Positions 1 to 64,000 of a DNA stretch of 64,000 bases are shown here, in pieces. The stretch spans positions 133,094-197,093 of the forward strand of contig OZ257136.1 in NCBI GenBank assembly GCA_965278995.1, in the 5' to 3' direction. Origin of the DNA: Gammaproteobacteria bacterium. GTDB taxonomy: Bacteria; Pseudomonadota; Gammaproteobacteria; Ga0077536. A model generated the notes under the pieces. That model did no database searches and was not told where the DNA came from. It was given only the letters and a program-made list of their open reading frames with translations. A program made the position numbers and the translations under genes. Positions within the stretch are counted from its first letter, which is position 1; each line of letters opens with the position of its first letter.

Positions 1-2
1 GA

Positions 3-155
3 ACGAAGCCAAGATTCGGCGGCGGTCTCGATGATGCATTCTGGAACGGAAGACGATTGGCCGTTCCGGGTACTGCATTGCTGTTTGGCACGATACCCGT
101 GCAGGCAACGCCGGAGTCCGTCATCGACATCATCAGGAGCATTGGCGTTACTTGA
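3..155 (+). CDS. 3' end of a CDS entering from the left edge, product unknown
   Basis: Frame-3 open reading TKPRFGGGLDDAFWNGRRLAVPGTALLFGTIPVQATPESVIDIIRSIGVT to TGA at 153-155, convergent on the TetR gene; family not recognised. Confidence 0.45.
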   Translation, partial: TKPRFGGGLDDAFWNGRRLAVPGTALLFGTIPVQATPESVIDIIRSIGVT

Positions 156-175
156 GCGTGGCTGCCGCTGACGAC

Positions 176-820
176 TCAGCGGCGAGCGCGCGGTCGGCTG
201 GCCGAGCCGCCAGCGATTCCAGATTTTGTTGTCAGGGCGGCGACCAGCATCGCATACAGTTCGTCGAATGCCTCGGCGATGGCAAGGTCAGTTGAACGAT
301 AGAATTCCGGTTCGCGCAGTCGATTGATGGCCGCGAAAACAACTTCAGCAATGAACGCCGGCGGTACTTCGCGAAAAACAGCGGCGCGAATTCCCGACTC
401 GATGATTTCAGTCAAGCCGTCAACACGCAGCCGCACATGTTGCTGCCACACCGCACGCGCTGGCGCCCAGGCATGAATATCGGAAACAGCAGTAGCGCTC
501 AGGCGCTCGGCCGCGTGTACACCCGCCTGCAAATAGCGATAGATACGTTGCTCCGGTCCGTCCTGGCCGAGCATGGCAACTGCGGCGTCGCTGCGGATGC
601 GCCCGAAGAATCGTTCAATCACGCGCAGGATGAGCTCATCGCGACTGGTTGCGAGTTCATAGAGCGTTCGCTTCGAGCAGCTCAATTGCCGTGCGATATC
701 GGACACATTGAGACGGGCAAACCCACGCGACAGCACGAGTGCCTCGAACGCATCCAGGATCTGTTCGCCGCGGCGCGTAGGGGCAAATGGCGCAGAATGA
801 ATTTCAGCTGTCGGTGTCAA
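176..820 (-). CDS. TetR/AcrR family transcriptional regulator
   Basis: N-terminal HTH RRGEQILDAFEALVLSRGFARLNVSDIARQLSCSKRTLYE; start uncertain (TTG 820 or ATG 853). Confidence 0.88.
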   Translation of the reverse strand: MTPTAEIHSAPFAPTRRGEQILDAFEALVLSRGFARLNVSDIARQLSCSKRTLYELATSRDELILRVIERFFGRIRSDAAVAMLGQDGPEQRIYRYLQAGVHAAERLSATAVSDIHAWAPARAVWQQHVRLRVDGLTEIIESGIRAAVFREVPPAFIAEVVFAAINRLREPEFYRSTDLAIAEAFDELYAMLVAALTTKSGIAGGSASRPRARR

Positions 821-1025
821 TGGCCAAGCTTCACGGTGGGCACCTGAGGGCATGATACCCAGGCAGCGCGCGCGCCGGCCACCGTTACTGCAGGACGACA
901 AGCGAAGTGGCGCTGCATCCACCTTCACAAACCGCCAGAGGCTCGCCGGGCACAGTCAGTCGAACGCTGCAATGCGACATGCACGGCCTGCGAACGGGTG
1001 CATTAATGCGTTACAAATGAGTCGG

Positions 1026-1054
1026 TTGACAGGGTGCTGGCGCGCCCCTATATT
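1026..1054 (+). promoter_or_regulatory. Near-consensus sigma70 promoter
   Basis: TTGACA (1026-1031), 17-bp spacer, TATATT (1049-1054); perfect palindrome GCATTAATGC at 1000-1009 just upstream. Confidence 0.65.
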
Positions 1055-1300
1055 CCGGGCTTCGCGGTTGTTTCGGGGGGATGGCGCCGCACGCGGTGTT
1101 CGATAGTTTCGGGCGCTGGCATTGCGGAACTGGGGCGTTCTACTCCGGTTCAGACGATTGTCGATTTTCAGCCTTGCGTTCGCTGTTCTTGAGATTTATT
1201 GAATGAGTCCGACGCCGATCGGACAACGACCCGCTGCGGCGGATCATTGCCACGCTGCAGTCCCGACACAGGACGCCAGGCGGTTTAGGGGAGTTTACGA

Positions 1301-1414
1301 ATGATGTACGAGACCGGCTCGATCACGTCGAGCCAGTGCAGCACTCCTGCCGACATGTCACCGCTCATGGTGGCCGCTCTGTCGTGCACTCTCCGCTCGC
1401 GCAACGCGTGTTGA
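1301..1414 (+). CDS. Candidate small ORF / leader peptide (37 aa)
   Basis: Strong RBS AGGGGAG about 7 nt before ATG 1301; MMYETGSITSSQCSTPADMSPLMVAALSCTLRSRNAC*; below the ORF-track size cutoff. Confidence 0.3.
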   Translation: MMYETGSITSSQCSTPADMSPLMVAALSCTLRSRNAC

Positions 1415-1510
1415 AACTTAGGATGCGCGGCAGCTCGATGACCTACGTTTCGGCTCAGCGTGAAGCTTAGTCTTCCGCTCCATCATTTTAGCAATTCGGA
1501 CCCAAACACA

Positions 1511-2545
1511 ATGAATATGACCTTGCACCTGGACCGCGTGTTCAATCGTCTGGCCCTCGATATCGCCCTCGTCTGTTCGGCGCTGGTCGCGGTACCGGTG
1601 CTGGCCGCCGAAGAAGCCGCCAGCGGCGATCAGGCTATCGAGATCGTTCGCAGCGGCATTCCGCACGACGCTCTGTTCGCGCTCGACATGAGCGGCAGCT
1701 ATGGTATTGCGGTTGGCGCTTTCGGCCTGATGCTGGAAAGCAAGGACGCCGGTGCGAGCTGGGCAGTGCTGCCGCCAAAAACACCGCTGGCCTTACTGGG
1801 TGTCAAGCGTGTCGGTGACCATTCCGTCGCCGTTGGCCAGCAGGGAATGGTCATGACTAGAGCGGGTGACGCTGAATGGACCGTCATCCAGAGCGGTATT
1901 ACGCAGCGCCTTCTAAATGTCGACATGAACGAGTCGGGTCTCGCATTGACGGTCGGCGAGTTCGGCTTTGTCTCAGTCTCTACCGACTTTGGCGCAAGTT
2001 GGACCGCCAAGCCGCTGGATTGGACGACCTATAACGAAGAGGGCTACGAGCCGCATCTGTACGAAGCCACGGTCACTGCAGAAGGCGTCTTGATGATCGC
2101 GGGGGAATTCGGCCTGATCCTGCGCTCGGAGGATCAAGGTGCGACGTGGACCGCGGTCAACCATGGTGATGAGTCGGTCTTTGCCATCCATCTCGCCAAC
2201 GATGGCAGCAACTCTGGTTATGCCGTCGGACAGGAAGGAATGATCGCCCGCACGACGGATGCGGGTCTGACCTGGACCAAGCTGCAATCGCCGAGCAACG
2301 CCAATCTGCTCGGCGTCTGGTCGGGCAATAGCGAGGTCGTCATTACCGGCATCCGCCAGATGCTGCGCTCAAGCGATGACGGCGCGACGTTTACGGGAAC
2401 CTCCGATCTCAACGTCGCTCGCACCTGGTTCCAAGGGGTGTCTGCCGCCGTGGCCGAGTCACCGTCGGGCGAGAAGGGTTTCCTGCGTCAGCAGACCGTG
2501 TTCGTTGCCGGGCACCGCGGCACGATTGCCAAGGTCGTCAAATAA
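1511..2545 (+). CDS. YCF48-related BNR/Asp-box beta-propeller, exported
   Basis: Signal peptide ending VLA-AEE; repeated Asp-box motifs SKDAGASW, STDFGASW, SEDQGATW, TTDAGLTW, SSDDGATF and VGxxG blades; typical partner of DUF1302/DUF1329. Confidence 0.85.
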   Translation: MNMTLHLDRVFNRLALDIALVCSALVAVPVLAAEEAASGDQAIEIVRSGIPHDALFALDMSGSYGIAVGAFGLMLESKDAGASWAVLPPKTPLALLGVKRVGDHSVAVGQQGMVMTRAGDAEWTVIQSGITQRLLNVDMNESGLALTVGEFGFVSVSTDFGASWTAKPLDWTTYNEEGYEPHLYEATVTAEGVLMIAGEFGLILRSEDQGATWTAVNHGDESVFAIHLANDGSNSGYAVGQEGMIARTTDAGLTWTKLQSPSNANLLGVWSGNSEVVITGIRQMLRSSDDGATFTGTSDLNVARTWFQGVSAAVAESPSGEKGFLRQQTVFVAGHRGTIAKVVK

Positions 2546-2574
2546 GCGCGTCAAGGCGCGCATCCGGTTCTCAC

Positions 2575-2610
2575 GCCGTCAGCGTCAGGCTGACGGCATC
2601 ACTTGTTTTC
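2575..2610 (+). terminator. Putative intrinsic terminator hairpin after the YCF48-like gene
   Basis: GCCGTCAGC-gtcag-GCTGACGGC followed by a weak T-rich tract. Confidence 0.4.
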
Positions 2611-2704
2611 GTTCACTATCGTTGCTGTACCGCAACATAGATTGTGTGCACTGCACAACACTCACATCGTTGCATTATCGCAACGCCGCGGCACAAATTA
2701 TCGA

Positions 2705-2790
2705 CCTAAATACCAACAAACGGTGTTTTTAGGCGTTGACAGCGTCGCGAAAATAAGCCGTAATAATAGAACTGCCGGAAAACCGGTAGT
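2705..2790 (+). promoter_or_regulatory. AT-rich promoter/operator region upstream of the DUF1302-like gene
   Basis: TTGACA at 2736-2741 with TAATAAT at 2761-2767 (non-ideal spacing); inverted repeats CCTAAA...TTTAGG (2705-2733) and ACTGCCGG-AAAA-CCGGTAGT (2771-2790). Confidence 0.45.
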
Positions 2791-2890
2791 ACTAAATTTG
2801 CACTGTACCAGACAAACAACAAAACGATTGTCGTCCGAGTACTACTGGGGTCCCAAGAAGATTCATTTGTCTAGGAGGAGAGCGGGAGTG

Positions 2891-5275
2891 ATGAAGCACA
2901 CAATCGCACGATTTCTCATGGCTGGAGGCGTAGCCGGTGGCGTCATGGTTGCCGGAACGGCAAGCGCTATCGACTTCAACGTCACCGGCTTTTTGCGTCA
3001 GGAAATCAGCTACGGTATTTCCTCGACGGAAAACCCGAACAACCTCATGTCCGGCCCGTTCAACGGCCGTGTCAATCAGAACCTGACCTTCGGCGGTTTC
3101 GGCGCAGGCGGTGATGCGTTTATTTCCGGCTTGCGCACAGCAGCCGGCGCTGGGGCGGGACTTGGTAACAATGGGGGCGCTCCGACGTCCCTGTATGTCA
3201 CGCCGAATCTCAACGGTGGCGCGCCGATCGTGGGCGGTATTTTTTCGTCCTTCCGCAACCCGGTGGCTGCAGCGGAAGCGCAGGCTGGGCAATTCCTGCC
3301 TGCAGGCGCAAATACCTCATTGCAGTTTGACTGCCATCTGAACTACCAGCGCGCCTTGGCGAGCCCGGGGACCAAGACCGGTTTCGGCCCGCGCGTTCTG
3401 TCCGACGGCCTGGCAACGTTTGCCGCGTCCGGTGCGGCTGGTGGAGAGAACTGCCCGCTGGGTGCCGATATCGGCCATCTGCCGGCCAACGATCCGGCGC
3501 GTGCGGCTTACGACGACATCAACTTCAACACGTTCAACACGCGTGCGGAAGTCGACGTACAGGCCAAGATCAGCGAAGAGTTCGCGGCTTACATGAAGGT
3601 GCGTGCCTACTACGATGGTACGTCCAAGTTCACTGACGGCAAGATCGGCGACAACTACAACACGCCGTTCTGGGGCAGCCGCGGCCAGATCACAGAATGG
3701 AACAGTCCGTCGTCGATTATCGACATCCCGGCGCTGTACCTCGACTGGAACCACGGTCCGCTATGGCTGCGCGCTGGTAACCAGGTCATCGCCTGGGGTG
3801 AAGCGTATTTCTTCCGTACCATGGACGTCGCTAACGGCCTCGACCTGCGTCGCCACCTGACACTTGGCCCAGGCGCCGAGGAATACCAGGACCAGCGCGT
3901 TGCCTCACCGGGCCTCCGTTTGAGCTATACGTTCCAGAATGGTTGGGAAGTAGACAGCTTCGTGCAGATGTTCTCGCCGACCATCCTGCCGGGCCAGAAT
4001 ACGGCTTACAACCTGGTCAGCCAGAATGGCGCACGCCTCGATGACTCTGCCGGGTTCGATGATGCCAAGGGCTCCCTCAACTTCGGTGCGCGCCTGAACA
4101 TGCCGCTGACCGAGTCGTTTACCGGCATCCTGGCCTATGTCAACCGGCGCAATCCGGATGGCGTGGTGCGCAACGTCGATGCACCGACGTACTGGGCTGG
4201 CAGCCCGAATTCCGGGTGCTTGAATAACTACAATGACACTTTGAACGTTCTGGCTAACGGTGTCGGCGGAGCGCTTTTCGGCGGACTCGGCTTCGGTGGT
4301 GGTTCAGTAGCTTCGGTCCAAACAGCGTTGGCAGCCAATGGCATTGCCGCTTTTCCGACGCTCAATACGGCCGCTCGCAACCAGGAAAACGGTTGCGGCT
4401 CCACGTTCGCGCCGGATCCGTATGGCACGACCTCGCAGAAATACTGGTCCACCATTCAGAGCGCTCGTCTGGATAACGGGAATTACATCGACCACGTCAT
4501 CAACGACTTCCCGGCTGCCAAGTGGGCCGTCCGCGATATCTTCGGCTTCGGCACCGAGCAGAACTTCGCTGAAACCTACCGCACCTTGGAAGGCTTCCGC
4601 AGTTCTTTCGGCCCCTTCATCCAATGGGTGGGCCGCGAGTTCAAGCGTGAGAACCTGTTCATGGTGGGTGGCAACTATGTCGTGACGACCGACGACCCGA
4701 ACTCGGTGTTCGACCAGTTGATCATCCGCGGTGAAGTGTCGGTGACACCAGACAAGAAGTTGACCAACGACCTGACTTTCGATTACACGGAAGTGGATGA
4801 CGTCGTCTCGGCCCTTATCTTCGAGAAGTATCACCGTTTCAGCGACGCATTCCCGGCAACCTACATGGTTGCGCAGTGGATGCACCGCACCTCGACGGAC
4901 CTGTTCGGGCGCGACCTGGACAAGAACGACTCGCCGGGTATCGATACGTTCATTGATCCGGTTACGGGCAACTTCACGGCGGCGGCGTTTGACTCGGACG
5001 CAATGGACCCGCGTGGAACGGCCAGCGCCAACTATGTGGTGTTTGCCTTCCAGCAGCCGTTCCCGAACCTGATCTGGCGCTTCGACATGTCGGTGCTGGT
5101 TGACGTAGCCGGCGGCTACCTGGTTCAGCCGGGTGTCCGTTATCGCCCGTCCGCCAAGTGGCAGTGGGATCTCTACGCGACCGTCATCGAATCACCCGGT
5201 GCCGATCACGACACGATTACCGAAGATCTGGACTGGGCTGACGAAATCTTCGTTCGCGCGACCTACTTCTTCTAA
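2891..5275 (+). CDS. DUF1302-like outer-membrane beta-barrel protein with large Gly/Ala-rich insertions
   Basis: RBS AGGAGGAG; signal peptide MKHTIARF...ASA-IDF; motifs RAGNQVIAWGEA, DVANGLDLRR; C-terminal beta-signal FVRATYFF; context with YCF48 and DUF1329. Confidence 0.8.
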   Translation: MKHTIARFLMAGGVAGGVMVAGTASAIDFNVTGFLRQEISYGISSTENPNNLMSGPFNGRVNQNLTFGGFGAGGDAFISGLRTAAGAGAGLGNNGGAPTSLYVTPNLNGGAPIVGGIFSSFRNPVAAAEAQAGQFLPAGANTSLQFDCHLNYQRALASPGTKTGFGPRVLSDGLATFAASGAAGGENCPLGADIGHLPANDPARAAYDDINFNTFNTRAEVDVQAKISEEFAAYMKVRAYYDGTSKFTDGKIGDNYNTPFWGSRGQITEWNSPSSIIDIPALYLDWNHGPLWLRAGNQVIAWGEAYFFRTMDVANGLDLRRHLTLGPGAEEYQDQRVASPGLRLSYTFQNGWEVDSFVQMFSPTILPGQNTAYNLVSQNGARLDDSAGFDDAKGSLNFGARLNMPLTESFTGILAYVNRRNPDGVVRNVDAPTYWAGSPNSGCLNNYNDTLNVLANGVGGALFGGLGFGGGSVASVQTALAANGIAAFPTLNTAARNQENGCGSTFAPDPYGTTSQKYWSTIQSARLDNGNYIDHVINDFPAAKWAVRDIFGFGTEQNFAETYRTLEGFRSSFGPFIQWVGREFKRENLFMVGGNYVVTTDDPNSVFDQLIIRGEVSVTPDKKLTNDLTFDYTEVDDVVSALIFEKYHRFSDAFPATYMVAQWMHRTSTDLFGRDLDKNDSPGIDTFIDPVTGNFTAAAFDSDAMDPRGTASANYVVFAFQQPFPNLIWRFDMSVLVDVAGGYLVQPGVRYRPSAKWQWDLYATVIESPGADHDTITEDLDWADEIFVRATYFF

Positions 5276-5300
5276 GTCGCAAGACGCTCTGGATGAATTG

Positions 5301-5328
5301 GAGCCGGCCTAGTGCCGGCTCTTTTTTT
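5301..5328 (+). terminator. Rho-independent terminator
   Basis: GAGCCGGC-ctagt-GCCGGCTC followed by TTTTTTT, shortly after the stop codon at 5275. Confidence 0.9.
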
Positions 5329-5636
5329 GCTCTGCCCTGATGTTCGGCAGGCTGCATCCGGGCACCCGCTCTCTACACTGTAAAACTTCGCATCCGATTG
5401 ATTTTGCTGCACTGCAGATGCCGCGAGCTATGCATGAATGGGGTATGCTAGGTGCCGCCGACGGGCTGGCAGCGCAGCGTCAGAAGCAGGCAACGGCGGA
5501 AGCGCCAGCGAGGCGGCGATACGCACCCGATCTGTCGAATTCGAGACCCCCACACCGATCATGACCCGTTATCTTTCGATTTCTTCCATGCCGATGTGCT
5601 TGCCTGGCGCTGCATTGCGCTGCGGATACACCGCGC

Positions 5637-6755
5637 ATGGCTAAGCCTCGCCGTCTTGTCATCTGGCTGGTGTTTCTCGCTTTCTCTGCCGTTTTGCATG
5701 CCATCGTCTCGGGCAAAATCGGCCATGAGATTGAGCGCAATAAAGTCCCGATACCGTTGGAGGAAGAAGTCGAGATTGCCATTGAGCAGGCGCCGCAACC
5801 GCTGATTGAAAAGGAGCCGCCGCCGGAGGAGCAGCTCGAATTCGACCAGGAACTCGAACTCGAGCCGCCGGAAATACTCATTGCGCCGAAAGCAGTGGTG
5901 CCACCACCACCCGATGTCACCGTGGCACTTAAGGCGCAAGCCGGCGGATTTGAGGGCGTCGATATCCCTAAAGCGCTCAACGTCGGCAATATTCCGATCA
6001 CTGCCAGCAAAGGGTTTGGCGGTTTGAAGAGCGGTATCGGCAATGGCCTGGGTGACGGTACTGCACAGTTCGCGGCCTACATCGCCGGCTTGCGCGAAGC
6101 GGGGCTCGATGTGATGTTCGTCATCGATGCAACCGGCTCGATGGGTTGGGTGTTGGAGGAAGTGAAAGATCGCATTGAGGACATCTCGCAGATAGTGCGG
6201 TCACTGGTACCGATAGCGCGTTTCGGTTTCGTTGCCTATCGCGATTACGACGCACCTGAATTCGTCACGCGCCTGCAACCACTGACCTACAGTACCGGCA
6301 AGCTGTATCGCTTCATGAGCTCGCTGAAAGCGCTTGGTGGCGGCGACTGGTACGAGGCCATTGATGCGGGTATCAGGGTTGCAATCGAAGAAGCCGGTTG
6401 GCGCCTTGGCGCGCGACGACTCATCATCGTCGTCGGCGACGCACCATTGCGTGAAGGGCAATTGAACAAGATAGTGCGCCAGATAGAGCAGTTCTCGCGG
6501 TCCGGGGGCATTGTCTCCACGCTGGATGTGAGCGATCAGGCCAATCCGCATCTGCTCGAAGCAAAGGTCGGTCGCAAAGTCAGTCTGGCGATGTACCGTA
6601 ATTCGCCCATGCAGGAATTCCAAATCATCGGCGAGGCCGGTCGTGGCGACACAGCGACGCTCGATGGCGATTTGAAACTCACCAGGCGCCTGATCAAGCT
6701 CATCATGGGCGACCAGTTTGCGACCCAGATGCAGGCGCTGCTGGACGTCATGTAA
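5637..6755 (+). CDS. Membrane-anchored vWA-domain protein with Pro/Glu-rich linker
   Basis: N-terminal TM helix with SAVLH; linker EKEPPPEE...VVPPPPDV; MIDAS motif DVMFVIDATGSM, then VAYRDY, GGGDWYEA, IIVVGDAP. Confidence 0.85.
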   Translation: MAKPRRLVIWLVFLAFSAVLHAIVSGKIGHEIERNKVPIPLEEEVEIAIEQAPQPLIEKEPPPEEQLEFDQELELEPPEILIAPKAVVPPPPDVTVALKAQAGGFEGVDIPKALNVGNIPITASKGFGGLKSGIGNGLGDGTAQFAAYIAGLREAGLDVMFVIDATGSMGWVLEEVKDRIEDISQIVRSLVPIARFGFVAYRDYDAPEFVTRLQPLTYSTGKLYRFMSSLKALGGGDWYEAIDAGIRVAIEEAGWRLGARRLIIVVGDAPLREGQLNKIVRQIEQFSRSGGIVSTLDVSDQANPHLLEAKVGRKVSLAMYRNSPMQEFQIIGEAGRGDTATLDGDLKLTRRLIKLIMGDQFATQMQALLDVM

Positions 6756-9043
6756 TGATTACCATGAAACATAAGTTCGTCTCGTTTCGTGTCATCGTGG
6801 ACAACAGCGGGTGTCTGCGTGTAGCACTGGCACTGATGGCACCGGCAATACTGGCGGTGCTGCTGACACTGGTCGGCATATCCGTCGCGCAAGCGGCGGA
6901 AGGTGGAGATCCGCAAGCGCAGCTTCGCGGCATGCTGGGGCGCTTGCAGGGTCAGGTCGGCTCGGATGTATTCAACACCGTTGCCAACGAAGTCGGCCCG
7001 ATCATCGATACCGTTCGCGAAACCAAGATGACCTCTCAGCAGCTCATCGTAATCCGCGATCTGGTCGAGAACATGCGCGAAGCGACGGCGCGTCGACTGA
7101 GCGAGATTGAAGCAGAAGCGAATGACAGCGAAGCTGCGCTGGAAACCCTCTACCGGTCACGCGTATGGGACGACCTGAGTTTCGCGCTGGGCGCATTCCC
7201 GTATTGGCGGGCCTGGGTCGATCTCGAACTGGCACGGCCTTACACCGACAAAGGTCAGAAAATTCAAGCTCTGCTGCCGGCGCAGAAAGGTTTTCGTGCT
7301 GCCTCGATGCAATTGTTCCGACCTGGCCTGGTCTACGGCGGTTGGCTCGGGCTCGGCTTCTGTGAACTGGAACTCGGGCGCACCGATAGAGCGACGAAGA
7401 TATTCCAGAATCTCGATAAAGCGCTTGCCGCGGAACCGGACTCGCCAATCAAGGAAGCTGTCTCGCTGGAGCTTCGCATGCTCGAGGCGAAACAGGGCAA
7501 GGTAACCGGCATTCGTCGGGCCGGTGGCGCTGTCGATACCAATGAATTACCCCTGCTCAAGACCGAAGCGTTCGCGTTGCTGCAGGATAGCCGCAAGACC
7601 GGCGGCCGCCCGCTGCTGGCGGCTGAACGGCTGAAAGCCATTATTGATGCCGGGCGTATCGATCAGGAACTGTTGCAGAGCATGCTCACGTACGCGCAGG
7701 AACTTTCAGGTGTTGATATTGGCGCGTATACGGATCTCGCCGGAGCCGAGTTCGCGCTCGCCAACGAGAACTACTATGACGCGATGAAAAAATACGAGCG
7801 CTTCTTTAACGAAGTCGTTGCGCCGCCCGGATTGGATTTATCTGGTTATCGCTATCGCTGGGCCGTGGCCGCCTACAAGCAAGGCATCTACCAGCCTGCT
7901 ATCGATATTCTTGAGCAGCTGTTGCGCGCGCCTGCGCTACCGGACGACGTAGACCAGGCCGCATCGAAACTTTTGTATGCCGTTCATGCAAGCCGCGACG
8001 CGCGCTCGAATTCGCCGACCAGTCGTCAACAATTACGAAATGCCGCACAGCGGTTCGTCAGCAAAAACCCAAACGATACCGACGCTGACGCTGCTCGCAT
8101 GATGATTGCGCAGACCGCTCCGGATGCAAAAATAGCGTTGCAACAGCTCAGCGAAATCAAATCGTCGAAATACAAAGGCGAAGTCGAACGGACGGCGTTC
8201 CAGATTGCCGCGCGCGCATTCAGCGACAAGATAGCGCGTGGCGCGTCGAGTGCCGCCACCGGTGCCGCGCAGCAGGGCATCATGGCGTTCCAGCGGCTGC
8301 CCGCTGAAGATAAACAGGACCCGTTCAATTTCGCGCTGCTGCTGCAGATGCGTGCGCTGGTCGATTCCAAACCGGCCGATGTCATCGCAGCCTTGGATGA
8401 GATCGAAAAGAAAGGTGTCTCGAATCTCGACATTCGACGCGCACTGGTGTGGTCGAGATTGAAGCTCTTCGATCGCATGCAGGCGCCAGAGCAGGCACTT
8501 GCCTATATCAAAAGCCTGGCCGACAAAGGTATTGAAAGCTGGCAGATAGAGTATTTGTATCCGTGGATCACCGAGAGAAAAGATATCGAGCAAAGGCTGG
8601 CCTACGCGCGGCTGCTGCAGCCGGGTGTCACTGACCAACCGGAGATGGACCGACGACTTCGCGGGCTCATCATTGAATCGCTGATGGCGCAGGAACTGGC
8701 GCAAGAGGCCTATGACGCTGCGCACGATTTCGCCAAGAACTTTCCGAGTTCGGGCAACGCCTGGAAGCTGCTGGCGCAGACTGCGGAAAAAGCCAGTCAA
8801 CCGTTCGAGGCCGATAAAGCATGGAGCGTGATCACCGGCAAGGCGGCGCCGGCGATGCCGGTCTGGTGGGAAGGGATGCTCGGGCGGGCGCGCATTCGAA
8901 TGGCGTCGGGACGTCCGGAACAAGCCTGCGAATTGCTGACCCAGATGGTAACGCAACGCGCCTTCGTGCCGGCCGAATACAGCAAGGATTTTGCCCGACT
9001 CGAAGCGAACCCCGAGTGCGCGGTGCGCGCTTCGGCGCAATGA
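6755..9043 (+). CDS. Large exported alpha-helical TPR-like protein
   Basis: TAATG stop/start overlap with the vWA gene; hydrophobic signal ending AQA-AEG; TPR-like helices such as YRWAVAAYKQGIYQPAIDILEQL and WWEGMLGRARIRMASGRPEQACELL. Confidence 0.7.
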   Translation: MITMKHKFVSFRVIVDNSGCLRVALALMAPAILAVLLTLVGISVAQAAEGGDPQAQLRGMLGRLQGQVGSDVFNTVANEVGPIIDTVRETKMTSQQLIVIRDLVENMREATARRLSEIEAEANDSEAALETLYRSRVWDDLSFALGAFPYWRAWVDLELARPYTDKGQKIQALLPAQKGFRAASMQLFRPGLVYGGWLGLGFCELELGRTDRATKIFQNLDKALAAEPDSPIKEAVSLELRMLEAKQGKVTGIRRAGGAVDTNELPLLKTEAFALLQDSRKTGGRPLLAAERLKAIIDAGRIDQELLQSMLTYAQELSGVDIGAYTDLAGAEFALANENYYDAMKKYERFFNEVVAPPGLDLSGYRYRWAVAAYKQGIYQPAIDILEQLLRAPALPDDVDQAASKLLYAVHASRDARSNSPTSRQQLRNAAQRFVSKNPNDTDADAARMMIAQTAPDAKIALQQLSEIKSSKYKGEVERTAFQIAARAFSDKIARGASSAATGAAQQGIMAFQRLPAEDKQDPFNFALLLQMRALVDSKPADVIAALDEIEKKGVSNLDIRRALVWSRLKLFDRMQAPEQALAYIKSLADKGIESWQIEYLYPWITERKDIEQRLAYARLLQPGVTDQPEMDRRLRGLIIESLMAQELAQEAYDAAHDFAKNFPSSGNAWKLLAQTAEKASQPFEADKAWSVITGKAAPAMPVWWEGMLGRARIRMASGRPEQACELLTQMVTQRAFVPAEYSKDFARLEANPECAVRASAQ

Positions 9044-9122
9044 GCGTCAGGCGCGGCCCGCGCTCGCACGAAGCGTGTTCAGGCCATTGGTTGCCCGGCC
9101 GGCCATGTTCGATGATTCAGTT

Positions 9123-10100
9123 ATGAGACTGCCAGTGTCCATCCTTACCGGCTTTCTCGGTGCCGGCAAGACGACGGTCCTCGCCCACGCGCTTGCTCAT
9201 CCCGCTTATGCGAAAACGGCCGTCATCGTCAACGAATTCGGCGCGGTCAGTATCGACCATCTGATTGTGGCGAATCTCGCCGAGAACATCATCGAGCTGC
9301 GCGACGGCTGCCTATGCTGCACGATACGGGGAGATCTCGCGCTGACGCTGCGTGATCTCCATCGCAAACGTTATCTCGGCGATATTCCCGCATTCGAGCG
9401 CGTGCTGGTCGAGACGACTGGGTTGGCCAACCCTGTCCCTATCCTGCATACCCTGGTTGCCAACCAACCGCTGCGTGGTGCATTCAGTATTGATGCCGTG
9501 ATTACAGTGGTCGACGCCGAACACGGCCTGCGTACACTGGCCGAACACGACACGGCGACCGCGCAGGTAGCGCTCGCCGATATTGTCGTCTTGAGCAAGA
9601 CCGATTGCGTGGATAGTGCGACACGACTCGCCATCCTCGACGCCATCGCGGCACTCAATCCGGGCGCCGAATGTATCGAGGCCGTGCATGGCGAAATAGA
9701 CCCGTCGCGCCTGATCGGCCGTCAGCTTTTTGAAGCGGCAGCACGCGGCGAGAACATCGACCGCTGGCTGGATGCTGCCCACGACCACGCGCATCACGGT
9801 GAACAGTATGGCGCTCACGTCATCCGGCATCAGGGTGACTGGAGTCTTGCCGGCACGAGCGTGTTTCTGAACCGGATGGTCAATGAATTCGGCTCCCGCG
9901 TCCTGCGCATCAAGGGCATCGCGGCGTTTCGCGAGAAAGGCGGGCGACCGGCCATCCTGCACGCGGTACAGAACAAGTTTTATCCGGTGAGCTGGCTCGA
10001 GCAATGGCCAGACGCCGATGACAGCGGTCGCCTGGTCATCATCGGCCGCGAACTCGACGTTTTGCGTATAGACGAATTATTCAAGTCTCTGTGTGTCTGA
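9123..10100 (+). CDS. COG0523/CobW-family G3E GTPase metallochaperone
   Basis: Walker A GFLGAGKTT, VIVNEFG, metal motif GCLCC, VETTGLANP, SKTD, His patch HDHAHH, CobW_C RIKG. Confidence 0.93.
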   Translation: MRLPVSILTGFLGAGKTTVLAHALAHPAYAKTAVIVNEFGAVSIDHLIVANLAENIIELRDGCLCCTIRGDLALTLRDLHRKRYLGDIPAFERVLVETTGLANPVPILHTLVANQPLRGAFSIDAVITVVDAEHGLRTLAEHDTATAQVALADIVVLSKTDCVDSATRLAILDAIAALNPGAECIEAVHGEIDPSRLIGRQLFEAAARGENIDRWLDAAHDHAHHGEQYGAHVIRHQGDWSLAGTSVFLNRMVNEFGSRVLRIKGIAAFREKGGRPAILHAVQNKFYPVSWLEQWPDADDSGRLVIIGRELDVLRIDELFKSLCV

Positions 10101-10175
10101 GGCACACAGGTTCGCGGGTTCGATGCCTCAGCGCATCGCCCGCGTGGCGTTCCATTCAGGCAGGGGAGTACGAGC

Positions 10176-11558
10176 ATGATACGCATCCGGAAATATACCG
10201 CCGACTACAGCCGTCGCCGATTCATGGAGCAGACGGCGGCCGGAATCCTTGGCGCGGGCGTACTGACGCCCGTCTGGTCGGCGCTGGCGGCCAACGGTGA
10301 TTTCAGCGCGTCCTATCCCGAGGAATTGCTGTCGATCGATAACTATACGAAAGGCAAGTTCAAGGCTGGTGATGTCATCGATGCCAGCAATGTGGATGAT
10401 GTCCAGGATCTGCTCGACCCGATACGCTACATGCAGATCAAGCAGATGGGGCGCAAACTCGACCTGGTCGTGTCGACGACCGATATCACCAAACTCAGCC
10501 CCATCGAATACATCGAAGCGACGCTCCGCCACAAAGGCATGGCCAAGTTCGATGCGACCGGCAACGTCGTTGTGGATGATGGCAAACCATGGGTGGGGGG
10601 CAATCCGTTTCCGGAACCGAAAGATGGCCTCGAACTGTTTGCCGGGATTACGCTGACCTGGGGGCGTCACGACGTGTCGTTCTATCCGGTCAAGACTTTC
10701 GAACTCGATGCCCATGGCAAGGTCGCGTATCGGTACGAACTGGTGTGGTGCGAATTTGCGCCGACCGGACGCGTCTCAGTCGAACCCAAGCCGTATTGGC
10801 CTGGGCATGAAGACAAGCTCCGCTACCAGTCGGTACTGTTCACGATTCCGCAGGACTACAAAGGAACGTCGTTTCTCAACACCTGGTACTACGATCAGCG
10901 CAAATTCCCCGAGCTCGAAGGTTATCTGCCGCAGTTCAAACGGGTACGCAATTTCCCGACAAGCCAGCGTTTCGAGCCGCTGCTGCCGGGTTCGAGCCTG
11001 TATTTTTCCGACGCCTGGGCTGCCGGTGATCCGTTCCTGACCTGGGGCAATTTCAAGATCATTTCGCGCGGGCCATTTCTCGCCGGGCTGACGGAGAACT
11101 GGGATTCGTCGGATGACAATTGGGAGGGCAAGACCCACGGGGGCGAAATCGGTACGACGTTCTGGGATACCAAAGTCGAATTGATTCCGGAAACCATCGT
11201 CGTCGAAGCCGAGCCCACCGGCTATGCGCGTGCTCCCATCAGCAAAAAACGCGTGTGGTTCGATGCCCGTACCGGATTGCCGGTATGCATGGTGACCTAC
11301 GATCGTAAAGGCGATATGTTCAAATCTTTCGACGGCGCTTATTCGGTCTACGACAACAACGGCAAACAGGTCATGGACGGGAAAAATCCCTACTGGTCAT
11401 GGACGCATGTCCATGCCCACGATGTGCAGACGAACAAGATGTCGCGCCTGAAACAGGTCAAGAAGATCGCAGGCGGCTATGAGATGTTCGTCAACAGCGG
11501 CGTCGACGTGTTTGATCAGTATCTGACGACAGCGGCGCTGCGACGACTCGGGACCTAA
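10176..11558 (+). CDS. DUF1329-like periplasmic protein (LolA-like fold family) with Tat signal
   Basis: Twin-arginine motif SRRRFMEQ; GNPFPEPKDGLE, YLPQFKRVR, KKRVWFDA, YDRKGDMFK, TTAALRRLG resemble DUF1329. Confidence 0.8.
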   Translation: MIRIRKYTADYSRRRFMEQTAAGILGAGVLTPVWSALAANGDFSASYPEELLSIDNYTKGKFKAGDVIDASNVDDVQDLLDPIRYMQIKQMGRKLDLVVSTTDITKLSPIEYIEATLRHKGMAKFDATGNVVVDDGKPWVGGNPFPEPKDGLELFAGITLTWGRHDVSFYPVKTFELDAHGKVAYRYELVWCEFAPTGRVSVEPKPYWPGHEDKLRYQSVLFTIPQDYKGTSFLNTWYYDQRKFPELEGYLPQFKRVRNFPTSQRFEPLLPGSSLYFSDAWAAGDPFLTWGNFKIISRGPFLAGLTENWDSSDDNWEGKTHGGEIGTTFWDTKVELIPETIVVEAEPTGYARAPISKKRVWFDARTGLPVCMVTYDRKGDMFKSFDGAYSVYDNNGKQVMDGKNPYWSWTHVHAHDVQTNKMSRLKQVKKIAGGYEMFVNSGVDVFDQYLTTAALRRLGT

Positions 11559-11595
11559 TCTATTTTCTGGAGCAGGCATTGGTTGGGCGAATAAT

Positions 11596-11829
11596 GTGCC
11601 GGGGTTCCGGCGCCGTCGCGCTGGCCCTGACAGACCAGACTTCTTTTACGGTCCGCCAGGGCCAGCACGACGGCGCCTGATATAACGACGCGACTGAGCA
11701 CCTGTCAGCACCGCTCCGAGTTAGCCGACTTTGTTCTGCGCTGCGCCTCGGCCGTGGCTGTGTCCCACGGCGGACCGTAAAAGAAGTTTGGTCCTCCGTG
11801 GGACACAGCCGCGGCCGGAACCCCGGCAC
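11596..11829. repeat. 234-bp composite inverted-repeat element (REPIN/MITE-like)
   Basis: Perfect 16-bp terminal inverted repeat GTGCCGGGGTTCCGGC / GCCGGAACCCCGGCAC enclosing two about 21-bp-stem hairpins whose loop cores are reverse complements of each other. Confidence 0.8.
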
Positions 11830-11843
11830 CCTATCGCCACAAG

Positions 11844-13775
11844 TCAACCGCTAACACCCATCGCGCGCTCCATTGATTCGAGTTCGTCCCAACGCGTCAC
11901 TGCGTGGTCGAGTTCCTCGCGAAGCTGGCCTAGCTCGTCGAGCAACGGTTGAATTTCGGCATAGTCGCGGGCGTAGAAATCCGGGGCCGATTGCGCTGAT
12001 TCCATGGCGATGATGCGTGCTTCAAGCGTCTCGATGCGCGTCGGTAATCCGTCCAGTTCCAGTTTGAGCTTATAGCTCAGCTTGCGCTGGCGAGGCTCCT
12101 CGGTGACCGCCGCCGGTGGGGATGGGGCAATGCGCCTGGTGGGTGCTGCAGCAGGCTTCTGACCCGCGGGTTCATCGGTTGCTGCGAGACGTTTGCCCTG
12201 GCGCAGCCAGTCCGAGTAGCCACCCGGGTAGCGAGTGACCGTACCAGCCGACTCGAACACCAGCGTGCTGGTCACGACATTGTCGAGGAACGCTCGGTCA
12301 TGGCTGACCACTATGACGGTTCCCTGGTAGTCACATAGCTGCGCTTCAAGCACTTCCAGCGTCTCTACATCGAGATCATTGGTCGGTTCGTCCAATACCA
12401 GGAGATTGGTTGCACGCGTAAACAGTCGTGCCAGAATCACCCGATTGCATTCACCGCCCGAGAGATAGCCTACCGGTGTCATGGCGCGTTTGGTACTGAA
12501 TAGAAAACCATGCAGATAGCCAATGATGTGTCGCTCATGGCCGTTGAACAGAATGTGATCGCGCCCGTCGCCGACGACGTCAGCGACCGTGCGTGTAGGA
12601 TCCAGATCGCGCCGATTTTGATCGAAATAGCCGACTTCCAGATTCTCGCCAAGGCGCAGGTTGCCACTGTCCGGTTCGAGTTCGCCGAGCAGCAGTCGCA
12701 GCAGTGTGCTTTTCCCGACCCCGTTGTTGCCGATCAGGCCGATGCGCTCGCCGCGCATGATCTTGACCGATAGTTGATGGATCACCGGCGTGTCGCCATA
12801 GCTGTAGGAAATGCCGTGCGCTTCAATCACCCGCCGGCTCGACTGTTCAGCTTCCTGCAATTCAATTCGCGCCTTGCCATCGGGTTTGAGGCGCACTGCG
12901 TGCTCGGCCCGCATTTGCTCTAGCGCGCGCACACGACCTTCGTTCCGCGTCCGCCGCGCCTTGATGCCTTGGCGGATCCAGGTCTCTTCTTCGGCCAGCC
13001 GTTTGTCGAACAGTGCGTGTTCACGCTGTTCCGCCTCGAGTGCGTTGTCCTTCTGCACCAGATAGCGCCGGTAGTCGCCGGGCCAGCTGCGGAGCTGACC
13101 TCGATCAATATCGACGATGCGGGTCGCGAGCGCCTGTAGGAATGCGCGATCGTGGGTGATGAACAGAACGGCGCCAGGGTAGGCGCGGACGCGATTCTCC
13201 AGCCACTGGATCGCTTCGAGGTCGAGATGATTGGTCGGCTCGTCCAGCAACAGTACTTCCGGCTGACTGACCAGCGCGCGAGCGAGACACACCCGGCGCT
13301 GCCAGCCGCCGGACAGCTCGTTCATTCGTTTAGTCGCCGGCAGTCCGAGATCAGTGATGACCGACTTCACCTGCGTTTCGATATCCCAGCCGCCATGTGC
13401 ATCGATGCGCTGCTGGAGTTCCTCGACTTCGCGCAGGCCGCTCGCGTCCAGGCCACCCGCCGTCAGTGTGCGATAGCGTTCAACCAGCGCGATATGCTGA
13501 GCGAGTCCTCCGGCAACGAATTGCGGAACGGTCAAATCGAGTGTGGCGGGCAGCGCCTGCTCGAGCTGACTGATATGCACGTTCGGACCGCGCCGGATCT
13601 CGCCGCTGTCCGGAATCTGCTCGCCGCTGATGAGACGAAACAGCGTCGACTTGCCGGCACCGTTGCGGCCGATCAGACAGACCCGTTCGCCCGGGTCCAG
13701 CGTGAAATCAGCTGCGCGGAATATCAGCTGATCGCCGAAGTCGAGATGGATGTCGGCGAGCGACAGGAGCGGCAT
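11844..13775 (-). CDS. uup: ABC-F family ATPase Uup
   Basis: Two ABC domains (GRNGAGKST, LSGGW, LDEPTNHLD; GNNGVGKST, LSGGE), linker WIRQGIKARRTRNEGRVRAL, C-terminal KLSYKLKLEL coiled coil. Confidence 0.93.
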   Translation of the reverse strand: MPLLSLADIHLDFGDQLIFRAADFTLDPGERVCLIGRNGAGKSTLFRLISGEQIPDSGEIRRGPNVHISQLEQALPATLDLTVPQFVAGGLAQHIALVERYRTLTAGGLDASGLREVEELQQRIDAHGGWDIETQVKSVITDLGLPATKRMNELSGGWQRRVCLARALVSQPEVLLLDEPTNHLDLEAIQWLENRVRAYPGAVLFITHDRAFLQALATRIVDIDRGQLRSWPGDYRRYLVQKDNALEAEQREHALFDKRLAEEETWIRQGIKARRTRNEGRVRALEQMRAEHAVRLKPDGKARIELQEAEQSSRRVIEAHGISYSYGDTPVIHQLSVKIMRGERIGLIGNNGVGKSTLLRLLLGELEPDSGNLRLGENLEVGYFDQNRRDLDPTRTVADVVGDGRDHILFNGHERHIIGYLHGFLFSTKRAMTPVGYLSGGECNRVILARLFTRATNLLVLDEPTNDLDVETLEVLEAQLCDYQGTVIVVSHDRAFLDNVVTSTLVFESAGTVTRYPGGYSDWLRQGKRLAATDEPAGQKPAAAPTRRIAPSPPAAVTEEPRQRKLSYKLKLELDGLPTRIETLEARIIAMESAQSAPDFYARDYAEIQPLLDELGQLREELDHAVTRWDELESMERAMGVSG

Positions 13776-13798
13776 GCGCTTCGCTCAGTAGACGGCTA

Positions 13799-14368
13799 TC
13801 AACGTACGCTCGCATGCGTTATGACTATCGGCACCATCGGTACGTCGGGCATGCCCTCGACGACACCGGTCTCGGTATCGGCGATACGGTCGACGACATC
13901 CATGCCCTCGACAACGCGTGCGAACACGGCATAACCCCAGCCTTGTGCGGTCGGTTCGGTATAGTCGAGGTTGGTGTTGTCGGACAGATTGATAAAAAAT
14001 TGTGACGTCGCACTTTCCGGATCCGGCGTACGTGCCATCGACAATGTCGCGCGCGTGTTCTTGATGCCGTTATCAGCTTCGTTCTTCACTGGCTCACGGG
14101 TTGGCTTGCGGATCATGTCCTCGGTAAAGCCACCGCCCTGGATGACGAAACCTGGAATAACCCGGTGGAAGATGGTGTCGTCATAGAATCCCGCCTTGAC
14201 ATAATGGATGAAGTTCTCGGCACTTCGAGGCGCCCGATCTGTCATGACCTCGATGACTATCGGGCCTTCGGTAGTTTCGAACACGACCACCGGCAACGTG
14301 CTGGCCGGAGTCTCGGCCTGCGTCACAGCGGCAAGCAGGACGAGGAATAAAGTAGTTAAGTATTTCAT
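13799..14368 (-). CDS. ppiA: Periplasmic cyclophilin-type peptidyl-prolyl isomerase
   Basis: Signal peptide; FHRVIPGFVIQGGG, MARTPDPESATSQFFIN, WGYAVF. Confidence 0.9.
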   Translation of the reverse strand: MKYLTTLFLVLLAAVTQAETPASTLPVVVFETTEGPIVIEVMTDRAPRSAENFIHYVKAGFYDDTIFHRVIPGFVIQGGGFTEDMIRKPTREPVKNEADNGIKNTRATLSMARTPDPESATSQFFINLSDNTNLDYTEPTAQGWGYAVFARVVEGMDVVDRIADTETGVVEGMPDVPMVPIVITHASVR

Positions 14369-14373
14369 GGATG

Positions 14374-15156
14374 TCACTTGTTCTCCTGGTGCTCGCGGGT
14401 GAATACCGGCGTTGCCGGTGTCGACAGCGCGGCATTGTAGCGGTATCCGGCGCGACAGAAGTCGTGTAATTGCTGCGGTTTGCGGCAACGTTGTTCGATG
14501 AGATGGCGGGCCATCATGCCGCGAGCGCGTTTAGCGAAGAAACTCAAGACCCGGTAGTGCCCGTCACGCTCCTCCTTGAACACCGGTGAAATCACCTCGA
14601 GGTCGAGCTTGGCGTTATCGACCGCGCCGAAATACTCCTGCGACGCCAGGTTGACCAGATAACGTGTGCGTACCTTGCTTGCGAGCTTATTGAGCGCCTC
14701 AGCCTGCCGTGCGCCCCAATAGGCGTAGAGATTCCTCCCCCGAACGTTCGCCAGCGCAGTGCCCATTTCAAGGCGATAGGGTTGAATGCGATCAAGTGGG
14801 CGCAGCAATCCATACAGGCCAGACAATATGCGCAGATGAGTCTGCGCGTAATCGAGATCGCTCGGCGCCAGTGTGCGAGCTTCAAGTCCAAGGTAGACGT
14901 CACCCATGAACGCGAACAGGGCCTGTCGCGTCTGGCGCGAGGTCGGTGTGGCTGAGAATTTCGCGTAGCGAACCTGGTTTTCGCTCGCGAGTTTGTTGCT
15001 GATACCCATCAACTCGACCAATGCGCTCGAGTTCAGATTCCGCAATTGATCGACGAGGGCCGCAGTCTCGCTCTGGAACTCGGGCTTGGAACGCTTTCGT
15101 GTCGGGACAGGCGTCTCGAAGTCAAGCGTCTTGGCGGGTGAAATGACAGCGAGCAT
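14374..15156 (-). CDS. yaaA: Peroxide stress protein YaaA (UPF0246)
   Basis: MLAVISPAKTLDF, LRILSGLYGLLRPLDRIQPYRLEMG, NLASQEYF, SFFAKRARGMMAR. Confidence 0.95.
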   Translation of the reverse strand: MLAVISPAKTLDFETPVPTRKRSKPEFQSETAALVDQLRNLNSSALVELMGISNKLASENQVRYAKFSATPTSRQTRQALFAFMGDVYLGLEARTLAPSDLDYAQTHLRILSGLYGLLRPLDRIQPYRLEMGTALANVRGRNLYAYWGARQAEALNKLASKVRTRYLVNLASQEYFGAVDNAKLDLEVISPVFKEERDGHYRVLSFFAKRARGMMARHLIEQRCRKPQQLHDFCRAGYRYNAALSTPATPVFTREHQENK

Positions 15157-15228
15157 GTGCGGTTCCGAGGCAGATTCCGGGACGTATTGTGCGGATTGAC
15201 CTGAGCGAAGTGAAGGGCGACATGGTCG

Positions 15229-15906
15229 TCAATCGAGTTCGTAGCGGTAACCGACGCCATAGACCGAATGAACTGCCTGTCGGCCAGGCAGCGCATGTTC
15301 GAGCTTACGCCGCAGATTCTTCACGTGGCTGTCGATGGTGCGGTCAGACACTTCGCGGAAATCATCGTAAATCAGGTCGAGCAGCGCATCGCGCCGATAG
15401 ACGCGGCCAGGATGGCGCGACAGGGTCGCGAACAGTTTGAACTCCACCGGCGTCAAGTCGAGTCGATGACCATTGATAGTCACGCGCAGAGCGCTGTCAT
15501 CGACAATGACTGCAGGAGCCGCCGCTGCTTCGAGCCTGCCGCTACGGCGCAGGATTGCTTTGACCCGCGCGACCACTTCGCGTGGACTGAATGGTTTGCA
15601 GATATAGTCGTCGGCGCCGAGTTCGAGGCCGAGCAGCCGGTCTATCTCCTCTACTCTCGCCGTCAGCATGATGACCGGAACATCGTTCGTCCGACGCAGT
15701 TCACGACAGATGCTGAGACCATCGACGTGTGGCAGCATGAGGTCGAGAAGCACCAGATCCGGCGCCAGGGCGGCGATGCGCTCCAGGACCGCGCCGCCGT
15801 CGTCGACGATCGAGACCCGCATACTGGCGTCGTCGAGATAGTCATGAAGAATGGCCGCAATTTTCGCCTCGTCCTCTGCAATCAGGATATGCGCCGTCGG
15901 CGTCAT
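15229..15906 (-). CDS. baeR: OmpR-family response regulator, BaeR-like
   Basis: LLDLMLP receiver, EEIDRLLGLELGADDYICKPFSPREVVARVK, DRTIDSHVKNLRRKL, SVYGVGYR. Confidence 0.85.
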   Translation of the reverse strand: MTPTAHILIAEDEAKIAAILHDYLDDASMRVSIVDDGGAVLERIAALAPDLVLLDLMLPHVDGLSICRELRRTNDVPVIMLTARVEEIDRLLGLELGADDYICKPFSPREVVARVKAILRRSGRLEAAAAPAVIVDDSALRVTINGHRLDLTPVEFKLFATLSRHPGRVYRRDALLDLIYDDFREVSDRTIDSHVKNLRRKLEHALPGRQAVHSVYGVGYRYELD

Positions 15907-17345
15907 ACCGTGATCGGCAGCCGCATACGTACGCACAGTCCGCCGCAGCTCGAGTGCACGGCTTCTATCTCACCACCGTGGGCTTCAGCTATCCGTTTGC
16001 AGATTGCAAGACCGAGTCCGGAGCCGCCGAATTCCCGGCTGCGCGAAGTCTCGGCCCGGCGTAACGGTTCGAACAGCCAGGCCAGATCGTCGCCAGTGAC
16101 GCCAGGCCCGCTGTCGTCGACTGCGAGCACTGCATGAGTGCCGTTCCTTTCCAGAGTGATGCGCACACGTCCGGGCATACGCACGTAGCGACAGCAATTC
16201 TCGAAGACGTTTTCGATCATCTGCATCAGCCGGCGTTTATCGGCGCGTATCATGACATCCGGGCTAATCTCGTAGGCATATTCGAGGCCCGCCTCGGCGA
16301 AACGATGCGCATAGCGATTGATGGCTTCCGTTGCGATGGCAGCCAGCGAGCAGCGCTCAAAATCGTATTCGAGCGCGCCAATGTCGGCGCGCGCGAGCTG
16401 ATAAAGGTCGTCGACCAGCCGGGTCAGTCGCAGGTTTTCTTCTCGCAATGAGTCGATAAATGCCTCATCGGCCCTGCGCAAGCCGTCTTTCACGGCTTCG
16501 ATTTCACCTTGCATGATCGCAAGCGGTGTCCGCAGCTCATGAGAGATATCGGCGATCCAGCGGCGACGTGCCGTCTCGTTTTCTTTCAATGTGCGGGCCA
16601 GCTGATTCACATCATCGGCGAGTGCACCGATTTCGTCCTGCCCGCGAACCTGCGCGCGCGCGTCGTATTGCCCGCTGGCGAGCGCGCGCGCTGTCGTACT
16701 GATACGCATGATCGGGTGGGCAAGGCGACGCGCCATGACAATGGCGACTCCGAGAGAAAGCACGATGACGATTGCGGCCGCAATCCCGAATCCTTCCATT
16801 TGCCGTTTGAGATAGCGTACTTCGCGTGGTTCATCGGGTCGCTTTAATCGCGGCAGGCCGACCCAACCGACGGTGCGTTCATCGACGACGATCGCCTTCA
16901 GGATGAGCTTGCTCGAAAACGGTGTGCGCCCGAGCACTATCTGCTGACGCTCGTCATACAGGGTCGGATGCGGTGGGCGTCGCAGATGGTAGCGAGGCGG
17001 TGGGCCTGAAGGCGCACCGGGCGGCATCATTTCCGTCGCATAATCCGGCCCGCCCGGCTGCAATCGGGCAGCTGCGTCTAAAGGCGGGCTTTGTGGCCGT
17101 CTCTCGGCCAGCAAACGACGCCAGACACGCGGTTCTTCGCGCAGACGGTCCCAGCCGTGATCCTGACGATAGATGTCGCCGAGGTCGGTAGCGAGCGCCT
17201 CCAGCCGCAGGCCACGTTCATCGTTGATGAATCGCAGAAAAGTCTTGCCTACGTACCAGTACGTGGTGCCGGCAAAGAGTACTACGCTGGCGAAAGTCGC
17301 AACGACCAGTGCGGCCAGCAGTTTATGGAAAAGTTTCAGACGCAT
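15903..17345 (-). CDS. baeS: HAMP-domain sensor histidine kinase, BaeS-like
   Basis: Two TM segments, HAMP, ADISHELRTPL, ENCCRY, DDSGPGV, SRSREFGGSGLGLAI; overlaps the response regulator. Confidence 0.85.
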   Translation of the reverse strand: MRLKLFHKLLAALVVATFASVVLFAGTTYWYVGKTFLRFINDERGLRLEALATDLGDIYRQDHGWDRLREEPRVWRRLLAERRPQSPPLDAAARLQPGGPDYATEMMPPGAPSGPPPRYHLRRPPHPTLYDERQQIVLGRTPFSSKLILKAIVVDERTVGWVGLPRLKRPDEPREVRYLKRQMEGFGIAAAIVIVLSLGVAIVMARRLAHPIMRISTTARALASGQYDARAQVRGQDEIGALADDVNQLARTLKENETARRRWIADISHELRTPLAIMQGEIEAVKDGLRRADEAFIDSLREENLRLTRLVDDLYQLARADIGALEYDFERCSLAAIATEAINRYAHRFAEAGLEYAYEISPDVMIRADKRRLMQMIENVFENCCRYVRMPGRVRITLERNGTHAVLAVDDSGPGVTGDDLAWLFEPLRRAETSRSREFGGSGLGLAICKRIAEAHGGEIEAVHSSCGGLCVRMRLPITV

Positions 17346-17413
17346 TCGTCTTGTCGATGTCAGTTCGGTGCCGATGGTGCGACAGCGCTTCCGAGTGTGC
17401 AAGCGAAATCAAC

Positions 17414-17445
17414 GTTCAGCGCGGGTTCAGCGCGGGTTCAGCGCG
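17414..17445. repeat. Tandem 11-bp direct repeat (GTTCAGCGCGG x about 3) in a divergent promoter region
   Basis: GTTCAGCGCGG GTTCAGCGCGG GTTCAGCGCG read directly. Confidence 0.75.
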
Positions 17446-17478
17446 TATGGTGGCTATCGGTACGCGGGTGCGTGACGC

Positions 17479-17510
17479 ATTCTCCATGTTCTCTCCATAC
17501 TGACTCCCAA
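17479..17510 (+). promoter_or_regulatory. Putative BaeR-type binding site upstream of the spy-like gene
   Basis: TCTCCAT at 17481-17487 and 17492-17498 (11-bp period), resembling the TTCTCCAT core of the enterobacterial BaeR box. Confidence 0.55.
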
Positions 17511-17588
17511 CTTGCGCCAGAGGATGGCACCACTGTCGTCGCGCATAGGTTGCCGGCGACGTCAATCAACATGAATGGAGAATCGAAG

Positions 17589-18119
17589 ATGAAAACAGTA
17601 TTCAAGCGCAGTGCGAGCGTCATGGGGCTGCTGGCGCTGTTCACCACACTGCTGGTGAGCCTGCCTGCGATGGCGCGTCCCGGACATTGCGGCGGAGACA
17701 TGGGCCCTGGAAAGGTACACGACAATCCCGAGCATCGCGATCGCATGGCGGCCGAACTCGGTTTGACGGAGCAGCAGCGCGCAGATTTCGAGCGGATCAC
17801 GAAAGCTGCGCGCGAGCAATCGAAACCGCTGTTCCGCCAGATGCGCGAATCGCACAAAGCCATGAAAGCGTTGATCGAGGCGCCCGCGTTCGATGCAGCG
17901 GCAGTGCGTGCCCAGGCCCAGTCGTCAACGGCTGTGATGGCCGAAATGGCAGTCATCCATGCCCGCAGTCGCTTTGATATCCGACAAATCCTGACGCCTG
18001 AGCAGCGCGAGAAGATGCAGACGATGCATCGTGATCGCCGAGATCATGGCCATCATCATGGCGGCCACGACGGCCACGACGGCCACGACGGCCACGACGG
18101 CAATCCAAAGCCGGAGTAG
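17589..18119 (+). CDS. Spy/CpxP-family periplasmic protein with His-rich tail
   Basis: RBS GGAG; signal peptide; LTxxQ motifs LGLTEQQR and ILTPEQR; tail HGHHHGGHDGHDGHDGHDG; divergent from the BaeSR-like pair. Confidence 0.88.
   Translation: MKTVFKRSASVMGLLALFTTLLVSLPAMARPGHCGGDMGPGKVHDNPEHRDRMAAELGLTEQQRADFERITKAAREQSKPLFRQMRESHKAMKALIEAPAFDAAAVRAQAQSSTAVMAEMAVIHARSRFDIRQILTPEQREKMQTMHRDRRDHGHHHGGHDGHDGHDGHDGNPKPE
18063..18101 (+). repeat. In-frame 9-bp tandem repeat (GGCCACGAC x4) encoding GHD repeats
   Basis: Four exact copies at 18063-18098 plus GGC. Confidence 0.9.
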
Positions 18120-18133
18120 GCGGCCTGAAGCCA

Positions 18134-18160
18134 GTCGCGCGCCGCAAACCGGCGCGCGAC
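18134..18160 (+). terminator. GC-rich hairpin after the spy-like gene
   Basis: GTCGCGCGCCG-caaac-CGGCGCGCGAC perfect 11-bp stem; no U-tract. Confidence 0.45.
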
Positions 18161-18242
18161 CTGCTCCCAGTGATGTCAGCCGGAAAGCGGCGCGTTGCCC
18201 TGCTAAACTGGAAGGGTTAGTACGCTGTTGCCCGATGACGTC

Positions 18243-19238
18243 ATGCGCCAACTCCCACCACTGACCGAGCTGTTGAATCCCGCCCAGCTTGCCGCCGTGC
18301 GCGAACGTTCTGACGTCTGGGGCGTTGGGCTGGTCGTGCATGCCTGGGGCTTGATACTTGCCGCCGCCGCTGTATATGTCATCGCGCCGAATCCGTTGAC
18401 TTATATGCTTGCTGTTGCCGTTATCGGCAGTCGTCAACTCGGTCTGCTCATCCTCATGCATGATGCCGCGCATGGCGCACTGGCACGGTCGCCCACGCTC
18501 AATATCCGGCTGGCGCAGCTGGCGTGTGCCTGGCCGACCCTGGCCGATACGCCGGTCTATCGCGCCTACCATTTGAAGCACCACACGCGCACCCAGCAAA
18601 GCGATGACCCCGATATCATCCTTACCGGGCACTATCCCATCAGCCCGGCCAGTCTGAAACGCAAACTGTTGCGCGATCTGAGCGGAAAGACCGGCTACGC
18701 TCAGCGCAAGGCGCAACTCCTGCACGCGTGTGGCCCCGCTGAGTGGGCGTTACCCCATCGACTTGCCCATTTCTGGCGGCAGCTTGGACCGCAGATGCTG
18801 GCCAACGCCGCGCTGTTCGCGTTCGCTGCCATGGTTGGCCATCCGTGGCTCTATGTCGCTTTATGGCTGGTGCCGCTGCTGACCTGGCAGCAACTCGTGC
18901 TCCGCATCCGTAACATCGCCGAACATGCGGTCGTGCGCGCGGCTGACGATCCTTTCGGCAACGCGCGTACGACCTTGGCGAACCCGCTCGAGCGTCTGTT
19001 CATCGCGCCGTATTACGTCAACTACCATCTCGAGCATCATCTCGTGATGTGGGCACCGTGTTACCGGCTGCCTCTACTTCGCCGCTATCTGTTCGACAAT
19101 GGCTTTGGCGATCGTATTGAGACCGAGGAGGGCTATCTCGCTGTATTGCGCAAAGTGACGAGCGCGCGCGACGACGGCAATAATGAACGGCGCAAGCGGG
19201 CCAGCGGCACGTTCGCACGTGGCTTCGAAGCGGTCTGA
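18243..19238 (+). CDS. Membrane fatty-acid desaturase family protein
   Basis: Three His boxes HDAAH, HLKHH, HLEHH plus NIAEH; TM segments. Confidence 0.9.
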   Translation: MRQLPPLTELLNPAQLAAVRERSDVWGVGLVVHAWGLILAAAAVYVIAPNPLTYMLAVAVIGSRQLGLLILMHDAAHGALARSPTLNIRLAQLACAWPTLADTPVYRAYHLKHHTRTQQSDDPDIILTGHYPISPASLKRKLLRDLSGKTGYAQRKAQLLHACGPAEWALPHRLAHFWRQLGPQMLANAALFAFAAMVGHPWLYVALWLVPLLTWQQLVLRIRNIAEHAVVRAADDPFGNARTTLANPLERLFIAPYYVNYHLEHHLVMWAPCYRLPLLRRYLFDNGFGDRIETEEGYLAVLRKVTSARDDGNNERRKRASGTFARGFEAV

Positions 19239-19246
19239 AACTGGAC

Positions 19247-19714
19247 ATGGCCGCGCTGCCCGAAATCCTCCAGCATGCGCTGCTCGATTGCATGCCGGTT
19301 GCTCGTCTGGCCGTGCGTGGAAATCACGGTACCCCCGAGGTCATGCCGATAGTCTTTGCCCGTGTCGGTCATACCTTGTTCTCGCCGATAGATGGCAAGC
19401 CCAAATCGAGCGCACGCCTCGCGCGGATTGCGCTCATCGCCGCCGCGCCTGAAGTCGGACTCGTGCTCGATCATTACGAAGCGGATTGGCGCCACCTGTG
19501 GTGGTTACGCCTGTCGGCTCACGCCAGGCTTGCACATACCAATCATCCCGACTGGGACGAGGCCGTCGAGATCCTGCGCAGCAAATATCCGCAATACCAT
19601 TCCACACCCCTGTTCAAGGACGATCCGCTGATGCTGGCGTTCGAGTATGGGCACGTGCGCTGGTGGGCAGCCGATGGGATCGCCGGTATCGAGCGCTGGT
19701 TGGCGATTCCATAG
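19247..19714 (+). CDS. PPOX-class probable F420-dependent oxidoreductase (Rv0121-like)
   Basis: PVARLA, PIVFA, IDGKPKS, LDHYEADWRHLWW, LRSKYPQY. Confidence 0.75.
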   Translation: MAALPEILQHALLDCMPVARLAVRGNHGTPEVMPIVFARVGHTLFSPIDGKPKSSARLARIALIAAAPEVGLVLDHYEADWRHLWWLRLSAHARLAHTNHPDWDEAVEILRSKYPQYHSTPLFKDDPLMLAFEYGHVRWWAADGIAGIERWLAIP

Positions 19715-19723
19715 GTTATTCGC

Positions 19724-20569
19724 TCAGATCCCGACGGCCGCCCGCACTGCCGCGATCTCGTCCAGCACTGCGGGAACTTCATGCTGCCTTTCCGGCGGGA
19801 CTAGAAACACGAAACCATCACAGCCGCGAGTGTGGTAGTCGGCGATGACGGCCGGATCCAGCGGGGCGCCGAACAGGAGCACCGTCATCTCGCTGAAATC
19901 GCGGCCGACGGCATCGCAGGCCCGCCGCAGGTCGGTCAGCGGATCGCCCTCATAGCGGCCGTATATCGGCATCCAGCCATCGGCATACTCGGCGACCCTT
20001 GCCGGCACGGCATCGGAGTTCGAGCCGATGTACATCGGCGGACCGCCAGCCTGCACCGGTTTCGGATATAGCCATAGCGGCTCGAAATCGACATACTCAC
20101 CATGAAATTCGGCCGGGGAGTCGCGCCACAGCGTACGGATGGCGAGCGCGCATTCGCGAACGATCCGCCAGCGTTCGCGAAACGGTGAACCATGGTTCTC
20201 CATTGCTTCCCGGATCCAACCGCCCGCGATACCGAAAATCACACGCCCCTGCGACAGGTGATCGAGACTCGCGATCGATTTCGCCGTGATGATGGGGTCT
20301 CTTTCGGTGAGCAGACAGACGCCGGTACCGAGTTGGATGCGTTCGGTGACGGCAGCGCAGGCGGCAAGTGCAGTAATCGAATCGTGCAGGCGCGCAAACG
20401 GTTCGACGATGCTGTCGCGATGATAGGTATTTTTGCTGTGCTTTACTGGCACATGGCTGTTCTCGGCGAAGAACAGCATGTCAAGCGGGCGTTCCTCGAC
20501 GGCGCGCGCGATCAGCGGTGGCGACAGGGTCATGTCCGTCGGCAGCAGGCAGACGCCAAAGTGACTCAT
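19724..20569 (-). CDS. Luciferase-like (LLM) probable F420-dependent oxidoreductase (Rv2161c-like)
   Basis: AENSHVP, GTGVCLLTERDPIITAKSIASLDHLSQGR, GWIREAMENHG, PKPVQ, YADGWMP. Confidence 0.8.
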   Translation of the reverse strand: MSHFGVCLLPTDMTLSPPLIARAVEERPLDMLFFAENSHVPVKHSKNTYHRDSIVEPFARLHDSITALAACAAVTERIQLGTGVCLLTERDPIITAKSIASLDHLSQGRVIFGIAGGWIREAMENHGSPFRERWRIVRECALAIRTLWRDSPAEFHGEYVDFEPLWLYPKPVQAGGPPMYIGSNSDAVPARVAEYADGWMPIYGRYEGDPLTDLRRACDAVGRDFSEMTVLLFGAPLDPAVIADYHTRGCDGFVFLVPPERQHEVPAVLDEIAAVRAAVGI

Positions 20570-20575
20570 CGACGT

Positions 20576-21376
20576 TCAGCCGCGCGCCGGGTGGTATTCC
20601 TTGAAGAATCCCGGCTGCTTGCGCCACAGGCGGCCAGCCATCAGACCACCGTCGACAACCAGCGCGTGCCCGGTCACGTAGCTCGCCGCGTCGCTGGCCA
20701 GCCAGCAGATCGCTTCAGCGATTTCTTCCGGTTCGGCCATACGCGGTATCGGTTGATCGTCGACAGCGGCGACGCGAATCTTCTTGATGCGATCGAGCCA
20801 GCGTTCGTCGCGGACCCCGGTCACTATCGGTGTTGCGACGTTGCCGGGGCAGACCGCGTTGCAACGGACATTATCTTCAGCGAGCTCGAGCGCGACGGAT
20901 TCGGTAAAGCGTACGACCGCCGCTTTGCACGCTGCATAGGCATGCGGCGAATAGCCGCCGGCAAGTCCGGCTACGCTGGCGACGTTGACTATCGCGCCGA
21001 ACTGCTGCGCCTGCATGAGGCGCGCGGCATGCTTGGTGCCGATGACGATGCCGCGCTGCACGACTTCTTGCGTGTAGTCGTACTGGTCGATGTCGAGTGT
21101 GCCTATCGGGCCGAGCACGCCGACAATGCCGGCGTTGTTGACCATGGCGTCGAGGCGCCCATGACGTGCACCTATGGCCGCAAACGCTGCTTCAAAATGC
21201 GCCTCTTCGCGCACATTGAGCTGAACGAACGTGCCGCCGATTTCAGCAGCGACGGCTTCTCCAGCCGCAGTCTGGATATCTCCCACGACGACCTGGTAGC
21301 CGAGACGCGCGAACTGGCGCGCACTGGCCGCGCCGATGCCGCTCGCAGCACCGGTGATGAAAGCGACTTTATCCAT
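20576..21376 (-). CDS. Short-chain dehydrogenase/reductase
   Basis: TGAASGIG, VNNAG, SVAG, YAACK, RCNAVCPG, VDGG. Confidence 0.93.
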   Translation of the reverse strand: MDKVAFITGAASGIGAASARQFARLGYQVVVGDIQTAAGEAVAAEIGGTFVQLNVREEAHFEAAFAAIGARHGRLDAMVNNAGIVGVLGPIGTLDIDQYDYTQEVVQRGIVIGTKHAARLMQAQQFGAIVNVASVAGLAGGYSPHAYAACKAAVVRFTESVALELAEDNVRCNAVCPGNVATPIVTGVRDERWLDRIKKIRVAAVDDQPIPRMAEPEEIAEAICWLASDAASYVTGHALVVDGGLMAGRLWRKQPGFFKEYHPARG

Positions 21377-22910
21377 GCGGTTCGACCTCCTGAGGACGCG
21401 TACTGGTGACTGCGGGAGCACAGCCGGTGTCGCAACATTGGCCTGGTTCCGCGCTCGCGGCAGGCGCATCGGTCAATACGCCGCGCTCCATCAATCGTTC
21501 GACCAGCTGTTTGCGCTCGGCGATGGGGTAGCGCCGGAAAATCTCGCCTTTGAGCGCCTGCGGCGAGCCGCCGCCATGAATACTGATCACGGACATCCAG
21601 CCACCGGCGTCGGAGGCTGTCAGGTCCTCCATGAACCGGGCGACCTGCACACGTTTGTCATAGGGAATATCAGCACGACCGCGCAGCACCTCGGCAAGCT
21701 TGGCCGCAGTCTCCGGATTGTGGTCTTCCTCAGGCCCCGGCAGCGCAACGATGAGTCCGCCGGAGACTTCATGAGCGAGCCGATGCATATCGTAGATTTG
21801 ATTGCCGAGCAGCAGCTTGCCGATGTTGGAAAAGACCGCTTCAGGTTCGATGTTGCCGGCTGGATCGCGCACGCCATAGACCGAAGCAGCCACACCGCAG
21901 GCGTAAAAACCTTCGACCGTCTTGATCAGTTCGACCATGGTGTCGCGCAGATGCGAGCTTTTCTTCATGCATAGACCGTTCGCCTCGATCATAAGCGCGC
22001 CCGCACCAATCAACAGATCGCCGAAACCGGCACGCGCGCCGATGCAGGTATGCCGGTGATGAGTCGCATAGGACTTGGTGAGAAACTCGGAGTGCGCGTA
22101 TTCGCCACAGAGGAACACGCGCTCCCACGGCACGAAGACATTCTCGAATATACACACGCCGGTGGTCTGGCCATATTTTCCGCTGAAGATCGCGCGCGAT
22201 TCGCCCGGACGCCCTGCTGGCCGGGCGACAATGGTCAGACCGCGGGTGTCCACCGGTACCGCACAGGCCACGGCAAAATCGCGGTCTTCAGCCTGCATCG
22301 CGCGCCCGGGTAACACCAGCAGCTCGTGCACATACGGCGCCGACGTCACGATAGCTTTGGTGCCGGAGATGACGATACCGCCCGGTTTGCGGTCAACGAC
22401 GTGAACATAAGCGTTCGGATTCGGTTGCTCATGCGGACGCAGACTGCGATCGCCTTTGGCATCGGTCATCGCGATGCCAACAGTCAGGTCGCGATCCTGG
22501 ACATGACGCAGATAGTCGAGCAGACGAGGTTGATAATCGGTGCTGTGTTCGGCATCGATTCGATACGTGAGCTGAAACGCCGCGTTCAGACCATCCATGG
22601 TCAGATAACGCATCGCGCAGCCAGTTTCCTGACAGACCAGACGGGTGTATTCAAGCTTGGCCAGCAGGTCGTCGGTCGAGTGATTAAGCGCCAGAAAGCG
22701 ATTGACTTCGCCCGATCCATCGACATGCGGCGCGAGCGCGAGTGCCGCATGCGTCGACAGCTTCGCATAGTCATAAGTCACGCCGATGGCGTTGATGCCC
22801 GGTCGCAGACGGGGTTCGTCAGCTACGCATTCAATGCGATCGCCGTCGACGAAAACGCGTGGCGAATAACTGCGCAGGGATTCGCGGTAATCGGCGCTCG
22901 ACATCAGCAT
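21369..22910 (-). CDS. 4-hydroxybutyryl-CoA dehydratase (AbfD) / 4-hydroxyphenylacetate 3-hydroxylase family flavoprotein
   Basis: AMTDAKGDRSLRPHEQ, ISGTKAIVT, FENVFVPWERVFLCGE, SIHGGGSPQA match the AbfD/HpaB fold; Cys pattern is atypical. Confidence 0.85.
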   Translation of the reverse strand: MLMSSADYRESLRSYSPRVFVDGDRIECVADEPRLRPGINAIGVTYDYAKLSTHAALALAPHVDGSGEVNRFLALNHSTDDLLAKLEYTRLVCQETGCAMRYLTMDGLNAAFQLTYRIDAEHSTDYQPRLLDYLRHVQDRDLTVGIAMTDAKGDRSLRPHEQPNPNAYVHVVDRKPGGIVISGTKAIVTSAPYVHELLVLPGRAMQAEDRDFAVACAVPVDTRGLTIVARPAGRPGESRAIFSGKYGQTTGVCIFENVFVPWERVFLCGEYAHSEFLTKSYATHHRHTCIGARAGFGDLLIGAGALMIEANGLCMKKSSHLRDTMVELIKTVEGFYACGVAASVYGVRDPAGNIEPEAVFSNIGKLLLGNQIYDMHRLAHEVSGGLIVALPGPEEDHNPETAAKLAEVLRGRADIPYDKRVQVARFMEDLTASDAGGWMSVISIHGGGSPQALKGEIFRRYPIAERKQLVERLMERGVLTDAPAASAEPGQCCDTGCAPAVTSTRPQEVEPHG

Positions 22911-23020
22911 GGGAATTCCTTGATAGACCACTAACAGCCTGACGGCGAGCGTATCATTTTCGGTGTTGGCTAGCTGTTACACTGCGCGCCACCGATGCCC
23001 GCCAGTGTTGCCGCGTGCCC

Positions 23021-23926
23021 ATGTCCATACACATAAAATTGCTGCTGGCGACGGTCTTCTGGGGTGCAACGCCGACCATCGGGCGGGTGCTGGCGGGCTA
23101 CGGGGCGCCGTTCGTGGTGGTGTGCGGGCGGTTTCTCGTCGCCAGTGCATTTCTGCTGTGGTTCGTGGCTGCGGCACGGCAGTTCGTGCCGATACCCCGT
23201 AGCCAATGGTGGCGCTTCGCGTTGCTCGGGCTGACCGGCATCGCGCTGCACAATGGGCTCATGTACAAAGGCCTCGAATACACCTCGGCGACGACTGCTT
23301 CGATCATTCTGGCGCTCATCGCGACGCAGATAATCCTGCTCGATATCGTCTGCTATCGACATCTGCCGGACAAGCTCGCGCTCGCCGGAGTTGCGCTCGC
23401 GTTTGCCGGCACGACCTATGTCATCACTGGCGGCGAACCGGGGGAACTGTTCAGCCTGCATCTTGGGGTAGGTGAATTGTTAGTCTTCCTGTCTGGCTTG
23501 TCGTGGGCGATTTATTCCGTTGTCGGGCGCTCGCTGCTGCAAGAACTGCCACCGCTGATCGTCACAACGTATGCCACGCTGGCCGGAGTGGTACTACTGT
23601 CTCCCTCGCTGGTGCTGGCACCGGAAGCAACGCTTGCCATCATGCATGACCCGCGTGCACTGGCGTTGATATTTTTCCTCGGTTTCGTCGGCTCCGCGCT
23701 CGGTTTTTTGTGGTACTACCAGGCAGTGGTCAGTCTGGGGACGGTCGGTACTGCGGTTTATCTGAATCTGGTGCCGGTATTCGGCGTGTTGTGCGCGAAC
23801 CTGTTTCTGGACGAGCCGATAAACGCTGCCGTGATTGTCGGTGGCGCATTGGTGCTGGCCGGGCTCACCCTGGTCAACAGGCCACGCCTGCGGGCTGACC
23901 GCAGTGCGCCAATCGCGATGCCGTGA
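23021..23926 (+). CDS. DMT/EamA family transporter
   Basis: About 10 TM helices; FWGATP, GLEYTSATTASII, LSWAIYS, YLNLVPVFG, FLDEPI. Confidence 0.9.
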   Translation: MSIHIKLLLATVFWGATPTIGRVLAGYGAPFVVVCGRFLVASAFLLWFVAAARQFVPIPRSQWWRFALLGLTGIALHNGLMYKGLEYTSATTASIILALIATQIILLDIVCYRHLPDKLALAGVALAFAGTTYVITGGEPGELFSLHLGVGELLVFLSGLSWAIYSVVGRSLLQELPPLIVTTYATLAGVVLLSPSLVLAPEATLAIMHDPRALALIFFLGFVGSALGFLWYYQAVVSLGTVGTAVYLNLVPVFGVLCANLFLDEPINAAVIVGGALVLAGLTLVNRPRLRADRSAPIAMP

Positions 23927-23986
23927 CGTAGCGGTAGAATACGTTGTATCGATGAGCACACTGCGCCGCGCCCGCCAGCCCGAAAT

Positions 23987-25276
23987 ATGAACGATCTGTC
24001 GAAATTGAGCATCGCCCGCGGTCCTGCGCCGGTAGCGGGCCGCCGGCGCTGGCAATGGCCGTTGACGATAGCCGCCGTGGTCATCGCCGTGGTCACCTAT
24101 CAACGTACCGACGGCTTTCAGCGGCCGGTGGACGTCGATTTCGGTACGGTTGCCACCGCCTGGCCATCGCAGACAGTCACCTTGTTCAATGCCACCGGTT
24201 ACGTGGTCCCGCAGACCCGCGCTGATATCGCCTCGAAAGCGACCGGCAGACTCGAAGCGCTCGAAGTCGACGAAGGCAGTGTCGTAGAGAAGGACCAGGT
24301 CATCGCGCGGCTCGAAAGCGCCGACCTCGATGCTGCCGTACACCGAGCCGAAGCCGACGTCACCGCCGCCAGCGCGGGCATCGCTGAAGCCCAGGCGCGT
24401 CGCGGCGAAGCTGAAGCGCGCGTGCGTGAAACGCTGGCCGAAGCCAACGATGCAGTGCGTGCCCGCGCGCGCGCCGTCGTCATGCGGAACAGGCAATTCA
24501 TCAGCGAGGAGATGCACGACGCTGCGCTTTCGCGTGCTGAGCGGTCGCAGGCCGTGGCAGCGAGTGCCGCAGCCGGGGTGGTCGCCGCGAGTGCCTCGAT
24601 AGCAGCAGCCGAAGCGCGGCTGGTGGCCGCACAAGCCGCGCTCGACGAAGCGCGCGTGGCAGTTTCCTATACCTTGATTCGGGCACCGTTTGCTGGCGTC
24701 ATTTTGTCAAAAGACGCCGATATCGGTGACGTACTCGCGCCGTTCGCGTCGACCACGGAATCGAAAGGCGCGGTGGTGTCGATGGCCGACATGAACACGC
24801 TCGAAGTCGAGGCCGACATTTCCGAATCCAATCTGACCGGCGTGACGGTCGGCCAGCCGTGCGAGATTCAGCTCGACGCGCTGCCGGATGTCCGCCTGCG
24901 CGGTGAAGTACATATGGTTGTCCCAACAGTCGATCGGACGAAGGCAACAGTGATGGCCAAAGTCCGCTTTGTCGAACGCGATCCGCGCATCCTGCCCGAT
25001 ATGAGCGCACGCGTGGCGTTTCTATCAGCCGCGATACCGGAAGCCGCGCAACGCGCACGCACGGTCGTACCAGCCGCTGCTGTGTTCGAGCGCGATGGCC
25101 ACTCACAGGTTTTCCGAGTCGATGGCGAGCGGGTCAAAGCAGTTGTCGTCGAGACCGGCGAGACGTTGGGCGATCTGCGCGAGCTCACTAGCGGAGTGGC
25201 GCTTGGCGACAGAGTTGTCGTCGCGCCGCCGGCCGGTCTGGTTGATGGTGCGCACGTTCGCGCGCGTGAGCCGTGA
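23987..25276 (+). CDS. Periplasmic adaptor (MFP) subunit, MacA-like
   Basis: ATGYVV, VDEGSVVEKDQVIARLE, long coiled coil, IRAPFAGVI, PTVDRTKATV. Confidence 0.9.
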   Translation: MNDLSKLSIARGPAPVAGRRRWQWPLTIAAVVIAVVTYQRTDGFQRPVDVDFGTVATAWPSQTVTLFNATGYVVPQTRADIASKATGRLEALEVDEGSVVEKDQVIARLESADLDAAVHRAEADVTAASAGIAEAQARRGEAEARVRETLAEANDAVRARARAVVMRNRQFISEEMHDAALSRAERSQAVAASAAAGVVAASASIAAAEARLVAAQAALDEARVAVSYTLIRAPFAGVILSKDADIGDVLAPFASTTESKGAVVSMADMNTLEVEADISESNLTGVTVGQPCEIQLDALPDVRLRGEVHMVVPTVDRTKATVMAKVRFVERDPRILPDMSARVAFLSAAIPEAAQRARTVVPAAAVFERDGHSQVFRVDGERVKAVVVETGETLGDLRELTSGVALGDRVVVAPPAGLVDGAHVRAREP

Positions 25277-25292
25277 ACGCGCGCGACCGACG

Positions 25293-26002
<710 letters not shown>

Positions 26003-26006
<4 letters not shown>

Positions 26007-27166
26007 TCGCGTTTCTGCTGCGGCTGATCCTGCGCAACTGTTTTCGCCATCCACTGCGCACTCTATTGACGGTACTCGGCATCATCGTCGCCATTACTGC
26101 TTTTGGTCTTCTACGAACCACGATCGAGGCCTGGTATGCCGGTGCCGATGCTTCGTCGGCTTCGCGCCTCATCGTTCGCAACAAGAATTCGCTCACGTTC
26201 TCGCTGCCTCTGCACTACCGTTCGAAGATTGCACAGGTCGAAGGCGTCAATGCTGTCAGCTATGCCGACTGGTTCGGGGGTATCTACATTGACCGCAAGA
26301 ATTTCTTCCCGCAGTTCGCAGTCGAGCCGACGACGTATCTGCCGATGTATCCGGAGTTCATCGTGCCGCCAGCTGAAATGAGAGCGTTTTTGCTCGATCG
26401 ACGCGGCGCATTGGTCGGGCGCAAGACTGCGAACAAGTATGGTTGGAAGCTGGGCGATCAGATCCCGCTCAGAGGCACCATCTATGCCGGTAACTGGAGT
26501 TTTGTGCTGCGTGCCATCTACACCGGTGAGAGCGCCAAGATTGACGAATCCCAGTTCTTTTTTCATTGGGAGAATCTGAACGAAACAATGAAGCGCATCG
26601 CGCCCGAGCAGGTCAACGAGGTTGGCATATTTCTCGTCGGGCTCGACCATCCAGCCGATGCGCCGCAGGTCGCGCAACGTATCGACAAGCTGTTCGAGAA
26701 TTCGCGCGCCGAGACCCTGACAGAAACCGAGAAAGCATTCCAGTTGAGCTTCGTCGCCATGACCGAGGCGATACTGCTGGTCATCCAGGTGGTGTCATTT
26801 CTGATCATCGTCATTATCATGGCGGTGATGGCCAACACCATGGCCATGACAGCGCGCGAGCGTACGCGCGAGTACGCGACGATGAAAGCGCTCGGTTTCG
26901 GCACCCGCCACATCGTGGCCCTGATTGGCGGTGAGTCATTGCTGCTTGCGATCGCCTCCGGCACGGTCGCGCTGTGGTTCCTGTATCCGGCTGCGGCATG
27001 GATCGGTCAGCGTTTCGGCTCGATATTCCCCATCTTTACGGTCTCGCCGCATACGGTCGTGCTCGCCGGCACGATGGCGGTACTGGTAGGTGCCGTTGCC
27101 GCCGTCGTCCCGGCCTGGCGTGCGGCAACGCTCAAGGTCAACGACGGTTTTCGCGCGGTCGGGTAA
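26003..27166 (+). CDS. FtsX/MacB-type ABC permease 1
   Basis: RTLLTVLGI, periplasmic domain, ARERTREYATMKALGF, PAWRAA. Confidence 0.9.
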
Positions 27167-27185
27167 GGACCAGGGTCCTTTAGTC

Positions 27186-28355
27186 ATGACCGGTGTGCCT
27201 TTCGCGTATATCTTCCGCAATCTGTGGGTGCGCAAGCTGACCACGGCGCTGACTGCTGGGGGTATGGCGCTGGTCGTGTTTGTGTTCGCAGCGGTCCTGA
27301 TGTTGTCGGAGGGCTTGAAGAAAACGCTGGTCGAGACCGGCAGCTACGACAACGTCGTGGTCATCCGTCGTTCGGCCGAGACTGAGATCCAGAGCGGTAT
27401 CGATCGCGAACAGGCGGCGTTGATCGCGAGCCGGCCCGAAGCTGCTCTCGGACCAGACGGCAACCGTCTGGTGTCGAAAGAAGTCGTCGTGCTGATGGTG
27501 CTGCCGAAACGCGGCAGTGCGCAACCGTCGAACGTCACGATACGCGGGCTGGGTGCGGCGGGGATTGCTATGCGACCCCAGGCGCGGCTCACTGCCGGGC
27601 GCATGTTTCGTCCCGGCACCACGGAGATCATCGCAGGCAGCCGGATTGCCCACGGTTTCCAGGGCGCCGAAGTTGGCGAAACCCTGCGACTTGGCGGCAA
27701 ACCATGGCAGGTCGTCGGTACGTTCGATGCGGGCCGTACCGGATTCGCCTCGGAATTGTGGGGCGATGCCGACCAGATGATGCAGGCGTTCCGGCGCGAC
27801 AGCTATTCCGCAGTCATCTTCCGCCTGGCTGACAGTGCTGGCTTCGATACGGTCCGCGCGTCGCTCGAAGACGATCAGCGCCTGACCGTCGAAGCACAGC
27901 GTGAAACGCTGTTTTACGCCAAGCAGTCCGAAATGATGTCGGGTTTTCTGACGGTACTTGGCTCGATCCTGAGCACGATTTTTTCCATCGGTGCAATCAT
28001 CGGCGCGATGATCACGATGTACGCGGCAGTTGCCAATCGCACTGCCGAAATCGGCACGCTGCGTGCGCTCGGATTCAGGCGCATCAGCATCATGTTTGCA
28101 TTCGTCGTCGAGGCGCTGTTGCTCAGTCTTACCGGCGGCATCGCCGGACTCTTTCTCGCCTCGTTCATGCAGTTCTATACGGTCTCGACGATGAACTGGC
28201 AGACCTTCGCCGAACTCGCCTTCACCTTTGCCATGACGCCGACAGTGATCGTCAAAGGTCTGTTGTTCGCGTTGTTCATGGGTTTGGTCGGCGGCTTTCT
28301 GCCGGCGCTCCGCGCCGCGCGTCTCGATATTGTCGACGCGTTGCGCTCGGCCTGA
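27186..28355 (+). CDS. FtsX/MacB-type ABC permease 2
   Basis: TTALTAGG, ANRTAEIGTLRALGF, LPALRAARLDIVDALR. Confidence 0.9.
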   Translation: MTGVPFAYIFRNLWVRKLTTALTAGGMALVVFVFAAVLMLSEGLKKTLVETGSYDNVVVIRRSAETEIQSGIDREQAALIASRPEAALGPDGNRLVSKEVVVLMVLPKRGSAQPSNVTIRGLGAAGIAMRPQARLTAGRMFRPGTTEIIAGSRIAHGFQGAEVGETLRLGGKPWQVVGTFDAGRTGFASELWGDADQMMQAFRRDSYSAVIFRLADSAGFDTVRASLEDDQRLTVEAQRETLFYAKQSEMMSGFLTVLGSILSTIFSIGAIIGAMITMYAAVANRTAEIGTLRALGFRRISIMFAFVVEALLLSLTGGIAGLFLASFMQFYTVSTMNWQTFAELAFTFAMTPTVIVKGLLFALFMGLVGGFLPALRAARLDIVDALRSA

Positions 28356-28370
28356 TGTTGAACACGGTTC

Positions 28371-29393
28371 TCAGCCTTGCGAGAGCAGGCTGCGCAGATC
28401 GATCACGGCTGCATTGGCGCGTGAAATGAAGGAGGCCATGACCAGGGAGTGATTGGCGACCAGTCCGAAGCCGGTGCCGTTCAGTATCATCGGACTCCAG
28501 ACCGTATCCTGGGTTGCCTCCAGTTCGCGGATGATCTGACGCAGGCTTACCAGCGCATTTTTCTTTTCCAGTACCGGGCCGCAATCGACTTCGATGGCAC
28601 GCAGAAACTGGATCAGCGCCCACGTCGCACCGCGTGCTTCGTAGAAGACGTCGTCCAACTCAGTCCACGGTGTCTTCACGCTGTATTCGCTGGCGCGCGG
28701 CTTGGACTGGCTGGCGGAACTGTCGCTGCCGAGATCGGTGTTGACCCGATGCTGGCCGACCGAGGCGCCGAGACGCTGCGACAAGCTGCCCAGCCGCTTC
28801 TCGACGATTGCGAGCCAGTCCCGCAGGTTGTCGGCGCGCGCGTAGAACTGCCCGTCTTCCTGATTTTCGTCGGTCAGTCGTGTGAGATAGCGCTCGAGAG
28901 CGACCATGCCCTTGCCGTATTCGCTTTCAGTCGATGGCAGGATCCAGGACGAATTGTCGAAATTGAATTGTGGTTCGGCGACAGTCAGGTCGGCGTCCTC
29001 GGTCGACTGCGTTTGCGAGCGGCTGAAATCGTTGCGTAGCGCCTTGGCCAGGTCGCGCATCTGAGTGAGGACGCCGAACTCCCAGTTCGGAATGTTATCC
29101 ATCAACACACCGGGCGGGGCGACATCATTGGAGAGATAGCCGCCACGTTTGTCGAGCAATGCGTCGCCGACAGTCAGCAGGGTGGCAACTGTTGTAACAC
29201 CGGTCATGGCGGCTTTGTCCTTGTTGCCGACACGGGTCTGCGCTGCCGCTCGAACATCGAACAAATCGGGCTCGTGGTCCCAGAAGAACATCACAATAAG
29301 GATGACCAGGACCAGGGCGGTGAGCGCGCCTGCGGCGCTACCGGCGCCAAAGCCACCTAACGAAAATCGGGATGAAGCAGTCGGGTCGGCCAT
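28371..29393 (-). CDS. DUF2333 family protein
   Basis: LLDKRGGYLSND, DNIPNWEFGVL, FSRSQTQSTED, FYARADNL, TPWTELDDVFYEARG, ANHSLVMA. Confidence 0.88.
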   Translation of the reverse strand: MADPTASSRFSLGGFGAGSAAGALTALVLVILIVMFFWDHEPDLFDVRAAAQTRVGNKDKAAMTGVTTVATLLTVGDALLDKRGGYLSNDVAPPGVLMDNIPNWEFGVLTQMRDLAKALRNDFSRSQTQSTEDADLTVAEPQFNFDNSSWILPSTESEYGKGMVALERYLTRLTDENQEDGQFYARADNLRDWLAIVEKRLGSLSQRLGASVGQHRVNTDLGSDSSASQSKPRASEYSVKTPWTELDDVFYEARGATWALIQFLRAIEVDCGPVLEKKNALVSLRQIIRELEATQDTVWSPMILNGTGFGLVANHSLVMASFISRANAAVIDLRSLLSQG

Positions 29394-29449
29394 GCGGATT
29401 CCTGTCAGCTGGAGCAAGTGTCGGGGCGGTATCGTACCGCACAGCGGCG

Positions 29450-30652
29450 TCAGGCGATGCGCGCGCGCATCTCATCGCGCTGCAAGCGCCGCTCGCGGTA
29501 ACCGGCGGTCAGGGGCACCGCAATCAGCAGCAATGCACCGATCATTACCATTGACCACCCGCCGTGCTGGTAAGCGAAGCCGGCCCAGGTCACGCCGAAC
29601 CAGGCGCCCAGATAATAGAACAGCACGTAAAGTGCGTTGGCGCGACCTTGACCGCTGCGCAAACGGCGGTTGAGTGCACCGACGGCTGCGGCATGAACCG
29701 TGAAGAAACCGCCGCAGACGCCGAGCAGGCCCAGCACAATCGCCGGCGCCGACGGCAGCAGCATCGCAAGCAGCGCTGCGGCCAGCAGCAGCGCGCCACC
29801 GATCAGCGTGTTGCCACTGCCGTAACGGTTGGCGAGTCGGCCGGCGCCGGGCGCCATGAAGATCCCGATCAGATAAACCAGATAGACCAGGGTCGTCTGC
29901 TGGCTCGAATAGTTGAACGGTGCGCTGCCCAGTCGATAAGGCATGAAATTGAACACCGGTGAAAAGACCGCTTGACCGGCAGCGCCGCACAAGCAGGGCA
30001 GCCACACTTCACTGCGGCCAAGCAGGCCCCGATAACTCGGTTGTGTTTCTCTGGTGACATGACGAGCACCGGCTCGCGGCAGTACGTACAGACCGACGAC
30101 GACGGCGACGACGACCATCGCCGCTGCGGACAGAAAAGCGTGCCGCCAGGCGTCCGGCGGATGCACCCAGCCACCCAGCAGACGGCCGAACATGCCGCCG
30201 AGCACGGTCGCCGCAACGTACGAACCCATCACGACATTCAAGCGCGCTGGCGGCAATGTGCGAGCGAGAAAGGCGGCCAGGCAGGTCGTTAGAGCAGGAA
30301 CGAACAGGCCCTGGCAGAACCGCGCGACGATGAGCACATCGAGCGTCGTGGCCGTTGCGCAGATCAGACCGGCAATGACGAGCGCCGTGCCGCCGAGCGC
30401 TATCAATGGCCGCACGGGCATATGGTCGGCAAGCCAGCCGAACGGCAGATTGGCCAGCGCGATGCCGAGCAGAACGGCCGACACGGTGTAGGCTGTCGTC
30501 ACCGTGTCGCTGCCGAACTCCTGTTGGAGCACCGGCAACACCGGCTGGGTGACGTAGATGTTGGCGAACGCGGCGGCGACCAGCGCGAAGACAGCGGCTT
30601 GCAGGCGAAACTGGCTCGTGTCTCTGGCGTTCTGGCCCGCGTGCCGGCTCAT
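29450..30652 (-). CDS. MFS transporter, YnfM-like
   Basis: YVTQPVLP, GWLAD, YVAATVLGGMFGR, ANALYVLFYYLG; about 12 TM helices. Confidence 0.88.
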   Translation of the reverse strand: MSRHAGQNARDTSQFRLQAAVFALVAAAFANIYVTQPVLPVLQQEFGSDTVTTAYTVSAVLLGIALANLPFGWLADHMPVRPLIALGGTALVIAGLICATATTLDVLIVARFCQGLFVPALTTCLAAFLARTLPPARLNVVMGSYVAATVLGGMFGRLLGGWVHPPDAWRHAFLSAAAMVVVAVVVGLYVLPRAGARHVTRETQPSYRGLLGRSEVWLPCLCGAAGQAVFSPVFNFMPYRLGSAPFNYSSQQTTLVYLVYLIGIFMAPGAGRLANRYGSGNTLIGGALLLAAALLAMLLPSAPAIVLGLLGVCGGFFTVHAAAVGALNRRLRSGQGRANALYVLFYYLGAWFGVTWAGFAYQHGGWSMVMIGALLLIAVPLTAGYRERRLQRDEMRARIA

Positions 30653-30728
30653 GCGCTGAACCGCCATGGATATCGGCACCCACTCAGGTGCTGCGCGCCG
30701 CCAGCTCGCGGCTCCCGGCACCGGATGG

Positions 30729-31085
30729 TCAATGAGGCGAGTGACTGTCCGGCGCCGGACCGCCTTGCGCGACTTCGAGCGCAGATTTGCGCGCGCTGAG
30801 TTCAGTATCGCGACACAGCGCTTTTCTGGCGACGAGCTGCTCAGCTGCGCTCAGCCATAGCAGATAGTATCCACGATCATCGTCCCCGGCGCCGGACGTC
30901 CTGATGTCCTGACTCAATTGCTCAGCCCATTCCGGCCAGCTGAAATGCCCCTGTTGGTAGAGATGGACAACCAGGGCGAACGCGCGTGCTTCCCACGGAT
31001 TGTTGAACACGAGTTCGCGCCCATCGTCGGTCGGAACGTGCGGGATGTCGGCAACCGCGGGGATACCTTTGTCACATGCAGTCAT
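30729..31085 (-). CDS. Nitrile hydratase accessory protein (P14K-like)
   Basis: VFNNPWEARAFALVV, FSWPEWA, YYLLWLSAAEQL (beta-subunit N-domain homolog) directly after nthB; start uncertain. Confidence 0.88.
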   Translation of the reverse strand: MTACDKGIPAVADIPHVPTDDGRELVFNNPWEARAFALVVHLYQQGHFSWPEWAEQLSQDIRTSGAGDDDRGYYLLWLSAAEQLVARKALCRDTELSARKSALEVAQGGPAPDSHSPH

Positions 31086-31111
31086 ACAGATTGGCCTGAT
31101 CGGCGGCCGGC

Positions 31112-31771
31112 TCAGGCCGGCACCAGATAGTCGTCCCACAGATCGACGAACACGGAATCGTTACGCGAAGCCCGCGAGCCCCATAATTCCTGTGCGCTGA
31201 AATAGACGCTGTAACAATGTTGCGGTTTTTCGCCCTTGCCGTGGGCGTGGGTATCAGGAAAGACGAACACGCCATGATCGCGATCGATGCAGCCAAGCTT
31301 GTCACGCACGTAACGCGGCATGCGTGTATGGCCGCTGGGGTTGATGTTTTTCACCACGACCATGTCGCCTTCCTTGAAACGCGGTTCGACGACCGCCTCG
31401 ACTCTGGCGCTGGCGCCATGGGCAACGATTTTTGGTACATCGGCGGCACGCAGCGGCGGCGTCGCTTTCGGTTCGCCGAGTATGGCGTGACCGGTGCGCA
31501 GTTCCTCGGCGGTAACGACGCCTTTTTCGAGCGCCAGAGTCTCCAGCGCATGCAGCCAGTGTTCGTAATAGGATGAATTCAGATACGACATTGCGCCCAT
31601 GCGCTCGATGGCATGGCGGAATTCATCGATATTGAAGAAACCGAGGGCGGACGTCGGCGCGAACATGCCGAGCATGCGGCGCTCCCAGTCGGCGTGGAAT
31701 ACCGGCTCGTTCTTTTCGACAGCAAGCGGCCCGAGGCCGTGCATGCCACCCAGATCGTGGATGCCGTTCAT
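31112..31771 (-). CDS. nthB: Nitrile hydratase beta subunit
   Basis: MNGIHDLGGMHG, DEFRHAIERM, SSYYEHW, GHTRMPRYVR, DLWDDYL. Confidence 0.96.
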   Translation of the reverse strand: MNGIHDLGGMHGLGPLAVEKNEPVFHADWERRMLGMFAPTSALGFFNIDEFRHAIERMGAMSYLNSSYYEHWLHALETLALEKGVVTAEELRTGHAILGEPKATPPLRAADVPKIVAHGASARVEAVVEPRFKEGDMVVVKNINPSGHTRMPRYVRDKLGCIDRDHGVFVFPDTHAHGKGEKPQHCYSVYFSAQELWGSRASRNDSVFVDLWDDYLVPA

Positions 31772-31786
31772 CGCGCTTCCTTTACG

Positions 31787-32470
31787 TTACTTCTTCGGCG
31801 GCGACGCGACCCGCGCCACGCCGATCATCGAATCGCGGGTGACCAGCGCCGCAAGTTCGGCTTCGCTCAACCTTTCGGTGCCGGGCGGACGTTCCGGCAG
31901 AACCATGTAGCGCAGTTCGGCTGTGCTGTCCCACACCCGCACTTCGACATCGTCGTCGACTTTCAGACCGAATTCTTTCAACACAGCGCGCGGTTCGGAA
32001 ACGACTCTTGCGCGATACGGCGCAGCCTTGTACCACACCGGCGGTAGACCGAGCGTCGGCCACGGATAGCACGAGCACAGCGTGCACACGAGCACGTTGT
32101 GCACGGTCGCCGTGTTTTCGACCACGACCATGTCTTCGCCCTGGATGCCGGAATAGCCAAGCTCGGCGATCGCAGCAGTCCCATCGGCGAGCAGACGCTG
32201 CTTGTATTCGCGGTCGGTCCAGGCACGAGCAACGACGCGGGCGCCGTTGTGCGGCCCGACTTTAGTCTCATAGGTTTCGATCAGCGCATCGACCGCGGCT
32301 GGATCGATCAGGCCTTTTTCAGTCAACACCTGTTCCAGCGCCTTGACGCGCAGTTCGGGGTCGGTCAGCGGCCGGCTGTGGGCATGCAGATGATTGTCGT
32401 CGTCATGACCGTGGCCATCGTGGTCATTGTGATCGTGATCGTCGTCGTGATGATGATGGTCGCCGCTCAT
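31787..32470 (-). CDS. nthA: Nitrile hydratase alpha subunit, cobalt type, His-rich N-terminus
   Basis: [10 protein letters not shown] (Co-type signature), [22 protein letters not shown]. Confidence 0.96.
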
Positions 32471-32489
32471 GGCCGGGCAATCCTCGCTG

Positions 32490-34007
32490 TCAAACGTTCC
32501 ATTGCGCGTTCTGTTCGAACGCATGCGCGGCGCGCAGTACCGTACTCTCATCGAAATGCCGCCCGATCAGCATCATGCCTACCGGCAAGCCGGCCGACAT
32601 CGCGCACGGTACGGTCATCGCCGGATGACCACTGACGTCGAAAGGTGCCGTATTGTTCAGCATTTCGAGCGCACGCTGAATGGTGAGTTCACGCGTGCAG
32701 TCGGCCGGTGGTATCGGCGTCGCTTTCATCGGCATCGTCGGCATGATCAACAGGTCGTAATCCTTCAGCGCGGCATCGTAGGCCAGGCGCAGCTTGATGG
32801 CGAGATTCTGCGCTTTGGCGTAGTAGCGACCATGGTAGTTGTCGTCCATGTACTGACCCATCAGCATGACCAGCTTGGTGGTCTCTGAGAGGTCGTTTGG
32901 CCGGGTCAGGCGCCCGCGAGCGAATGAATCCAGCAAGCCGACGTTGTAATAGCCTTTCCAGTTCGTGCCCATGCTGTTGCCTTTGACCATGAGCGCGGTC
33001 GCGCCCTCGATCGCGATGCCATTCCAGATGTGCAGACCGTCGCGATGCAACGGAATCGAAATCTCTTCGACGCTCGCGCCAAGTGACTTGTACAGCTCGG
33101 CCGCTTCGCGCACGCAGGTGTCGACATCGGATTCGGACAGGCCCGGCCAGGCAAAACCTTCAGTGACGACAGCGATACGCAGATCGCTGACATCACCGGT
33201 CAGCGCTTTGCTATAGCGATCGACGCGAACATTGCGCTGGCGCGGGTCCATGCCGTCGTCTCCAGCAATGACTTCGAGCAGTAGCGCATTGTCGGCGACT
33301 GTGCGCGTCATCGGTCCGAGGTGGTCCAGCGTCAGCTCTATCGGGAACGCGCCGGTGTACGGCACCAGGCCATGTGTCGGTTTCAAGCCATAGATGCCGC
33401 ACCAGCTTGCCGGCATACGGATCGAGCCGCCCTGATCGCCGCCGATGGCCATGTCGACTGCGCCGGAAGCGACCAGCGCGGCACTGCCGCTGGAGGAGCC
33501 GCCAGTGCTATGCAGCAGATTGTGTGGATTGCGTACCGGCAGCGTGTCGCAGGTATGACTGCCGCCGGAGAAGCACAGGTTTTCACATACCGCTTTACCG
33601 AGGATCTCGCCGCCGGCATCGAGAATGCGCGTGACCACAGTGGCGTCGATATCCGGCACATAACCCTCGAGGACCGAAGCGCCGTTCATCATCGGCACGC
33701 CGGCGACGCAGACGTTGTCCTTGATGGCGATGCGCTTGCCTTTCAGTTTGCCGCCGCGTGCGCCGGCAATCGTGCAGCGGTAGTACCAGGCATTGAGCGG
33801 ATTGTCGGCGGGTTCCGGGCGCCACGCGCCGGCCCGCGGATATTTGACTTCGGGTTTCGGTTCGACGAGCTCGTCGATGCGCTCATACGAGGCGATGGGC
33901 CCGGCCAGCAGACCCTGGAACGACTGCAGATCGTCGTCGGACAGATCCAACCCGTACTGGCGCGCTATCAGATCGAGGTTGCCCAGGGTCGGAGTCTTGA
34001 TTTTCAA
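32490..34007 (-). CDS. Amidase (amidase-signature family), NHase-associated
   Basis: [39 protein letters not shown]; RBS GAGGA before TTG 34007. Confidence 0.93.
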
Positions 34008-34092
34008 GCACTTGTCCTCTGCGGTGGTTGCGCGGCCCGTCAATGTACACCTTTCCGCAGGGCCGTAGAACCGGCCGCCGTCGCGGCTCCGC

Positions 34093-34527
34093 TCAAGCCA
34101 GCACGTCGCCTTTCTGATCGTCGACTATCAGCGCATACATGAATTGTTCGAGCTCTGGCCCCATCGCGTCGCGCGACGAAACCATGCCCACCGGACGACC
34201 GTTCTCGACCACCGGGACATGGCGGAACTTGTTCGCATGCATCAGTTCGAGCGCAGAAGCAAATGGCTTGTCCGGGTGGATGGTGACCGGGTTGCGCGTC
34301 ATGACGTCCGAGACTCGCGTCAGATTTGGATCGCGGTTGGCGGCGACAACGCGGAACAGGGCGTCGCGTTCGGTAAAAATACCGGCCAGTTCATGGCCAT
34401 CGAGAACTAGAATGGCGCCGACCTGGCGCTGTTTCATCAATCGCGCGGCCTCGCCGATACTCATCAGGGCCTGGGCGGTCACCAGCTCCTGTTCGGCGAT
34501 AATGGAGCGTATGGTGCGGGCAGTCAT
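34093..34527 (-). CDS. CBS-domain protein
   Basis: GIFTERD, VMTRNP, FRHVPV, GMVSSRD; RBS AGGAGAG. Confidence 0.9.
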   Translation of the reverse strand: MTARTIRSIIAEQELVTAQALMSIGEAARLMKQRQVGAILVLDGHELAGIFTERDALFRVVAANRDPNLTRVSDVMTRNPVTIHPDKPFASALELMHANKFRHVPVVENGRPVGMVSSRDAMGPELEQFMYALIVDDQKGDVLA

Positions 34528-34736
34528 GCGGTCTCTCCTGTTTGGTGCGCGTTGCGCCGTTGCGGGGCAGGCCATGCGTTGTGGCCGGGGCTCTATCTTA
34601 GCGCCGCTGCCGGCCGTCGCAAATGTTGCGCCGCCACTTGCAGGCGCGGGTGAAACCGCGAGAATAGGACGGATGAACAAGGCCACCGATACGCGGCGGT
34701 CATCCCGCCCCTCGGCGGTCCAACGGAGGTTTGTCC

Positions 34737-36755
34737 ATGTGGCGTGTCGGAATCGATGTCGGTGGTACTTTCACTGATTTGTTTGCGTGGCGAGAAGACG
34801 GTCGCCAGTTGAGTGCCAAAGTCCTGACGACAAAACACGATCGTGCCCAGGGCGTGATGTCCGCGATCCGCGAGGCCGGCCTCGAGCCGCGCGAGATCTC
34901 CCATCTCATGCATGGGACAACCACGGCCACCAACGCGCTCATCACGCGCGATTACCCTGAAGCGGCCATGATTACGACCGATGGCTTTCGCGACACCATC
35001 GAAATCGGGCGCCAGCATCGCGCCCATCTGTATGACCCGTATCAACAGAAACCGAAGCCCATCATCAAGCGCCGTTATCGATACACTATCGATGAGCGGA
35101 TGGATGCCCGCGGCAATGTCGTGCGCCCGCTCGATGCCGGGCGCGCGCGCGCGATTGCCGAGAAAATCAAGGAACACGACATCAAGTCGGTGGCGATCGC
35201 GTTCATCAACGCTTACGTCAGCGCAGCCCACGAGAATGCCATGCAGGAGATAGTGCTGGCGGTCAATCCCGGTATCTACTGTGTGACGTCGTCCGATACC
35301 CGCCCGGTGTTTCGCGAGCATGGGCGCTTTACGACGACGGCTATTCGCGCGGCGACTTTGCCGGTCATGGAACAGTATTTCAATCAGCTCGAGGCGAGTC
35401 TTACCGGCGCTGGATTCACCGGTCGATTGTTGATCCTGAAAAGCAGCGGCGGCATTACCGGGGTCGACTACGCCAAGCGTCATCCCGAGGAATTGATCGA
35501 ATCCGGTCCCGCTGGCGGCGTGGCCTATGCGGCCTACCTGAGCGAACTGAAAGGCGATTGCCCGAATATCATCCACACCGATGTCGGTGGAACCAGCTTC
35601 GATGTCTCCATCGTAGAAGATGGCAAAGGACTGGTCACCCGCGATCACGAGATCGAATGGGAAATCCCGGTCATCGTGCCGATGCTCGACATTCACAGCG
35701 TCGGCGCAGGCGGCGGTTCTATCGGCTGGATCGACGAAGGTGGCAGTCTGCGGGTCGGCCCGCACAGCGCTGGTTCCAGTCCCGGACCGGTGTGCTACGG
35801 GCTGGGTGGCAAACTGCCGACGATAACTGACGCCAATCTGCTGTTGGGTCGCATCGAGCCGACCCTGGGTGGCAAGATGGTGCTCGATCGGGCGGCGGCC
35901 GAGCAGGCCATGGAGCGCCTGGCCGAAGAATTCGGTCTGTCGGCCATTCAGACCGCTGACGGCATGATCCGCATCGGCTGCGAGAACATGGCCCAGGCGG
36001 TCAAGAAAGTATTGGTCGGGCGCGGTCGCGATCCGCGCGATTTCATTCTGGCCAGCTTCGGCGGTGCGGGCGCCATGCACGCGTGCTTCGTTGCCGATTC
36101 GATGAACATTCCGCGCATCATCGTACCCGCCGAAGCGGGCGTTGCTTCAGCTTTCGGCGCAACCGCCATGGATCTGCGCCAGGATCTGGAAGCGTTCTAT
36201 TTTGCGCCTGTCGCCGAAGCCGATGTCGCCGCCATCAATCGTATCTATGAGCAGCTCGAGCACGACGCACGTGCGCTGCTGGTGGCCGACGGCGTGCCGG
36301 CGGCGGACGTGCTGTTGTCGCGCTCCGCGCAGATGCGCTACGTCGGTCAGGCCTATGAAGTCGACACGCCGATACCGTCGACGACGCTGACCGCGGCCGA
36401 TCTGCCCGAAATCGCGCAGACTTTCCATAAATGCCACGAAATGGAGCACGGCGTCAGTTCGGACGACTTCGCCCCGGCGATCGTGTCGCTCGGCGTGACG
36501 GCGGTCGGGCGCATGGCCAGACCGCCGGCCAGAAAGCTCGCCGCTGCCGGGCGTGAACCGATCAAAGGCCAACGACAAGTCTATTTTGACGGCGCCTGGC
36601 ACGAGAGTAATATCTATGACGGTCATGCGCTCGCCGAGGGGGCCCAGGTTGCCGGGCCCTGCATCGTGGAATTCGAACATGCCTGTGCGGTGCTGCCGCC
36701 GAACGCGCGAGCCAAGCTCGATGGTTACGGCAACATGATGATCGACATCCGCTGA
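34737..36755 (+). CDS. Hydantoinase/oxoprolinase subunit A (ATP-binding)
   Basis: GIDVGGTFTD, HGTTTATNA, ESGPAGGV, DVGGTSFD, GAGGGSI, FGGAGAMHA, MRYVGQ. Confidence 0.93.
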   Translation: MWRVGIDVGGTFTDLFAWREDGRQLSAKVLTTKHDRAQGVMSAIREAGLEPREISHLMHGTTTATNALITRDYPEAAMITTDGFRDTIEIGRQHRAHLYDPYQQKPKPIIKRRYRYTIDERMDARGNVVRPLDAGRARAIAEKIKEHDIKSVAIAFINAYVSAAHENAMQEIVLAVNPGIYCVTSSDTRPVFREHGRFTTTAIRAATLPVMEQYFNQLEASLTGAGFTGRLLILKSSGGITGVDYAKRHPEELIESGPAGGVAYAAYLSELKGDCPNIIHTDVGGTSFDVSIVEDGKGLVTRDHEIEWEIPVIVPMLDIHSVGAGGGSIGWIDEGGSLRVGPHSAGSSPGPVCYGLGGKLPTITDANLLLGRIEPTLGGKMVLDRAAAEQAMERLAEEFGLSAIQTADGMIRIGCENMAQAVKKVLVGRGRDPRDFILASFGGAGAMHACFVADSMNIPRIIVPAEAGVASAFGATAMDLRQDLEAFYFAPVAEADVAAINRIYEQLEHDARALLVADGVPAADVLLSRSAQMRYVGQAYEVDTPIPSTTLTAADLPEIAQTFHKCHEMEHGVSSDDFAPAIVSLGVTAVGRMARPPARKLAAAGREPIKGQRQVYFDGAWHESNIYDGHALAEGAQVAGPCIVEFEHACAVLPPNARAKLDGYGNMMIDIR

Positions 36756-36819
36756 TTTATCCCGGCGGCATGACGCAGATTTCTTGACGAGTCGCGAGAC
36801 GGCTTGAGGAGCAAATAGT

Positions 36820-38625
36820 ATGGATAAGAAAGTCAAAGTCGATATTAGCGTGATCGAACAGACCAAGGTCGATCCGGTAACGTTCGAAGTGCTGCGCAGC
36901 ATCTTCGAGTATGCGAGTGATCGCATGTCAACCGTACTGCAGCGGGCTTCGTTCTCACCGATACTGGCCGACATGGTCGATTTTTCAAATGCGATCTACG
37001 ACTACGAAGCCAAACTGCTCAGTCAGGCGGCGAATTGTCCGGTCCATCTGGCGGCAATGAAATTCAGCGCCGAAGCGATCATCGAACAGTATCCGCTGGA
37101 GACGATGAAGCCAGGCGATGTTTATCTCGTCAACGACCCCTACAAGGGCGGCACGCATATCAACGATATGACGTTCATGATGCCGATATTCTTCGATGAC
37201 GAAATCATCGGCTTCGGCGTCAGTCGCGGGCACTGGATGGATCTCGGTGGCGGCGCTGCCGGCGGTCAGGCGTTCGCCGGTACGCATATCGCCGGAGAGG
37301 GGCTGCGCCTGCCGCCGCTCAAGCTATACGACGCGGGCGTAGTCCGCGCCGATTTGCTGGCCATCATCATGAACAACACGCGGACGCCGCACTTCGTCAA
37401 AGGCGACATGCAGGCTCATGTCGGCGCACTTCGCGCGGCGCAACAGGAAATGGAACGCGCCGCCGAGAAATACGGCATGGCGACCCTGAAAGCGGCAATG
37501 AAGCAGCTGCAGGAGTACACCGAAAGGATCGTGCGCAAGAGCATTGCCGAAATGCCGGACGGCGAGTACGAAGCGGTCGAATACGCCGATACAGACGGCC
37601 ACTCGAGCGAACCGATACCGATCAAGGTCAAGCTCATCATCAAGGGCTCGGACATCACCGTCGATTTCACTGGCAGTCCGCCGGTTGTGAAAGGCGCGAT
37701 CAATTCGCCCTATGCGAACACTGCATCGGCGACACTCTATTCGCTGCAATTCTTTCTGGCGCCGCACGCGCCGCAGAACCAGGGCATGTTCAACCCGATT
37801 ACGATCAAGCTGCCGGAGAATTGCTGGTTGAATGCGAAGTGGCCGGCACCGACCATCGGTTGCACGACGCTGACGTCGTCGAAAATCACGAGCGCCATCT
37901 GGCAGGCGCTGGCCAAGGCCTGTCCGGAAAAAATTACCGGTTCTACCAACGCCGAGTGCAACTGGTTCGTCTCGTCGGTCGTCGCGCCGGACGGTCGTTC
38001 CGACGTGTTCTCCGATCTGCCCGCTGGTGGATGGGGCGGCACGCCGTACGGCGATGGTATGAATGTGACCGAAGATCCCTTGGGCAACTGCATGAACATG
38101 CCGGCGGAAACCGCTGAGCTGCTGTTCCCGATAGCCTATGAGGCATTTGAACTGCGTACTGACAGCGGTGGTCCGGGCAAGCATCGTGGCGGGCTTGGTG
38201 CCATTTTCAAGGTGCGCTACCTTGGCGAAGGTGAATTGAGCATGGAATCGTCGCGCACCCGCGAAGGGAGCCCTGGCGTCAACGGCGGCGGGCGTTCGGA
38301 CGTTCAGCGCCAGATCAAGATCCATACCGATGGTCGCCGCGAGGTGATCGGTGGCGTCGACCCGCAAGGCAACTGGAAAAGCCCATTGCTGGCGAGTGTG
38401 CCTTTCGGCATCGGCGAGACCTTCATGTTCGAGTCCACCGGTGGCGGTGGGTGGGGCAGTGCGCTGGAGCGCGATGCGGTGGCCGTACTCGATGATGTTC
38501 TCGACGAGTACATCTCGCTTGACGCGGCGCGCTCCCGCTATGGTGTCGTGATCGACGCCAAGGCGATGGTGGTCGATACCGCAGCGACTGCCCGGCTGCG
38601 CGCAGAGCTGCGGGAAAACGCCTGA
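36820..38625 (+). CDS. Hydantoinase B/oxoprolinase subunit
   Basis: DPVTFEV, PVHL, NDPYKGGTHIND, HWMDLGG, DSGGPGKHRGGLG, GGGGWG. Confidence 0.93.
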   Translation: MDKKVKVDISVIEQTKVDPVTFEVLRSIFEYASDRMSTVLQRASFSPILADMVDFSNAIYDYEAKLLSQAANCPVHLAAMKFSAEAIIEQYPLETMKPGDVYLVNDPYKGGTHINDMTFMMPIFFDDEIIGFGVSRGHWMDLGGGAAGGQAFAGTHIAGEGLRLPPLKLYDAGVVRADLLAIIMNNTRTPHFVKGDMQAHVGALRAAQQEMERAAEKYGMATLKAAMKQLQEYTERIVRKSIAEMPDGEYEAVEYADTDGHSSEPIPIKVKLIIKGSDITVDFTGSPPVVKGAINSPYANTASATLYSLQFFLAPHAPQNQGMFNPITIKLPENCWLNAKWPAPTIGCTTLTSSKITSAIWQALAKACPEKITGSTNAECNWFVSSVVAPDGRSDVFSDLPAGGWGGTPYGDGMNVTEDPLGNCMNMPAETAELLFPIAYEAFELRTDSGGPGKHRGGLGAIFKVRYLGEGELSMESSRTREGSPGVNGGGRSDVQRQIKIHTDGRREVIGGVDPQGNWKSPLLASVPFGIGETFMFESTGGGGWGSALERDAVAVLDDVLDEYISLDAARSRYGVVIDAKAMVVDTAATARLRAELRENA

Positions 38626-38790
38626 TCGAGCGCCGTTACGGCTGAAGGCGCGCCCGCCGCCCGCGCGTGCGCGCCTGCTTCCGCAAGCGCTCGTGCAGCG
38701 CGCAAAGACGCGCTCGACGCTGATGGTGGCCGGTCTTTCGTTGGCCTGGCCAGATAACGAACAAGGGTGCTCTAGCGCCTGGGAAAGCCC

Positions 38791-40683
38791 ATGAATAATC
38801 GCAACCGCCGGACCGGCCGTGGTGCCGGTGCGCCATGGCTTGCGTCGCTGGTGATTATGCTTTGGGGGTGGGTGGCAATCGCGCAGGCTGAAGCGCCTGT
38901 AGTGCTCAGCGGCGCTGAGTTCGCGCCCATCGATCTCGGCAGGCATTGCGACGTGCTGCAGGACTCCACGCTCACCGATACGCTGGACAGTGTGCGCGGG
39001 ACTGGCGACAACCGTTTTACGCCCGCGCCTGCGGCGCCGCTCAACCTGGGCTTTACTCAGGCTCAGATCTGGCTGCGGTTTACCCTCCAATTCCCGACCA
39101 CGATGCATCACCCGGCGGTGCTGGTACTGCCGAAGCCGCTGCTCGATCACGTCGACCTGTTTAGCGTCAGTTCGAGCGGCGAAGTCGCACGCGTTGTCAC
39201 CGGCGATGCGCATCCGCATGCCACGCGGCCGTTCGATTATCGGGCGTTTGCGTTCGCGCTGGCCGCTCAGCCCGGTGCCGAAGTGCGCTATTACCTACGC
39301 GTGCATAGTCCGACGAGTGCCATCGAGGTGCCGCTCGAGCTGATGAGTGCGACGGATTTCAGTTCGATGGCCGCGCAGGAGAACTTTCTATTCGGTGGCT
39401 TTTTCGGTGTCATGTTCGGACTTGCTGTCAGTGCGCTGCTGCTCTACGCATTGACCCGTTATTCGGTGTTTGCAGCCTACTGCGCTTACACCATCGCGTT
39501 CACGATGATGGTAGCCGCCATCAATGGCTATGGCATGCAATACCTGTGGCCAGCGTCACCGCTGGCGCAACAGGTCCTCCCAACGGCGTTTACGGCGTCG
39601 AGTATTCTGACCGGCATCCTGTTCATTCGCCGCTTCTTCACCGCGCCACTCGCCTTGAAACGCGCCAATCCCCTGATGCTGCTTGCAACGGCCGTGACGA
39701 CCGCTGGCGCTATCATCCATGTGTTGTTTGCCACCCAGCTCGGCATGCAGCTCGTGATCGGCGTTGCTGTTGCATTGTGTCCGGTAGTGTTCGCGCTGTG
39801 CATTGCGAGTCTGCGCTCTGGCGATCGTGTAGCACGATATTTTCTGATTGGGTGGACCGCGTATTTTGTCGGAGTTGTCGCAGCAGCACTCGACATGCTC
39901 GGGGTGATTGAGCATTCGGTGCTGTCGGCTTACGGACTGTATTTCGGCGCGCTGGCCGAATTCGTTTCGCTGGCGGTAGCGCTGGGTGATCGCGTACGCA
40001 CACAGCAACGCGACAGGGAGCGGGAGATTGCCGCCGCCAATGCTTCACTGGCGGCGTTGAATGCGAATCTCGAGCACAGCGTTCGCGTTCGTACGCGCGA
40101 ACTCGAGGCGCGCAATCGGGAGCTGTCTGAACTGGCCGTGCGCGACAGTCTGACTGGCTTGTACAACCACAGTACCGCGATTGAATTGCTGGAGCAGCTG
40201 ATCCAGCAAAGCCAGCGTTATTCGTTCCCGGTCGCCGTGATCATGGTGGATCTGGACAACTTCAAACAGCTCAACGATACCTATGGCCATCAGGCCGGCG
40301 ATCAGGTGCTCGAAGCGATGTCGCAGACGCTGCTCGATTCAGTGCGCGGATCGGATGTCGTCGGGCGGTATGGCGGCGAAGAATTCCTGATTGGTATGCC
40401 GCATACGGATGCACCGGCCGCCCGCGAGTACGGCGAACGTTTGTTAAAACGTGTGCGAGAAATCAGCCTGCCCGGACGCAGCGCGCGCCATCTCACCGCA
40501 AGCGTCGGCGTGGCAGTGTACTACCCGCACGGTCAGCGCACTTCGGCGCCCGAACTTGTTCGCCGAGCTGACGAAGCGCTCTATCGTTCGAAGCGTGACG
40601 GTCGCGACCGCATTACGGTCGACGGCCTGAGTCTGGTAATTGCTGAGGTTTCGCCGTTCGTCAACCCGGCGACTCCGCTCTGA
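38791..40683 (+). CDS. Diguanylate cyclase with 7TMR-DISM sensor
   Basis: NLGFTQAQIWLRF extracellular domain, 7 TM helices, RDSLTGLYN, DLDNFKQLNDTYGH, RGSDVVGRYGGEEF (RxxD I-site). Confidence 0.92.
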   Translation: MNNRNRRTGRGAGAPWLASLVIMLWGWVAIAQAEAPVVLSGAEFAPIDLGRHCDVLQDSTLTDTLDSVRGTGDNRFTPAPAAPLNLGFTQAQIWLRFTLQFPTTMHHPAVLVLPKPLLDHVDLFSVSSSGEVARVVTGDAHPHATRPFDYRAFAFALAAQPGAEVRYYLRVHSPTSAIEVPLELMSATDFSSMAAQENFLFGGFFGVMFGLAVSALLLYALTRYSVFAAYCAYTIAFTMMVAAINGYGMQYLWPASPLAQQVLPTAFTASSILTGILFIRRFFTAPLALKRANPLMLLATAVTTAGAIIHVLFATQLGMQLVIGVAVALCPVVFALCIASLRSGDRVARYFLIGWTAYFVGVVAAALDMLGVIEHSVLSAYGLYFGALAEFVSLAVALGDRVRTQQRDREREIAAANASLAALNANLEHSVRVRTRELEARNRELSELAVRDSLTGLYNHSTAIELLEQLIQQSQRYSFPVAVIMVDLDNFKQLNDTYGHQAGDQVLEAMSQTLLDSVRGSDVVGRYGGEEFLIGMPHTDAPAAREYGERLLKRVREISLPGRSARHLTASVGVAVYYPHGQRTSAPELVRRADEALYRSKRDGRDRITVDGLSLVIAEVSPFVNPATPL

Positions 40684-40687
40684 TGCC

Positions 40688-41353
40688 GTGAAGGCGATCG
40701 GCGAAATCAAGGTCTGGGATCTGCCGGTACGATTGTTCCATTGGGCTCTCGTGCTGCTGGTGGGATTCTCCTGGTGGAGCGGTGAAGTCGGCGGCCTGAC
40801 GCTGCAGTATCACTTGTGGTCAGGGTACGCCATTTTGACGCTTATATTGTTTCGTCTGGCCTGGGGCGTAACCGGCAGTGAGTCCGCCCGGTTTAAGCAT
40901 TTCCTATACGGACCGCGCCGCGTCTTGCGCGCCATCGTCGAGTTGCGCAGTCGTGAACCGATGCCCTACGTCGGCCATAATCCACTCGGCGGCTGGATGG
41001 TCGCTGTCATGTTGTTGACGCTGTTGATGCAGGCCGGCAGCGGCCTGTTCGCGAATGACGACCTGTTGAACGAAGGTCCTCTTTATCGTTACGTCGGCAA
41101 GGATACGAGCGACATACTGACCGGGGTTCATCATCGTGTGTTCGTCGTCGTGCTGGCGCTGGTCGCAGTGCACGTCGCAGCGATCGCGTATCATCGTCTG
41201 CGCAAGGGCGAACACCTGGTTGCCGCGATGGTCACCGGCCGCAAACGACTGGCGATTCCCAAGCGGCCATTGCAGATGGTCGGCAGCGGGCGTGCGCTGG
41301 TTTTACTGGGTGCCTGCGCGGCGCTCGTCGTCCTGCTTGTTTATCCACGGTAA
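40688..41353 (+). CDS. Cytochrome b/b6-domain (hydrogenase b-type-like) membrane protein
   Basis: VWDLPVRLFHW, HLWSGY, GHNPLGG, HVAAI, MVTGRK. Confidence 0.9.
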   Translation: MKAIGEIKVWDLPVRLFHWALVLLVGFSWWSGEVGGLTLQYHLWSGYAILTLILFRLAWGVTGSESARFKHFLYGPRRVLRAIVELRSREPMPYVGHNPLGGWMVAVMLLTLLMQAGSGLFANDDLLNEGPLYRYVGKDTSDILTGVHHRVFVVVLALVAVHVAAIAYHRLRKGEHLVAAMVTGRKRLAIPKRPLQMVGSGRALVLLGACAALVVLLVYPR

Positions 41354-41370
41354 CGCTCGAGGAAAGAAAC

Positions 41371-41826
41371 ATGAAGATGCATTCACTGTTAACCATCGCT
41401 GTATCGGCTGCCGCTGTCGCTCTTGCCGGTCAGGCGCTGGCGGCGAAGCCGGCCGACGCCATTGAATACCGCCAGGGCATCATGATGGGTATCGGGTGGA
41501 ACATCGGCGCGCTCGGCGCCATGGTCAAGGGTGACCTGCCCTATGACCAGGCGAAGTTTGCGTTTCTCGCCGGACGCGCAGCGGTACTCGCACCCATGGC
41601 GCTGGAGGCGTTCACGCCGGATACGGCGGATACCAAATCCGAAGCGAAACCGGAACTCTGGCAGCACCTCGACGATTTCAAGAAACGCATGAAAGACCTC
41701 GAAACCGCCACTGGTAAACTGGCTGAAGTCGCCAAGGCAGGCGACGAAGCGGCGACGAAAGCCGAGTTCGGCGAGACAGTCAAAGTTTGCAAAGGCTGCC
41801 ACGACGAATACAAAGTGAAACATTGA
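41371..41826 (+). CDS. Class II cytochrome c (cytochrome c'/c556)
   Basis: Signal peptide, IEYRQGIM, AKPELW, C-terminal CKGCH. Confidence 0.92.
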   Translation: MKMHSLLTIAVSAAAVALAGQALAAKPADAIEYRQGIMMGIGWNIGALGAMVKGDLPYDQAKFAFLAGRAAVLAPMALEAFTPDTADTKSEAKPELWQHLDDFKKRMKDLETATGKLAEVAKAGDEAATKAEFGETVKVCKGCHDEYKVKH

Positions 41827-41866
41827 GGTTATTCTTTAAATCCCCCGGACCAGATGACAGACCGCC

Positions 41867-44116
41867 ATGACCGCCGCCAGCCTCCAAGCCATCGATACCC
41901 GTGAGCCCACTATCAGCGACGCCGCGAGCCACGTTCGCGTCAGCAACGGACGAATGGAAATAGCCCGCCCCCTGCACGAGCTGGTGGTACGCGAGATCCT
42001 GCCCGGACTGGGCATCGAACCGAATGCGTTCTGGGCGATGCTTGAGGAAGTCCTGGCGGAACTCGCGCCGAAGAACAATATTCTGCTGCTGAAGCGCTAC
42101 AAGCTGCAGGCCTCGATCGATACCTGGCACCAGTCACGCTGTGATGCGCCGCACGATCACTCACAGTATCGAAAGTTCCTCGAAAAAATCGGCTACCTGT
42201 TGCCTGAAGGGCCGGATTTCGCAGTCACGCCGACCAATGTCGATGCCGAGATAGCCATGCTGGCCGGTCCGCAGCTGGTCGTGCCGGTCAAGAACGCACG
42301 CTATGCCTTGAACGCGACCAACGCGCGCTGGGGCTCGCTGTACGATGCGCTGTACGGCTCCGACGTCATTCCCGAAGCCGATGGTGCGCAGCGGGCCGGA
42401 GCTTACAACCCGGTACGCGGGGCGAAAGTGATCGCTTACGCGCGCGCACTTCTCGATCAGGCTGCGCCGCTCGCACGCGGTTCGCATGCCCATGCCACGG
42501 CTTACCGTGTCGCCGATGGTCAACTTGTGGTCGTTCTCGGCAATGGCGAGTCGGTTGGGCTGGCTAACCCCGAGCGCTTCGTCGGCTACAACGGCGATGC
42601 CGATGTACCGCGCGAGATACTGGTGCGCAATAACGGTCTGCATATCATCATTCAAGTCGACGCCGAGCACAGCATCGGCCGTGGCGACGCGGCGCATATC
42701 AAGGATCTCGTACTTGAATCCGCTGTCACCACCATCCAGGACTGCGAAGATTCAGTCGCTGCCGCCGACGGTGCAGACAAAGCCGAGGTTTATCGCAACT
42801 GGCTCGGTTTGATGAACGGCACGCTCAGCGATACGTTCGAGAAAGGTGGCCGGCAGGTGACGCGTACGCTGGCGCCAGATCTTACGTTCACCGGGGCGCA
42901 GGGCCAGCCAGTAACTCTGCATGGTCGCGCGCTGCTGCTGATTCGCAATGTCGGCCATTTGATGACCAACGAAGCCGTGTTGTTGAACGGCGAAGAAGTA
43001 CCTGAGGGAATTCTCGACGCCGTCATCACCGGAACGATTGCCTTGTATGATCTGAAAGGCCTTGGCACGTTGCGTAACTCGCGCAGCGGTTCGATGTACA
43101 TCGTCAAACCAAAAATGCATGGTCCCGAGGAAGTGACATTCGCTTGCGATCTGTTCGACAAGGTGGAAGACATGCTCGGTCTGCCGCGGTACACGCTCAA
43201 GATTGGCATCATGGACGAAGAGCGCCGGACGACCGTCAACCTCAAGGAATGTATCCGCGCAGCCAAGGATCGCATCATTTTCATCAATACCGGATTCCTC
43301 GATCGCACCGGCGACGAAATTCACACGTCGATGGAAGCCGGCGTCATGGTACGCAAGGAAGCGATGAAGCAGGAGCGCTGGATCAAGGCTTACGAGAACT
43401 GGAATGTCGATGTCGGGCTCGCCTGCGGCCTGCAGGGCAAGGCGCAGATCGGCAAAGGTATGTGGCCGAAACCCGATCTCATGAAAGAGATGGTCGAGAC
43501 CAAGCATGCGCATCTGCTGGCCGGTGCAAGTACGGCCTGGGTGCCATCGCCGACCGCTGCCACCATTCACGCCATGCACTACCACCAGGTCAACGTGTGG
43601 GGCGTGCAGAACGAACTGAAAATGCGCCCACGCGCGAGCCTCGATGACATCCTTACCATTCCGCTGCTTGGCGACACGCCTTTGACACGCGAGCAGGTGC
43701 AGGCCGAACTCGACAACAATTGCCAGGGCATCCTTGGCTATGTTGTGCGCTGGATCGATCTCGGTATTGGCTGCTCGAAGGTGCCGGATATCAACGATAT
43801 CGGGCTGATGGAAGATCGCGCGACGTTGCGTATTTCCAGCCAGCACATCGCGAATTGGCTGCGTCATGATTATGTTCGCCGCCGGCATGTGCTGGAAACA
43901 TTCAAGCGCATGGCAGTTGTCGTCGATCGGCAGAACGCGAATGAGCCCGGCTACAAACCGATGTCGGCGAATTTCGATGAATCGGTGGCCTTTCAAGCCG
44001 CCTGTGAACTCGTCTTCGGCGGCGTGCATCAACCGAATGGCTATACCGAGCCGGTGCTGCATCGGCGCCGACGCGAACTGAAAGCAGCAGCGTTGAGCGC
44101 GACCGGCACGCGGTAG
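41867..44116 (+). CDS. glcB: Malate synthase G
   Basis: [71 protein letters not shown]. Confidence 0.97.
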
Positions 44117-44132
44117 CAGTCTGTCTGCCGAA

Positions 44133-45107
44133 GTGCCCGACTGGCTCGTTGCCGATATCGGCGGTACACACGCACGATTCGCACTGTCGGCCGGTGGCGC
44201 TTCGCCGCGGTCGGTAGAAGTCCTCGAATGCGCGGCGTTCGTGAGTCCCGGCGCGGCGATCGCGGCCTACCTCGCACGGACTGGCGCAGTCCCGACGCAG
44301 GCTTGCCTGGCGGTGGCCGGCCCCGTTAACACGAGCGCTGCCGCGGCCGACGATTTTCATTTCACCAACAACGCCTGGGCGTTCTCCCGCGCACAGCTCG
44401 CCGCCACCCTCGGCGTCGAGCGATTGGTACTCGTCAACGATTTCGAAGCGCTGGCGGTTGCCCTGCCCGAGCTTGCCGCCGACGATAGTTGCCTGATTGG
44501 CAGTGCGCTGCCTCCGGTTCTCGGCCGGCCGTTGGCTGTACTCGGGCCTGGCACCGGTCTCGGCGTCGCAACCCTCGTGCCGACTGGAACGCGCTGGCTC
44601 GCGCTGGCAGGCGAGGGTGGCCATGTCGGTTTCGCACCGCAGGACGCCGAGCAGCGCGCCATCGCTGCCATCCTGGGTCGTACCGTGTCGCGACTCAGCA
44701 ATGAAGCGTTACTTTCCGGGCCAGGACTGTCTGCAATTCATTCTGCACTTGGCGAACTCGAAGGTGCTGCGGCCGCCATGCGTAGTGCTGCTGATATCGT
44801 CGCCGCCGCGTTGAGCGGGAGCGATGAGCGCGCCCGGAGAACGGCCGAACTGTTTCTCGCCATCCTGGGCGCCGTTGCCGGTGACGTTGCACTAATGGTC
44901 GGCGCGCAAGGTGGTGTCTATATCGGCGGCGGCATCGTGCCGCGTCTGCTGCCGCTCATCGCAGGCAGCCGTTTTCGTGCGTGTTTCGAGGCCAAAGGTC
45001 TGCAGAGCGCGTATGTGTCGGCGATTCCGACTCGCGTCATTCTGGCGCCGACAGCGGCGCTGCTGGGGGCGGTTGTGATATTGAAAACGGCAGGTTCTGT
45101 GGAGTAA
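44133..45107 (+). CDS. glk: Glucokinase
   Basis: ADIGGTHARF, AVAGPV, NDFEA, GPGTGLG, GEGGH, LSGPGL, GGGI. Confidence 0.92.
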   Translation: MPDWLVADIGGTHARFALSAGGASPRSVEVLECAAFVSPGAAIAAYLARTGAVPTQACLAVAGPVNTSAAAADDFHFTNNAWAFSRAQLAATLGVERLVLVNDFEALAVALPELAADDSCLIGSALPPVLGRPLAVLGPGTGLGVATLVPTGTRWLALAGEGGHVGFAPQDAEQRAIAAILGRTVSRLSNEALLSGPGLSAIHSALGELEGAAAAMRSAADIVAAALSGSDERARRTAELFLAILGAVAGDVALMVGAQGGVYIGGGIVPRLLPLIAGSRFRACFEAKGLQSAYVSAIPTRVILAPTAALLGAVVILKTAGSVE

Positions 45108-45144
45108 CCCGGACGGATGTCGCTCCGCGACGTTGAACGCCGGT

Positions 45145-45960
45145 TCAGGGCTCATTCGTCAATCCTTCCATCAGCAAGTCAGGCCACGCCGCGGCCCAGC
45201 AGCAGGCATGGTCGTACCCTGCAATGACGCGCCAGCGTGCATCACTCTGTCGTGCTACCGCTGCACGCATCAACGCTGCCGGCACCTGCAGGTCGCGTTC
45301 GCCGAACCAGTGCATCTGACGCACGCTTGCCGGTAACGGTGGTGCGTCAGCCGGATTCAACGAATCCGCCAGCGGTGGGTAGCGATGATGTTTCGCCCAG
45401 GCGGTGACATCGAGATTGGCGACGATGGTCAATACGCGATCGACCCGGCGCAGACGCGGCGCGATCAGCATGGCGAGCGCGCCGCCGCCGCTGTAGCCGA
45501 TCAGCACTACCGGTGAGTCCGGCAGCGCAGCCAGCGCCTGGTTCAGCGCAGCGGCCATCGCTGCGACCACCATCTCGCTGTAGCGTGCCGTTGTCCATAA
45601 CGCTGGATCGCAGGTACTGTTATCGCGGTAATAGCACGGGCGACCGACCAGCAGGCTGGGCGCATTGTCACGTTGTATCAGGTCGAGGATCAGGTGAGTA
45701 CGAGTGGTCGGATCGGCTGTTGGTTGCAGACGCGAGCGCAACGGCGTGCCATCGCCGTCGAAATAGACATGCACCGGCACGCCGGCAACTGGCATACCAC
45801 GGCGGAATACGAGTACTTTATCCGCTCCGGCGCCGAATTCCTGCGCGACGAGCCCGCGTTCAGCTGCGTCTGCAAGGAATTTCCCGGCAGGAGTCGCGCA
45901 CCCGGACAGGTGCGCGGCCAGCACCGCGGCCAGCGCAAGCTGGGCCGCGATGTTGAATCG
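45145..45960 (-). CDS. Alpha/beta-hydrolase, probable lipoprotein
   Basis: Lipobox LSGC, VYFDGDG, RPCY, nucleophile GYSGG, GERD, DHACCW; true start unclear. Confidence 0.75.
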   Translation of the reverse strand, partial: RFNIAAQLALAAVLAAHLSGCATPAGKFLADAAERGLVAQEFGAGADKVLVFRRGMPVAGVPVHVYFDGDGTPLRSRLQPTADPTTRTHLILDLIQRDNAPSLLVGRPCYYRDNSTCDPALWTTARYSEMVVAAMAAALNQALAALPDSPVVLIGYSGGGALAMLIAPRLRRVDRVLTIVANLDVTAWAKHHRYPPLADSLNPADAPPLPASVRQMHWFGERDLQVPAALMRAAVARQSDARWRVIAGYDHACCWAAAWPDLLMEGLTNEP

Positions 45961-45971
45961 TCGAGGCGCGC

Positions 45972-48260
45972 CTATTGTGCCGCTACCTGCGCCGGGATCA
46001 GATCGTGCAGCACGACGTCCGTTGCGACCGCTATTTCGTTGTCGATGAGTGAACCACAACCGGTACAGAAAAACTGGCGGAAAGTCACGGCGTCGTCGAT
46101 GTAACGCGACGGGTCGCCAATCAGCGGATTCGAACTCGAGACCGGATTGTCTTCACGTATACAGTGTATCTTGTAGTTCTCGTGCAGCGGACCGAGATCC
46201 GCTGAACATTTGCCGCAGGCCCAGTAATGACCATCGGCATCGTGTCGTGCATCCAGGCAGCTGCTTGCCTGGAACAACAGCTCACCCGGACGCGACAGTC
46301 CCGCCCCGCCGTTCAAACGGCTCGAGCGAATGCGCGCGCGCTCGACTGCTGTCGCCTCGGCGTCGACCATGCCACCTTCGTCGAGAATGGCACCGTAGAT
46401 GGAGCGTGCTGCAGCCGGTGTGATGGCATAGTCTTCGAGGTCCTGATCGATATCGGCCGCCGCGCGATCGAACGGATCGCCGAAGCCGCCGCCACCTGTC
46501 CAGCGTACCGCGTAAACGTCGGCACCGTTCTGCTGAAAGTTCTCCTGACGCAACTGCAGGATTTCCTCGCGTCCGACGACTTCGCTGGTGTCATTCGGCA
46601 TCGTGCCGGCCGCCATGCGCTCAAAGATGTCGCTGTCGCGAAGGAACATGTAGGCGTTGGTCGTCGACGGATACCCGCCCATCATGCCAGGTGAAGTCGG
46701 CGTTGCGTTGCCGGACGAAAGCGTGTCCTGTGTAATGAAATCGGTATTGTGCGGTATGAAGCAGGATTCTGCCGAGAGACCGCCACGATAGCGCCCGGCA
46801 CCACCCGAATCCGGCAATTCCTTGCGATACAGGAACAGTACGGGGAAGCTCTGCTCGGTGTGCTCGATGTTTGGCAGCTGACATATCGGTGTCCGTGCCT
46901 GCCCGCCGGTATTGATGCCGTCAGCCATGGAGAACGCGCCGATAGCGCCACCTATCGGGTCGACCAGCAGATAACCGTAGCGCTCACCCCATTGATCGAT
47001 GCCACGGAACAGCGTCGCCGGCCACTGGCTGGTGCCACCGATGCACATGATGTCGCGCCTGAGCTCGACATCCGGATAGATCATTTTCGAGATGACGTTG
47101 TAGGCCGGATAGAGCGAGATTTCCATCGATTGTATCGGCGCCGTGGACACAGAGGCAGGAAAATTTGCACAGTTCAGCGTGCCAGGTGTCGGGTCGAACT
47201 CGATATGACGCAACGCGCCGCCACAGGCGAAATACTGATCCCAGCACAATAGCTCGTTGACGGCGACCATGATCGAACCGCGCCAGCCCGAATAGGTCGC
47301 ATTCATCGCGCCTTCCTGCGGTGCCGATCCGTCGTTGTAAAACGTGAGTTTATTCCCTTCCTTTTTCATGCCGAGCACGACGCGATGGGTACGGCGATCG
47401 CCCGGGCGACAAGCTTCGATGTAAGTGCGGTCATACCACTCGCCGTCAGGGACGCGGGACATCTTGTCGAGATAAGATTTCTCGGAATTATCGATCACGC
47501 GTTTCATCACGCCTTTGACGGTTTCGGCGCCATAGCGCTTGATCAGCTCCAGCACCCGATCGCGCGCCGTCGTATTGCCGGCAATCTGTGCGCGGAAATC
47601 GAGAGCGACCAGCTGTGGTTTGCGCGAGGCGCGCAGATATACGGCTTCGATGTCGCGCCGGATCTCGTAGTTCTCGATGATCTTGAGCGGCGGCAGCATG
47701 ATGCCTTCTTCGTAAACCGATTCAGCTGCTGGGCAGAAACTGCCAGGCGTGATGCCACCGATGTCGTACTGGTGCAGGCAATTCGTCACCCAGCAGAACA
47801 GTTCGCCCTCCCAGAATACCGGGCACAGCAGCATGACATCCTGTTGATGCGCGGCACCGACCCATGGATCATTGGCAATGAACATGTCGCCTTCATTGAT
47901 GCCGGGGTTGTCGCTGCGAAACTCCATGGTCCACTTGACCTGAGTGTCGGTCACGCCGGACATGTACTGCATGTAGGGCCCGAAATACACAAACTCGGCG
48001 TCCTCGGTCAGAATCGACGGATTGAGATCGAGTGCATACATCGCAACCGGCGATCCCGAGAGGCGCTGTATCGTTGCACCGTGTTCTTCGTTGATCTGCC
48101 ACAGGTTGTGGCGGATGACTTCATACGTGACCGGATCGACGTTCTCATCCCAGCGCTGATGCAACGTGAGCTTGGGCGAGAGGCGCAGCACTTTCGGCGG
48201 GACATAGGGATTCTCGACGCCATTGAAGTCGACATCGGTCATTTCGCTGATACGTGGCAT
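45972..48260 (-). CDS. Hydantoinase B/acetone-carboxylase-alpha-like subunit fused to an acetone-carboxylase-gamma-like Zn domain
   Basis: DPVTYEV, NDPWVGAAHQQD, HQYDIGG, DSGGAGRYRGG, GGGGFGDP, then C-terminal WACGKC...ENYK...FRQFFCTGCGSLIDNE. Confidence 0.88.
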   Translation of the reverse strand: MPRISEMTDVDFNGVENPYVPPKVLRLSPKLTLHQRWDENVDPVTYEVIRHNLWQINEEHGATIQRLSGSPVAMYALDLNPSILTEDAEFVYFGPYMQYMSGVTDTQVKWTMEFRSDNPGINEGDMFIANDPWVGAAHQQDVMLLCPVFWEGELFCWVTNCLHQYDIGGITPGSFCPAAESVYEEGIMLPPLKIIENYEIRRDIEAVYLRASRKPQLVALDFRAQIAGNTTARDRVLELIKRYGAETVKGVMKRVIDNSEKSYLDKMSRVPDGEWYDRTYIEACRPGDRRTHRVVLGMKKEGNKLTFYNDGSAPQEGAMNATYSGWRGSIMVAVNELLCWDQYFACGGALRHIEFDPTPGTLNCANFPASVSTAPIQSMEISLYPAYNVISKMIYPDVELRRDIMCIGGTSQWPATLFRGIDQWGERYGYLLVDPIGGAIGAFSMADGINTGGQARTPICQLPNIEHTEQSFPVLFLYRKELPDSGGAGRYRGGLSAESCFIPHNTDFITQDTLSSGNATPTSPGMMGGYPSTTNAYMFLRDSDIFERMAAGTMPNDTSEVVGREEILQLRQENFQQNGADVYAVRWTGGGGFGDPFDRAAADIDQDLEDYAITPAAARSIYGAILDEGGMVDAEATAVERARIRSSRLNGGAGLSRPGELLFQASSCLDARHDADGHYWACGKCSADLGPLHENYKIHCIREDNPVSSSNPLIGDPSRYIDDAVTFRQFFCTGCGSLIDNEIAVATDVVLHDLIPAQVAAQ

Positions 48261-48379
48261 GGACTGTCCCCTTTCAGAATGTAGTGTCGGTCTGCGTAAC
48301 GCGATAGTGCCGTAGTTCCGGCCGCGACCTAAGTGCAGTGCTAACCACACAACAGTCGCGACTCAGAACGAGGTGACGT

Positions 48380-48555
48380 CGGGCTGGCCCCTTCCTGGCA
48401 GCGGCTTCGTTGTGGGCCGCAGCAGATAGACTGCTGCTTCGGCTCACGTTACGTCGCCCATCCCTGGTCGACTTCACTTCCGCTCGCACTGCGCTGTACC
48501 ATCCGTGGCCCGCTGGCGCGAGAGGTCGCCTCCGCAGCAGTCTATCTGCCGCTGC
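48380..48555. repeat. Intergenic inverted-repeat element (REP/MITE-like)
   Basis: Perfect 16-bp IR GCAGATAGACTGCTGC (48422-48437) / GCAGCAGTCTATCTGC (48534-48549); related motifs CCTTCCTGG, CCATCCCTGG, CCATCCGTGG. Confidence 0.65.
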
Positions 48556-48611
48556 GAGACGATTGGAAGTATTGGGCATGGTTCAATCTCGGCTTATTCG
48601 GCTTTTGACGA

Positions 48612-50729
48612 TCAATTCCAGTTCGGATCGATCAGAAAGTTGCCCAGTGCGTCGACGGCGATGCGTTGCTGGGGGTGAACGACCATCGAGGTTGTCGTGG
48701 TCTCGACGACGCAGGGGCCGACGATGGCGTTGCCGGGCTTCAATGCGTAGCCGTTGAATATCGGTGTCGGCGCAAGGCGTTTCCACTCGGCCCAGTAGAT
48801 GTCACGGGTGCCGGTCTGCGCGTCGGGTGGAATGACGTCCGTCAGTTCAGTGGCGGCGATGAGTCTGGGTTTGAGCGAGACGGCTGAAGAGCGGCAGCGG
48901 AACGTCACCATTTCCAGGCGCGCACCACGTAGTGCAGCGCCATGGCCGTAGAGCCGTTCATAGCGCGCGACGAAACGTTCGCGAAGGCCGTCGAGGTCGG
49001 TTTGGTCGAGTACGCCACTATCGAGGTCGACTTCGACTTCGTTGATCTGCCCGCGATGGCGCATGTCAATCGAGAAGCGGAAGTGATGGCGAGAGGCATC
49101 GACGCCATCTTCGAGCAGATGCGCACGGCCTTTGTCGTAGAGGCTGGTCAGCATCGCGTTCACTTTTGGTAGTTCGAACGGCGAGGACATGATGTTGACC
49201 TGTTCATCGACGTGCAGGATGTCGGCCGAAGCGGCGCCGAAAGCGCACCAGACAGCAGCTGTGTCGCCTTGCGGAACAATGACTTTGGCGACTCCGAGTT
49301 CGCGCGCCGCGACACCCATGTGTACCGGGCCCGCGCCGCCAAAGGCGTAGACGACGAACTCGCGCGGATCGAGGCCTTTGGTCACGGTCATCTTGCGGAT
49401 GAGATCGGCCATCTGGAATTCCGCGATGGTCGCCACACCGCTCGCCAGTTCGTAGACACTCATGCCGATCTCGTCGGCCAGCAGCTGCAGCGCTGCCACC
49501 GACGCGGCGCGGTCGAGCTTGATGGTGCCGCCAGCGAAGTTATTTGGATCGAGATAGCCAAGGACAAGGTCGGCGTCGGTCGTTGTTGGTACGGTGCCGC
49601 CTTTGCCATAGCAGACCGGACCCGGATCGGCCCCGGCACTGTCTGGTCCGACGCGCAGACTGCGCGTGGTTTTGTCGATGCGGACTTTGCTACCGCCGCC
49701 AGTGCCGAGTGTCTGCACGTCGACTTTCGGCAGAAAATATTCGTACTGATGCACGAGGCTCTTGTAGGAAACAATAGGCGCGCTATTGTGAATGACGCCG
49801 ACGTCGAATGACGTGCCGCCGAGATCGGTCGTAATGATGTTCGGGGTATTCATCAGCTGGCCGAGAAAGACCGAACCGGTGACACCGGCAACCGGGCCGG
49901 AGTCGAGGGTCAGCAGCGGCGCTTCCTGCGCTTTGCGCACGGTGATCGTGCCACCGGCGCACTGTGTGATCTGCAGCGGTGGTTTGAGGCCGGTTTCCTT
50001 CAGTTGGCGATCGAGTCGCGTCACATAACCAACAGTGACCGGGCCGATGTAGGCATTCAACGCGACTGCCGTGGTCCGTTCGTATTCGCCCCACTTGGGC
50101 GCGAGTTCGCTCGAGCACGTGATATAGAGTGCCGGCGCCAGCTCCAGGGCAAGCGCTTTGATGCGGAGTTCGTGTTTCGGCTCGAGAAACGACCACAGGC
50201 AGCAGATGGCAAGCGCCTCGCAACCGGCATCGCGCAGTTCGATGATCGCCTGGCGCGCTTCGTCCTCGTTGAGCTCAACGACAACTTTGCCAAAACAGTC
50301 GACTCGCTCCGAGACACCTCGGATGAGACGTTTCGGGATCAGCGGTTCCGGTTTGCTGCTTTCCGGAATGTGCACGATCAGCTTGATGTCCTGGCCGGCC
50401 AGCCCACGCGAGCCGCGCATGATATGAATGACGTCATTATGGCCTTTGGTCGTGATCAGGCCGACTTTGGCGCCGCGGCGCTGAATGATCGTATTGGTGC
50501 CGACCGTCGTACCGTGCGCGAGCACCGTGATTGAATCGAGCAATTGCGGCAGATCCATGCCGATTTTTTTCGCGGCGCGTGAGATGGCCTCGATCACACC
50601 TTCGGCGAAGTTAGCTGGTGTCGAAGGTGCCTTGGCGATGGTCAATTGACCGCTGTCGTCCATCAGCACGCAATCGGTAAATGTACCGCCTATATCGAGG
50701 CCACAAAGGTAGGAACTCAAGACTGTCAT
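48612..50729 (-). CDS. Hydantoinase/oxoprolinase subunit A (acetone-carboxylase-beta-like)
   Basis: GLDIGGTFTD, HGTTVGTN, DSGPVAGV, DLGGTSFD, GTGGGS, FGGAGPVH. Confidence 0.93.
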   Translation of the reverse strand: MTVLSSYLCGLDIGGTFTDCVLMDDSGQLTIAKAPSTPANFAEGVIEAISRAAKKIGMDLPQLLDSITVLAHGTTVGTNTIIQRRGAKVGLITTKGHNDVIHIMRGSRGLAGQDIKLIVHIPESSKPEPLIPKRLIRGVSERVDCFGKVVVELNEDEARQAIIELRDAGCEALAICCLWSFLEPKHELRIKALALELAPALYITCSSELAPKWGEYERTTAVALNAYIGPVTVGYVTRLDRQLKETGLKPPLQITQCAGGTITVRKAQEAPLLTLDSGPVAGVTGSVFLGQLMNTPNIITTDLGGTSFDVGVIHNSAPIVSYKSLVHQYEYFLPKVDVQTLGTGGGSKVRIDKTTRSLRVGPDSAGADPGPVCYGKGGTVPTTTDADLVLGYLDPNNFAGGTIKLDRAASVAALQLLADEIGMSVYELASGVATIAEFQMADLIRKMTVTKGLDPREFVVYAFGGAGPVHMGVAARELGVAKVIVPQGDTAAVWCAFGAASADILHVDEQVNIMSSPFELPKVNAMLTSLYDKGRAHLLEDGVDASRHHFRFSIDMRHRGQINEVEVDLDSGVLDQTDLDGLRERFVARYERLYGHGAALRGARLEMVTFRCRSSAVSLKPRLIAATELTDVIPPDAQTGTRDIYWAEWKRLAPTPIFNGYALKPGNAIVGPCVVETTTTSMVVHPQQRIAVDALGNFLIDPNWN

Positions 50730-50778
50730 CTCCCCCGGCTCGCCGCGACTTTCCTGCAGCGGCGGAATCTGTTAATAA

Positions 50779-50801
50779 TCGAATGTTCATTCAAAATTAT
50801 A
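50779..50801 (-). promoter_or_regulatory. -10 box with adjacent palindromic operator candidate
   Basis: Minus-strand TATAAT (50801-50796) followed by near-palindrome TTGAATGAACATTCGA (50794-50779) in an AT-rich gap. Confidence 0.5.
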
Positions 50802-50907
50802 CATCTCCTGCCAGCTGCTATGACCATTGCGTTTGCCCGCAATGGCGGTACCGTCGCGATTTGCGACTATGATTGAGCAGCCAGCACTCATTGCCGAGGA
50901 CAGCCCC

Positions 50908-51699
50908 ATGGTCGAGCCGGTACTGCTGCATCAGTTGGACGCACGAGGTGTCATCACGCTGACGCTTAATCGACCTGAAGTGAACAATGCCTACGATATG
51001 GAGATGCTCCGAGCGCTCGGCGATGTGGTCGAGGCACTGGCGGCGTCGCCACGAGTCAGGGTCGTGGTCATTCGCGCCACGGGTGCACATTTTCAGGCGG
51101 GCGCCGATTTGAACTGGTTGGCCAAGGTCGCGCAGATGGATGCCTCGCAGAACCATCTGGCTTCGATCACGACAGCGTTGACGCTGCGCCGGCTGAATCA
51201 ACTCGACAAACCGACCATCGCGCTCGTCCAGGGCGCCTGCATGGGTGGTGGCACCGGGGTCATCGCGTCCTGCGATATCGTGATTGCGGAAAGTACTGCC
51301 CGCTTCGCCATCAGCGAGGCGCGCTGGGGTATGGTGGCGACAATCATTTTTCCGCAACTGATCGGCGCCATCGGCATCCGCCAGCTCCGGCGCTATGCGC
51401 TCACCTGCGAGCGCTTTGACGCAGCGCAGGCGCGAGCTATCGGTCTCGTTCATGAACTCTGTGCGCCTGGTCAGCTCGATGCCGCCGCCGCGCCGATTAT
51501 CGATAGCCTGCTGAGCGTCGCACCTGGCGCCATGACGTTGTCGAAGCGGAGCGCGCTCAAGCAGTCTGATTCTCTGGTCACGGACGCCGAGTTTGCACGT
51601 CTGGTCGACGAGCACGCCACGCAGCGACAATCGGCGGAAGCTGCGGAAGGTCTGGCGAGCTACTTCGAGAAGCGTCCGGCGAACTGGTTTCTGCCATAA
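50908..51699 (+). CDS. Enoyl-CoA hydratase/isomerase (methylglutaconyl-CoA hydratase-like)
   Basis: TLNRPEVNNA, FQAGADL, GACMGGG, FAISEARWG, EGLASYFEKR. Confidence 0.9.
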   Translation: MVEPVLLHQLDARGVITLTLNRPEVNNAYDMEMLRALGDVVEALAASPRVRVVVIRATGAHFQAGADLNWLAKVAQMDASQNHLASITTALTLRRLNQLDKPTIALVQGACMGGGTGVIASCDIVIAESTARFAISEARWGMVATIIFPQLIGAIGIRQLRRYALTCERFDAAQARAIGLVHELCAPGQLDAAAAPIIDSLLSVAPGAMTLSKRSALKQSDSLVTDAEFARLVDEHATQRQSAEAAEGLASYFEKRPANWFLP

Positions 51700-51718
51700 G
51701 CGTGGCCGTCGCATAGGC

Positions 51719-53053
51719 ATGCCGTACTGGCCCGCCTGTTGTGCCGTACCTGAGCGCGACCTGAAGTCCCTGGTGGCAGGGTTTGCCGACTGCGAGCGCC
51801 TGTCGCAGGCGGCTCTGGCTGCCGGCCAACGACGCCAATTGACGCTGCTGCTGCAATGGGCCACCGATAGGGTCCCGTGGTATGCGGGTTGGCGGACTCA
51901 GGTCGAGCAGCTCAGCGCTGCTGTCGAGGACCCGGCGACGTTCTGGTCGCATTGGCGGACTTTGCCAATGCTGACCAAGGCGGACTTGCGTCAGCACGCG
52001 TTGCGGCTGTGCGCGCCGTCCCTTCCACCGTCGCATCATCCGGCCTTGAAAGCGGAAACTTCCGGTTCGACCGGGACACCCATATCACTGCATACGACAC
52101 AGATGACTCGTCGGGTGTGGGAGGCGCTTTCGATCCGCGAGCATCACTGGCAACAGCGTGATTTCGGCAAACGCCTCGGTGTCGTGCGCTATCTGCCGGC
52201 GCTTGCAGACGAGCCACGTGGCGTGCGACTACCGAGCTGGGGTGTGCCGGTCGAAGTGCTGTATTCGTCCGGGCCGGCCTCGGCCATCCATATTGCGCAG
52301 CCGATAGCCGCTATAGCCAGGTGGCTGCAGGCGTTCGATCCACACTATCTGCTGGTGAGCCCGACAGTCGCAGCGGCGGTGCTGGAACAGCTTGGGGAAC
52401 GTCCGCCCGCACTCGAGGAAGTCCGTTTTGCTTTCGAGCCGGTACCGGCCGAGCTCGAGCGCACGCTCGAGCTTCGCTGGGGCGTTCGTTGCAGCGACCT
52501 GTATTCGGCGGGCGAAGTCGGACATATCGCGTTTCGCTGCCGCGAGCAGGCGCGTCTGCACGTGCAGAGCGAGAATGTGCTGGTGGAATTGCTCGACGAC
52601 GATGACCAGCCGACGCCACCGGGCATGCTTGGGCGGGTCATCGTGACGTCGCTGCATAATTTCGCGACGCCCCTGGTCCGCTACGAACTGGGCGACTATG
52701 CCAGCAGTGGCGATGCTTGTGCATGCGGTCGCTCGTCGCCGGTACTGGCAGAGGTTCGTGGTCGCGTCCGTCATCTGGCGCGGCGGCCTGACGGCACGAC
52801 CTATTGGCCCGTGGCACTGAAACGTATCGGTGCTGTCGCCGCGGTGCGCCAGTGTCAGTACGTGCAGACCGGCCTCGATGCCATCGAGATCCGGCTCGTA
52901 CTGGAACGGCCCTTGACGCTGCAGGAGGCGGACCGTGTGTGCGAACTGGCGCGGTTGGCGCTGGGCTATCCCTATCGCATCGAACTGGTGCCAGTGGCGT
53001 CGCTTCCGCCTGGGCCGGGAGGCAAGTTCGAGGAATTCCTGTCGGCGCTTTGA
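51719..53053 (+). CDS. Phenylacetate-CoA ligase (PaaK/CapK)-like adenylate-forming protein
   Basis: LPMLTKADL, TSGSTGTP, YSAGEVG, VTSLHNFATPLVRYELGD, VRGR, GKF. Confidence 0.82.
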   Translation: MPYWPACCAVPERDLKSLVAGFADCERLSQAALAAGQRRQLTLLLQWATDRVPWYAGWRTQVEQLSAAVEDPATFWSHWRTLPMLTKADLRQHALRLCAPSLPPSHHPALKAETSGSTGTPISLHTTQMTRRVWEALSIREHHWQQRDFGKRLGVVRYLPALADEPRGVRLPSWGVPVEVLYSSGPASAIHIAQPIAAIARWLQAFDPHYLLVSPTVAAAVLEQLGERPPALEEVRFAFEPVPAELERTLELRWGVRCSDLYSAGEVGHIAFRCREQARLHVQSENVLVELLDDDDQPTPPGMLGRVIVTSLHNFATPLVRYELGDYASSGDACACGRSSPVLAEVRGRVRHLARRPDGTTYWPVALKRIGAVAAVRQCQYVQTGLDAIEIRLVLERPLTLQEADRVCELARLALGYPYRIELVPVASLPPGPGGKFEEFLSAL

Positions 53054-54474
53054 ATACTTTCGTTGGCACTGAAATGATGTTCGATCGTTCGCGCGTAATA
53101 GTCGATCAAGGCCATCTCAGCAGGATTGATCCGCAGCTGACCATCCTCCGCCAGAAGCAGGTGCCGTATGCACATCATGTGGATCGCGTTGTCGACCGCG
53201 TAGCTGTTGGCGGCATCGAAGATGAGATGTCCGGCGTCGCCTTGGCGCAGCCGATCGAGGCGTTGCTGAATAGCGGCGCGGAGTTCCGCTTCGCTGTAAG
53301 CTTGAGCGGGATTGTCGCGCAGCGTCAGCGCGATCAGGGGCACTGACAACACCGGAATGATCGCGGCGACCTGCGCTGACAATGTCTCCGCAAGATGGGC
53401 AACCTGCACAAAGCGGTCATCCTGGGACCCATCGCGAAAATCGATGCCGCGCTCGCTGCAATACTGACGCAATGACAACGGCCGGCCGAACTGAACCGCA
53501 GCATAGCCAAAGCGGCGCCATCGATTGCGCATCCCCAATGTGAGATTCTTTGATACGAATCCGAGTGTATTGCCGACGGCGACAAGCACACTTGGGCGCC
53601 GTCCGTCGGACCGCGCTTCCAGCAGCAAAGTGCGATCTTCAAGCACGCGGTCGTAGTTGATACCGACCGGAATGAACACCACATCGCGGTCCTGTTTCGG
53701 GTCGAATCCGCGCACCATGTAATCGATGAGGCCGAGTTTCGGCGCGCGCAGGCGACCGTCGCGGCTCAAGCCGCCTTCCGGAAAAACGGCTTGAACAATC
53801 CCTCCTTCAAGAGCCATCTGCACGTAACGGGCGAGGACTTTACGATAGAGTTCGTCGCCCGAACCGCGGCGCACGAAGTAGGCGCCCATCGACCGGATCA
53901 GCTGCTGCACCGGCCATACGCGCGCCCATTCACCAACGGCATAAGAGAGTGCGGCGTGCCTGACGGCCATGTACGAGGCAAGCAGGTAATCCATGTTGCT
54001 GCGATGATTGATGACGAAGACGAGGCTCGATCGCGCTGGAATGCCGAGGAATGCCGCTTTGTCGGCGTAGACCACACGCACCCAGTAGAACAGGCGCACC
54101 AGTCCACGCGAAATCCAGTTGCCGACGCGGAAATACATGTAGGCGTTGAAAGAAGGGCAGATTTCCGTCGCGTACTGGCGGACTCTTTCAATGGCAACGG
54201 ACTGCGGTACGCCTTGCGCCTGAGCCCAATTGCGGGCGACTTCGAGCACAGCCGCATCGTAGATCAGCCGATCAATCAGCACCTGCCGGCGATTGAGTTT
54301 GAACGGTGGCAGTTCCAGGCGCAGTCGACGGTTCATTTCGTCGATCGCCTGATTGACCTTGCGCCGAAAGACCCAACGCACGCTCGGTACGAGAATGCGT
54401 TCGAGCAGCAGCCAGCCGCCCGCGGCGAGCAGCAGCGCAAGCAGCCACACCGGTATCTCGATGGTTTCGGTCAA
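52972..54474 (-). CDS. Glycerol-3-phosphate/phospholipid acyltransferase (PlsB-like)
   Basis: NHRSNMD (HX4D), GAYFVRR, FPEGGLSRDG, PVGINYDRVLE; N-terminal TM. Confidence 0.85.
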   Translation of the reverse strand: MTETIEIPVWLLALLLAAGGWLLLERILVPSVRWVFRRKVNQAIDEMNRRLRLELPPFKLNRRQVLIDRLIYDAAVLEVARNWAQAQGVPQSVAIERVRQYATEICPSFNAYMYFRVGNWISRGLVRLFYWVRVVYADKAAFLGIPARSSLVFVINHRSNMDYLLASYMAVRHAALSYAVGEWARVWPVQQLIRSMGAYFVRRGSGDELYRKVLARYVQMALEGGIVQAVFPEGGLSRDGRLRAPKLGLIDYMVRGFDPKQDRDVVFIPVGINYDRVLEDRTLLLEARSDGRRPSVLVAVGNTLGFVSKNLTLGMRNRWRRFGYAAVQFGRPLSLRQYCSERGIDFRDGSQDDRFVQVAHLAETLSAQVAAIIPVLSVPLIALTLRDNPAQAYSEAELRAAIQQRLDRLRQGDAGHLIFDAANSYAVDNAIHMMCIRHLLLAEDGQLRINPAEMALIDYYARTIEHHFSANESIQSADRNSSNLPPGPGGSDATGTSSMR

Positions 54475-55232
54475 ACGTGCACGACGCAGACTTTCAAGCC
54501 AGGTTTGAGTGCAAACCGCTGTCGATCGATGCGCAGCTGGTGGCGCGCCAGCAGGCGGCCCAGTGTCTGGTTATCGAAATAATACAGATGCTCGGAAGGC
54601 TTGAATTCAGGCCAGGTTTCAAGTTTGCGCGGGACGCGCCAGTGTCCGATGTCGGGCGTGCCGAGATCGAGCACGCCGTGCGGCGCGAGCAGCCGTTTAA
54701 GTTCGGCGACGAAACCGTTCAGATCCGGCACATGCTCGATGACGTCATAAGCGGTGATGGCGGCGAAATGCGCTGAGGGATAGCACTGCTCTTCAAGTAC
54801 GCCGCAGCTCAACCCGGTTAATCCGAGTTGCGTACGGCCGAAAGCAATCCCGCCGGTTTCGATATCGACACCGTAAGCGTCGAATCCCGCTTCTGCAGCC
54901 GCCTTGACCACGAAGCCCGCCGAACAGCCGACATCCAACCAGCGCCCGCGCAGCCCGTACTCGCGCGTGAGTCGGTGCACGCGGCGCCGGCTTCGGCGGA
55001 GTTTCTTGTCGGCTTTGCGCGTATAGCCAGCGCTGTAACCGGCGTCGTAGCGCGCGCGGATCTCGGCGCTGCTGCGGCGCGGATTGATCAGGGTCAAACC
55101 GCAATCGATGCAGCGCACGAACGGTTCGCCAGCTTTGACGAACAGCGGGGCAAAATGTGTACTCTCGCAGATAGGGCAGGCGATTGTCTCCCAGCCGCTG
55201 CGCTCGCTATCCGGCACATTCATGCGTGCCAC
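54471..55232 (-). CDS. Class I SAM-dependent methyltransferase with N-terminal Zn ribbon
   Basis: CPIC...CIDC, LDVGCSAG, DVIEHV, EHLYYF. Confidence 0.88.
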   Translation of the reverse strand: MARMNVPDSERSGWETIACPICESTHFAPLFVKAGEPFVRCIDCGLTLINPRRSSAEIRARYDAGYSAGYTRKADKKLRRSRRRVHRLTREYGLRGRWLDVGCSAGFVVKAAAEAGFDAYGVDIETGGIAFGRTQLGLTGLSCGVLEEQCYPSAHFAAITAYDVIEHVPDLNGFVAELKRLLAPHGVLDLGTPDIGHWRVPRKLETWPEFKPSEHLYYFDNQTLGRLLARHQLRIDRQRFALKPGLKVCVVHV

Positions 55233-55346
55233 CGGTCATGCAGTTCTCGCTTGCGTCGAGGCCAGTGCTCGCCCATTCTGTCGGCGGCGCTGGGCTGCCG
55301 GCGCGGTGGCGGGTTCACAGTTGCAGCGATAACGGGCGGGGGAGCC

Positions 55347-56153
55347 ATGAGCGACAGTTTCAAACCTTGCGGAGTCATCACGGTCACCACGGATTTCGGC
55401 CACCGGGGGCCGTTCGTCGGCACGATGAAAGGCGTCATTGCGAGTCGCTATGCGGCCGCGCGGGTGATCGATCTGACCCATGAGGCCTATGTGCACTGGC
55501 CCGCGGAAGCCGGTTTCTGGATTGCGCGATCGTATCACTATTTCCCGCCAGGCACGGTTCACCTGGCTGTTGTCGATCCGGGGGTCGGCACGGATCGGAG
55601 CGTACTGCTAGCGATTGGTAACGGCCATGCGTTTCTCGCACCGGACAACGGTCTGCTGGCCGAAGTCATCGACCGTTCGCAGGCGCGCGCTTATCACGTG
55701 CCCGACAACATCATCGATCTGCATCGCCTGCCCGATACCAGCGCGACGTTTCATGGCCGCGATATTTTCGCGCCGCTCGCGGCGATGCTCGCCAGCGGTC
55801 AGCTCACAGCGGGCGCTTGCGGCCGAGCGACCAGCGATTACGTGCCGTCGATCGTCGAACCGGCGGCTCGGCGTGGCAATCACTATGTCGGTGTGGTCAT
55901 GACGACCGATCATTTCGGTAATCTGATCACCAACATCGAAGGTGCGGAGCTTGGCCAGTTCAAGCGCCCGCTGGTGCACGCCGGCGGCCACGATATCGGC
56001 TGTGGCCGAACGTATGGCGACGTCAGCCCGGGCACGCTGGTCGCGCTGGTCAATTCTTTTGGTGTTCTCGAAATTGCGCGGGCCGAGCAGAACGCCGCCG
56101 AGTTTCTTGGCATCGGACGCGGCGCACCGATACGCATCAGCGAAGCGCCGTGA
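55347..56153 (+). CDS. SAM hydroxide adenosyltransferase (DUF62, SAM hydrolase type)
   Basis: TTDFG, DLTH, VVDPGVGTDR, APDNG, TFHGRDIF, DHFGNLITN, NSFGVLEIA. Confidence 0.9.
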   Translation: MSDSFKPCGVITVTTDFGHRGPFVGTMKGVIASRYAAARVIDLTHEAYVHWPAEAGFWIARSYHYFPPGTVHLAVVDPGVGTDRSVLLAIGNGHAFLAPDNGLLAEVIDRSQARAYHVPDNIIDLHRLPDTSATFHGRDIFAPLAAMLASGQLTAGACGRATSDYVPSIVEPAARRGNHYVGVVMTTDHFGNLITNIEGAELGQFKRPLVHAGGHDIGCGRTYGDVSPGTLVALVNSFGVLEIARAEQNAAEFLGIGRGAPIRISEAP

Positions 56154-56175
56154 ACAGCGTTTTTGACCGGGCTTT

Positions 56176-56871
56176 CTATAGCTTGCGCAAATCGACGTAG
56201 CTACCGCTTGCCACCGTCGCCAGTTGCGGCAGTAACGCGATGATGCGTGCGGCCGTCGTCTCGGCTGCGGGCATGTCGGGAGTACCGTGTGCCCGGTGCA
56301 GTCGGGCAACCGAGGGGAATCGCGTGGCGTCGACTTCGCGAAGTTCTGCCTGCATGGCGGAATCCACCAGACCCGGCGCGAGCGCGAGCAGCTGACAGGC
56401 CGGCTGCTCCAGCGCATAGAGTTGCATCAGCATGTTCAACGCCGCCTTGGATAATGAGTAAGAGGCCCAGCCGTGTTGCGCCACGACGGCTGCGCCGGAA
56501 GAAACCGCAATGATCCGGCTCGGTAGCGCAGCGCGTGCGATGAACCAGTCGATGATGTGTTTGTTGGCCCAGGTATTGATGGCCAGCACCTTTTCGATAT
56601 CAGTAAGCGCGGTCGCCGGCAGTTCGGCAATGCGCCCGAGTACGCCTGCATTCAAGTAAACGAGATCGATCGCAATCCGCTCGCCGCAAAGTCTTTCGAG
56701 TGCGGGCGCAATATCGGTGCTTACGGCTAGATCGCAGCGTTCCTGGTGCAGTCGCGCCTGCGGTGTCAGTTCGCCCCGGCTCAAGCCAGATACCGTATCG
56801 CCGCGGGCGAGATGTCCGGCGGCGAGTGCGGCACCAAGTCCACGACTATGGCCGGTGATGAGGATGTGCAT
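56176..56871 (-). CDS. SDR oxidoreductase (sepiapterin/benzil reductase-like)
   Basis: TGHSRGLG, NAG, SSGAA, YSLSK, APGLVDSAMQ. Confidence 0.88.
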   Translation of the reverse strand: MHILITGHSRGLGAALAAGHLARGDTVSGLSRGELTPQARLHQERCDLAVSTDIAPALERLCGERIAIDLVYLNAGVLGRIAELPATALTDIEKVLAINTWANKHIIDWFIARAALPSRIIAVSSGAAVVAQHGWASYSLSKAALNMLMQLYALEQPACQLLALAPGLVDSAMQAELREVDATRFPSVARLHRAHGTPDMPAAETTAARIIALLPQLATVASGSYVDLRKL

Positions 56872-56997
56872 GATGGGCTCCCTGGTCGCCATGAACGTCA
56901 GGCGATTCTACGCCGTGACAGCAAACGTCAGAAGTTCATCATGGCAACCGCCGAGCTTCGGTTAGCGCACTCAACGGAGAGCCGGTACACTTCGCCC

Positions 56998-58161
56998 ATG
57001 ATCATCGACGACCTCACTGAAGCGGCGCTGCGTCGTCGATCCGGCGCGAAGTGGTCTCATTATCCGGCCCATGTCCTGCCGGCCTGGGTCGCCGACATGG
57101 ATTTCGAGATCGCGGCGCCGATACGCGATGCCCTCGCCGGCCGGCTGGTTGCGCGCGATCTCGGTTATCCGGGTGCGCACCGTCTGCAGGCGCTGTTTGT
57201 CGAGCGAGCTGCCGAGCGCTATCAGTGGGCGATCGAGCCCGGGCAGGTCGTGGTCTTGAACGACGTCGTGCAGGGTCTCTATCTCTGTCTGCAGACGCTG
57301 GCTGCTGGAGGCGACGGCGCCATCATCCAGACCCCCATTTATCCGCCGTTTCTGCATGCCGTGCGTGAAACGGGGCGGCGGGCTGTGCTGTGCCCGCTCG
57401 TTCCCGGGCCAACGCGCTACGAAATCGATTTCGAACAGATGGCGCAGGCCGTCGATGGCGGTACGCGGCTGCTGCTGCTCTGTAATCCGCACAATCCCAC
57501 CGGACGTGCTTTTACTCGCGCTGAACTCGAGCAACTTGCGGCATTCGCCTGTCGTTACGATTTGATTATCGTATCCGATGAAATTCATGCCGATCTCGTG
57601 CTGGCAGGGACTCGCCATATTCCAATCGCGACGCTGTCGCCCGAAGTCGCCGCGCGAACTGTGACGCTGATGTCGGCAAGCAAGGCCTTCAATATTGCCG
57701 GGTTGTGCATGGCGTTTGCGCACTTCGGCAGTACCGAATTGCGCAATCGATTTGACGTTCTGCCCTCGCACACGCGCGGCGGTACCAACACCATGAGTGT
57801 TGCCGCGGTCAGCGCGGCATGGACGGCGGCGCAGGGTTGGCAGGACGAAGTAGTCGCCTATCTCAGCGACAATCGCGATCACGTTGCAGCGTACGCTGCG
57901 CGGCAGTGGCCACAGGTGCGCCATTTCGCGCCCGAAGCGACCTATCTTGCGTGGTTTGATCTGCGATCGTTGGCACTGCCGTGCGAACCGTGTGAATTCT
58001 TTCTCACGACTGCGCGAGTCGCGCTCAGCGATGGACGCACTTTCGGTGCCGAGGGCCATGGCCATGTGCGCCTCAATTTCGCTACCTCGCGCTCCCTGCT
58101 GGACGAGATCCTCACTCGCATGACGCAGGCGCTGGAGACACTCGCAACAGTTGATCGCTAA
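56998..58161 (+). CDS. MalY/PatB family PLP-dependent C-S lyase
   Basis: AWVADMDF, CNPHNPTGR, SDEIHADL, SASKAFNIAG, EATYLAW, RLNF. Confidence 0.93.
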   Translation: MIIDDLTEAALRRRSGAKWSHYPAHVLPAWVADMDFEIAAPIRDALAGRLVARDLGYPGAHRLQALFVERAAERYQWAIEPGQVVVLNDVVQGLYLCLQTLAAGGDGAIIQTPIYPPFLHAVRETGRRAVLCPLVPGPTRYEIDFEQMAQAVDGGTRLLLLCNPHNPTGRAFTRAELEQLAAFACRYDLIIVSDEIHADLVLAGTRHIPIATLSPEVAARTVTLMSASKAFNIAGLCMAFAHFGSTELRNRFDVLPSHTRGGTNTMSVAAVSAAWTAAQGWQDEVVAYLSDNRDHVAAYAARQWPQVRHFAPEATYLAWFDLRSLALPCEPCEFFLTTARVALSDGRTFGAEGHGHVRLNFATSRSLLDEILTRMTQALETLATVDR

Positions 58162-59588
58162 TGCTGGCGGAAAGCCCAGGCCAGAACCGCGTCACCGACA
58201 GCGGCGCCGGCGCCCCAGTTTGCCCGCGCATGATTGATCATCACGGAGACGATGAACGTGCGCCCTGACTGCGTGTGCACGTAGCCATCGACTGCCGACA
58301 CCTTGTCGATGCTGCCGGTTTTCAAATGCATTCGGCCGCTCTCGGCGCCGCTCCGAAAGCGTTTGCGCGTGGTGCCGTCCTTGCCAACGATCGACAGCGA
58401 CGCAAGGTACTCGGGCATGGTCGGTTGATGCCAGGCGTGGCGCAACAGATCGACCATGAATCGTGCCGAGACGCGGGTCGTTCGCGAGAGCCCTGAACCG
58501 TTGTCGATCACGAGTCCGGTGGTGTCGAGTCCGCGCTTGCCGAGATGCTGAACGAGCGCCGCACCGGCCTCGGCGCGGGTAATCGGCGTACGATTCGCTT
58601 TTTCGCCGACGGTGTAGAGCAGCATGCGTGTCATGACATTGTTGCTCCACTTGTTCAGTGGCCGGATCAGTTCACCGAGTTCGCGCGAATGCCAGGTTAA
58701 CAGCAAGCGTGCGCCCGGTGGTTTCGCCGCGACCTGGTAGTTGCCCTGGATGCTTCCCCCCCATTGTTGCCACAAGCTCTTGAAGACGCCGAAAGCGTAA
58801 GCCGGTGCGCGCATGACACTGCGCGGCAACGGGATGGCAGCACAGCCGGATGGCAGCGAGCCTGAGAAAGCGACAGTTTCAGGTGTCGTTGGATCGGGCA
58901 CGTTCATGTACAGGCGCACGGCGTTACCGGAGCAGGCGCCCTGGACGAGTTTCACTTTATTGACGATGGTCAGATTCGGCAGCTCAGGGATGGTCGTGAT
59001 GGCGACGCCGCCGTGAGCGGCGTCTGGCCGGACCACGAATTCAATCGATTTGAAATTCACCAGCAGGGCGCTTGGCAGCACGTTATAGAGGCGATAAGCC
59101 TGGCCATCGAACGCGCCCGGATCGGTTTCTTCAACGACGAAATAAGTCTCGTCGACGATGAGATCGCCGCGGATCTCGCGGATGCCCTGGCGGCGCAATT
59201 GGCCGAGCATGGCCCAGAAGTCCTCGAGGACAAAATACGGGTCGCCAAAACCTTTGATGACGAGATCGCCCTGCAGGACACCGTCGCGTACCGGCCCGGT
59301 TGCGTACAGTTGAGTCGGCCAGGTATGCGTTGGGCCGAGCTTGTCGAGCGCGGTCCAGGTCGTGACGAGTTTGACGGTCGAAGCGGGATTGCGCGGCGTG
59401 TCGACATTCAGTGCCAACCGCGGGGTGTCTTCGTCGACAGCCTGAACCAGGATACTGGCCGCTTCGACCGGGATCTTGTAACGCGTCAGAAGCTGGGCGA
59501 CGGGTGTCGGCAGCGCAGCCTGGGCGGCGGGGCAGAGCGCGAATCCCGAGCTCACGGCCAACAGCCAGGCGAGCAGGCGCAGCTTCAT
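58158..59588 (-). CDS. dacB: D-Ala-D-Ala carboxypeptidase/endopeptidase (PBP4)
   Basis: PASTVKL (SxxK), GFGDP, KWSNN (SxN), DNGSGLSR, KTG. Confidence 0.93.
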   Translation of the reverse strand: MKLRLLAWLLAVSSGFALCPAAQAALPTPVAQLLTRYKIPVEAASILVQAVDEDTPRLALNVDTPRNPASTVKLVTTWTALDKLGPTHTWPTQLYATGPVRDGVLQGDLVIKGFGDPYFVLEDFWAMLGQLRRQGIREIRGDLIVDETYFVVEETDPGAFDGQAYRLYNVLPSALLVNFKSIEFVVRPDAAHGGVAITTIPELPNLTIVNKVKLVQGACSGNAVRLYMNVPDPTTPETVAFSGSLPSGCAAIPLPRSVMRAPAYAFGVFKSLWQQWGGSIQGNYQVAAKPPGARLLLTWHSRELGELIRPLNKWSNNVMTRMLLYTVGEKANRTPITRAEAGAALVQHLGKRGLDTTGLVIDNGSGLSRTTRVSARFMVDLLRHAWHQPTMPEYLASLSIVGKDGTTRKRFRSGAESGRMHLKTGSIDKVSAVDGYVHTQSGRTFIVSVMINHARANWGAGAAVGDAVLAWAFRQH

Positions 59589-59791
59589 CTATCGACTCCT
59601 CGTTGGGACGTTTTGTGACCGATGCCACGCCGGTACCGGTAACCACCAACCGTGACCTTGTTGCGGATCTCTGGACGCGGCGCATTGTAAACCGGCCACA
59701 CGTATTCGTCGCCGGTAAGTGCGCCGCCAATCGGGCCAGAGAACGGGGATTACGCAACAGGCAGGGCGGAGCGCATCGCAACTTGCAACCG

Positions 59792-60229
59792 TCAGGTCAA
59801 AAGTTTGAGGCTGGCCGCCAGATGATGACTCGCGAATGCGGCAGCCGACCAGTGTCTGCGTTCGAGCCGATAGCGGTACCTGTCGGCAAGCAGATAAGTA
59901 CAGGCCGCTCGGCGCTGCTCGCCAGACGATGGCACGGTCAGCACCGTGACGATCACTGCGCGGCGCTCGTAGAGCGTTCCCTCGTAGTCGTCGAGCCGCT
60001 GCCAATCTACGGCGGTCAGGCCTTCATACAGGACCCCACGGGTGTAACCGCCGGACCGCGCGACCAGTGCCGGATAATGCTCCCCACGGACGCGATAGCG
60101 GCTATGGCCATCGAGACGCGCCGCGTGCAGCGTGCGCGTTTCGCCGCAGACGGCGGCGAAGAGTTCCGGAAACAGCAGGGTGCCATAAGCGAACAGGCAA
60201 TCGGCAGCGCTGGCGAGCGCATTTGGCAA
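59792..60229 (-). CDS. Gamma-glutamylcyclotransferase (AIG2-like) family protein
   Basis: LFAYGTL, YPAL, LDDYEG, YER; TTG start next to the upstream stop codon. Confidence 0.82.
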   Translation of the reverse strand: MPNALASAADCLFAYGTLLFPELFAAVCGETRTLHAARLDGHSRYRVRGEHYPALVARSGGYTRGVLYEGLTAVDWQRLDDYEGTLYERRAVIVTVLTVPSSGEQRRAACTYLLADRYRYRLERRHWSAAAFASHHLAASLKLLT

Positions 60230-60231
60230 AG

Positions 60232-61437
60232 TCAGATAATGCCTGCTTTCGCCAGTGCCTCGCGGTCGCTCGCGCTCAGTCCAAGCAACCCGCCGAGCAC
60301 AGCGTCGTTGTGGGCGCCCAAAGCGGGACCCGGCCAATCCGTACCACCCGGTGTACGCGCCAACAGCGGTATGATGGCCGGCACGTTCAGGGGCTGCCCA
60401 TCGATGGTCACTTCCTGGAACAGACCGCGCGCGCGGTATTGCGGGTCATTGAACATGTCCCTTGCGTCGTATATCGGCCCTGCGGCAACCGCAGCTTCGT
60501 CGAGGATCTCAAGCGCTGCGCTTTGCGACAAGGTCCGTGTCCATGCCTCCACTGCGCCATCGACTTCTTCCTGACAAATGACGCGCCCCGCGTTGTTAGC
60601 GAAGCGCGGATCGCTTGCCATTTGCGGTTGGCCCATCGCCTCGACCAGGCGTTTGAACATGGGATTGGTATTGGCACCGATCACTATCAGCTTATCGTCT
60701 CCGCAGCGATAGGTATTGGACGGAACGATGCCGGTCAGGGTCGATCCCGATGGTTGTCGAATGACGCCATTACCGTCGAACTCCGGAATGACCGCCTCGA
60801 GCAGGTTGAATACCGCTTCGAAGATAGCGACGTCGACGACCTGACCGATGCCATCGCGCTGCCGCCCGATGTACGCCAGCAGCACGCCCAGTGCAGCATG
60901 GATGCCGGCGAGCGTATCGCCGATGCTGAGGTTGGGCCGCACCGGCGGCTGCCCGGGAAAGCCGTTGACATAGCGAAAGCCGCCAAACGCCTCGCACACC
61001 GAGGCAAATCCGGCTTTAGGCGCCGATGGTCCGGTTTGACCGTAACCCGAGATGCGGGCGTAGATGAGTCCAGGATTGCTTGTTTTGACATCGTCGGGAC
61101 CAAGGCCCCATTTTTCCATCGTTCCCGGCCGGAAGTTTTCGATCACGACGTCTGCTTTCTGGATCAGATCCCCGAGCAGTTCGCGGCCGCGTGGATTGCG
61201 CAGATCCAAAGTCACGCATTGCTTGTTCCGCGCCAGGCTGGCCCACCACAGCGATGTACCGTTGCGTACTTCGCGCCAGCCGCGTATCGGGTCGCCGCCG
61301 TCCGGCGGTTCAACCTTGATCACTTCGGCACCGAAGTAGCCAAGGATGGTCCCGGCAAACGGACCGGCCAGCAGTTGCCCGACTTCGACGACACGCATGC
61401 CGTGCAGTGGTCGTTGGGAGTGTTCGCTTGTACTCAT
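60232..61437 (-). CDS. CaiB/BaiF family III CoA-transferase
   Basis: LAGPFA, GAEVIKVEPPDGGD, ARNK, ENFRPG, ISGYGQTGP, GDTLAG, PALGAHN. Confidence 0.94.
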   Translation of the reverse strand: MSTSEHSQRPLHGMRVVEVGQLLAGPFAGTILGYFGAEVIKVEPPDGGDPIRGWREVRNGTSLWWASLARNKQCVTLDLRNPRGRELLGDLIQKADVVIENFRPGTMEKWGLGPDDVKTSNPGLIYARISGYGQTGPSAPKAGFASVCEAFGGFRYVNGFPGQPPVRPNLSIGDTLAGIHAALGVLLAYIGRQRDGIGQVVDVAIFEAVFNLLEAVIPEFDGNGVIRQPSGSTLTGIVPSNTYRCGDDKLIVIGANTNPMFKRLVEAMGQPQMASDPRFANNAGRVICQEEVDGAVEAWTRTLSQSAALEILDEAAVAAGPIYDARDMFNDPQYRARGLFQEVTIDGQPLNVPAIIPLLARTPGGTDWPGPALGAHNDAVLGGLLGLSASDREALAKAGII

Positions 61438-61441
61438 GGGT

Positions 61442-61855
61442 TCAATCCGTATCCTGATCCGTATATTCCAACAGTTGCGGCTCTGTACGATGGTGCCGCG
61501 CGTGCCGGCAACGTAAGTCCAGCAGCATTATCGAAACCCCGAGAGAATTCGCAAGCGCGTCGGCTAGCGAGGCGCTGCGCAGCGGCAGAAAATGCTGCAG
61601 GCATTCCATACCCACACCGAAACCGGCGAGCGTCAGCGCAATGAGTGGCCAGCGCCTGCTGGGCCAGCCTCTGCCATGACAGAACATGAGCGCCGCATAC
61701 ATGGCGACATGGACCAGCTTGTCGCTGCCCGACGGGGTCTGCGGCGGTGCCGACAGGGGCGCGAGCGAGAGCCCGGCAACCACGACCAGGGCGGACCACG
61801 CGATGAGCCGCCAGCGCCGCTGCAGCGGCGTGATGATCACCGCGGACAACGCCAT
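61442..61855 (-). CDS. VanZ-family membrane protein
   Basis: SDKLVHVAMY, ECLQHFLPLRSASLADALANSLG. Confidence 0.85.
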   Translation of the reverse strand: MALSAVIITPLQRRWRLIAWSALVVVAGLSLAPLSAPPQTPSGSDKLVHVAMYAALMFCHGRGWPSRRWPLIALTLAGFGVGMECLQHFLPLRSASLADALANSLGVSIMLLDLRCRHARHHRTEPQLLEYTDQDTD

Positions 61856-61900
61856 CGTGCCTCCTTCAGCGGCGGCGGCGGCGGGCCGCTATCTCCGGAC

Positions 61901-63007
61901 ATGAAACGCCTTTGTACAGTCTGTGTGATCCTGATTATAGGCCTGGGTACGGGCCGCGGCACGGTCGCTGCAGAGGCTTCCCAGGCCGAGTTCGAAGCGG
62001 CAGTCGGCTTCTATGCGGCAGCTGATTTCCCGCATGCAATGGCCGCATTCCAACCACTGGCTAAGGCGGGCGACGCGCGGGCACAGTTCGCTGTCGGTGT
62101 GATGTATGCGCGTGGCGAAGGCGTCACGGTCAGCGATACACAGGCGCTGGCCTGGTACGCGCGCAGCGCCGAGCAGGGCTTTGCCCGCGCGCAATACAAT
62201 CTCGCGTTGATGCTCGAGAAAGGCCGCGGAACCGTTGCCGACCCAGAGCGCGCGCGGCATTGGTTCGCCGAAGCAGCAATGCGCGAGCATTCGGACGCAC
62301 TGACCCGCCTGCGCGAGGCGGCCGATGCTGGCCAGGTCGACAGCCAGTATCGACTCGGTCAGATGTATTACTTCGGTCGCGGCGTGCGGCGTAACGAGCG
62401 CGACGCTTTCGGCTGGTTCAGCAAGGCAGCGGAGCAGGGTCAGGCCGAGGCGCAGTTCGCTGTCGGCCTGATGTACGAACGGGGTCAGGGTCGGCCGCTG
62501 TCGTTCGTCGAAGCGGTCCGCTGGTATCAACGCGCCGCGGAAACGGGTGAACGACGGGCGGCCTACAACCTTGGCCGACTCTATCGACTCGGGCGCGGCG
62601 TTGCCGCGGATGCGGCGAAAGCGCGCGCACTCTACGAGACAGCGGCGGAAGCCGGACTGGTTTCGGCCCAACTGACCCTGGCCATGCTGTTCGAAGCGGG
62701 CGTCGGCTGGCCCCAGGATTACGACCAGGCAGTTGCCTGGTACCGCCGCGCTGCCGCCGGCGGCAGTCGCGATGCCGCACTCAACCTTGGCTGTTTGTAT
62801 GCCGAAGGCAAAGGCGTCGCCGTCGATCCGGTCGAAGCATTCGCGCGTTATACCGTCGCCAGTGAGGCAGGCCAACCGCTGGCAGCGGATAATCTGGCGC
62901 TGCTGGCGCCGAATCTGAGCGTGCAGGCACGAGCCCGAGCAATGGCGCTGGCGCAGCGTTATCGCGACGAAGCTCAGCTGGCTAAATCAGCGTCACCGAC
63001 TGGTTGA
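61901..63007 (+). CDS. Sel1-repeat protein, exported
   Basis: Signal peptide; repeated AQFAVGxMYxRGxG / WYxxAAEQG Sel1 units. Confidence 0.92.
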   Translation: MKRLCTVCVILIIGLGTGRGTVAAEASQAEFEAAVGFYAAADFPHAMAAFQPLAKAGDARAQFAVGVMYARGEGVTVSDTQALAWYARSAEQGFARAQYNLALMLEKGRGTVADPERARHWFAEAAMREHSDALTRLREAADAGQVDSQYRLGQMYYFGRGVRRNERDAFGWFSKAAEQGQAEAQFAVGLMYERGQGRPLSFVEAVRWYQRAAETGERRAAYNLGRLYRLGRGVAADAAKARALYETAAEAGLVSAQLTLAMLFEAGVGWPQDYDQAVAWYRRAAAGGSRDAALNLGCLYAEGKGVAVDPVEAFARYTVASEAGQPLAADNLALLAPNLSVQARARAMALAQRYRDEAQLAKSASPTG

Positions 63008-63237
63008 GATAACCCAGTCTCCGGTTTCTGTGCGGGTTGCCGACGCGCGCCTCCACGCGGGAACTCTTCCCGTTCTCCATTCAGTGCATCCGCCCGAAAC
63101 GCGCTGCCCAGGTCTCGCGACGGCGCGCTATCGTGCACGTCAGGCTTCGCTAAGCCGTAAAGCATCAGTCCGCGACAGGATGTCGCGTTCAGGTTACCCG
63201 GCCACATCCGGGCAACTCCGTCACGAGGGACCGGGAC

Positions 63238-64000
63238 ATGTCACAGTCAAGGACGACTATTGTGAGTCTGTCAGCGCTTTTGGGAACCATCACGTTCGGC
63301 GTCGAGGCCCTGCCGGCAGCCGATTTCGTCGCGCCGACAGAATTCTGGTCGGCGCGCGCGCCGAGGCGGGATTGTCCAATGACGTGTTCTGTGCCCGTGG
63401 GCATTTACTCCGAATTTGGCGACGGCCTGCGCGCCTTGCGCAAACATGCCGCTGCAGTGGTGCCGATCAAAGGAGACAAACCGTATACCTCCCGCCTTGC
63501 GCAAATACCATTCAATCTTGGCGAATACGATATCGACGCGGATGGCAGGGACGATTGGTTTGGCTTTACGCATGAATTCGCCGACATCTTCACTGCGCGA
63601 CGGGGTTGCACCGCCTACGCACTGGAGGGTGTCACCCGCGGCTGGAACGGCCTGCTGAACGGCGGCCCGATCACCCTGTTCGAGAAACTGCCGGCGGCAT
63701 CGCTCGCGGCCATCGAACAGGCCGCCCATTTCGAGCCAACCGTGCCGTGCGGCGGGCCGCCTGCAGGCCGCGATCTTCGTCGCGGAAATCTGCCGGTATT
63801 CACGCTGAATCGAATCCGTGGTGCGGCGTGTCCGTCCGGTACGGTACCTACTCGACTGGTCCTGACCAACGCCGGCTGTCGCGCGACCGGTGGCATCATT
63901 CCGGAACGCAATCTTGGCGCGCAGTGCCCGGCCATCAGCAACGGTTCCAACCCGATCAATGCGGTGACCGGCAACAAGTATCAGCGTGAGGTCGATTACG
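63238..64000 (+). CDS. N-terminus of an RHS/YD-repeat-type protein (DUF6531-like motif), truncated by the window end
   Basis: My translation: RBS GAGGGA, ATG 63238, open to the end; MSQSRTTIVSLSALLGTITFGVEA... ending CPAISNGSNPINAVTGNKYQREVDY, typical of the start of RHS cores. Confidence 0.75.
   Translation, partial: MSQSRTTIVSLSALLGTITFGVEALPAADFVAPTEFWSARAPRRDCPMTCSVPVGIYSEFGDGLRALRKHAAAVVPIKGDKPYTSRLAQIPFNLGEYDIDADGRDDWFGFTHEFADIFTARRGCTAYALEGVTRGWNGLLNGGPITLFEKLPAASLAAIEQAAHFEPTVPCGGPPAGRDLRRGNLPVFTLNRIRGAACPSGTVPTRLVLTNAGCRATGGIIPERNLGAQCPAISNGSNPINAVTGNKYQREVDY

Follow-up and report, generated by a model that had tools for sequence, protein, structure and literature searches.

Is the locus examined here a self-contained envelope machine, or a fragment of something larger? 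The window, i.e., the whole analysed stretch of 64,000 nucleotides (C1:133094-197093), carries six genes on the same strand and a divergent TetR gene, and all seven are present as a sequence-only reading had listed them. That reading took them for a candidate undescribed system, a variant uptake or assembly machine that works without MMPL, is bridged across the envelope by a vWA and a TPR protein, and requires a metal-loaded component. Comparison with related loci leads to a different answer: a larger gene cluster that spans the envelope is conserved in relatives, and the window locus is a reduced copy of it.

Organization of the Locus

The TetR regulator (176-928, minus strand; Pfam TetR_N E 6.9e-7, TetR_C_27 E 2.2e-7) has only weak FadR/FasR-like matches in NCBIfam (E about 7e-4, far under the cut-offs). 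It is divergent from YCF48 in same-genus loci as well, and 5 of 28 wider loci have a homolog of it upstream of MMPL, at a distance of at most 1.5 kb. The TetR/YCF48 intergenic region contains a promoter-like site (1026..1054, plus strand; TTGACA-17-TATATT, 11/12 consensus matches), which is a consensus match only; the region holds 3 such sites vs. 4.9 expected from shuffles. All genes that follow are on the plus strand. A YCF48/BNR beta-propeller with a signal peptide (1511..2545; Pfam PSII_BNR E 2.1e-12, BNR E 1.2e-8) has orthologs of 46-64% identity in related loci. The DUF1302 outer-membrane barrel (2891..5275; PF06980, 79.9 bits, E 2.7e-22) is encoded at one of four DUF1302 places in the genome and is tandemly duplicated in the same-genus loci L018, L019 and L029. 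The open reading frames of YCF48, DUF1302 and COG0523 open further 5', at 1460, 2603 and 8991, while the translations place the likely true starts at 1511, which had already been chosen for YCF48, at 2891 (MKHTIARF..., signal peptide) and at 9105.

An intrinsic-terminator-like hairpin with a T-run (5300..5332, plus strand; hairpin 5300-5322) begins 25 nt past the DUF1302 stop and consists of a 9-pair stem (7 G-C), a 5-nt loop and TTTTTTT. The strong terminator previously claimed at 5301 is thereby confirmed, separating the window transcripts after DUF1302; since the scan overall yields 10 sites vs. 11.6 from shuffles, the weight of this one site lies solely in its quality and position. Among the neighbors of the locus are housekeeping genes (Uup, PpiA, YaaA) and a BaeSR-like pair for envelope stress.

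The vWA Protein and Its TPR Partner

The vWA gene (5637..6755; Pfam VWA_4 E 8e-11, also VWA_2 and VWA) encodes a protein that is modelled by AF2 as a helix (4-34), a disordered, Pro-rich linker of about 110 residues (34-142), and a vWA domain (141-372); its best Foldseek match is BatB (3ibs, E 7e-10). The N-terminal helix resembles that of TonB, including S-x3-H, which is kept in 74 of 75 full-length relatives. Invariant residues comprise W10, S17 and H21 in this helix as well as D164, T166, S168, T217 and D268 of the MIDAS. The combination of TonB-type helix, Pro-rich disordered linker and MIDAS vWA head therefore identifies the protein as a member of the “vWA periplasmic force transducers”, a class proposed in 2025, and bears out the earlier view of an inner-membrane-anchored bridge toward the outer membrane. 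Such transducers are described there next to TolQ/TolR-like and TPR genes, and a gliding-type role is suggested (PMC12204202). The window protein differs from the published SHLS motif at its last two positions (+11 is I/V, +15 is not Ser). At E<=1e-30, its profile reaches 238 clusters of a superfamily, and all 12 inspected share the architecture. The vWA transducer and the TPR partner are each encoded exactly once in the genome; the four same-genus vWA genes inspected are 64-69% identical and likewise lie in a locus without motor genes.

The adjoining gene (6755..9043) encodes a 762-aa periplasmic TPR-like alpha-solenoid, an assignment based on sub-threshold TPR matches (best TPR_14, 23.0 bits, under the cut-off of 23.5) and an all-alpha AF2 model that is helical from 53 to 761 (pLDDT 87.7). 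Foldseek retrieves generic TPR scaffolds only (TM < 0.3), and C725 and C755 are invariant. The vWA stop codon (TAA, 6753-6755) and the TPR start codon (ATG, 6755-6757) overlap by one base, and the TPR gene, an obligate partner of vWA, follows it in 74/74 loci. It is present in 9/10 same-genus genomes at only 55-59% identity, and has therefore been retained for long under constraint. Complex prediction for vWA(90-372) and the TPR protein gives a score of 0.60 (runs 0.60, 0.52, 0.61) vs. 0.01 for the best of three controls, with a contact agreement between runs of at least 26% and a partner pLDDT of at least 68. The mark applied to this score is passed by 58/80 solved complexes and 2/110 mismatched pairs; at values of 0.60 or below, however, only 7/80 solved complexes pass it, but both mismatched pairs do. 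The modelling thus lends weak support to a vWA-TPR complex.

A Larger Cluster in Related Genomes

Synteny was counted in 80 loci kept from 102 relatives, with the additional genes assigned by Pfam; these loci are mutually related, such that the counts are not independent events. Recurrence in 80 species-level genomes places the arrangement far beyond chance. Other genera of this gammaproteobacterial family have the gene order MMPL-YCF48-DUF1302-ExbB-ExbD-ExbD-vWA-TPR-[acyl-CoA synthetase]-[COG0523]-DUF1329, the ancestral cluster of the family. MMPL lies directly upstream of YCF48 in 35/48 loci, and YCF48 and DUF1302 are each found upstream of vWA in 36/48. ExbB precedes vWA in 58 of 64 loci and two ExbD genes, whose products differ from each other, in 55 of 64; DUF1329 follows TPR in 45/57. 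The insertion point of vWA-TPR between DUF1302 and DUF1329 is constant across many genera, and the link between the two gene sets recurs in distant metagenome relatives with other gene orders (10 of 16 loci). Of the vWA-TPR-COG0523 set whose recurrence with DUF1302/DUF1329 was to be checked, COG0523 is present in only 19/57 loci.

Neither half of the cluster is undescribed: besides the vWA transducers (PMC12204202), the four-gene module RND/BNR/DUF1302/DUF1329 was described in 2016 (bioRxiv 072470). A printed link between the two sets was not found in the literature searched.

In the window's genus, MMPL and the motor are lost from the locus. As had been noted before, MMPL is not visible in the 64-kb window; the genome contains 28 matches, the nearest at C1:556652, and one of them (C1:1756639-1758813) shares 66% identity with the MMPL of the L017 locus. 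The terminator occupies the position at which relatives carry ExbB-ExbD-ExbD, and tblastn detects no remnants of these genes in 5276-5636 (best E > 0.1). An orphan ExbB-ExbD-ExbD set with no adjoining transducer is located at C1:3575000-3576600. Its ExbB clusters with 61 locus ExbBs vs. seven other paralogs of the genome (support 98/93), but is sister to L082 and not to the motors of the nearest relatives, so that the orphan motor could be a second or acquired one that serves another client. This 40-43% ExbB type occurs in 9/10 same-genus genomes, with none closer there. Thus, the genome search recommended for MMPL and ExbB/ExbD partners finds both outside the locus, and the notion of a variant machine without MMPL is contradicted by the genes of its relatives.

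COG0523 and DUF1329

The COG0523/G3E GTPase (9105..10100; Pfam cobW E 1.1e-47, CobW_C E 9e-13) contains a GCLCCT motif and a His-rich stretch, and remains under every NCBIfam equivalog cut-off (YjiA-type 179.9/361, CobW 145/332, ZigA 136/600). Where present, it always lies between TPR (or acyl-CoA synthetase) and DUF1329. It is an optional passenger or accessory. The last gene encodes the LolA-like periplasmic protein DUF1329 (10176..11558; PF07044 185.4 bits, E 2.5e-54; LolA_like 34.2 bits), whose orthologs across loci are 66-83% identical. Its N-terminus carries a Tat-like SRRRF motif, and such an N-terminus is common to 4 of the 11 DUF1329 paralogs of the genome.

Proposed Function

We consider it probable, if only just, that the locus belongs to a Ton-like, proton-driven variant of RND/BNR/DUF1302/DUF1329 hydrophobic-substrate transport with parts dispersed in the genome. 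The locus would supply the periplasmic and outer-membrane components of a trans-envelope system whose genes are scattered and in which two known but uncharacterised modules are combined: the RND(MMPL)/YCF48-BNR/DUF1302/DUF1329 set for hydrophobic substrates, and a Ton/Tol-like motor set consisting of ExbB, two ExbD, the inner-membrane-anchored vWA transducer and the long periplasmic TPR protein. The orphan motor, acting in trans, might dock on the S-x3-H helix of vWA, so that the proton gradient would power a pull, and the Pro-rich linker could span the periplasm. The MIDAS head and the TPR scaffold would then engage the DUF1302 barrel/DUF1329 complex and gate or drive the passage of the hydrophobic substrate, which MMPL and YCF48 might handle at the inner membrane. 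Two poorly understood protein sets would thereby obtain a common, testable role.

A fatty-acid-like or other lipidic substrate is more likely taken up than exported, given the genes for acyl-CoA synthetase and beta-oxidation in or next to related loci: 12/57 loci include an AMP-binding acyl-CoA synthetase, and L016 and L103 have thiolase and acyl-CoA dehydrogenase genes as neighbors. Published work reports that the four-gene module shows cofitness on Tween 20, and that growth of Thalassolituus on n-C28 alkane induces an MMPL/LolA-like protein and the neighboring porin.

Alternative Explanations

RND/MMPL proteins are typically exporters, which counts in favor of the same machine working outward or in envelope upkeep instead of nutrient uptake: like Tol-Pal or Lpt, the motor-vWA-TPR set would energise the export or insertion of a lipidic envelope component via MMPL/YCF48, DUF1329 and DUF1302, or serve outer-membrane lipid homeostasis. 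This is unlikely, but the most serious competitor. The neighboring Uup, PpiA, YaaA and BaeSR-like genes would suit it, as would the motor-transducer-TPR order, which recalls tolQ-tolR-tolA...cpoB (PMC12204202); cell-wall component export has also been proposed for the four-gene module from pleiotropic phenotypes (bioRxiv 072470). However, the acyl-CoA synthetase and beta-oxidation genes point to catabolic uptake, Tween 20 and the alkane of the published reports are growth substrates, the TetR regulator has a faint FadR-like similarity, and four DUF1302 and 11 DUF1329 paralogs are more typical of substrate-specific uptake than of a single envelope pathway. It is less probable still that vWA-TPR, with or without the motor, is an independent system, e.g., for adhesion, gliding or general envelope tethering, that in one lineage came to lie between DUF1302 and DUF1329 and does not cooperate with the transport module. 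A gliding-type role would accord with the suggestion in PMC12204202, the terminator splits the window transcripts 3' of DUF1302, and in a clade of 7-8 loci, the ExbB-ExbD-ExbD-vWA-TPR operon stands alone between unrelated flanks. In 5/5 genomes of this clade, no close DUF1329 ortholog (E<=1e-40) was found; the sole counterpart is a divergent LolA-like/MMPL/DUF1302 operon about 8.6 kb further downstream, past LacI and opposite-strand genes. Distant metagenome relatives differ in gene order from the family cluster; 16 of their loci contain the complete core with 2.5 kb or more to spare on either side, and six of these lack any transport gene. Yet LolA-like/DUF1329 (10 loci), MMPL (4) or DUF1302 (3) independently adjoin the module in the other 10 (e.g., L142, L154, L169, L214), the insertion point is shared by many genera, and after motor loss in the window's genus, vWA-TPR stayed with DUF1302/DUF1329 and not with the motor.

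The remaining two explanations are both very improbable. A self-contained, MMPL-free variant, with vWA/TPR as the bridge between the membranes and with an essential COG0523-loaded metal component, agrees with the lack of MMPL in the window, with the constant place of COG0523 and the 52-66% identity of its orthologs (37% for the next paralog in the genome), and with DUF1329, which as a Tat-type protein could be loaded with metal in the cytoplasm and whose 55 downstream orthologs all have H321 and H413, residues missing from the three closest paralogs. It is opposed by the MMPL genes of 35/48 loci and the 66%-identical copy elsewhere in the genome. As for the required metal-loaded component, COG0523 is missing in 38/57 loci, the Tat-like signal of DUF1329 is as frequent with COG0523 as without it (22/26 against 27/32) and recurs in three paralogs outside the locus, and searches revealed neither a Zur-box-like site nor a riboswitch. 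Alternatively, vWA and TPR might be non-functional leftovers of a decaying locus: motor and MMPL are missing in the window and in the same-genus L018/L028, L019/L027 and L023/L029, and the intergenic regions are free of remnants. Against such decay, both open reading frames are intact with every invariant residue kept, the TPR gene shows the long constrained retention described above, and 9/10 same-genus genomes retain a motor from the matching clade.

Gene Content and Signals of the Locus

The locus consists of six co-oriented genes on the plus strand and a TetR regulator gene (176–928, minus strand) that is divergent from them, and no MMPL match is found in the window; both points had been read from the sequence alone and are borne out by the ORF map and Pfam. 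The six genes encode a YCF48/BNR propeller (ORF 1460–2545, likely start 1511; Pfam E 2.1e-12; PF14870, 47.4 bits), a DUF1302 barrel (ORF 2603–5275, likely start 2891; Pfam E 2.7e-22; PF06980, 79.9 bits), a vWA protein (5637–6755; Pfam VWA_4 E 8e-11, also VWA_2 and VWA), a TPR protein of 762 aa with sub-threshold Pfam TPR matches only (6755–9043), a COG0523 GTPase (ORF 8991–10100, likely start 9105; cobW E 1.1e-47; PF02492, 162.3 bits; PF07683, 48.3 bits), and a DUF1329/LolA-like protein (10176–11558; Pfam E 2.5e-54; PF07044, 185.4 bits). DUF1302, DUF1329 and BNR/YCF48 are encoded together here, all above the Pfam cut-offs. The vWA stop codon and the TPR start codon share one base. Downstream of the six genes, the other strand encodes Uup, PpiA, YaaA and a BaeR/BaeS-like pair.

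A promoter-like site with 11/12 consensus matches lies at 1026–1054, and a G+C-rich hairpin of nine pairs with a run of seven T is found 3′ of DUF1302 (5300–5322), picked from a terminator scan that overall performed no better than its shuffles. ExbB/ExbD-type motor genes are absent from window positions 1–16000, and searches of two intergenic regions for remnants of MMPL, ExbB and ExbD gave no match (best E > 0.1).

A Larger Cluster in Related Genomes

Of 24 other genomes in the family, 21 encode the TPR protein; it is missing from all 16 genomes sampled in other families of the class. A scan with one genome per species returned 102 vWA relatives, and the best 80 loci of these 102, all from uncultured Gammaproteobacteria, were kept; the window proteins were mapped onto the fetched regions, and Pfam was run on the extra ORFs. 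Within the genus, the locus is arranged as in the window: TetR diverges from YCF48, which is followed by DUF1302 (frequently a tandem pair), vWA, TPR, COG0523, DUF1329 and Uup, with neither MMPL nor a motor at the locus. In other genera, the order is MMPL-YCF48-DUF1302-ExbB-ExbD-ExbD-vWA-TPR-DUF1329, with genes for an AMP-binding acyl-CoA synthetase and for COG0523 optionally placed, in this order, between TPR and DUF1329. Judged by these gene orders, a larger cluster is conserved, of which the window locus is a trimmed copy.

Neighbors were counted by tblastn, which divergent homologs can escape, over those loci with enough flank, and the counts are not independent events, because the loci are related to one another. 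On this basis, the TPR gene follows vWA in 74/74 loci, ExbB lies upstream in 58/64 and two ExbD in 55/64, DUF1302 and YCF48 are each present in 36/48 and MMPL, adjoining YCF48, in 35/48, and DUF1329 lies downstream in 45/57; COG0523 is found in 19/57 and the acyl-CoA synthetase in 12/57. Of the proposed recurrence of vWA-TPR-COG0523 with DUF1302 and DUF1329, the vWA-TPR pair and its two partners hold, and COG0523 is an optional member. Where COG0523 is present, its position is constant, and its orthologs are 52–66% identical, vs. 37% for the next paralog in the genome, which suggests from the sequences an old but dispensable member of the cluster. TetR was considered as a constant neighbor and rejected, with a homolog in only 5 of 28 wider loci. 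The tandem DUF1302 genes of three same-genus loci (L018, L019 and L029) are two full copies, 55–62% identical to the single one of the window.

Missing Parts Elsewhere in the Genome

The source genome has 4 places with DUF1302, 11 with DUF1329 and 28 MMPL matches, and encodes exactly one vWA transducer and one TPR partner. A search for the MMPL and ExbB/ExbD partners, which had been suggested together with the original reading, returned candidates for both. The MMPL protein of a related locus, L017, finds a 66%-identical gene at 1756639–1758813 of the source contig and two tandem genes, 56–57% identical, at 1738906–1743555. With the locus-type ExbB as query, one gene of 41% identity is retrieved (3575975–3576580); it heads an ExbB-ExbD-ExbD operon whose ExbDs are 40 and 31% identical to those of the related locus L016. 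This orphan motor lies ~3.4 Mb from the window and has no transducer beside it. In a careful maximum-likelihood tree, the orphan ExbB groups with 61 locus ExbBs apart from seven other ExbB/TolQ/MotA paralogs of the genome (support 98/93); a quick tree places it as sister to the ExbB of L082, one of the related loci. Nine of ten same-genus genomes encode an ExbB of this 40–43% type and none closer. The simplest reading is that the system is dispersed over the genome. This reading has a published precedent in the four-gene module of RND(MMPL), YCF48/BNR, DUF1302 and DUF1329, which the module literature describes as split in Pseudomonas stutzeri and P. putida (bioRxiv 072470 and related sources).

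The orphan ExbB ORF is ~110 aa longer at its N-terminus than the locus ExbBs, and the operon (region 3571000–3580000) lies between two MMPL genes of another subfamily, encoding 910 and 822 aa, and a methyltransferase gene; the 822-aa MMPL protein has a sterol-sensing-domain match.

The vWA Protein as a Putative Force Transducer

In an alignment of 14 members of the vWA family, W10, S17 and H21 of an N-terminal hydrophobic helix are invariant, as are the MIDAS-type residues of the vWA domain (D164-x-T166-x-S168, T217 and D268), while the linker in between is Pro-rich, with a conserved acidic/hydrophobic motif and runs of PPPEE and PPPPD. Of 75 full-length relatives, 74 carry S-x3-H, and the sole miss is a truncated match. 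The AlphaFold2 model (mean pLDDT 66.8) consists of a helix (4–34), a stretch of low confidence (34–142, with values below 50 at 34–62 and 64–142) and the vWA domain (141–372), the domain blocks scoring mostly 77–93. A Foldseek search with the vWA head gave 491 PDB matches at E ≤ 0.001, the top ones all vWA or I-domains; the best are BatB (3ibs, E 7e-10), 4jdu (E 2e-8) and I-domains of the integrin and anthrax-receptor type. The A1 profile had no match among PDB sequences. The C-terminal domain is vWA, and neither Pfam nor the fold search detected in the protein a TonB_C or TolA C-terminal domain, the kind that binds its target by beta-strand addition. As modeled, the vWA protein is TonB-like in layout but stands outside the TonB/TolA family.

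With TonB-ExbB-ExbD and TolQ-TolR-TolA(-CpoB), the system studied here shares an anchored S-x3-H transducer, a periplasm-spanning Pro-rich linker and a motor of the ExbB/ExbD type, and, as with CpoB in Tol, a TPR gene follows the transducer gene. In contrast, the C-terminal domain is a vWA domain with MIDAS instead of TonB_C or TolA_III, and the place of a TonB-dependent receptor or Pal/TolB at the outer membrane is probably taken by a DUF1302 barrel that has no plug, together with a LolA-like protein that is separate from it. Anchored vWA proteins encoded beside TPR proteins are also a feature of the BatA/BatB-BatC proteins of Bacteroides aerotolerance, but the vWA head is only about 19–23% identical to the Bat structures 3ibs and 4jdu, and Bat has neither the S-x3-H helix of the vWA transducer nor its long linker or its association with ExbBD. 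In Bat operons, genes for a MoxR ATPase and DUF58 accompany BatA/BatB; neither was found among the 12 Pfam-scanned proteins of window positions 1–17402 or in the scanned related loci.

The vWA protein matches a class of periplasmic force transducers proposed recently (PMC12204202, Mol Biol Evol 2025). This class is tethered to the inner membrane, carries the SHLS motif (Ser-x3-His-x6-Leu-x3-Ser, with an essential His) and a Pro-rich linker, and adjoins a tolQ-like gene, a pair of differing tolR-like genes and an uncharacterized TPR gene (PMC12204202). The window protein shares with it the Ser/His transmembrane helix, a disordered Pro-rich linker of ~100 residues and the vWA C-terminus, although in the window family only the Ser/His core of SHLS is present, position +11 being I/V instead of L and the final Ser unconserved. 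Shared neighbors are the adjoining TPR gene, with overlapping codons, at the window locus itself and, in the relatives, a tolQ/exbB-like gene, a differing tolR/exbD-like pair and a TPR gene; the neighboring motor genes are missing at the window locus but present in its relatives in the proportions counted above for ExbB and the two ExbD. The order here is motor-vWA-TPR, compared to TPR-motor-vWA as given for the PVC group (PMC12204202), and the module described there differs from the present one, which is embedded in a DUF1302/DUF1329/YCF48/MMPL cluster. The available text states about these transducers that “Their function remains unknown” and gives neither a phenotype nor a target (PMC12204202).

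The TPR Protein and Its Predicted Complex With vWA

All 120 matches of the TPR family are annotated as hypothetical only. The model, with a pLDDT of 87.7, shows an N-terminal hydrophobic helix followed by an all-alpha solenoid, and two C-terminal Cys are invariant in the family; the invariant Cys pair fits a protein that is presumably periplasmic. Fold searches retrieved generic TPR scaffolds only and no informative match, and the look-alikes in the protein atlas, which serve as a lead only, are long TPR proteins, mostly from Planctomycetota. Modeling of the proposed vWA-TPR complex (TPR 51–762 with vWA 90–372) gave a score of 0.60 (runs 0.60, 0.52 and 0.61), compared to 0.01 for the best of three controls; at least 26% of contacts are common to the runs, with a partner pLDDT of at least 68. 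Of 80 solved complexes, 58 attain the mark set for this score, compared to 2 of 110 mismatched pairs, but scores of 0.60 or under include both of these mismatches and only 7 of the 80 solved complexes. The prediction alone gives the proposed complex weak support, and there is modest support for the two proteins binding each other, because the prior is high, given their co-occurrence in 74/74 loci and the overlapping codons.

DUF1329, COG0523 and the Proposed Metal-Loaded Component

The module of DUF1302, DUF1329, BNR and RND is described as widespread in Proteobacteria, including Pseudomonas, as important in growth on fatty esters and as a recurrent part of catabolic islands that deal with hydrophobic compounds; in published models, DUF1302 is predicted to form a complex with DUF1329, and DUF1329 another with BNR and RND (bioRxiv 072470; bioRxiv 2020.07.04.188060; PMC10866462; PMC13499233). 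The window's system shares with it the same four families, the RND/MMPL partner (COG1033-type) as a candidate encoded away from the locus, and a cluster that can be split over the genome. It differs in the motor, vWA and TPR proteins, which the available module texts do not mention, in a Tat-type DUF1329, and in a DUF1302 that, at ~790 aa, carries large insertions compared to the Pfam model of 541 positions.

The COG0523 protein combines cobW and CobW_C domains, the P-loop GFLGAGKT, a GCLCC (CxCC) motif and a His-rich stretch, as do YjiA, YeiR, ZigA and CobW of the COG0523/G3E group, and by these sequence features truly belongs to COG0523. Because it remains below every equivalog cut-off, it cannot be placed in a subfamily. 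The sequence-only reading had made a metal-loaded component a requirement of the system. This is unsupported, because a Tat-COG0523 link, a Zur-like site and a riboswitch were all sought with negative results: a Tat-like DUF1329 signal is equally common in loci without COG0523 (27/32) and with it (22/26) and also occurs in three paralogs outside the locus; a Zur-box-like palindrome is absent from the locus at up to three mismatches and has two matches elsewhere, which is the chance level; and Rfam (window 1–16000, E ≤ 0.1) gave no riboswitch, only sub-threshold hairpin matches at 11609–11820. COG0523 itself is found at no more than 19 of 57 loci. The idea that DUF1329 has a conserved metal site was rejected as too thin, with only two lineage-specific invariant His and no Cys. 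That the Tat-exported DUF1329 might be a client of COG0523 is speculation, with the two invariant His as its only hint.

Four of the 11 DUF1329 paralogs (the window gene at 10176–11558 and those at 802254, 2274165 and 5007336 of the source contig) share the Tat-like N-terminus M[HI]IRKYDFDYSRRxF, and the others have ordinary Sec signals; to judge from this motif, the four form a DUF1329 subfamily that is probably exported folded. A paralogous locus of the source genome (L033, 1577581–1582085 of the same contig) encodes a DUF1302 of 783 aa, a HEAT-repeat protein of 396 aa and a DUF1329 of 435 aa, with a divergent YCF48-like gene; an alpha-solenoid again stands between barrel and LolA-like protein, without vWA.

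Association of the Modules Beyond the Lineage

In a single clade of seven to eight loci, ExbB-ExbD-ExbD-vWA-TPR is an operon of its own, flanked by unrelated genes. A close DUF1329 ortholog (E ≤ 1e-40) is absent from five genomes of this clade. Each of the five carries a divergent LolA-like/MMPL/DUF1302 operon ~8.6 kb downstream, which was counted as weak, because a LacI gene and genes of the opposite strand come in between. Among 1.84 billion representatives, the vWA family profile matches 238 clusters at E ≤ 1e-30, and each of the 12 distant members that were inspected is built of an S-x3-H helix, a linker and a vWA head. A metagenome scan with the alignment of distant members yielded 470 relatives, from which 79 loci were kept; Pfam was run on 71 ORFs from 10 loci and phmmer over the ORFs of all 79. 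The distant kit, in several gene orders, comprises vWA, ExbB, ExbD in one or two copies and a TPR protein 800–980 aa long, often directly followed by a LolA_like protein of ~570 aa (PF17131, with weak DUF1329 matches), and the full core is present in 51 of the 79 loci. Of 16 full-core loci with at least 2.5 kb to spare on both sides, 10 encode a LolA-like/DUF1329 protein, 4 MMPL, 3 DUF1302 and 2 YCF48; six have none of these, one of them (L187) with an AcrB-type RND gene next to vWA. LolA-like proteins in 10/16 and RND-type genes in distant loci indicate that the association is not a quirk of one lineage; on gene neighborhoods, that of the vWA module with LolA-like carriers and RND-type pumps extends past it.

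Three distant modules (L137, L150 and L160) have ORFs of ~590 aa directly upstream of vWA or the motor. They match no Pfam family even at E ≤ 1 and may be the outer membrane component there, those of L137 and L160 possibly as barrels.

In a class-wide sample of 400 genomes, the full-length vWA family occurs only in the window's own family (3/3). Sixteen other genomes of the sample were set aside, having the vWA core only, in proteins of differing architecture. These belong to a ~400-aa family (L119–L133), in which a signal peptide is directly followed by vWA (DTTGSM) and whose genes come after two ORFs of ~185 aa; its architecture is unrelated to the transducer.

Putative Mechanism and Direction of Transport

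The gene content and its conservation, the vWA anatomy and the matching motor and MMPL genes elsewhere in the genome are observed, and a mechanism can be proposed for them: the motor would couple to the S-x3-H helix of the vWA protein and pull, the vWA head and the TPR scaffold might act on the DUF1302/DUF1329 complex of the outer membrane, and a hydrophobic substrate could be passed between the barrel and MMPL/YCF48. As for direction, uptake is favored, because an acyl-CoA synthetase gene lies inside 12 of 57 loci, because thiolase and acyl-CoA dehydrogenase genes adjoin the related loci L016 and L103, because Tween 20 phenotypes are reported for the four-gene module (bioRxiv 072470 and related sources), and because an MMPL/LolA-like protein and an adjacent porin are induced on n-C28 in Thalassolituus (PMC6304351). 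A serious rival is that the system serves export, or the maintenance of outer membrane lipids. The Thalassolituus case comprises TOL_3187, an MMPL protein with a LolA-like domain, and the porin TOL_3188 of T. oleivorans, with 42-fold induction on n-C28, and shares with the window MMPL, a LolA-like element and an outer membrane pore, tied there to a very hydrophobic growth substrate. In TOL_3187, however, the LolA-like part is fused to MMPL; the available text reports no vWA, TPR or motor, and the likeness to the window is by description only (PMC6304351).

Taken further, the observations might point to a third kind of Ton/Tol-like trans-envelope engine, a reading we consider rather unlikely with all its elements taken jointly. 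An ExbB-ExbD-ExbD′ proton motor would pull an integrin-like MIDAS/vWA head via a TonB-type anchor, with the ~750-aa TPR scaffold as adaptor; the head would tug the LolA-like DUF1329, which would be both detachable plug and carrier of the plug-less DUF1302 barrel. Such an engine would provide the power to move very hydrophobic molecules through the outer membrane and deliver them to the MMPL/YCF48 complex, would work with motor, MMPL and outer membrane parts encoded at three separate places of the genome, and would be what the vWA force-transducer superfamily as a whole (238 clusters) generally does.

Relation to Published Work

The system had been put forward as a candidate undescribed one. 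The four-gene module and the vWA-transducer module are each already in print; the link between them was not found in the literature. A paper combining DUF1329 with ExbB was not found; DUF1302 and TonB are co-mentioned, in papers none of whose titles concern such a link. The combination of vWA, “force transducer” and TolQ led to PMC12204202 only, the main text of which names no DUF1302, MMPL, LolA, RND or DUF1329, and whose supplements could show such neighbors. LolA-like and ExbD occur together in the Thalassolituus study only (PMC6304351).

Two questions meet at this locus: the role of the vWA transducers, which were proposed only in 2025 (PMC12204202), and the mechanism and transport direction of the four-gene module. 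The modules interleaved in one gammaproteobacterial family, and LolA-like/DUF1329 proteins beside distant modules, provide a concrete hypothesis for each: the client of the transducer would be a LolA-like/barrel complex of the outer membrane, and the proton gradient could energize the movement of hydrophobic substrates through barrels of this type. Two sets of “function unknown” genes would become one testable machine. For annotation, it matters that the parts of such a system can lie far apart in one genome, and a locus that seems to lack MMPL and ExbBD may belong to a complete system.

A Palindromic Element Downstream of DUF1329

The convergent gap between DUF1329 and Uup contains a nested palindrome (11591–11834) of two hairpins, whose arms measure 31 and 28 nt; the hairpins are inverted copies of each other and have sub-threshold Rfam matches to miRNA families. 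The hairpin unit (~75–88 nt) recurs at about five other sites of the genome, near 0.47, 0.53, 1.68, 2.35 and 4.69 Mb, and at one of these sites it closely follows another DUF1329 gene. By its sequence, the palindrome looks like a low-copy REP/MITE-like element.
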